Assembly: GCA_048213135.1 (NCBI GenBank)
Contig: PS015183.1
Location: 21,608-60,661, forward strand
Source: Reclinomonas americana ATCC 50394
Taxonomy: Eukaryota
Length of the DNA stretch: 39,054 nucleotides
Direction of reading: 5' to 3'
Shown here: piece after piece, positions 1-39,054 of the stretch
How the letters are laid out: each line of letters starts with the position of its first letter
Position numbering within the stretch: position 1 is the first letter of the stretch
Made by a program: the position numbers and the translations under genes
The notes under the pieces: model-generated
Databases searched by the model: none
What the model saw: the letters and a program-made list of their open reading frames with translations, nothing else
What the model was told of the DNA's origin: nothing

Positions 1-3000
1 ATCGCGTTTCTTATGGTTGCATCCCCCCTGTGCGTGTGTGCAATCACTGACCGTACCCATCCAATAACAGCACTGGAACGCTTGCTGCTCCTGACACCGT
101 GCCCGTTTGTTGGCTTGTCTGCGACAATTGGTAATGTGGAGCCCTTCAGTGACTGGCTGGTCTGTTTGTACTATGCGCTGCTACCTGTGGTTGACGAGCT
201 GCGTTGCTAATGTTCCTGGACACATGCAGCGCGACATTTGTCGGAAACGCGCAAATCCAGCGTACCGCGACTTCGAGACTGTCGTCCAGGTTGACCGCTT
301 CAGCGACCACTTGCCGTCGGTGTACACCTTGTCGGAAGAGGCTGGTGCTCGTGGCTCACTCGAAGCGGTTCGTTCATGAGTTTCTTCGCACTCTCATTGT
401 CGTGTTGTGTGCTCACCGCCGAGAGTCTGCTGCTCCAGTTTCATCCGTGTGCCGCAGTGGAGGTGGCACAACTTCTTCGATCGTCGCAGTTCCCGTCCAC
501 TGTCAAGCTTTCGCGCGCGCACTGCAGTCAACTGCGTGACGATCTGAGTGACCGACTGCGGCAGTCACGTCTCGAGGCGCAGATCGACATGCCTGCTCTC
601 ACATCCACGATCGACGGCCTGCTCGGCACTCTTGAGAGGCTGGTGGTTCCTCCGGCTGCAACAGATTACGCCACACGTTCACGAGTACGCCAGTGGGAAC
701 GCGAGGTCACTCACGTGTTGTGGAGGTGAGGAGCACAATACCGACACAGCGTTCGCAAATCATCGCTCAATATCACCCGTCTGCGCAGATGCGTTCACTG
801 GGCAGAAGATGGCGATCGTGAACCCATGGAACCAGCTGAGCTTGACCTTGCGGATCGCCTAATGCGTCGCGCCGTGGACGACGTGTTGGAAAAGTATCGC
901 CGTCCTCTTGCGCAGGCTGTCGGCAACTCCGCACCGTACCGCCGTCCGGAGCAGCTGTTGCCACTTGTTGAGATCCTCCGCGAGCGAGGTCCGTTGCTGC
1001 TGCTACATGTGTTGCTGTCAACAGTGCATGCACGCAAACCTCAGTGCTTCTCCTCAACCAAAAACGACAGATTTGTTGCCTGCCCTGGTCTTTTCCTTCT
1101 CCCGCCACAAGGCCGAGAAGGCTGCCATTGCAATCGCCGAGTATGCCAAGACGGCATTCGATTCTCGGCAGCGTCTGAATGCTGCGGACTTGCAGCGCAT
1201 CGACCAGGAGCAACTCGTCAACTTGGGCCCTTTGGCTCCGGGCGTGAAAGACGAGGAGTTGGATGCTGCAGACCGGTTGCTGAAGCAGCTCTTCGAAGCG
1301 CTCAAGAACGGTGATTATTCACGAGGCAGCGAACTATCCATGCCGATGTATGCTGATAGTTGTTGCTCTGGCACGTGCAGGTGTTGGTCTGCATCACCGA
1401 TCTCTGCCGCCGAGCTATCTCCGCCTGGTTGAGGTGATGTTCCAAACCGGAAAGCTTCTGGTCGTGGTTGCCACGGGCACACTGGCGTACGGCGTGAACA
1501 TGCCTGCGCGGACTGCCGTGTTTCTGTCGGATTCCGTTCACACGACGCCTGTCATGTTCCAGCAAATGAGTGGACGCGCTGGTCGCCGTGGATTCGAGAA
1601 TGGCGGCGGCATTGGGCACTTGGTGTTTGTGGACTTCAACATGCAGCGCATTCAGCGCCTGTTGACTGCGCGCTCGGCCGACATTATCGGGCACCTGCCG
1701 GTGACACCCTCGGCTGTTCTTCGCCTGCAGATCTTTGCCAGGCAAGCACGAGATGGCAAATTGGTGTGTATGCAAAGTGCATGCGCCATCAGTTGTTTTC
1801 TGCTGCGAACTCACTCAACATTGTGTGTGTGTGTGTCACCGCCAACCAGGCCAGACAACTTGTCAATCGAATCGTGGATTCGTCGCTGTTTGTCCGCGGT
1901 CGACAGGAGCGCCTCAATCAAACGCATCAGCTGGGTCGTTTGAGCCTCGAGATTCTGCGTCGACTTCGCTTGGTCGATTCTCGCGGAGACCCGCTGTCGT
2001 CGGCTGGCCTCGTCGCCCACATTTTCTACACCGAGCCTGCCAACTTGGCTCTCGGCTTCCTGCTCAGCCGCGGCCTCATCCACGAGCTGGCCAAACGACA
2101 TGCCGAAGGCCGCGAGCGCTTGCTCCTCCATCTGATGGCATTTCTGTTCATGCGTAGCTTCCCGTCGCGCTTCTGCAAGGAGGAGGAGGTGCTGACACTC
2201 GATCCGCCTGACGAGAAGTGCGTGGTCTGATAGTTGCCATGGTTCTCCACGCATGGTGTGCACTGACGCCAGCGTTGATTGTTGGACAGGCTGTTGCAAG
2301 GACTGCGCGACTACAACGAGGAGGTGCTTCAAGTCGCGAATGACTACGTGTTCCAGTTCGTTCGTGCGAAGATCCGCCAGGGCGAGTTGCAACCAGTCGA
2401 CCGATTGCCATTTTCCGAGTTCGGCTTCCCTCGTCAGCCTCTGGTGGCAGCAGAGGGAGCCAGTGGCGACAGCCTACTGCACGCCCTTGAACGACACCGA
2501 GTTCGGCGCGGTTTGTGCCATCCGCTGCTCGCCGCGGTCGGCTACAGTGACTGGTTCGGCGAGGAGTCGGCATCCGAGTTTGCGCTCTCGGTGCGCGACG
2601 ACATTTATGTTGGCGCCGAGTGCATTCCGTCTGTGCGCCTGGACGGTACGTCGTGTTCGCCCCACTGATAGCCGTTGTGTTGTGTACCGCAGTCGCGTAA
2701 CCAGTGTGACTTGTTCACAGTGCGACCGCTGGCCTGGGTCACCGTGTTCTACAACAACATGAACTTGAAGAAGGTGGCAAAGCAGTTCAGCATGTCGGTA
2801 CGTTACAGGGCCGCAGTTCTCTCTGCATTTATGAGTGCTTGGACGAGGCGAAGTGCTCACTTGCCACGCTGCGCAGCCGTCGGATCTGGAGCGCGATCTG
2901 CAGGACTTTGGCAAGATTCTCCGCAAGTGTCACACGGCACTGAAGGTCATGGTCGAGGAGGGCACCGAGTGCCCGGTGACCAAGCTCTTTGAGTTACGCA

Positions 3001-3346
3001 CACATACTCGCTCCGGCTGCTGTTCTTCGTGCGACGACACAACTCACAGCAGTCGCCACACAGTGATCTGTCGAACAATTTCACAAAGAAACTGGTGGCT
3101 GCCGGTCTCCGACCCGGCCACGACGACTACGATCGTCGACGGAAGCAGTGGAAAGAGCGCCCTCCAGTGGCCAGAGAAGGAATGGATCCGAACGCCGCGC
3201 TATTGCGCCAACACGGCGGTGCCAGCAGTCGCCAGCTCCGTCGTGATCGCGATCAGTACGCCGAGTACGGCAGTGGTGCTGCTGCGGCCGACAGCGCGTG
3301 GACTGGCGAGGACTATACCGACGATGGTGACGACGGTGCGGATTAA
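1..3346 (+). CDS. DDX60-like Ski2-family SF2 RNA helicase, multi-exon, 5' part outside the window
   Basis: Spliced motifs: ERLLLLTPCPFVGLSATIGN (motif III), LLPALVFSFSR (IV), GVGLHHRSL, VVATGTLAYGVNMPARTAVF (V), FQQMSGRAGRRG (VI). GLVAHIFYTEPANL and GHLPVTPSAVLRL resemble the DDX60 C-terminal region as recalled. Example introns 160-229 and 368-438. Stop TAA at 3344-3346. Confidence 0.85.
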
Positions 3347-3672
3347 CTCACCGCGTACCTTCCGAGGCACAGTTCGAATTCGAAGTGAAGGTGCAATTGC
3401 CCTTGTTGTTGAAATGCATTGCTTCGCACATCGCAACGTGTACAGCAGTACTTGCCAGCGCGAGAGTTGTACTTATCAACTCACTGCCCCCTTTGGCTTC
3501 AGGAATTGCATGCATGTGAGGCGAGTCGCAACAATTGGGCATCGGTGAACGAATGAATCCTATCCATCCATTTGCCCTCGCCTTTGCTTGCTTGCTTGCT
3601 GAAGAAGGAGAGCAGGCAGCTGCAGACTTCCTCACTGACACATAGAGTGAAGCAAGAAGAGACGCAACGTCC

Positions 3673-6600
3673 ATGACCAGCGACATCCGCACTGTCATGT
3701 CGCAGGCCATTGAGGCTCTGGCGAGACACGATGCTGCCGGGTATGCCGAGGCCGCGTCTGTGTTGCGACGTGTGTCACCAGAGACCGTGAAAGTGCGTGC
3801 ACACACAGAGAGAGAGAGAGCAGAGAAGAGTCATCTCCGCGCGCGCGCGTGACCTCATGCGCATGACACAACGCGTGCAAGACACGTGAAATGCAGCAGC
3901 CACTGACACACACACGCACTCACATGCTCTCTCACCCTTCTCACTCTCTCACACACACTCGCATCTCCGTGTGATTTCCCTCTCATTCCTCTCTCTTTCT
4001 GCTCTGTCTCGCTCACACAGACCCCCGACGATGTGGTGGCGGCCTTTGTGGAGGATCTGTTCCAGGCGTCGCACCTGGAGGACCCGCATGCACTGCATCA
4101 GCTGACCTTTCTGACACGCATTGCCAATACCTATGCCGTGACCACACTCGAGGTGCGCAACTTCAAGCACAAGAGAGAATAGTCTGCCTTCACTTCTCCA
4201 CTCTACTCACTATGTGATGATGATGATGATGGTGTCAGCTGCTCGAGCTCAAGAGCATCGGAACCAACTTGGCTGGTGCGTTCTTTTTCAGTGTCGTCGT
4301 CGTCGATATAGTTTGTACTCATTTTTTCTCCGTCGTACACAGTGCTCACCGACACACTGGCGCGACTCCAGCGAGTGTACAAGAGCGCCAGGCGGCTGGC
4401 ATCGTCGAACAAGCGCGAGCCGTACTCGCAACTGTTGCTGGAGTTGCAGCTGCTGGAGTGGATGCTGGTGTGTGTGTATTGAGACAGACTCAATTCTCCG
4501 CTCCGTCTCTCACGTGGCTGTTGCGCAGGAGGCAATGGTCAAGGTGGCCGTGCACGGCCATCCGCCAGGCCCCATGGACAAGTCGACGTCGACGCTGTTG
4601 GATGTCGGACCGGGTTTGCCGCTCCGCGCGCTGCGCACGGCGTTGCGGGCCAAACCGGCGTCTGGTGAGATGCCGCCCTTGAATACTGCGTTTTTGGCGG
4701 CACTGGCCGACGCGCCACGCAAGAACACACTGCGAGTTGCGTCCCCGGCGCTTCTCCCTTGTCGTGTGTATGTTTTCAAACTCACGCGCATCGCATCGAC
4801 AGCACGTGGTTTCCATTCATGTCCTCCGCGCGACCGCCATTGCCACCCTGTCGGAGGTGCCCCTCTTACAACTGCACTGCTTCTTCTCCTTCCTCGTCTC
4901 ATGTCGTCTTCGTTGCAGAGCGAGGCAATCACGGCCGTGGAGCACATTCAGGAGTTCCGCAACCGCTCCAAGATGGACGAACTAGTCAAGCTCGCCGTCA
5001 TCAGCGCCCTCTTTGAGATCGTCGCCTGCAGCAATTCGCACGTGGTGTGCGAGGAGGCGTACTTTGGCACAGGCCACCGCAACGGCAATCCCCAATATCC
5101 CGGTCTTCCTGTTGCGTACGCACAGCAGCACACAACAACGAGCATGTACGAGCTCACTCACCCCATTCTCTTTCAACATGGGCACACAGGAATTCATGCA
5201 ATCAAAGGTCGATCTCGTGCACAGCATGGCCGTGCGCGGCCTCATTGACCTGCTGGAACACCCTCTGCCGTCGATTCGCACCAATGCGCAAGAGGTGCTG
5301 GAGGCGAAACGCGTGAAGATCCCCACCAATCGCCCCTCGTGGGAAAAGATCACCACTGAGCGCTTCGAGCAGCTGGGTGAGGGTGGTGGTGGTGGCAGTC
5401 GCGGTGGTGGCAGCAGTGCCGACCCGGCACGCAGGCAGCCGAATGGCACGTCTTCTACTGCATCGGCTGTGGGCAACGGGTCGGAGATGCCCACACCCCT
5501 GGTGACCATTGCCAGTGGGGTCGCTGGTGTGCCGATGGTGGTGGTGACACACGTGGGCGCCTCGGCCGCTGCTCAGGCCTCTGGGCAGCAACGTTCCATG
5601 GCAATGTCACCGCACAGCGACATTAGCGACAGTCACAACAACACGGAGAGTATTCGTTCGCTGGCCAGCGTCGGCTCCATGGCCTCCATCACGTCTGTCA
5701 ACCCTGTGCGCGAGGGCCGCCGGCACCGTCCCTCCTTTGGCGTGCCCGGTGTCTCGGGCATGCATTCCGACGCACACTCCATGCTCGGCTCCGAGCTCGC
5801 CACGGCAGTCGAGGACAATGTGGTTTGTGTGAGCAGAGCGAGTTTATAGAGTGAGTGAGAGACACGAGAGTGTTGACTGGCGCGCACAGATCGGACCGAG
5901 TCGGAGGCGGCATGGCACGCACTCGTTCGTGCACCGCACCTCCAAGTTCCCCATCTCGCGCTGCGTGGAGCGATATCGCGAGCTGGTTCGCTCGCTGTAC
6001 GACCAGGCATTCTCGGTGGACACCTCCGAGTCGCAGGTTTGTCTGCATGTGTGTTTGTAACATGGCGACTCCACGGCACTGAATAATGGTGTGCAGGTGG
6101 TGGTACTGCACGGCCCACTGGGTGCGTGCGCAGGTGATGTGGCGAGTACGTATGCCGACGAGCGCTACGAGGATTACTCGGCGGTGTACACGATTTTCAT
6201 TCGCGATCCGCGAGATGTCAAGTCAGGTGCGTGAGAGTGAGAAGGGAAACTGACATCTCACCCTCTCACCTCCATGCCTGCACAGAAATTCTCCGCATCA
6301 TTCACGAGAGCCACTTGTACTCGGTCGGCATCACCACCGACGAGCTTCTGTCGGCGTTCCGCAAGTCACACTCGGACAGCCAGTCGAAAGTGCTGGTGGC
6401 GGCCGTGGTGATTCCAACATGCGACCTGGCAGCCATTCATCACGCGCTGCGTACGTACCTGGCCTCGAACAAGTTGCACCTGCTTTTGCTTGTCGGTGAC
6501 GAAGTGCCGCCGGTTGCCACATCGCACTCGCTGCGATCGGCCGCCGCTCCCCCGGCTGCACCACAACCGGTGCTGATGGTGGGATCGGCGCCTACACCCT

Positions 6601-9600
6601 CGCCGCTGGAACGGTGTCTGGCGTCGGCGCCGGCCGGCTCGCGCGTGTTCCGACTCGCTCGCTTCCAGCAGGCCGACTGCGTGCAACTACTGTCGCAATA
6701 CCTCGCGCATGAAACCAGTGCGTCGCCAAGCGGAAGCTTCACCGCTGCGTCGGCGGTCGCTGCTGGTGGGAGCGGAGGTGGTCGTGTCTCGGAGAGTGTG
6801 GCCGACTTCCTGGTGCGCACGTTTTCGGATTCGCCACTGGCGCAGTTGCTGGCGGCGGCCGCGCTGCGCAGTGTGTGGCGGCGTTCGCTGGTCGGCGGAC
6901 TGGCCCAGGAGATTGACGAATCGCTCAAGCAGTGTGGCTTGCCTGGCGGTCGTGCGGTAGTGAGCGACGAGCATGTGGGCGTGCGCCGCGTGGTGGCCTC
7001 GATGCTGCGTCACGTGTCACAAGCGTCGCCGTTGGCCACGGAACTGATGGAGATGTTTGCGGTGCTCGACTCGCGTCCGGTGCCGACCACGTTCTGGCGT
7101 TTCTGGGCGCGCATGCATGGATTTGTCGGTGGCCAAAACACCGACGAGATGACGTGCGTGTCGGCGTTTGCACTGGGCGCCGGCGGCGACGACGATCGAT
7201 TCTTGTCACGAGCCTTGTCCTCTCTCGACGAGTTGGCGCTGATTGTGCAAGTGGACTCGGAGCTCTACGACATGCACCCGGGCGTGCGGCGTGCGATTCT
7301 GGCCGGCATGTCGCCGGTGCAGCAGACGACGCGTGCGGAGGAGGCTCACGCGTTGCTGCATCGCTTGTACTCGGACACCGTCAGCCTCGGCACCAGTTCG
7401 CGGTATCACCTCATGCTCGTGCAACTGTTGCCACACGCCCTGCACATCTCCAAGCTGAACGAGGCCGGTCCGGAAAATTGCGAGTTGCAAGTGCATGTGG
7501 CGTCGCTCTACTTGAGCGAAGTCGGCGACTGGGTTCACGCGGAGGAGGCTCTTGCCGCCGCCACCGCCTACAGCGAAGGCGATGGTCGGCAAGCGCGCTC
7601 TGTTTCGGTGAAGGTGCGCTGCGCCGTTCGCTTGCAGCGTGCGCAGGTGCTGATGGCACGCGGAGCCGTGCAAGAGGCCGTCAACTTGCTGCGGACCACC
7701 ATTGAGGTTTGTCACAGTAGTCGTCGCCATGTTGAGGGGATCTCACGTGCCTCGTGATTTCACTGATGTGTGTGTGCGTGCAGCTCCCGGATGTGGCGTC
7801 CGAGCCGTCGGTCATTGCACAAGTTCACGAGGGGCTGGCCGACTGCCTCACGTACTTGGGAGATCATGCCGATGCAGCGGCGGAGCTGCGCCGCTGCATG
7901 GAGCTGTGGGAGGAGTCAGAATACGGCAATCGCATTCGGTGCAGTCTCAAGTACGCTCGCATCTTGGTGGAAGTTGGCGAGGCGCGTCGTGCCGAAAATG
8001 TGGCCATGCTGGCGCTGGCCGAGGAGTCTGATGACGTCGATGGAGACCCGCTCTCTCGACGCTACGCCGGCGCCTCCACTCGGACCAAGCGTACCGACAT
8101 TGACGTGATCAATCTGCGGATAGCGCGCGCGAGTGCGCTGGAGGCACTGGATCATCCGGACAGCGCCATGGAGGAGTATCGGATTGCGTTGCAGGCCATG
8201 TCCCGCATCACTGCACGGCGGCACCCCATTACTCCACGCATCGAGATTGCCACTGGGCGCTTGTTCTTTGCGGCCGGCAATGTGCCAAAGGGCTCGAAAC
8301 ACCTCATTCGCGCCAAGCGCCTCCTGTCGGAGATGTTTGGGCCGCTGTCGGGCGCCCTCGGACCGCTGCTGTCGACGTTGATTTACGAGCACCACATGCG
8401 GAGCTGGACGGCGCACGCCAACAAGTACGAGGCCGAGCTGACCTGTGTGTTGTGTGGACCCGATCCGCCGCCACCGGAGGAACGGTGGTTGCTGGCGTAC
8501 CGATTGGGCGAGCTGCACTCGATGCTGCTCAACTCCAAGAAGGCGCTCGAGTACTGGAATATGGCGGTGCTGGTGTCGGGCGACTTGCGCGAGCGGCAAC
8601 GGCCGCTGTGGCGAGCGGATTCGCTGGCGGCACTCGGCGCCGAGCTGGTGCAATTGAACCAGCTGGAGCGTGGTATCGACACATTGCAGGATGCCGTTCG
8701 CATGTACCAGAGTGCCGTGCAGGCGGCGCACACGCGCACCGAAGCGCAGGCGCTGAACCTGCTTCCCGGTTACATGCGGGCGCGACTGCAATTGGCACGA
8801 GTGACACGCTCGAACGCCGAGCGCGAACAGGAGATTCGTCGGTGCGTGATGTGAGAGATGGGCGAGGAGAGAAAGGAGAGAGCAGAGTGGTGCTCACAAT
8901 CGACTTTTGTTCCACAGCTTTGTGCCCTATTTTGAGGCGTATGCCGATCCGAGCCAGCAAGTCGGTGGTTCTCCGTATCCACGCATCCTCACCGCGCTCA
9001 TGCTCCGCAACGCACAATGGTGCGCGCGCGTCGGTCCCGGTGTCAATTCATCGATCGACGCGTTGCTGGAGGAGACTGGTCTCATTGAGTTGGCCTCGGT
9101 GCGGACGTCGCCATCTTTGTGTGTGTGTTTCATTCTCGCGCGCCGTCTCACATTGTTTGATGCAATGCAGACGTCGCTGTCGCCAGAGCTGGCATCGGTC
9201 CCTGAGGCATCGTCGCTGGAGACGCTGCTCACCGAGCGCACACAGCTGGGACAGCTGTCGGCCTGTCTCCGTGCCGCAATTGTGCTTGCAGAAGATGTGG
9301 GACAGGTTCGGCGCGCGCGCGCGTGTGTGCTGCCATCAATGTCTTGTCGTTGTCGCTGATCGCTGTCGTGCACTGAGCAGCCGCAGGTGGCGGTCACACT
9401 CTCCGACTATTTGGCGAACACATATCAACGGCTGTACGGACCCGATGCTGCCATGCGCGCCCGTGAGCTGATCCGGCAGGCGCGGCTGTTGAAGCAGATG
9501 AACTACATTGACGAGGCTCTCGAGGCGGAACGCGCTGCGAATCAGATCGTTAGCCCTGCATTCAACCGCAATGTGACATCGACGGCGCCAGAGACACCGG

Positions 9601-9623
9601 CGGCCCCGTCACCCGTCGACTAA
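3673..9623 (+). CDS. Large multi-exon protein: helical N-terminus, low-complexity linker, degenerate NB-ARC/STAND module, TPR-like helical repeats
   Basis: Likely start ATG 3673 (MTSDIRTVMSQAIEAL), with GT-AG exons that can be chained to TAA 9623. The exon at 6097-6226 reads VVVLHGPLGACAGDVASTYADERYEDYSAVYTIF. It is followed by LLLLVGDEV, DSPLAQLLAAAALR, AVLDSRPVP and LYDMHPGVRRAI, then TPR-like helices at ~7450-8850. The start and some N-terminal exons are uncertain, and the region could be two genes. Confidence 0.65.
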
Positions 9624-9685
9624 AGAAGAGAGACTCGCAGGCGATTAAATTTTTGTTGTTGCTGTTTACCGATTTCTAGTGTTTA

Positions 9686-12600
9686 TCACGTGCCTGTGTG
9701 GAAACCGAGCACAAGTTGGAGCAGACAGAATGCTGGCACTGCCGACGATTCCGCCCCGCCAGCAGAGCTTCTACTGGTGATGATTTCACAACATGGCACC
9801 ATGGCAACCGCGCCATCCAAGACGGATTCCAACTCTGCGCATTCGGCACCGACAGTGAGGGAGAGTGCGACAATGCCGCGGGGGAAAAGACAGCACGCAC
9901 CACTGACAAGCTGCTGCGGCGACGGTGATTGCGCAAAGCCGTGTACGACAGTGGGAATCCACGCTCGAGCCACCGAGACCTGCTGCATTACAGATGGTTG
10001 AGATAAACCGCAAGTTGGTGCCCGGGGATGACAACAACACCTACCTCGCACACCGCATCCTCCAGTCCACAAGCCACAGCACACTGTCTGACTGCTTGTG
10101 TGGCTGCTCGGCCGACACTATGCAACGTGCACGAGCCACTGCCACTGGCATCAGCTGCGTTGCACACGAGTGAGTTCGTGAGCGGAAGGGCCACGATTGA
10201 GCCGTGTATGACGCACCAAACATCAAGTGCGCAAACGCCATTCGCCGATCTTCCGCCTCCACCACAACGGCTCGCCATGACACCGATACGCCGTCCACTG
10301 TGATTCCAATCTCAACTCAGTTCATGGTACACATGAGGAACACTCGTTGAGGAAAGAACCTGTCGCAGCATCATGCACGACCGAGTCGACGACAAAGCGC
10401 GATGCCAGCGGACACACCTCCACTTGCGCACCGCGTGGCAGTGCATGGACACGAATAACATCACGCACACACTGCACGGACAAGAAAAAGGACGAATTGT
10501 GAGACACTATAATCATCTGCGTGTATAGATGTCACGAAACTGCATCGTCGTTGGTGGAACCCCACAAGTCGGCATGATCGTCGTCGCCAACCACACACAC
10601 CACAGCCGAGTGAACACCGGAATCCACATGCACGCCAAACACCTGCAGCACCGACTCCACGTGTTGCCAACACAGAGACGCTCCACTGCTCGACGCCAAT
10701 GTCATGGAGCCCGGATCCAGTGCGATTTGGCCGGCCGGGAACAGAATGCCATTGCACTGCAATCAGAGTTATCAGAGCAGCGCTCCGAGATCCTCCACAC
10801 CGTGTCCATCACCACACCACGCAACATCCACACACTGACTGTACGGTCCGATGCACGCCGGCGCCCACGCGGAGATACTTTGCACGTGCAGTGCGCGTCG
10901 CGCCACTTGACGGCTGTCCACCACCACCAACTCCATGTGCAACGTGTAGTCGCCATCCACACCCTGTATGCACACACTTGGGGGAGGAGGATCAATGAGG
11001 GAGGTCAGCGCATCAGTCAGTGCGGGTCGGGGGCACACACCGTGACGGAGGATTGTGCAAGCCCACGTGTCGACGGTACTCGGCGTTGACGGCGCCAAAG
11101 GATTGCATGTCGGCCAGCACCAGCATGCAATGCACCGCATCGGTCATTCCGAGACCATGCTGCTCGAGAGTCTCTGCATACATGCATGCGCGAGTGAGAC
11201 GCAGTCTCTCAACGCAGCAGCATGAGCGTGAAGCATCAGCACCTCGAACTGTGCGAAACGCCTGTGCAACCGCCCCGGAAGCACCATCGTGACCGTGTCG
11301 CACCGACACAACCACATGGCACACTGGTCCTCGTTGACGCACTCGGATACTTACGCCTGATTGCAGAGATTCGTCGCTGGCATCGCTCGCTGGCGGGCTT
11401 GCCGAGGAGTTGTTGGCCTCCACCGCCTCCTCCACCTCCACGACATCATCGACCTCGGTCACCGTGCCATCCACGTGGCCAGCCTGTGCGCCCTCCTCTT
11501 TTTCTTCGGTGTGGTAGCGCACAATCCGCATGTAGCTGACGGGTGCCCACTCGTCCGTGCAGTGCACCTTCACCTCGGCCTCATCACTGCACGCACGATC
11601 ATCAGCAGCGCTCACAGCAGAGCACGGCGTTCACTCCTGCGCAACATGACGATCCGCCGACGAAAGAGTGGCGAATCGAGCGTCAGAGTCTCATACTCAC
11701 CGCCTTCGCCACACACGTGCAAGCCGATTTGTCGGTTCTGTTCTCCACTGCTCTGGTGAGTTCATGCTCTCTCCCTCTTCCTCCACCACCTGCCCATGCA
11801 TACATACCAGTTCATGAAACTGCGGCTGCAGCTCCGCAATCGTCTTGCCGAGATGACGATCCGGATGCAATCCGGCCGCCGCCGTCTTCACCAGCACCGC
11901 CGTCAGCGGCGCATCGATCATACCCTGCAACAGTGCCGTCTGATCGCGACGCCACAGGTACGCCAGCGACACCAGTCCCAATCGTGCGCATCTGTGAGGC
12001 TCACGAGTGAACACCTGCAACAGCAAGAGAGAGGGGGAAGAGAGATAGAGAATCACAAACGCAACACATTCTCCACGCGCAGTCGCTGATAGTCGGAGAG
12101 AATGGCACCAGAGGACACCGCCTCGACCTCAGGCATGCGTCGCTGCAACAGAGACTTCATGTCATCAAAGCAAGCACGGATGTGTCTCGGAAAAAACCTC
12201 CCAGCTCCACCTTGACAAAGCGCAGCAGTCTCATGAGATCCTCGGTCTCGTCGCCGGCCGTCGGCGTGGACGAGTACGGCAGCGAGGTGTCGCGTGCATC
12301 ACCGCGAATGGTCCCGCAAAAGAGCGGCAATCCAGTGCACTCGGCAAAGGCGCGGACCACGTCCACGGCCACTGTTTGGTACATCCAGCTGTCGAGCTCC
12401 TCTGAGGGTGAATGAGGGAGAAGGACGTGAGGAGAAGGTGGGAGGAGGGAGAATGGACGAATGAGAAGGAGTAAGGAGAGGAGGGAAGGAGAAGGACGAG
12501 AGGAGAAGGGGGGAGAGAAGAGAAGGACGAGAGGAGAAGGGGGGAGCGAGGAGAAGGGGGGAGCGAGGAGGAGGGGAGAGGGAGGGAGAAGGGAGAGAAG

Positions 12601-12696
12601 GTGAGTGAGTGTGGAGTACAGGCAGACAGGCATAATGAGAGAGAGAGAAAAGCATGAAGGAGGGAGAGAAAGAGGACTGTGTGTGACCGTGTGTGC

Positions 12697-12767
<71 letters not shown>

Positions 12768-13755
12768 NNNNNNNNNNNNNNNNNNNNNNNNNNNNNNNNN
12801 NNNNNNNNNNNNNNNNNNNNNNNNNNNNNNNNNNNNNNNNNNNNNNNNNNNNNNNNNNNNNNNNNNNNNNNNNNNNNNNNNNNNNNNNNNNNNNNNNNNN
12901 NNNNNNNNNNNNNNNNNNNNNNNNNNNNNNNNNNNNNNNNNNNNNNNNNNNNNNNNNNNNNNNNNNNNNNNNNNNNNNNNNNNNNNNNNNNNNNNNNNNN
13001 NNNNNNNNNNNNNNNNNNNNNNNNNNNNNNNNNNNNNNNNNNNNNNNNNNNNNNNNNNNNNNNNNNNNNNNNNNNNNNNNNNNNNNNNNNNNNNNNNNNN
13101 NNNNNNNNNNNNNNNNNNNNNNNNNNNNNNNNNNNNNNNNNNNNNNNNNNNNNNNNNNNNNNNNNNNNNNNNNNNNNNNNNNNNNNNNNNNNNNNNNNNN
13201 NNNNNNNNNNNNNNNNNNNNNNNNNNNNNNNNNNNNNNNNNNNNNNNNNNNNNNNNNNNNNNNNNNNNNNNNNNNNNNNNNNNNNNNNNNNNNNNNNNNN
13301 NNNNNNNNNNNNNNNNNNNNNNNNNNNNNNNNNNNNNNNNNNNNNNNNNNNNNNNNNNNNNNNNNNNNNNNNNNNNNNNNNNNNNNNNNNNNNNNNNNNN
13401 NNNNNNNNNNNNNNNNNNNNNNNNNNNNNNNNNNNNNNNNNNNNNNNNNNNNNNNNNNNNNNNNNNNNNNNNNNNNNNNNNNNNNNNNNNNNNNNNNNNN
13501 NNNNNNNNNNNNNNNNNNNNNNNNNNNNNNNNNNNNNNNNNNNNNNNNNNNNNNNNNNNNNNNNNNNNNNNNNNNNNNNNNNNNNNNNNNNNNNNNNNNN
13601 NNNNNNNNNNNNNNNNNNNNNNNNNNNNNNNNNNNNNNNNNNNNNNNNNNNNNNNNNNNNNNNNNNNNNNNNNNNNNNNNNNNNNNNNNNNNNNNNNNNN
13701 NNNNNNNNNNNNNNNNNNNNNNNNNNNNNNNNNNNNNNNNCGCAATCACTTTCAT
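9686..13755 (-). CDS. DPH6: Diphthine--ammonia ligase with C-terminal RidA/YjgF-like domains, multi-exon, interrupted by an N-gap
   Basis: MKVIA start at 13755 runs into the gap. Downstream motifs: ELDSWMYQTV, GDETEDL, VSSGAILSDYQRLRVENVCARLGLVSLAYLWRRDQ, HVCGEGGEYETLTLDSPLF. RidA-type segments: NAEYRRHVGLHNPPSR, LHVQSISAWAPACIGPYSQ, AGQIALDP. The last exons chain to TGA at 9686-9688. Confidence 0.92.
12701..12766. repeat. (GT)n microsatellite, preceded by a purine-rich tract from ~12412, in a DPH6 intron
   Basis: Perfect GT run of about 33 units abutting an N-gap. Confidence 0.95.
12768..13740. other. Assembly gap (others at 15289-15990, 30850-30934, 31859-32639, 37069-37641)
   Basis: Runs of N, mostly next to microsatellites. 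Confidence 1.
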
Positions 13756-13860
13756 CACAAAATCACAATCACAAACAAGACAGTGAGACAAATAAAGACA
13801 AATGACATCACCAAAACACCCTTTCCTTACGTTTTTGTGTTGAGTGCTGAGAGAGTAAGG
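13756..13860. promoter_or_regulatory. Putative bidirectional promoter between DPH6 and LRRC6
   Basis: 105 bp, comparatively AT-rich, between two divergent ATGs (13755 on minus, 13861 on plus). Confidence 0.6.
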
Positions 13861-16255
13861 ATGGTGCGTATTACAGAGGAGATGCTGCGCAAGCGGTCGG
13901 AGCACAATGAGGTGAGTTGTGTGTGTGAAAGAGGGCGGGAAAAGGAAAGAGGCGGGTGATCGTTGTTGACTGACAACTCTCTCTCTCTCAACAGGGTCAA
14001 CTGAGTACTCTGGAGGAGGTGTGTCTTGTGTGTGAGTGTAAGGAGATTGTGCAGATGCTCACACGCAGCTTGCACAGATCACGTTGCATCAGTTCGACAT
14101 TGGTTGGTGATGATCTTCTCTCTCCTCTCCTCTACTCTCTCTTTGTCTCTCTCTCTCCTTCTCTCTTTCCTTCTCACTTCTTTCCTCTCTCCTTCTCTCT
14201 TCTCTCTTCTCTCCTCTCCCCTTCTCTCCTCTTCTCTGTTCTCTCCTGTCTCTCTCTTCTCTCCTTCTCCCTTCTCTCCTGTCTCTCTCTCTTCTCCTTC
14301 TCACTTCTCCACATCACAGAGCGCATTGAGCTGCTGGGCGACTACTGCCGCAAGCTGCGCATTGTGTATCTGCAGAACAATCTCATTCCCAAGATCGAGA
14401 ACCTGCACCACCTGAAAGAGCTGCGATACCTCAACTTGGCCATCAACAACGTGTCGCGCATCGAAGGCCTCGAGCAGAACGAGGCACTGGAGAAGTTGGA
14501 TCTCACGGTGAACTTTGTCGACGATCTGCTCAGCATTGAGTCGCTGCGCGGCAACTACAATCTGCGCGAGATCTACTTGACGGGCAATCCGTGCACGCAG
14601 TACGAGGGCTACCGGGAGTTTGTGATCAATGCGCTGCCGCAGCTGACGGTATGGTCTTTGTGTGCTTGTTTGTGTCTGCGCGGCTCGGATGTTCACCTCG
14701 CGGTGCAGTGGCTCGATGGGCAGGAGATCACGCGTGGTGAGCGGCTGCTGGCCGCACAGAGGCGCGAGGAGGTGCGGGCACGGATTGTGGAGCAGCAGGC
14801 GGTGGCGATTGCGGAGAATCAGGAGAAGGAGCGGCAGGCGGCGGAGAAGATCCGCAAGCAGCGCGAGGACGATGAGGCGCGCATCCAGCGACAACTCGAG
14901 CAGCAGAGGGCGGCCGCTGGCGAGGGTGAAGGTGTGTGTGTGTGTGTGTGCATGTGAGAAAGAGAAAGAGTGGATTGGGCGTCGAGGGATTCATGTGGTG
15001 ATGTGCACAGGATCGTCAAGTGGGGCGGCGCCTGCGGAACCAGTGGAAACCGATCCGTGGGCACTGGCCGTCGACGCCAGCAAGGAACACACGTACGGTC
15101 ACTCGCGAACGGAGCGTGTGGCCATCTACAGCGAGATTGAGGAGCTGCGACAAAAGGCTGGTGCGTCGCGCACTGTGGATCCGAATGGACTGACGGAGAC
15201 TGAGCGAGTTGCGTGATTGTGCCTTCTTTTCTTGTTGTTGCTGTGTGCTGACCCAGTGGATGCACAGGCGGGCAAGGCACCGAAACGTNNNNNNNNNNNN
15301 NNNNNNNNNNNNNNNNNNNNNNNNNNNNNNNNNNNNNNNNNNNNNNNNNNNNNNNNNNNNNNNNNNNNNNNNNNNNNNNNNNNNNNNNNNNNNNNNNNNN
15401 NNNNNNNNNNNNNNNNNNNNNNNNNNNNNNNNNNNNNNNNNNNNNNNNNNNNNNNNNNNNNNNNNNNNNNNNNNNNNNNNNNNNNNNNNNNNNNNNNNNN
15501 NNNNNNNNNNNNNNNNNNNNNNNNNNNNNNNNNNNNNNNNNNNNNNNNNNNNNNNNNNNNNNNNNNNNNNNNNNNNNNNNNNNNNNNNNNNNNNNNNNNN
15601 NNNNNNNNNNNNNNNNNNNNNNNNNNNNNNNNNNNNNNNNNNNNNNNNNNNNNNNNNNNNNNNNNNNNNNNNNNNNNNNNNNNNNNNNNNNNNNNNNNNN
15701 NNNNNNNNNNNNNNNNNNNNNNNNNNNNNNNNNNNNNNNNNNNNNNNNNNNNNNNNNNNNNNNNNNNNNNNNNNNNNNNNNNNNNNNNNNNNNNNNNNNN
15801 NNNNNNNNNNNNNNNNNNNNNNNNNNNNNNNNNNNNNNNNNNNNNNNNNNNNNNNNNNNNNNNNNNNNNNNNNNNNNNNNNNNNNNNNNNNNNNNNNNNN
15901 NNNNNNNNNNNNNNNNNNNNNNNNNNNNNNNNNNNNNNNNNNNNNNNNNNNNNNNNNNNNNNNNNNNNNNNNNNNNNNNNNNNNNNNNNNTCGCCAGTGG
16001 CAGAAGCAAATGGAGGCCGACATGGAGGAGACGGGTGACGGCCCTTATCTCTCTGACGAGGAGGGCGCCGATGATGACGATGATGTGGATGCAGAGAAGA
16101 GGTCAACTGGGGAATCCGCAGCCGCCGCCGCCTCTGCACCTCCACCACCCAAGCCACGAGAGAGTGTGGACTATCGCACAATCGTACGCGGTGGCAGCGG
16201 ATCAGTGGCGGCGTCAACACCCGCGATGCAAGAGCGCGAGACTCGACGACTATAA
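13861..16255 (+). CDS. LRRC6: Dynein axonemal assembly factor 11 (LRRC6/tilB/Seahorse), multi-exon, interrupted by an N-gap
   Basis: Spliced N-terminus MVRITEEMLRKRSEHNE|GQLSTLEE|ITLHQFDI|ERIELLGDYCRKLRIVYLQNNLIPKIENL. LRRs include YLNLAINNV and EKLDLTVNFV, followed by the LRR cap LTGNPCTQYEGYREFVINALPQL|WLDGQEI. The 3' end after the gap is less certain. Confidence 0.92.
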
Positions 16256-16373
16256 TAATGTGGATGGCGATGATGGAGTGAATGGTGCCAGTCGCTCTTC
16301 TCTTCCTTTTCCGGTGTGGATATACTGTGTGCTTCCTTGTCTCTTCTCTTGCTTGTGGTGACGGGTGGGGTCT

Positions 16374-19300
16374 TCAACTGTCGTCAAAGTTGAAGGCGCC
16401 CTCCTCGAACAACTCATCCAGGTCGTCGTCCACCACGCGCTTGCCGGCCAGTTTGTTGGAGCGCGGAGTGCGCTGCGAGGCCTGCGCGGACAAATGAGGT
16501 GAGTGGGCAAACGACAGCATCGATGGTGGGGAAACGAACCGAAATGTCGCTGCTGGTGGCGTTCTTGGCGGAACCGGCGCGGAACTTGTTGCCGGCGGCC
16601 ACCCGAGCGACTGGCATCTGCGCCACGGTGGTGACACGAGTGCGCTTCTCCTCGACGCGCTTGTGGACCACGGCATTGCCGCGATCGGCGGACGTCGTGG
16701 TCTTGGTGGTGGTTGTCGTGGTCTTGGTGTGCTGCACATCGTCGGAGCTGAAGACAGAGAACTCGGACGATCCCGACGAGGGCTATTACGTGCACAGAGA
16801 AGGAGCAAGTGAGTCACGGGTGCGCACAAACGAGGTGCGCACTTGCGCGAACCGTGTGGGAGCCCTGCGTGGACGACTTGTACGGCTGGGACTGCTTCGC
16901 ACGCAGCTCCGCCACCTGGGCGTCCTGTGCTCACACGCGTGTTGGATAAAGGCGATACAGGGGACGACAGCGACTGGATAATCCACACTCTCACCAGCAA
17001 CTCCGCTTCGCGAGCATACTTGGAGACCAGCTGTGCAACGGTGTCGTTGTAACGCTGCTCAAGCTCCTTGAGCATGGCCTCCTTCTCCATGGCAGCCTCC
17101 AACGCCTGCTGCTTGCTCTCCAGGTCGCTGGCGTGCTTGCGAGAGGCTTGATCGAGTTCCTGCAACACGACGTGTGCGATTGAGATAGGGTGGATTCAGA
17201 GTCAGCGGCGTATAAGGCGAGCAACAGACCTTGGCGTTGCGTTCGGCGGCCAGGCGCAGCTCGTCGCTCATCAGCTGCTTGATGTGCCCATTCTCCTTCT
17301 CGATGCGCTCAATCTCGCACATCACAGCCTCCAGCTGACAGTGAGTGTCAGCCGATGTCTCGTCGCCCAGGCTGCGCATGGAAGCGGCTCGCATCTCCAG
17401 ATCGGCCACACGTCTCGTGGCCATCTCCACTGCCGCAGTAGCACGTACGAGGTCGTCGCGCAGGGTGCGAGCGTCGGCCATGCCCTGCGAGGCATACAGA
17501 GATCAGAAGGGGGAAAAGCATATGTATCCATCACCCGTGGCGACTAACCTTGGCGACATCCATGTCGAACGACTCCCGCTGTGCCTTGGCTCGATGCAGA
17601 GCATCGCGGTGCGACTTCAAGTCGTTGACGGCCTCGCTCAACGAGCTGTGCCGACAGCACGTAAGCTCACCAGACAGCAGGAGCGGGAAGAGATACTAAT
17701 CACACACCCCTCATGCACGTCACACTCGGCCTGATGCCGCGCCATCATGGCGTCCTCGTCGGCCATCAGCTGCTGGCTGATCTCGCGATTCTCGTGCAGC
17801 TGGACGCGCACCTGCGCCGCCAGAGTGGCCTCCATTTCGTCCACCTGAGCACGCAGCTGCTGTGCGGTACAGGCCGACTGCGCGGCGTTGCCGCGTGCCT
17901 GTTCCACCTCGCCGCGAATGGCCTCGTCCTCCACTTGCAGCGTCGCTCTCACACCTGCAGAACGATGAATGAAAAAGATGTGCAAAACAGCCACCCATCC
18001 AGCAGCACGAAACTCTCCGCGGCCTCCAGCAGCTGCCGTTCCTGCTCCTGCACCGTGGCCCATTGCTGACTGGCTTCTCGCACCGCTTGATCGCGTTCGA
18101 GGCACTCGGCCTGCAGCGCACGCACCAACGCGCGATGCTTGTCGGTGGACTCGATGAGACTCGCCTCGGCAACGGTCGCCTCTTGCTCCACGCGCTGCAT
18201 GTGCTCGTACAGCCCCACGAGCAGTGCGCTCTCGCACTCCAGTTGGCTCTGCATGCCGGCAATGTGCTCCTGTGCCGAGTGCTCTCGCTGACGGAGCGAC
18301 AACACCTGGCTTTCACTCGTCGCCAGCGACAATCGACAAGCCTGCGACGGAGCGACGTGGAAAGTGACGTGTGTGTGTGTGTGTGGGTGGATGAACAGTC
18401 AATGGCGGCGTACAGACCTCCACAGTTTCCGCGGTCTGCTGCACTTGCGCAGTGAGTTCGGCGGTGGAGCTCTCGAGCGTGCCGCTGTCGGCAGTGAGGC
18501 GCTCCAGTTCGCCCTCGGCTGCCTCGACCTCGCCTTGCATGGCGTGCGACTCATCGCGCAGGCTGGCGAGCTGTGCCTGCAGCTGCTCAATGTCGTCGCG
18601 CTGTGCGGTCAGCGTCTCCGACAGTCCTTGCTGTCGGAGAATCTCTGCGCGGCACAGTGGTGAGTGACTGACCGGCAAGCATGGAAAGACGCCGTCGCAC
18701 CCTTTTGATTCTTCTCGCGGCCCAAACGGATGCTCTCCTCGAGATCGGAGCGGCGCAGTTCAGTGGCATGATACTGCTCCTCGAGGTTCAGAAAGTGCTC
18801 GTTGACGAACGCGCTGTACTGCTCGTCTGCGATGGGCAATCAGAAACCACCAGAACGCTTGTGGCGAGAACGGGAAAAAACGGACGCAACGAAGCTGCAT
18901 GCCCAGCAAGAAGTCTTCGACAACGACACGCAGCTCCTCCGCCGCCTCGTTCTGCACGGCAATCATGGCTTCGACTTCGGCCATGGCGTTGCGCTCTGCG
19001 TGGGCACGCGAGTGAGACATGTGAATGAAGAAGAAGAGAAGAGAGGAAGAAAGGAAGAAGGAAGAAAGTGCACGAGAGAGAGAGAACCAACTCCATGGTG
19101 AGGATACAATCGACACACACGCGTACCTTCCTTCTCCACCACAGCAAGGAGGCACTGCTCGGTGCGGAGACGCTCCTCGACTGCCACCAACTGCCGCGCC
19201 TCATCCGCCAGCTCAACAGCGACAGCCTCCTGCAAGCAATGTGAGACTCCCTCCTCTTGTGCTTCTGTGCTCGCACTTGCCTTTTTCTGCGCAAGCTCCG

Positions 19301-19602
19301 AGGCCTTGCGTTGCTGCACCTGCAAGTGACCTGCATGACAAGAAACTGTCAGAGACGAAGACACAGAGAGAGAGAGAGAGGAATAAAAGTTGAACGAAAC
19401 GCGCAGTGGCCCGCAGTGACTCGAAGCGAGACGATGGCTTGGTGCGCGCAGGTGCCAGTGATGCAGCAGCAGCAGAGAGCCCAGTTGAAGTGCGATTAGT
19501 GACATCGCGCAAAGGTTGTTGCACTTGACCTTTGCCAGTGGCCACACGCACTCCTCCTCCACTGCCACTGCCACTCATCGCCGACGCAGTGCCAGCAGAC
19601 AT
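16374..19602 (-). CDS. Long coiled-coil protein with a basic S/T-rich tail and acidic-aromatic C-terminus, multi-exon
   Basis: ATG 19602 (MSAGTASAMSG...PLRDVTN). Successive E/Q/L/A-rich heptad exons are separated by short introns. The protein ends DDDLDELFEEGAFNFDDS-stop at 16374. Confidence 0.75.
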
Positions 19603-19736
19603 TGTCACCCTCAAACGCGCTCACTCTCTCTCTCTCTCTCGCTCACTTCAAGTGCGTGTGACAATACAAAAAGAATGCGCGATGCTCGCGCGCGCGTAAC
19701 TGTCTACTCGCATTCACTGTCCTCCATAAGAGTCAC

Positions 19737-21324
19737 TCACTTTTCTTCTGGTCGCACAACGACGGCCGGAGTCTGCTGCCGCGCTGGTGGATGCGCGCGT
19801 GTCGACGGTGGCGAGATGATATCCCACATGTTGGCCCATATGGAACCGCGGTCGTAGAAATTGCGAACTTCCACCTCGTTCCACACTCGTTCCAGTTCCT
19901 CTTCGGTGACGGTCTCGTCGTTGAGGTTGATTGCGGCCGCTGATTGAGAGCCGGCTCCACGTTGCTTGATGTGGCCGCTGGAAGAGGCGGGATTGGACGG
20001 GGTGCAACCGGGCGGCTCCTTGGCACCGCGCTTCGACTTGTCCTTTTTCTGTTGCTTGGCAGTCGACGTCTTCTTGTCGTCGACAATGCCGCCGGCGAGA
20101 CGCAGCTGCCTCCGGCGACGGTAGTAATCGGCGGTGGAGTGAATGTCTTGCCACTTGAATGACTCGGCGGTGGTCATGTTGCGCGACATGAGGTACTTTG
20201 CAGAAATGGAGAAGTGAGCAACAAATGGTTGCATGCACGTTGCCACCACGAAGACGCACCAGGTGGTACACAGTGAACCACAACAGGAACCCGACAAACA
20301 CCGCGGAGAGGATGAAGAGGAACACCAGTGCCGAGTAGTAGCTCATCAGGTACTGAGCGGGAAAGCATGAGCGAGAAGCGTGCGCAGGGGTGAGCACGAG
20401 CTGCACACCTGCAGAATGGTCCAGTGCGTGGGCCAGTACATCTCCTCGGTCTCATACACCACAAACTGGCGGTTGTACAGATCCTGCGAGGTGACAATGT
20501 GCAGCGCGGTGGCCAGCGCCGTGTACATGCCGTACGACACCATGGCGAGGTTGACAAAGAGGAACGCCATAAAGTGGCGATAGTTGAGCTCGCCAATGTC
20601 GGTGTTGAGCCACACACAGTGGTGATCCATGCGCTGCGACACGCGCGTGTGAGCGGTGGAGAGAGACACAACAAACAAAGGAAGAGTTGTCTGCCACACG
20701 CAACTGCAACACACTGATTGCACACGGAGCAGTGCTTGGAGCGCGCGGGTCGCTCAAACTTGCACGTGCCACACGTCTTCTCCACGTACAACAGCTGATC
20801 GAGCTCATATGCTGCCGCGTACTTGGCCACATTCCGCTTGGTGATCACTCCCGGGTCGGCAAACGAGGCCCACACAAACATGGCCAGTGACGCGCCAACA
20901 ACCACCATACCACCATACCTTCACGAGAGAGAGACACACACACAGGGTGAGCGTCTTGCTTGCCTGTGTGTATGTGTGTGGCGACTCACTGATGCGCCTC
21001 TGAGAGGTACTCGTGTGGCAACTCGGCGGCGACTGTGTCCTCGAAAAAGTAGAGGCCCGTGAGCAGCAGCAGCACGTAGAGGATCTGCACGAGTGGGTTG
21101 GGCGTGCGAGTCACGTAGTGCTGCAGGCGGTGCCAGAGAGTGCGCGGTGGGGCATCGTCGCCTGTGACTTGTGATCGGCGTGTGCAGTCGAGCTTTTGCA
21201 GGAGGGCTTCGCGGGTGCGGCCGACCCAGGTGTTCTGCAGAGCGGGTGTGTTGCCGCAGCCGCAGACGAGGAGGAGGAAGCCGCCGGTGGCGGTGTAGAG
21301 GGTGAGGATGATGGCGGGCCACAT
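19737..21324 (-). CDS. DHHC protein S-acyltransferase (SWF1/ZDHHC4-like), multi-exon
   Basis: DPG motif (FADPGVIT); cysteine-rich domain CGTCKFERPARSKHCSVCNQCV..MDHHCVWLNTDIGELNYRHF; TTxE motif (NMTTAESFKW); NFYDRG..AN motif; several hydrophobic TM segments. Start at ATG 21324 (MWPAIIL). Confidence 0.93.
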
Positions 21325-21396
21325 GAAGTAGAGAAGGGAGAGGTGAGAAAGTCCTGTCCGCCTATGTTTCGTTTGCAAACTAAACAGACGCGGACG
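21325..21396. promoter_or_regulatory. Putative bidirectional promoter between the DHHC gene and NLR-like copy 1
   Basis: Only 72 bp between the predicted divergent start codons (21324 on minus, 21397 on plus). Confidence 0.5.
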
Positions 21397-24300
21397 ATGG
21401 CGTTGCTGACAGACGAGGAGTTGCGTATGAGCTCACACCTCCTACTTCTCCACACTCCTCTCACTTGCGCTGTGCCCCAGATCGAACTACGTGCGCGCCA
21501 TGAAAGTTATGCACGGCGTGGCTGCTCGTGCGCTGCGTGCACTGGTGGACCAAGAGCTGCCTGTGTTTGTGCGACGATGCGCGGAGGAGACGGAGGCGTC
21601 GGGAGCGGGGAAGGTGGAGTTGATGAGAGAGTGGATGAAGAAGCAGGTCACCAAACGAGATGCGCGGTGTGTCTTGTCTGACTTCCGCTCTTCTCCTTGG
21701 CCTCCATGCTGATGCCGGGCGTCGCACAGCACTGCGCCAGCGGGATCAGACCGTGAGCGAGTGTTGTGCTATGACTCGTCGTGTGCTGCCATGGACGAGT
21801 GGCAGCGTGCGTTTGACGCTGGCGAGCCAGCTCCCTCGTGCCAGGCGTTTGACATTACGTGGCTCACGTCGGTGTTGCTGAACGCACGCTGGGCGCTGCG
21901 GGTGGACGCCGCTGCGCACGAGGTACGACATCTGATCTCCGACGCAGCGCAGGTGTGCGGATAAGTGCATGCTTTCCTCCCTCTCTCTCTCTCTCATCCC
22001 TCGCTGCAGCGCGAGGCGATCGGCGGCCTGCGTGAGTTGCGCAATGAGCTCATGCACACAACAAACATGCGGCTCTCTGCAGAGAGACTGCTCCAACTAC
22101 TGGGAGACGAGGGCAAGGATGGACAAGTCGCTGTGCTGTTGCAACAAGCTGGCGTTCCGCAGCTGGACAACTTCTTGCGAGAGATTGATGCCATTCGTCG
22201 CGGTGCGTGTGAGCAACAGCGTGCATGCATGTGTGTGACGAGAGCGATGCTCATCACTATTGTTTGTTGTTGCCTCACTTGCAGCCGCGGAGCCGGTGGG
22301 TAACCCACTCACCTTCTGCAACGTGGGTCAGCTGGAAGGGTTCCCGTTTCCCAGTCGTGTAGTCGAGGCCGAGCGACTCGCCGAGCGACTGCTGGAGTGT
22401 GATGCTGGTGAATAGATGTGGTTTTTCGTTTCCTCATTCTCTCTCTCGCACTCATCCGCCCTTTCCATCTCTTCCCTCGTAGGTGACACACCCGGAATCA
22501 TTGTGCTCTCTGGTGAAGGAGGAAGCGGGAAGACCACACTGGCGGAGCTAGTGGTGTCGGAGATGGAGCGTAGGAAGTGGCGCGGCTCGGCTATGTACTC
22601 AGATATGCGCGGTCACACTGCCGATGCTCGTCACTTCACGTCGGTGAGTGAGGAATGAGTGGATTTTTGTGTGCAATAGGTGTGTTGTTAATCGTGGTGA
22701 TGCAGACAATGGAGGTGCTCGGGAACGGACTGCGGGGATTCGCGCACGCCATGATGCCGGTGCAGTCGAATGCACAGCTGCTGGCCCAGATTGATGCGTG
22801 GGAGCGGAGCGAAGATGTGGATGCGCTGCGCAGCCGTTTTAGTGACTTGATGCATGACAGTCACGGCGTGCTGTTGCTTGACAATGTCGGCAGTGGAGAC
22901 CAAGTGCTGGCAGTTCTGCGAGCGGCAGGCGCGCGCAGTCGAGTTCGTTCAGGTGTGTGCGTGTATGGGTGAGCTGAGTAGATCTTCCACTGGCTCACTA
23001 TCGCGTCTGCTGAGTACAGGCATGACCGCACCAATGACAATCGTGACCACTCGATTCAGTCGAGTAGCAGAGCAGCTGAAGCAATCGCCGCTGCTGAGCT
23101 CGTTGACGGTGTTGCATGTGGCCGTGGGTGATGTGGAACTGGAGGATGTGGCCAAGTATGTGCGTCAGCAAATCGATGCACCGGAGGAGATCTGTGATGA
23201 GGTCACACAAGCGACGGTAGCGAAGCCGCAGGCATTTCGTGTTGCCATGTGTATGAGGTACGCTCTCGCGCATAGCGCTTCTCTCACCGCTTAACGAGTG
23301 ACTGGGGGATGGCACACGCAGTATGCTTGGACGTGAGTCGCTGGAAACACTTGCTGGTGATGAGTTGCATGGACGACTGGCCGCGACTCGAGCGCTCGCA
23401 CTGGAGGAGCTAATGAGCAAGAATTTGGCGGAGTGTTCGCCGCTGATGCGACGTGTGCTGGTGCTGGTGGCGGCTTTGCAGCAGATGCGCGTGCATGCCA
23501 CTAGTCGTATGGTGTCACTGCTGATTCGGGAGATCGGTTTTGGCGAAGCTTCTTCGACCGTCCAGTTGACGGAAGAGGTTGCTGGCGGAGGCAGTAGGGA
23601 GGACGATATGCATGACGAGAGAGTTCTAGAAGCATTGGAGCGGCTTCGTCGGTCAATGATGTTGCAGGCCAGGGTGTCACATTCGTGTGATGCGCTGTGC
23701 CAAATGATTCCCGGTGGTGACTTTGCGGGCTCGCCCTCGAGGGTGGAGTACGGAGTTCACGACCTCGTGATGGAGTGGCTCGTTACGGAAGAGCGAGAGG
23801 GTGAGCTCCTCGAGTGGAGAGATGTTGTCTCTACCATGGTGCTGAGTGGTCTAACTCGCTTCGCTAACAGCGAGATTAGCGACGCGGCACTTGCCGACAT
23901 TCGTCCATGTTTGCAAGTGTTGTGGAGTATTTTGTTGCCAATTATGACACGTACATGGATTTGCGGCACAGTGCCAGTTGAGGTGCTTGAATTGTGGCTC
24001 GATGGTGTGCGTGTGCTTACTCAACTTGTGGAGAGACGACTTCCAGTCGGCGAGTTTGAACCAGCGGTGGCGGTGGAATGTGCTGGGTGGCTGCGCACAC
24101 AATCCATTGACGAAGGCGATCGGAGTTTGCTGCACGTGAGGGCACTTTGTGTGGCAGGATTGTTGATAAGCGCGCGTCGCGACAGTCACGCGGCCGAGTA
24201 TTTGGAGGGGTATCTGACGACAATCAACCCCACGGATGATGTAGAAATGGTAGCAGTAATCCGACTTCAGTATGCAGACTGTCTGCAGAGAACGGGCAGA

Positions 24301-25614
24301 TTTACCGAAGCAGAGCAAGCGTTTCGGGCGGAGTTGGCGTCAACGAGGGAGGTGCTTGGTGACACGCATCACTACACGCGCGTTTCCATAAACAATCTTG
24401 CGCTGTGCATCCAGGCAAACGGTAAACTCTCCGAGGCTGAACGGTTGTTTCTAGAGGTGCTGGCACTTAGTCGTGAGGTGTATGGTGACAGGCATCCAGA
24501 CACGCTGTTGACCATGAACAATCTCGCCTCGTGCATTCAGGCGAGTGGCAATCTCGCCAAAGCTGAGCGGCTGTATCGGGAGGTGCTGGAGCTGCAGCGT
24601 GAGGTGCTTGGGGCATTGCATCCAGACACACTGTTGTCCATGAACAATCTCGCCTTGTGCATCCATAAGAGCGGCAATCTCTCCGAAGCCGAGCGACTGC
24701 ATCGAGAGGTGTTGGCGTTGAAGCGCGAGGTGCATGGCGACAAGCACCCAGACACGCTTGCGTGCATGAACAATCTCGCCATGTGTATCCAGGAGAGTGG
24801 GAACCTCGCTGAGGCCGAGCGACTGCATCGGGAGGTGTTGGCGTTGCAGCGTGAGGTGCTTGGTGACCGACATGCAGACACGCTGAGGTTTGTGAACAAT
24901 CTCGCCGTGTGCATCCAGGAGAGTGGGAACCTCGCTGAGGCCGAGCGACTATACCGGGAGGTGTTGGCGTTGCAGCGTGAAGTGCTTGGTGAAAGGCATC
25001 CACTCACGCTGCTGTCCATGAACAATCTCGCCATGTGCATCAAGGACAGCGGCAATCTCGCCGAAGCCGAGCGACTTCATCGAGAGGTGTTGGCGTTGCA
25101 GCGAGAGGTGCTGGGTGACAGGCATCCAGATACGCTGACGTCCATGAACAATCTCGCCTTGTGCATTCAGGCGAGCGGCAATCTCGTCGAAGCCGAGCGA
25201 TTGCATCGGGAGTTATTCACGTTGATGCGTGAGGTGCACGGTGACAGACATCCACTCACGCTAGCGTCCATGAACAATCTCGCCATGTGCATTCAGGCGA
25301 GCGGCAATCTCGTCGAAGCCGAGCGATTGCTTCGGGAGGTGTTGGCGTTGCAGCGTGAGGTGCTTGGCGACAGGCATCCACACACGCTGATGACCATGAA
25401 CAATCTCGCCTTGTGCATCAATGAGAGTGGGGACCTCGCCGAAGCCGAGCGACTTTATCGGGAGGTGTTGGCGTTGCGGCGTGAAGTGCTTGGTGACGCG
25501 CACCCAGGCACACAGGTGTCGGTCAATAATCTTCGCACAATTGAGCAACAGCAGCGAGCTCGAGTGTCACAAGGGTGCTCTCTTACACGTACCCGCACGT
25601 GCGTTTTCCTGTAA
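21397..25614 (+). CDS. NLR-like protein copy 1: HEPN - NB-ARC/STAND ATPase - helical/winged helix - ~10 x 42-aa TPR - CaaX
   Basis: Predicted exons include 21397-21419, 21481-21666, 21730-21952, 22010-22202 and a last exon 23322-25614. Translation: MALLTDEESNYVRAMKVMHGVAARALR...QAFDITWLTSVLLN...LRELRNELMH. Walker A GEGGSGKTT (22512-22538), Walker B GVLLLDNV, TIVTTR, GVHDLV. TPR consensus MNNLAxCIxxSGNLxEAERLxREVLALxREVLGDRHPDTLxS. C-terminus CVFL. Confidence 0.9.
24262..25530 (+). repeat. Coding tandem array of ~10 x 126-bp TPR units
   Basis: atgaacaatctcgcc recurs at a 126-bp period (e.g. 24514, 24640, 24766, 25018, 25144, 25270, 25396). Confidence 0.95.
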
Positions 25615-25872
25615 GTTTGGCCCAGTGAATAACTCTATCGCTCTGAAGCGCTGCTGTATATATAATGTACACTTGCAAGCTTGACTTTACGTGAAGTGTT
25701 TGTTTAGTATATTTCCCAAGTCCATAATCATTAACGCATTCTGCACAGCTGGCGTGCTATCAACAAGCAGACAAGCAGACCAGGAGCGTCTTGTCCTGCT
25801 GGCTTGTTTTTCAGCAAATCTGGCGCTGCGTAGTCAGACGGACAGCTGCTGTCAACTTGATAGAATTCGCTC

Positions 25873-28800
25873 ATGGCGCTGCTGACAGACGAGGAGTTGT
25901 GTATTACACACCACCTCCTTCTCCACATACCACCTCCTCTCACATGCCTTGTGCCACAGATCGAACTACGTGCGCGCCATGAAAGCCGTGCGTGGCGTGA
26001 CTGCTCGTGCGCTGCGTGCGCTGGTGGACCAAGAGCTGCCTGTGTTTGTGCGGCAATGTGCGGAGGAGACGGAGGCGTCGGGGGCGGGGAAGGTGGAGTT
26101 GATGAGAGAGTGGAAGCAGAAGCAGGTCAACAAACGAGATGCACGGTGTGTGTCTTGTCCAACTTCCACTCTTCTCCTTGGCCTCCATGCTGATGCCGGG
26201 TGTCCCCACAGTACTGCGCCTGTGGGATCAGACCGCGAGCGAGTGTTGTGTTTTGACTCGTCGTGTGCTGCCATGGACGAGTGGCAGCGAGCGTTGGATG
26301 CCGGCGAGCCTGCTCCCTCGTGCCAGGCGTTTGACATTACGTGGCTCACGTCGGTGTTGCTGAACGCACGCTGGGCGCTGACGGCGGACGCCGCTGCGTC
26401 CGAGGTGCGCCATCTGATTTCCGACGCAGTGCAGGTGTGCGGATGAATGCATGCTTTCCTCTCTCTCTTCTGCCTTCTCGTTCTCATCTCTCTCGGTGCA
26501 GCGCGAGGCGATCAGTGGACTGCGTGAGTTGCGCAACGAGCTCATGCATGGTGCAGACATGCGGCTCTCCGCAGAAGGACTGCGCCAGCTATTGGGAGAC
26601 GAAAGCAAAGATGGACAAGTCGCTGTGCTGCTGCAACAAGCCGGCGTTCCGCAGCTGGACACCTTCTTGCGAGAGATTGATGCCATTCGTCGCGGTGCGT
26701 GTGAGCAATAGCGTGCATGCATGTGTGTGAAGAGAGCGACGCTCATCAGTAGAGGTTGTTGTTTCTGATACGCAGCTGCGGCGCCTGTCGGCAACCCAAT
26801 CACCTTCTGCAACGTGGGTCAGCTGGACGGATTCCCATTTCCCAGTCGTGTTGCCGAGGCCGAACGACTCGCCGAGCGACTGTTGGAGTGTGATGCTGGT
26901 GGGCAGATGTGGGTTCCCTTTTCCTCATTCTCTCTCTCGCACTCATTCACTCTCTTTCTCCCTCACAGGTGACACACCCGGAATCATTGTGCTCTCTGGC
27001 GAAGGAGGAAGTGGCAAGACCACACTGGCGGAGTTGGTGGTGTCGGAGATGGAGCGCAGGAAGTGGCGCGGCTCGGCGCTGTACTCGGATATGCGCGGTC
27101 ACACTGCCGATGCTCGTCACTTCACGTCGGTGAGTGAGGAATGAGTGATTTTGTGTGCAATTGTGGTGTTGATCGTGATGATGCAGACGACGGAGGTGCT
27201 CGGGAACGGACTTCGCGGGTTTGCGCATGCCATGATGCCAGTGCAGTCCGATGCACAGCTGCTGTCTCAGATTGATGCGTGGGAGCGGAGCGAGGATGTG
27301 GAGGCACTGCGCAGTCGTTTGAGTGACTTGATGAATGACAGTCACGGTGTGTTGTTGCTTGACAATGTCGGCAACGGAGACCAAGTGCTGGCAGTTCTGC
27401 GGGCGGCAGGCGCGCGCAGTCGAGTTCGTTCAGGTGTGTGCATGGTGGATGAGCTGAGTAGATCACCCTGTGGCTCACTACCGCGTCTGCTGCGAGCAGG
27501 CATGACAGCACCAATGACAATCGTGACAACTCGATTCAGTCGAGTAGCCGAGCAGCTGAAGCAATCGCCGCTGCTGAGCTCGGTGGCAGTGGTGCACGTG
27601 GACGTGGATGATGTGGACAGGGAGGACGTGGCCGAGGCCGAGCGACTGTATCGGGAGGCGTTGGAATCGAAGCGTGCGGTACTTGGTGACAGACACCCAG
27701 ATGCGCTGGCGTCCATGAGCAATCTCGCCAGCTGCCTCAAGGCAAGCGGCAATCTTACCGAAGCTGAGCGACTGTTCGGAGAGGTGCTAGCGCTGAGGCG
27801 TGAGGTGCTAGGCGAGAAGCACCCAGACACGCTGGCATCAATGAGCAATCTTGCCAACTGTATGCTGGCGAGCGGCGTTGTTACCGAAGCTGAGCAACTG
27901 CATCGGCAGGTGCTCGCATTGAGGCGCGAGGTACTTGGTGACAGGCATCCGTCTACGCTGGCATCCATGAGCGATCTCGCCGTCTGCATGCAGGCGAGCG
28001 GCGATCTCTCGGAAGCCGGGCGACTGTATCGAGAGGTGCTGGCACTGAGGCGTGCGGTTCTGGGAGACAGGCATTCGGACTCGCTGTCTTCCATGAGCAA
28101 TCTCGCCAGTTGTCTGTTGGCAAGCGGCAACCCGACTGAAGCCGAACAGTTGTATCGCGAAGTGTTGACGTTGAGGCGTGACAAGCTCGGCGACAGGCAT
28201 CCGGACACGCTGACTTCTATGAGCAGTCTCGCCAGCTGCATGCAAGCGAGCGGCAGATTTGCTGAAGCCAAGCAACTTTATCAAGAGGTTGTGGTGCTGA
28301 GGCGCGAGGTTCTCGGTGCCAGAGATCCCGACACGCTGACATCGATGAGCAACGTTGCCACTTGTGTCCACGCCAGTGGCAATCTTGTCGACGCCGAGCG
28401 ACTGTACCGGGAGGTGCTGGAACTGAGGAGGGAGGTGCTTGGTGTCAGGCATCCACGCACAGTGTCGTCCACGTACGATCTCGCCATCTGCATCGAGGCC
28501 AGCGGCAACCTCACTGAAGCAGAGCGACTGTATCGTGAGGTGTTGGCATGGAGGACAGAGGTGCTGGGTGCCACTCGGCCAGACACGTTGACTGTCATGA
28601 GTGATCTTGCCCGGTGCACGCAGACGAGCGGCAATCTCGTCGAAGCCGAGCGCCTCTTCCACGAGGTGTTGGTGCTGCGACGGGAGGTGTTTGGTGAAAA
28701 GCACCCCGACACGCTTGCGTCCATGAACAATCTTGCCTTGTGCATCCGGGCCAGCGGCAATCTCTCCGAAGCCGAGCAACTGCATCGAGAGGTGCTGGCG

Positions 28801-30057
28801 CTGAGGAGAGAAGTGCTTGGCGAGAGACACCCAGACACGCTGGCGTCCATGAACGATCTCGCCAACTACATGCAGGCGAGCGGTATCGTCACCGATGCAG
28901 AGCGTCTGCATCGGGAGTTGCTGGCGCTGAGACGCGAAGTGCTCGGCGACAGGCACCCCGACACGCTGTTGTCCATGAGCGACCTCGCCAGCTGCATGCA
29001 GGCGACTGGCGACCTCGCCGAGGCCGAGCGACTGCACCGAGAGGTGTTGGCGTTGAGGCGTGAGGTGCTTGGCGACAGGCATCCGAGCACGTTGACGTCC
29101 ATGGCCAGTGTCGCCAAGTGTATGCAGGCGAGTGGCAATCTTGCCGAGGCCGAGCGACTGTTTCGAGAGGTGTTGGCACCGAGACGCGAGGTTCTCGGTG
29201 ACAGGCACCCCGACACGCTCGCGTCCATGAACAGTCTTGCCAACTGCCTGCAGGAGAGCGGCAACCTCGTCGAAGCCGAGCAGTGGCTTCGGGAGGTGTT
29301 GGCGTTGCGACGGAGCTCACTTGGCGACAGAAACCCGGACACGCTTACATCTGTGAGCAGTGTCGCCACGTGCGTGCAGGCGAGCGGCAATCTCACCGAA
29401 GCCGAGCGATTGCACCGGGAGGTGTTGGCGTTGAGGTGCGAGGTTCTTGGTGGCAGGCATCCGCACACGCTACTGTCGATGGCCAGTCTCGCCAGGTGCT
29501 TACAGGTCGGCGGCAATCTTGCCGAAGCCGAGCGACTGTATTGGGAGGTGTTGGCATTGCAGCGTCAAGTGTTTGGTGACAGGCACCCACTCACGGTGTC
29601 GTCCTTGAGCAACCTCGCCACGTGTGTTCAGGCCAACGGCAACGTCTTCGAAGCCGAGCGGCTGTACTGGGACGCGTTGACGTTGCAGCGGCAGTTGCTT
29701 GGTGACAGGCACGCTGACACGCTGTCGACCATGAACAATATCGCCAACTGCATGCAAGCGAGCGGCAATCTGGAGGAGGCCGAGCGACTGTATCGGGAGG
29801 TGTTGGCGTGGCGGCGGGAGATGCTTGGTGACCGACACCCAGCGACGCTGTCGACCATGAACAGCCTCGCCAGTTGTCTGCAAGAGAGCGGCAATCTCGC
29901 CGAAGCCGAACGACTGTATCGCGAGGTGCTGGCGCTGCAACGTGAGATGCACGGCGACACGCACCCAGACACACAGCAGGCGCTGCACAACTTGCGTGCA
30001 GTTGAGCGACAGCAGCGCAGCGCACAGCGATGCTTGCGCAAGTGCGTTCTCCTCTGA
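25873..30057 (+). CDS. NLR-like protein copy 2: HEPN - truncated NB-ARC (P-loop domain only) - ~18.5 x 42-aa TPR - CaaX
   Basis: Same exon/intron layout as copy 1 from ATG 25873 to ~27633. RNELMH at 26532-26549, GEGGSGKTT from 26998, then LLLDNV and TIVTTR. The sequence then passes directly into TPRs (EDVA/EAERLY). Last exon 27500-30057. C-terminus CVLL. Confidence 0.9.
27631..29990 (+). repeat. Coding tandem array of 18 full plus one half 126-bp TPR units
   Basis: The 42-aa unit MSxLAxCxQASGNLxEAERLYREVLALRREVLGDRHPDTLxS was counted in the ORF 27145-30057 translation. Confidence 0.95.
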
Positions 30058-30223
30058 TCGGAAAATATTAATGTTAAGCCAGTGAATTACGAGACGCGAT
30101 CGCCTTTCTCTCGTAGGTTGCTGTTTGGCATGCTTCGATATCTTTTCCCTTTGCAAGCAAATCAGACACATTAACTTCGATGCTTGTTCGGAGCGCTAAA
30201 CTCCGCACAGTTTCTCTCGGGCA

Positions 30224-35698
<5,475 letters not shown>

Positions 35699-35838
35699 AA
35701 GCTGAACTCTACAATTAGTGCCACCTCTGCTATTTACCAGCTGCTGTATAATATATTCGGCGTAAATAAAGCGGTACACTTTGCGACAGCACTCAAATGT
35801 CCGTCTCTGCTTTCGCTCGAGCATCAACAGGGCAAGCA

Positions 35839-38800
35839 TTACCGACCGAGATCCGACAAGTCGATTCTGAACTGCTTGGTGGCGGCACCCGCGCTCTTCT
35901 GACGGCGGTTCTTGAACACGGAGCCATCTTGCAGTTCGCGGACCATCGAGTCCATAATGCCCTTCTCCGGTGCTGCTGGTGCCGCCGCCGACGCCGCCGC
36001 AGTGGACGAGCTGCCAGCTGCTGGCGACACGGGCGAGGCGGCCACACGCGAGGCCACGCCGCCACCACCGCCAATGGCCACTGCGCAGCAAGTGACACAA
36101 GCAAAAAAATGAGACCAAGACATGCGCATGGATCAGCAAGACAAATATCGAACCGACAGACGCCGCTGCCGCCGCTGACTGAGCCATGGACTGGCGCTGT
36201 GCGGCCTCGCGCCTGGCAGCCTGCTCCTCTGCCTTCTTCCGGCGCTCCTCCACCTTGCGCAGCTCGGTGATGGACACTTCAAAGTCCCTGAGGAAAGACT
36301 CCATGTTCTTGAAGAAGCTCTCCGGATCAAACTTCTTTGGCTCCTCGCCAAAGAACACGGCCAACTTCTCCAGGTCGTCCTGCAGCGTCGTAAAGTCGCT
36401 GCTGACAGACTCCCACTCGCGATGATGCTCGTCGAGGAACGCCTGGTGGGGGGAGGGGAGGGGAGAACAGTAAGACAACCGAACGACAGTGACTTGTGAG
36501 TGCCTGGTCGACAAACCTGCATGACGCCCTGGAACCTGTCGCCAGCACCGGCGGCCTGTTGAATCTGGTCCTGGATCAATTTCATCGACTTGCTGACGGC
36601 GGCAATGTCGTCGCGCAGCGCGGGCATGTTCACTGCGGTGCAAGGGTGAGACCGGAGAGAGGGCGAAGGGAAGGGAAGGGAGGTGAAGAGAGAAGATGGA
36701 GAAGGATGACGGGCACGAGCGACAAAGAAGAGGGCTGAAACGAAGAGAGTGACGCGGAAGGGAAGACGGAGGGAAGGAGGAGCGAGAAGGAGGAGTGGAG
36801 AGAAACAGGGAGGAAAAGAGAAGGCAAGAGTGACACTACCGAGAAGGAAGAGAGGAGAGAAAGGAGGTGAGGATAGCAGCAGCAAGATGTTCGGGGGAAG
36901 GAAGAGAGACGAATGAAAGCAGAAGATAGCGAGAGACATGGAGAGGACGCAAAGATGGATGCGTCACACTGCGAGTTTGAAAAGTTGTGTGCGTGTGTGT
37001 GTGAAAGGGAGAGAGAGAGAGGAGGGAGAGAGAGAGAGAGAGAGAAGAAAGCATCGTGCGCATACTCCNNNNNNNNNNNNNNNNNNNNNNNNNNNNNNNN
37101 NNNNNNNNNNNNNNNNNNNNNNNNNNNNNNNNNNNNNNNNNNNNNNNNNNNNNNNNNNNNNNNNNNNNNNNNNNNNNNNNNNNNNNNNNNNNNNNNNNNN
37201 NNNNNNNNNNNNNNNNNNNNNNNNNNNNNNNNNNNNNNNNNNNNNNNNNNNNNNNNNNNNNNNNNNNNNNNNNNNNNNNNNNNNNNNNNNNNNNNNNNNN
37301 NNNNNNNNNNNNNNNNNNNNNNNNNNNNNNNNNNNNNNNNNNNNNNNNNNNNNNNNNNNNNNNNNNNNNNNNNNNNNNNNNNNNNNNNNNNNNNNNNNNN
37401 NNNNNNNNNNNNNNNNNNNNNNNNNNNNNNNNNNNNNNNNNNNNNNNNNNNNNNNNNNNNNNNNNNNNNNNNNNNNNNNNNNNNNNNNNNNNNNNNNNNN
37501 NNNNNNNNNNNNNNNNNNNNNNNNNNNNNNNNNNNNNNNNNNNNNNNNNNNNNNNNNNNNNNNNNNNNNNNNNNNNNNNNNNNNNNNNNNNNNNNNNNNN
37601 NNNNNNNNNNNNNNNNNNNNNNNNNNNNNNNNNNNNNNNNNAGAGAGAGAAAAGCATCTGCGCATATCCTTCGATCTGTACCTCGGCTGGCGTCGGGAAT
37701 GTGCGCCAGATCGGCACGCAGATCCATCAAGTCGGGATACTTGGTCTGGCACAGACGCACAATGTACATCAGCAGCGTCATGCCCTCAGCTCCGCGCGTC
37801 TCCTTCAGCTTGCCGAGCGACTCGAGTCGGAAACCGTACGCATTGCCACGGAATCCGCCGCCGTTCATGTAGTTGCCAATGGCCAACACGATCTCCAGCA
37901 GACGCGTCAGCTTGGTGCTCTTGCGCAACTCTTGCGCGGCAAAGGTGACATTGCTCAATTGCTGTGTGCACGAGCACGGATGAGAACTGAGAACAAGAAG
38001 TGCACGAATTATGAACACACGCGTACCGGCACAATGTCGTCCACCAGTGCGCGGTACTTGTATGAGAACAGCCAGCACTTCATGCGCGCCTCGAGACGCG
38101 GCACCGTACCGATCTGATGGCAAGGCACACACATCAGCACTCAACATGCACCTCATTTTCGTCCTCTCGCACACACACTCGCGCGAGACGCAACGACGCG
38201 AACAAACTGCTCCGCACGACCGAGCTCGCCCTGACCATCCCAGCTGCCGACCAACTCGACCTGTCACCGCCACACCACGATGAGTGAGCACGAGCAGATG
38301 CACGGCAGAAGCGGTGCGGCACACAAACCTCTTCGGCTGTTGGCGCAATGTTGATCAGCGCTTGCACGTGACGCTCTGTCAGCACATCGCGGTTCATCTG
38401 GATGATGGCCTGCCGGAGATCCTCAAGCGGAATCTTCGCAAACGTGGAACCGAGCACAATGCCTGCGCGACAAATCGACATAGTGCGTAAGCACAAGCAC
38501 ACACACGCCACTAAACAGGGACGTCGCTCTCAACTCATGTTCTGGTTGCGCTTGCCCTCCAGCAACGACACAATCGCCGGGCGACTCGACGACGCCGACG
38601 CAGCGGCTGCCGAGGCGGCTGGTGCGGATTCCACAGCTGAGAACATGGACTCGAGCGAGTCTGTGTCGAGGTCGACCGACGACAGGTTCTCCACAATCTT
38701 GCTCTCCGTCCAAATCGAGCCTGCGACCTTGATCGGCTGCACCTTGTCCCACTGCACGCCCTTCAGTTTGGTCTTCGGAGCGTACTTGGGGAGTGGTGGC

Positions 38801-39054
38801 AGTGGCGGACCGGCTGTTAAAGAAAGCAGAGGAATGAGAAAAACGCACGACGCAGTCAAGGGACAATTCTCGACGACATGTCCCACCTGGCATAAAGCCC
38901 GGCGCAGGCGGCGCACCCGGAGCTGGCGGAGCGCCGGGTGGTGGTGGTGGAGCTCCAGGCGGCGGCGGCGGTCCACCAGGCGGCGGTGGTGGTGGCGGCG
39001 CGCCTCCAGCACGCGGAGCGCCTCCAGGTGGCGGTGGTGGCGGTGGCGGCGGTG
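35839..39054 (-). CDS. Diaphanous-related formin (FH1-FH2-DAD), multi-exon, 5' part outside the window
   Basis: Poly-Pro FH1 at ~38800-39054. FH2 motifs KLKGVQWDKV, SLLEGKRNQNMSIVL, LEIVLAIGNYMNGGGFRGNAYGFRLESLGKL and FFGEEP..PESFF. DAD-like GIMDSMVRELQDGSVFKNRR. Stop at 35839-35841. Confidence 0.93.

Follow-up and report, generated by a model that had tools for sequence, protein, structure and literature searches.

Two intact genes lie in tandem on the plus strand of the window (the whole stretch of Reclinomonas americana DNA analyzed here, 39,054 nt), at positions 21397–25614 (gene 1) and 25873–30057 (gene 2) in predicted, coordinate-built spliced models. We consider the chances roughly even that this gene pair encodes NLR-like STAND proteins, which would consist of a helical head of ~200 amino acids, an NB-ARC/AP-ATPase-like P-loop NTPase and a TPR array.

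A preliminary description of this DNA had proposed a tandem pair of spliced genes at 21397–30057. Both limits were correct, the first being the ATG of gene 1 and the last the stop of gene 2, and the pair itself was recovered as two open coding sequences (CDSs) in which all introns are GT-AG. Gene 1 has nine exons (21397–21419, 21481–21666, 21730–21922, 22010–22202, 22285–22407, 22483–22643, 22706–22952, 23020–23257 and 23322–25614), whose 3657-nt CDS encodes 1218 amino acids comprising an N-terminal helical domain, a P-loop NTPase, an ARC/winged-helix-like region and ten TPR units. Gene 2 has eight exons (25873–25895, 25960–26145, 26212–26404, 26502–26694, 26776–26898, 26969–27129, 27187–27433 and 27500–30057), and its 3684-nt CDS encodes 1227 amino acids with the same type of N-terminal domain and NTPase core, without the ARC region but with 19 TPR units. 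The predicted introns, seven of which belong to gene 2, are 57–97 nt long and GT..AG in 15 of 15 cases. Neighboring ORFs (DHHC, formin FH2 and LRR) resemble ordinary cellular genes.

The two genes are recent duplicates kept by selection. They are 88% identical across 1775 nt, and the first 403 amino acids of both proteins show 91.6% identity, a pattern of similarity that is more than chance. Exons 1–7 have the same lengths in both genes and the seven intron pairs are all unequal (61/64, 63/66, 87/97, 82/81, 75/70, 62/57 and 67/66 nt for gene 1/gene 2); exon identity is 91.6% and intron identity 82.3%. Comparison of 403 codons by the Nei-Gojobori method revealed purifying selection (dN/dS = 0.163, dS = 0.255), which is stronger in the NTPase (0.097) than in the N-terminal domain (0.245). 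As paralogs, the two are not independent witnesses.

The N-terminal domain occupies exons 1–4 in both genes (21397–22202, residues 1–198, in gene 1; 25873–26694 in gene 2; plus strand). It is indeed spread over four exons (23, 186, 193 and 193 nt) as first described, but the accompanying claim that no single ORF recovers it does not hold for exons 2 and 3 of gene 2, which are joined by an in-frame 66-nt intron inside ORF 25886–26446. The motifs quoted for this domain were present in both spliced products: NYVR at residue 10, FDITW at residue 110 and RNELMH at residues 145–150 (22040–22057 in gene 1 and 26532–26549 in gene 2, plus strand). RNELMH is a candidate Rx4H catalytic motif. According to PMC3710099 (section 6), the HEPN motif is Rx4-6H with a polar N typically after the R, and RNELMH fits this pattern. 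In the AF2 model of the domain, which is all-helical and of a confidence too low for fold comparison (pLDDT 40.2), a helix stops one residue before the motif His and is followed by another helix, a placement that matches the position given for the HEPN motif in section 7 of the same paper. Neither protein has an RNxxxH other than RNELMH, which both have kept. Translation of the 39-kb window in six frames yields six RNxxxH in a stop-free context, and these two are among them. On the other hand, the bare Rx4-6H pattern occurs 16 times per protein, mainly within the TPRs, and therefore the loose motif proves nothing.

Profile searches gave HEPN-related signals below significance. The motif exon alone matched DUF4559 in Pfam with sub-threshold E-values of 0.0091 (gene 2 exon 4) and 0.041 (gene 1), and the exon 4 ORF of gene 2 matched DUF4559 with E = 0.0023 and HEPN_Swt1 with E = 0.17. 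The top scores were 17.9 bits for DUF4559 (cut-off 27) and 12.6 bits for HEPN_Swt1 (cut-off 27.5), and no HEPN family model in Pfam exceeded its cut-off on the N-terminal pieces. HEPN_DZIP3, which had been predicted earlier, gave no match at E ≤ 10. An Atlas feature (language-model) search with the motif exon placed DUF4559 (0.83), HEPN_DZIP3 (0.81) and Swt1-like HEPN (0.78) clusters at ranks 3, 4 and 6 among 30 matches (three of the five matches listed); all of these scores are below 0.9 and serve as leads only. Taken with the conserved RNELMH at a predicted helix end, these results make the HEPN assignment plausible but unproven, and we lean slightly toward it.

A different, rather unlikely explanation is that an NLR-like layout carries a non-HEPN head, a lineage-specific all-helical signaling, adaptor or membrane-attacking domain in which RNELMH is fortuitous. 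Such a head would have a role akin to that of HeLo-, CC- or death-fold-like domains on fungal and plant NLRs. The HEPN-family signals are all sub-threshold and confined to one 64-residue exon; exons 2 and 3, which make up some two thirds of it, had no Pfam match when the domain was searched exon by exon, and their Atlas neighbors were unrelated MACPF clusters. The read-through of exons 2–4 matched 0 Pfam families at E ≤ 10, and phmmer with the N-terminal read-through retrieved no protein at E ≤ 0.001 from 1,835,955,588 representatives and no PDB chain at E ≤ 10; the N-terminal pieces likewise matched 0 families in PADLOC. In addition, four-helix bundles are common. However, the N-terminal pieces had no Pfam match to death-fold, HeLo, CC/RPW8 or other NLR N-terminal families either, whereas three HEPN-related families emerged by two methods on the very exon that contains RNxxxH, with its typical N after R at a predicted helix end.

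The NTPase assignment is moderately supported. Both products contain the motifs given in the preliminary description, on the plus strand: Walker A GEGGSGKTT at residue 250 (22512–22538 in gene 1, 26998–27024 in gene 2), Walker B LLLDN at residue 349 (22871–22885 and 27352–27366), which ends in DN rather than DD, and the sensor-1/RNBS-B-like TIVTTR at residue 382 (23037–23054 and 27517–27534). On the P-loop exon of gene 1, NB-ARC outscored the other STAND models (22.7 bits), and on the gene 2 NTPase exon read-through it reached 25.3 bits (cut-off 23.5), in an alignment of 26 residues around the P-loop only. AAA_16 and AAA_22 cover Walker A to B in the gene 2 NTPase exons (read-through residues 2–144 and 2–133), and no GLPL motif was found in the spliced products. 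In gene 1, a helical ARC/winged-helix-like and linker region follows (residues 404–783, 23103–24306, plus strand), which includes an MHD-like VHDL at residue 600 (23755–23766). This region matched no Pfam family and was modeled as all helices (AF2, pLDDT 45.2, likewise too low for fold comparison); it is so divergent that PF00931 does not align beyond the P-loop.

Contrary to the single layout first proposed for both genes, this segment of ~370 residues is absent in gene 2, and therefore the two genes differ in architecture. Collinearity in blastp stops at residue 403, where gene 2 passes directly from the NTPase into TPR units. With the ARC/winged-helix part lost and the repeats doubled, gene 2 probably works differently from gene 1. 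One might instead consider gene 2 a decaying or non-autonomous copy, which, its switch having been internally deleted, would therefore be no nucleotide-regulated receptor and would leave gene 1 as the sole working NLR-like protein. We regard this as doubtful. The loss of collinearity, the absence of the MHD-like VHDL and the greater mutual divergence of the gene 2 TPR units (mean DNA identity of 71.0%, compared with 79.9% in gene 1) are consistent with decay, but the spliced frame of gene 2 is open over 3684 nt with 7 of 7 introns GT-AG, its Walker A, Walker B and TTR motifs are intact, and the low dN/dS of the NTPase is hard to reconcile with a long period of neutrality in one or the other gene.

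The C-terminal repeats are certainly TPR arrays, of the kinesin-light-chain type (TPR_10/TPR_12), with ten units in gene 1 (24307–25566) and 19 in gene 2 (27634–30027), each of exactly 42 residues (126 bp), on the plus strand. The 126-bp period reported previously was detected by TRF in both genes (24349–25511, 9.2 copies, 80% matches; 27631–29972, 18.6 copies, 72% matches). TPR_12 matched with E = 2.4e-110 and 9.6e-194, and E-values for TPR_12 and TPR_10 range from 1e-102 to 1e-194. Variability among units is focused on few positions (33, 26, 42, 35 and 23). It seems improbable that the proteins are housekeeping or regulatory STAND-TPR scaffolds like the nephrocystin-3 type, with a head for RNA processing or protein interaction. 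In favor of such scaffolds, TPR_NPHP3 (E = 5.2e-26 and 2.2e-45, below its 100-bit cut-off) and NPHP3_N (E = 7.5e-4) were among the matches, the DHHC, formin FH2 and LRR neighbors look like ordinary cellular genes, purifying selection is strong and the genes have no known ligand or pathogen link. Against them, no orthologue was found (including by phmmer among 1.84 billion representatives), and the genes show recent tandem duplication, domain loss, repeat doubling and very regular repeats with a few hypervariable positions. Such repeats reportedly typify NLR-like receptor families that evolve fast, and not scaffolds encoded by a single-copy gene.

The HEPN-STAND-TPR layout is already described from cnidarians, molluscs, Capsaspora and bacteria, and the gene pair would be a divergent form of it. 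N-terminal DZIP3-type HEPN domains are on record for NACHT/NB-ARC proteins with TPRs (PMC3710099 Table 1; PMC10236652; PMC8260672), and in a clam 45 of 99 NACHT proteins carry DUF4559 (PMC8298618). According to these four sources, the cnidarian and molluscan NLR-like proteins with DZIP3/hRUL138- or DUF4559-type HEPN domains, which domain surveys have catalogued with no functional assay in the available text, have the same order of a helical Rx4H-type head followed by a STAND NTPase; coral NB-ARC proteins mostly have TPRs, and the families expand by tandem duplication, both as here. Unlike in these animals, PF18738 and PF15112 are both below significance, and the host genes are short-intron and GC-rich. 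In the unicellular holozoan Capsaspora, Table 1 of PMC3710099 records a lineage-specific expansion of DZIP3-type HEPN proteins, so that such HEPN domains, fused to TPR/NACHT-type modules, already exist in a unicellular eukaryote; the HMM search did not place the present domain in that family.

In bacterial HEPN-STAND-TPR proteins (Npun_F6454, MED222_16016 and Desac_1927; PMC3710099 Table 1) an effector likewise precedes the STAND NTPase and the repeats, and bacterial NACHT proteins with HEPN domains are also on record (bioRxiv 10.1101/2022.07.19.500537). The weak HEPN_Swt1 match and the Swt1-like Atlas cluster point to the clade for which PMC3710099 lists these three proteins. However, neither phmmer nor two genome scans turned up a bacterial relative, no Avs or bNACHT model matched in PADLOC (best match mad8, 1.3e-5, on the NTPase), and unlike bacterial genes the present ones contain 7–8 spliceosomal introns. 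Fungi, brown algae (Ectocarpus) and Acanthamoeba possess NB-ARC-TPR proteins, for which a role in pattern recognition in protists has been put forward. In these proteins, as here, TPR_10/12 arrays come after an NB-ARC-like P-loop and after TTR and MHD-like motifs; the available text of PMC4053784 mentions no HEPN-like head.

For the HEPN reading, the most likely mechanism would be analogous to that of RNase L and Ire1, whose KEN domain belongs to the HEPN family and in which ligand-driven self-association pairs two HEPN domains and turns on RNA cleavage (PMC3710099). Sensing in those proteins involves ankyrin repeats or a lumenal domain, together with a kinase fold, instead of STAND and TPRs, and no sequence similarity was detected. 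By this analogy we infer RNase activity, oligomerization and an immune role for these proteins. The TPR array would bind a ligand, which would free the nucleotide switch and allow the NTPase to oligomerize, thereby bringing the N-terminal domains together. If these are divergent HEPN RNases, their paired RNxxxH sites would cut RNA and lead to a defense of the growth-arrest or cell-death type. Gene 1 would carry the full switch, including the MHD-like VHDL, and gene 2 may serve as a partner or decoy or be a form under looser regulation.

The two tandem genes lie on the plus strand at positions 21397–25614 (gene 1) and 25873–30057 (gene 2). The peptide segments quoted in the preliminary description were recovered from stop-to-stop ORFs of this strand between 21.4 and 30.1 kb, scattered among different frames. 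Exon borders were set by eye on the DNA and then checked against the second copy, and the splice sites of both genes are predictions that rest on this paralog comparison. Blastn of gene 1 against gene 2 gave a single alignment of 1775 nt with 88% identity, which begins exactly at both ATGs (21397 and 25873) and whose gaps coincide with the called introns. In the final spliced models, gene 1 has nine exons and an open frame of 3657 nt (1218 aa), and gene 2 has eight exons and an open frame of 3684 nt (1227 aa). All 15 introns of the two genes are GT..AG, with lengths of 57–97 nt. Exons 1–7 have equal lengths in both genes (23, 186, 193, 193, 123, 161, and 247 nt), and intron lengths are unequal in seven of seven pairs.

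Identity between the two genes is 91.6% in exons and 82.3% in introns. Based on the Nei–Gojobori method, dN/dS is 0.163 with a dS of 0.255 over 403 collinear codons; the ratio is 0.245 for aa 1–198, the N-terminal domain encoded by exons 1–4, and 0.097 for aa 199–403. As judged from the sequences, this combination is the pattern of two expressed, selected coding genes, and it is chiefly for this reason that we regard the splice models as supported. For intron 6, the acceptor was assigned to ...GATGCAG, which both genes share, since CAATAG, although nearer in gene 1, does not provide an acceptor in gene 2. Both the use of CAATAG and a 29-nt intron or frameshift at 22953 in gene 1 were dropped, since the final model alone leaves both paralogs with GT-AG borders and an open frame. 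What follows ...VRS is an intron of 67 nt in gene 1, where it breaks the frame, and of 66 nt in gene 2, where it is in frame and stop-free. Introns 2 (26146–26211) and 7 (27434–27499) of gene 2 are each 66 nt long, in frame, and without stops; thus, the ORFs at 25886–26446 and 27145–30057 bridge exons, and an ORF-based annotation of gene 2 would add 22 spurious residues at each of these introns.

The central part of both proteins contains a P-loop NTPase. The NB-ARC motif set comprises a GxGGxGKTT P-loop, an hhhhDD Walker B, a TTR sensor 1, GLPL, and MHD. A motif search of both spliced proteins detected GEGGSGKTT, LLLDN at aa 349, and TIVTTR at aa 382; the Walker B of both has DN where the NB-ARC pattern has DD. 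Only gene 1 has an MHD-like VHDL (aa 600), and GLPL was found in neither spliced protein. When the exon encoding GEGGSGKTT was compared with STAND models, NB-ARC ranked first (22.7 bits), with nSTAND3, NPHP3_N, and NACHT lower. Exons 6–8 of gene 2 share one frame with a single intron stop and were read through with X at this position. This read-through matched NB-ARC (PF00931) at 25.3 bits (cut-off 23.5) in an alignment of only 26 residues (2–27), and AAA_22 (6.9e-6) and AAA_16 (2.4e-5) in alignments that both run from Walker A to Walker B; AAA_16, nSTAND3, NPHP3_N, and NACHT score close to NB-ARC. The animal NLR type (NACHT plus LRR) does not describe these proteins, as NACHT reached 17.1–18.9 bits against a cut-off of 26.7 and the repeats are TPR, not LRR. 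PADLOC analysis of the NTPase read-through returned four families (mad8 at 1.3e-5, TRIP13, VakA, and PDC-S73), none of which is Avs or NACHT. We therefore consider, with moderate confidence and from sequence comparison, that the NTPase is a STAND-type P-loop domain most like the NB-ARC/AP-ATPase group.

The C-terminal halves of both proteins are TPR_12/TPR_10 arrays of the kinesin-light-chain type, all scoring above the gathering score (TPR_12, 361.3 bits in gene 1 and 628.5 in gene 2; TPR_10, 331.1 and 610.4 bits, respectively). TRF analysis gave a period of 126 bp for both arrays. Anchored on E-A-E-R-L, the units are spaced by exactly 42 aa and number 10 in gene 1 and 19 in gene 2. Column entropy within the unit is concentrated at positions 33, 26, 42, 35, and 23, and the scaffold positions are nearly invariant. 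Compared as DNA, units of gene 1 share 79.9% identity with one another and those of gene 2 share 71.0%, and units from different genes share 72.6%.

The two proteins differ in the region between the NTPase core and the repeats. Blastp collinearity ends at aa 403; after "...EDVA" gene 2 enters a TPR unit directly. Gene 2 is therefore without approximately 370 aa that include the VHDL segment, and its repeats are almost twice as many as those of gene 1. In gene 1, this ARC/winged-helix-like region (aa 404–783) matched no Pfam family, and its AlphaFold model, made without an alignment, had a pLDDT of 45.2. Thus, what had been described as a pair of HEPN-STAND-TPR genes indeed shares a P-loop NTPase and TPRs, but the layout is not common to both, gene 2 being ARC-less. 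One reading of the missing region is that gene 2 is a decaying copy. Because its frame and P-loop motifs are intact and dN/dS is low, we regard gene 2 as probably functional but differently regulated. Only 258 bp (25615–25872) lie between the two genes, stop to ATG, and the similarity of the copies starts exactly at the ATGs; the sequence upstream of gene 1 was thus not carried over into gene 2.

The identity of the N-terminal domain was examined with family tests whose queries were individual exons or read-throughs in a single frame, with X replacing intron stops; this reduces sensitivity. Exons 2–4 of gene 1 share a frame that a stop interrupts once in each intervening intron, and their read-through was used as a query. 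It matched no Pfam family at E ≤ 10, no PDB chain in a sequence search, and, by phmmer, no protein at E ≤ 0.001 among 1,835,955,588 representatives; introns contributed approximately 50 residues to this last query, and the 0.001 limit would exclude very distant relatives. Scanned individually, exons 2 and 3 had no Pfam matches, and PADLOC returned no family for four N-terminal queries. Exon 4, which encodes the candidate motif RNELMH, was the exception. Taken alone, it matched DUF4559, which we take to be the CXorf38 HEPN family, at E = 0.041 in gene 1 and 0.0091 in gene 2; the best scores of all exon 4 queries ranged over E = 0.0023–0.041 and 13.8–17.9 bits, below the cut-off of 27. The preliminary description had expected a match to HEPN_DZIP3 or to a Swt1-like HEPN. 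PF18738 was absent at E ≤ 10 from the results for the exons 2–4 read-through and for every single exon, and HEPN_Swt1 remained below threshold, the stop-to-stop ORF of exon 4 aligning to profile positions 74–95 of 115 at E = 0.17 (12.6 bits; cut-off 27.5). Consequently, neither gene's N-terminal domain gave a profile match to a HEPN family above cut-off in the per-exon and read-through tests.

An Atlas feature search with exon 4 of gene 2 pointed in a similar direction. Among its 30 matches to named clusters, rank 3 was a DUF4559 cluster (0.83; PF15112 on 16% of members), rank 4 a cluster with HEPN_DZIP3 (PF18738) on 10% of members (0.81), and rank 6 a Swt1-like HEPN cluster (0.78; PF18731 on 92% of members). 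All HEPN-type clusters of exon 4 (0.78–0.83) lie below the Atlas threshold of 0.9 and are at lead level. The same search with exons 2–3 returned MACPF clusters at 0.82–0.86 with low recognition, which were judged to be noise. Two independent methods thus point weakly to HEPN families, for the motif exon only.

The published description of HEPN domains includes an Rx4-6H motif in which the residue after R is typically polar (N, D, or H), located where helix 3 ends, and a second conserved acidic residue upstream, often within Ex3[KR] (PMC3710099). RNELMH (aa 145–150) has this form in both genes. RNxxxH is unique within each protein, and six occurrences in a stop-free context were counted in the six-frame translation of the whole window; the loose Rx4-6H pattern carries no weight because it occurs 16 times per protein. 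A single Ex3[KR], a candidate for this acidic residue, is present upstream of RNELMH in both genes, at aa 58. The AF2 single-sequence model of the exons 2–4 read-through, made without an alignment, is all-helical with a mean pLDDT of only 40.2; a helix ends at read-through residue 191, the motif His is residue 192, and another helix follows. This low-confidence model is consistent with a motif at the end of helix 3. The pattern NYxR...FDIT..LLxN...RNxxxH presumably resembles that of DZIP3-type HEPN domains. On balance, we lean slightly toward the N-terminal domain being a HEPN domain. The interpretation in the preliminary description is reasonable, and HEPN, its key element, is unproven.

Searches for relatives returned none among protein homologues, in metagenome scans (queried with exons 2–3 and the ARC region), in prokaryote genome scans (queried with the NTPase and TPR units), or in a viral scan. 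PDB sequence searches gave nothing beyond P-loop noise (E ≥ 0.026).

We also analyzed the genomic context of the pair. A 372-aa stop-to-stop ORF at 7736–8854 (+) matches TPR_12 (E = 2.5e-11) and, together with long ORFs at 6138–7757 and 8104–9471 that match no Pfam family, may represent another TPR protein gene. Tblastn with the TPR units of both genes found no match outside 24268–29994 and hence none at 7736–8854. DHHC palmitoyltransferase ORFs (DHHC, E = 1.2e-6) occupy 20174–21432 (−), on the strand opposite gene 1; the upstream hydrophobic ORF of this gene ends near the ATG of gene 1, and therefore a short divergent promoter region may be shared. An LRR_9/LRR_4 ORF at 13974–14957 (+; E of about 1e-10) and an ORF at 35399–36835 (−) whose formin FH2 match (E = 4.2e-7) is to the C-terminal end of that domain look like ordinary cellular neighbors. 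Just downstream of gene 2, an assembly gap is flanked by long CACT/CTCA-type microsatellites (30480–31230), whose translation in several frames gives SLTH repeats. Five N runs (12768–13740, 15289–15990, 30850–30934, 31859–32639, and 37069–37641; 3114 N in total) are assembly gaps. The window gave no matches when scanned for Rfam families and tRNAs.

Similar architectures have been described before. Table 1 of PMC3710099 includes HEPN domains of the DZIP3/hRUL138 type joined to TPR, NACHT, CARD, DEATH, and LRR and records their lineage-specific expansion in Nematostella, oyster, and Capsaspora; CXorf38-type HEPN fused to NACHT and bacterial HEPN-STAND-TPR proteins are also entered there. According to passages of other reports, DZIP3-type HEPN is the commonest NACHT partner in nine cnidarians, with 17–83 proteins in anthozoans (PMC8260672); coral NB-ARC proteins in most cases carry TPRs, and N-terminal DZIP3-like HEPN domains are numerous (PMC10236652); DUF4559 is found on 45 of 99 clam NACHT proteins (PMC8298618); NB-ARC-TPR proteins of Ectocarpus and Acanthamoeba are proposed receptors (PMC4053784); and HEPN is among the effectors of bacterial NACHT proteins (bNACHT preprint, 10.1101/2022.07.19.500537). 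Because of these reports, a layout of the HEPN-STAND-TPR type is already in print. Particular to the present pair are an N-terminal domain that escapes every family model, the lack of any relative in the collections searched, and, as the sequences indicate, a recent tandem copy (gene 2) from which the ARC region has been lost. The preliminary observation is real and was well described, and the gene pair represents a known type of receptor in divergent form.

In the accepted scheme for STAND receptors, ligand binding by repeats leads to STAND oligomerization and to an effector activated by proximity, and HEPN RNases act via paired active sites. By analogy, a ligand would be bound through the repeats of these proteins, the STAND module would then oligomerize in a nucleotide-dependent manner, and the N-terminal effector would be activated by proximity. 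HEPN RNase activity is metal-independent and dependent on R and H; for the present domain it is only putative. A more far-reaching proposal, which we consider improbable, is that the N-terminal domain founds an uncatalogued, lineage-restricted HEPN family that provides protist NB-ARC-TPR receptors with their death or arrest effector. The pair would then work as a unit, with a complete, switch-bearing gene 1 and an ARC-less, repeat-doubled gene 2 co-assembling via their common NTPase and HEPN and thereby widening the ligand range or setting the activation threshold.

If the HEPN assignment fails, the pair would reduce to a common NB-ARC-TPR duplication, modest in interest, in which the helical head is an orphan. 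Among the immune receptors predicted for corals, anemones, and bivalves, NLR-like proteins with a HEPN head are some of the most common, and the literature passages give only domain counts for them. A compact pair in a unicellular-style genome, with short introns and proteins of approximately 1220 aa, would be a tractable case in which to ask whether, in a eukaryote, a HEPN RNase can be armed by a STAND switch, as has been proposed for its bacterial counterparts.

Follow-up and report, generated by a model that had tools for sequence, protein, structure and literature searches.

The locus and the gene pair

The window analysed here is the whole 39,054-nt stretch from the genome of Reclinomonas americana ATCC 50394 (assembly GCA_048213135.1, contig PS015183.1, positions 21,608-60,661 of the forward strand). 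It contains two tandem, multi-exon STAND ATPase-TPR genes, here called copy 1 and copy 2, both on the (+) strand. Copy 2 (25979..30057, +, counted from an internal ATG) consists of exons 25979-26145, 26212-26434, 26502-26694, 26776-26898, 26969-27129 and 27187-30057, separated by five introns of 57-81 nt, all with GT..AG borders and a G at position -1. Its spliced coding sequence of 3738 nt encodes 1245 residues with zero internal stops, and its last open frame (27145-30057) ends ...RQQRSAQRCLRKCVLL before a TGA. We also considered a variant genetic code under which the frames would run on, and rejected it, since none of the 1245 codons of copy 2 is a TAA, TAG or TGA. Copy 1 (21500..25614, +, likewise counted from an internal ATG) comprises exons 21500-21666, 21730-21952, 22010-22202, 22285-22407, 22483-22643, 22706-23257 and 23322-25614. 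Exons 1-5 were placed by mapping from copy 2, and they have the same lengths as their counterparts, 88.6-94.4% identity to them, GT..AG sites and zero stops. The terminal exon frame (23323-25614) translates into 763 residues ending ...RARVSQGCSLTRTRTCVFL before a TAA. The downstream frames of both copies are wholly open, over 2.3 kb in copy 1 and 2.9 kb in copy 2. The first ATG of copy 2 (25874) follows the copy 1 stop by only 260 nt, which leaves scant space for an extra exon, and a tblastn search of the window with spliced copy 2 found no third paralogue.

Comparison of the two copies shows the pattern expected of coding genes, with exons 89-94% identical as against 76-88% for introns, and a dN/dS of 0.17 across the 5' exons. 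Together with the clean frame of copy 2, these values suggest that the genes are working now or were until recently. Head-to-head with copy 1 lies a gene for a DHHC-type palmitoyltransferase (19714..20908, -, at least two exons), one exon of which matches Pfam PF01529 (E 1.2e-6, 29.1 bits, cut-off 28.7) while the adjoining exon carries the motif D-H-H-C-V-W-L-N.

Domain architecture

Copy 1 runs, in order, through an N-terminal domain, a P-loop ATPase, a helical region, about 10 TPR units and the tail. The ATPase motifs also follow one another as GEGGSGKTT (Walker A; 26998..27024, +, in copy 2, where it aligns to the P-loop of NB-ARC-labelled proteins), LLLDNV (Walker B) and TIVTTR (TTR/sensor). 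Compared by hhalign with the NB-ARC regions of nine Pfam-labelled proteins, the ATPase matched over 142 columns (probability 92.4%, E 5.1e-7). Pfam NB-ARC (PF00931) gave zero matches at E up to 1 when single exons were searched, and a home-made NB-ARC HMM matched the P-loop alone (10.2 bits). The TPRs, of the kinesin-light-chain type, match TPR_12 at E 1.6e-110 in copy 1 and 9.6e-194 in copy 2, where 17-19 Pfam stretches of 42-residue units occupy 27631..29985 (+).

The two copies depart from each other between these elements. In copy 1, a helical region of approximately 335-390 residues with TPR-like features only lies between the ATPase and the TPRs; its 335 non-TPR residues had no relatives in a homologue search and zero matches among 1.84 billion representatives in a HMMER search. 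Copy 2 lacks the helical/ARC-like region of about 390 residues after the ATPase. Copy 1, for its part, has a +1 frameshift in its ATPase exon (22961..22972, +) when aligned with copy 2, a lone 1-nt gap in the exon alignment after which homology resumes in the +1 frame; the upstream frame terminates at the TGA at 22970-22972, after 88 codons. The initial annotation had described both proteins as NLR-like, and for the genes as assembled this label holds only in part. Neither copy is a textbook intact NLR, because of the frameshift in copy 1 and the missing helical region in copy 2.

The N-terminal domain has the motif R-N-E-L-M-H in both copies (26532..26549, +, in copy 2), an Rx4H with Asn after the Arg, and so fits the HEPN signature Rx4-6H with a polar residue following the Arg, as described in PMC3710099. 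The same source describes architectures combining HEPN, a STAND ATPase and TPRs in bacteria, and DZIP3-type HEPN domains fused to TPR or NACHT in animals and Capsaspora. A single exon matched DUF4559 below the Pfam cut-off (E 0.0091, 16 bits against 27), and the atlas features of this region scored 0.83 for DUF4559, 0.81 for HEPN_DZIP3 and 0.78 for HEPN_Swt1, all below 0.9. The spliced N-terminal 430 residues, compared by phmmer with 122 proteins, matched solely the window's own P0002. A HEPN-type RNase is thus a possible identity for this domain, which we treat as a lead.

The C-terminal tails

Both proteins end in a CaaL box. Copy 1 terminates ...GCSLTRTRTCVFL-TAA, with the box CVFL at 25600..25614 (+, codons TGC GTT TTC CTG TAA), and copy 2 terminates ...QRCLRKCVLL-TGA, with CVLL at 30043..30057 (+, codons TGC GTT CTC CTC TGA); translation of both frames thus bears out the earlier reading of C-V-a-L as the final four residues. 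The two strands of the window hold 388 stop-to-stop frames with 60 residues or more; a Cys at -4 occurs in 25 of them, and only copies 1 and 2 end in Cys, two aliphatic or aromatic residues and Leu. A second Cys lies upstream, eight residues N-terminal of the CaaX Cys in copy 1 (TGC, 25576..25578, +) and four in copy 2 (TGC, 30031..30033, +); the two are aligned and use the identical codon. Within eight residues of the CaaX Cys there are two Arg in copy 1 and a Lys-Arg pair plus another Arg in copy 2. Of the two elements that the initial annotation put forward as a possible second membrane signal, the upstream Cys is present in both tails, and the basic patch, two or three residues per tail, is weak.

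The tails do differ in length, sequence and stop codon, as had been claimed. Their length difference comes from two gaps, one of 2 codons (6 nt) and one of 4 (12 nt), both in frame. The 27 alignment columns from the last TPR to the box comprise 5 identical, 5 synonymous, 11 non-synonymous and 6 gapped ones. The implied independence of two differing tails that keep the same box was, on the other hand, overstated. The tails share descent, so there is a single origin and not two, and the sample is effectively one lineage. Before the box, dS is 0.86 and dN 0.26 (69 aligned codons), and identity between the 150-nt 3'UTRs is 52.0%, with 200 shuffles giving 51.3 +/- 2.0. Judged by this synonymous divergence and by 3'UTRs as dissimilar as shuffled sequence, the tails are old. 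Through this divergence the stop has stayed in place, 10 of 12 CaaX nucleotides are still the same in the two copies, and so is the upstream Cys; each of the two tail indels is a multiple of three in length. The CaaL box thus appears to have been kept by selection. We estimate the probability that three of the four box residues were retained by chance at roughly 0.02-0.1; such retention would be only mildly improbable, since the adjacent tail residues are themselves about 48% identical.

Single-sequence AF2 models treat the two tails differently. The last 10 residues of copy 1 have a mean pLDDT of 47, and its box is probably accessible. The copy 2 model stays helical through residue 229 of 230, at a pLDDT above 90; such a helical tail would be less accessible than a floppy one, and this counts against lipidation.

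Homologues

The search with the whole of P0001 gave 2447 matches among 8000 candidates, dominated by bacterial and fungal TPR_12 arrays, the top match having 53% identity over 56% of the query. Among the best 120 TPR_12-rich database matches, three have a Cys at -4 (ending CICM, CLGD and CAIN) and none has a CaaL ending. The CICM protein, a fungal HET-NB-ARC-TPR protein (P0041), was considered as a precedent and set aside as a probable chance occurrence, a similar protein (P0019) having no Cys box. Of 49 candidates for the last 50 residues of copy 2, 10 matched at E up to 10; all are TPR or kinase-TPR proteins, bacterial where named, and none of the 10 has a Cys at -4. Two metagenome scans returned pattern matches and zero relatives. 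In a full-text literature search we found no paper describing a prenylated NLR or STAND protein, in line with the initial annotation, to which C-terminally prenylated receptors of this type were unfamiliar.

Are the tails geranylgeranylated?

Both tails conform to the GGTase-I consensus, as first proposed, with Cys at -4, Phe or Leu at a2 and Leu at X; the stated preference of the enzyme is for a hydrophobic a2 and for L, F, I, M or V at X (PMC11304957). Some 1-2% of proteins carry a prenyl group (PMC11152559). The CVLL end of copy 2 is that of proven substrates, being required and geranylgeranylated in yeast Rho1 (PMC11304957) and geranylgeranylated in human GBP-5 (PMC2998424). GFP extended by a four-glycine linker and CVLL localises to the membranes of the Golgi, and no longer does so when GGTase is inhibited (PMC2998424; PMC11304957). 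For the C-x-F-L form of copy 1, the CSFL end of G-gamma-5 offers a parallel, as it is geranylgeranylated and left uncleaved (PMC11304957). A tetrapeptide that matches proven substrates is, according to PMC2998424, usually enough for GGTase-I. On this basis we consider prenylation of the two tails plausible, with the chances about evenly balanced, and the fuller proposition, that the tail is a genuine GGTase-I signal maintained by selection on tandem, lineage-specific STAND paralogues, is the likeliest of the explanations considered, at similarly even odds.

The alternative that survives best is that the CaaL is a leftover from the ancestor of the two tails, without a part in lipidation, which arose once and persists through ordinary coding constraint or recent decay in a protein that is cytosolic. 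The homology of the tails is in keeping with this, as is the conservation of about half of the neighbouring residues, which makes the three kept box residues weakly significant. The copy 1 frameshift and the loss of the core region from copy 2 suggest relaxed function, the tail of copy 2 is modelled as an unbroken helix, and the CICM ending in one of 120 unrelated TPR proteins, whose near relative has no box, indicates that such endings occur by chance. Against these points, a dS of 0.86 and a randomised 3'UTR testify to a long divergence, yet neither the box and the upstream Cys nor the place of the stop was lost, and the frame survived two indels; CVLL is the tetrapeptide of proven substrates, and such an ending usually suffices for GGTase-I; and the 2.3- and 2.9-kb downstream frames are still open. 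We thus regard the leftover explanation as doubtful, although a serious contender.

A second alternative keeps the cysteines and dispenses with prenylation: they would serve S-acylation alone, perhaps by the neighbouring DHHC enzyme, or metal binding, a disulphide or a protein contact where the TPR solenoid ends. There are indeed two conserved Cys in the tail, and the gene next to copy 1, in divergent orientation, encodes a DHHC palmitoyltransferase. S-acylation (S-palmitoylation) is the modification of animal NLRs such as NOD1/2 and NLRP3, which are not known to be prenylated. This explanation accounts neither for the precise placing of a Cys at -4 in both copies nor for the hydrophobic a1, a2 and X positions with Leu last. 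Furthermore, S-acylation of soluble proteins usually needs an earlier membrane signal, as in Ras-type proteins. We therefore give this explanation little credence.

Finally, the box might be internal in vivo. In both copies the TGC GT of the box's Cys-Val codons and the base just before it spell GTGCGT, a hexamer that is also the genuine donor of intron 3 in both. Its use as a 5' splice site at the box, or some other 3' processing, would give a different mature C-terminus, and an acceptor-like GCACAG lies 150 and 169 nt 3' in the two copies. The apparent RRCVM-stop end of an upstream TPR gene falls on G/GTGCGTG, which resembles a real donor, so Cys-Val codons are able to mimic donors in this genome. 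However, each of the 11 donors mapped in the pair, five in copy 2 and six in copy 1, has G at -1, where the two box sites carry C and A; introns mapped here span 57-82 nt, against the 150-169 nt needed here; the peptides after such splicing would be unrelated between the copies, one of them entering a microsatellite; and coding conservation extends up to the stop and is random beyond it. Splicing through the box is thus improbable.

A tentative model and its parallels

If the geranylgeranylation reading is right, the terminal Cys of the box would gain a C20 isoprenoid, after which CVLL would be trimmed and methylated and CVFL perhaps left untrimmed. The conserved upstream Cys could then be S-acylated as a second membrane signal. 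The protein would thereby sit on the cytoplasmic face of a membrane, tethered via its TPR sensor end, and a ligand-driven ATPase switch would free the N-terminal effector at that membrane. What the sequences show is the motif, its conservation and the order of the domains; that the tail is lipidated, that the protein resides at a membrane, that the TPRs act as a sensor and that the effector is active are things that we infer, and the proposal that the target is the plasma membrane or the phagosome is pure guesswork. The most extended form of the model would make these proteins geranylgeranyl-anchored, perhaps palmitoylated, lineage-specific STAND receptors, with the far end of a fast-evolving TPR sensor on the membrane and a HEPN-type RNase at the free N-terminus, convergent with GBPs, and the adjacent DHHC gene could add the second lipid. 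We would call this picture possible but not probable.

The closest functional parallel is with the GBPs, which are also large cytosolic nucleotide-switch immune proteins placed on membranes by a C-terminal CaaX, GBP-5 having the same CVLL end as copy 2, geranylgeranylated (PMC2998424). GBPs are, on the other hand, dynamin-family GTPases with a helical stalk and no TPR sensor, not STAND ATPases, and have no sequence relationship to copies 1 and 2. Small GTPases of the Rho/Ras type share the CaaL box, the basic residues and the nearby Cys as a possible second-lipid site (yeast Rho1); here, however, the tail closes the TPR solenoid of a protein that exceeds 1200 residues, and its basic patch is much weaker than in K-Ras/Rac-type tails.

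In architecture, the nearest counterparts are fungal NLR-like proteins and bacterial AfsR-type and kinase/CHAT-TPR proteins, in which Walker A, Walker B and TTR motifs are likewise followed by TPR_10/TPR_12. Copies 1 and 2 differ from such NB-ARC-TPR proteins in their CaaL ending, which none of the best 120 TPR matches has, and copy 1 also in the region intervening between ATPase and TPRs, which has no counterpart among the 1.84 billion representatives searched. A final comparison is with lipid-modified NLRs: plant CC-NLRs are N-acylated, NOD1/2 and NLRP3 S-palmitoylated and nephrocystin-3 N-myristoylated. These STAND/NLR proteins must carry a covalently bound lipid to get to their membrane of action, in their case an N-terminal or internal acyl group instead of the C-terminal isoprenoid proposed here for the sensor end.

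The location of an NLR-type switch in the cell determines what it can sense. If the proposed anchoring is true, a C-terminal isoprenoid would set the orientation of the receptor, sensor down and effector out, which differs from the N-terminal and internal acyl routes of known NLRs and would tie protist STAND immunity to GBP-like, lipid-anchored surveillance. Should the same signal recur in unrelated protist STAND families, it would point to a general way of organising innate immunity that has been overlooked.

Gene structures and the integrity of the two copies

The window is eukaryotic DNA with a GC content of about 0.6, five N-runs, many microsatellites and short GT..AG introns with pyrimidine-rich ends. 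N-runs and microsatellites, namely (CTCA)n, (GA)n and (CA)n, occupy long low-GC stretches (12000-16000, 30250-33000 and 36000-38000), which marks the sequence as a draft assembly. Of the two tandem STAND ATPase-TPR paralogues, both on the + strand, copy 2 reads from an internal ATG through six exons (25979-26145, 26212-26434, 26502-26694, 26776-26898, 26969-27129 and 27187-30057), giving a spliced frame of 3738 nt (1245 aa) free of internal stops; its five introns measure 57-81 nt, and every donor has G at -1. Copy 1 has its first five exons within 21500-22643, exon 6 at 22706-23257 and its last exon at 23322-25614, and the first five exons match those of copy 2 in length, with 88.6-94.4% identity and splice sites kept. 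A formin FH2 fragment also lies at 35399-36643 on the - strand (Pfam E 3.3e-7, below cut-off).

Both copies depart from a complete architecture. The ATPase exon of copy 1 carries one extra base relative to copy 2, with the frameshift site at 22961-22972; the upstream frame stops at TGA 22970-22972 and homologous sequence resumes in the +1 frame. The 2.3-kb downstream frame is fully open, which leaves two explanations for this break, a very recent pseudogenisation or a draft-assembly error. In copy 2, the ATPase joins the TPRs directly, about 25 residues past the TTR, and a helical region of ~390 residues in copy 1 is absent (27560-27640 versus 23100-24330). A search of 1.84 billion cluster representatives detected no relative of the 335 residues of this region that lie in the last exon of copy 1, and Atlas assigned them TPR-like features only. 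The ATPase/TPR junction of copy 2 falls at ...EDVA/EAERLY..., and the word AEAERL also occurs before the P-loop, which hints at recombination between repeat-like words.

Domain identity

The last exons match only TPR_12/TPR_10 in Pfam (E 1.6e-110 for copy 1 and 9.6e-194 for copy 2), while the ATPase motifs, Walker A GEGGSGKTT, Walker B-like LLLDNV and TIVTTR, lie in upstream exons. Pfam NB-ARC gave no match on single exons and a home-made NB-ARC HMM matched the P-loop only; when compared profile to profile with NB-ARC regions taken from nine Pfam-labelled matches, the ATPase reached a probability of 92.4% (E 5.1e-7, 142 columns), with all three motifs aligned. Taken together, these results lead us to label the ATPase NB-ARC-like STAND, which is not proven membership of PF00931. 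The initial annotation called both proteins NLR-like; the ATPase motifs and TPRs agree with this, and the frameshift of copy 1 and the missing helical region of copy 2, both previously unnoticed, qualify it.

At the N terminus, both copies carry an Rx4H motif, R-N-E-L-M-H (26532-26549 in copy 2 and a matching site at ~22040-22057 in copy 1, + strand), which fits the Rx4-6H signature that defines HEPN RNases, including the Asn after the Arg (PMC3710099). The domain matches DUF4559 weakly (E 0.0091, below cut-off), and its Atlas feature scores are likewise weak, all being <0.9 (DUF4559 0.83, HEPN_DZIP3 0.81, HEPN_Swt1 0.78). The candidate N-terminal effector may be a HEPN RNase. PMC3710099 describes HEPN with a STAND ATPase and TPRs in bacteria, as well as, in animals and Capsaspora, fusions of DZIP3-type HEPN with TPR or NACHT, so that the HEPN/STAND/TPR architecture has precedent. 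Sequence searches of databases and metagenomes found no family members outside the window.

The C-terminal boxes and their conservation

That both genes end in a CaaL box is borne out by translation and by the codons: copy 1 ends ...RARVSQGCSLTRTRTCVFL-TAA, with CVFL written TGC GTT TTC CTG TAA, and copy 2 ends ...RQQRSAQRCLRKCVLL-TGA, with CVLL written TGC GTT CTC CTC TGA. The window contains 388 stop-to-stop frames that reach 60 aa or more; Cys stands at -4 in 25 of them, and the CaaL pattern is found solely in the two copies. Among the 120 best TPR-rich database matches, Cys occupies -4 in 3, and CaaL endings are absent. One database protein, P0041 (1175 aa; Pfam domains HET, NB-ARC and TPR), has a CaaX of the farnesyl type at its end, ...NKCYCICM, probably by chance, because the similar P0019 ends without one.

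As the tails are homologous, the two boxes have one origin. Divergence between the copies is a mosaic. Over 374 codons of the 5' exons dN is 0.046 and dS 0.274, and introns are 76-88% identical (21500-23000 versus 25979-27441), whereas in the last TPR and the tail the 69 codons that align just ahead of the box give dN 0.26 and dS 0.86, and the 3'UTRs are random. Such a pattern is compatible with gene conversion affecting the 5' halves or with recombination of older paralogues. Identity over the 150 nt past the stops is 52.0%, no higher than in 200 shuffles (51.3 +/- 2.0, maximum 56.4), so that no neutral similarity survives at the 3' end. A 13-14-nt element, GCCAGTGAAT[A/T]AC, is common to the otherwise unalignable 3'UTRs (25625-25640 and 30078-30093), 10-25 nt past the stops, and possibly signals 3'-end processing.

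Across this divergence, 10 of 12 box nucleotides are kept, as are the stop position, the tail frame (through a 6-nt and a 12-nt indel) and an upstream Cys, 8 residues before the box Cys in copy 1 and 4 in copy 2. We estimate the neutral probability of these kept features at ~0.02-0.1, which is suggestive and not decisive; that the box is a leftover motif without function is a minority reading, though the most serious of the alternatives.

A second alternative is that a splice donor lies here and the box is not the protein end at all. Read together with the final base of the codon before it, TGC GT forms GTGCGT in each copy, identical to the true intron 3 donor, and GCACAG follows 150 or 169 nt downstream. 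The concern is made real by an upstream TPR gene (6231-8854, +), whose apparent end, ...EIRRCVM-stop (8830-8860), falls exactly on G/GTGCGTG; this site is probably a donor and not a C terminus, since it has the hexamer of the intron 3 donor and is preceded by G like all mapped donors. At the box, however, the preceding base is C or A, against G in 11 of 11 mapped donors; the mapped introns span 57-82 nt, well short of the length needed to reach GCACAG, and the peptides that would follow splicing are unrelated between the copies. We thus regard donor use at the box as improbable, and give similarly little credence to a role of the cysteines other than prenylation.

Proposed prenylation of the intact proteins

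Returning to the box as a prenylation signal, GGTase-I is described as preferring a hydrophobic a2 and L, F, I, M or V at X (PMC11304957). Yeast Rho1 natively ends in CVLL, and its Cys-to-Ser form is non-functional (PMC11304957). Human GBP-5 has the same ending, and GFP bearing a four-glycine linker and CVLL reaches Golgi membranes, which a GGTase inhibitor abolishes (PMC2998424). G-gamma-5, ending in CSFL, is geranylgeranylated and uncut by Rce1 (PMC11304957); CVFL may therefore be modified and left untrimmed. In AF2 single-sequence models, the end of copy 1 is floppy (mean pLDDT 47 over the last 10 residues) and that of copy 2 is helical up to the penultimate residue (pLDDT >90). Head-to-head with copy 1 lies a gene for a DHHC-type protein S-acyltransferase (19714-20908, -), identified by a Pfam DHHC match in one of its exons, followed in the next by the motif D-H-H-C-V-W-L-N, a suggestive neighbour for proteins with CaaX and an upstream Cys, whose proximity may be chance.

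Motif match and conservation between the copies lend partial support to the prenylation proposed in the initial annotation, which is plausible; we give the predicted geranylgeranylation of the intact protein roughly an even chance. A full-text literature search returned no published account of a prenylated NLR, NB-ARC, NACHT or STAND protein. Lipid-anchored STAND/NLR proteins are a known kind, as are the GBPs, which are CaaX-anchored immune switches, and the two CaaX-bearing copies would be a variant of each.
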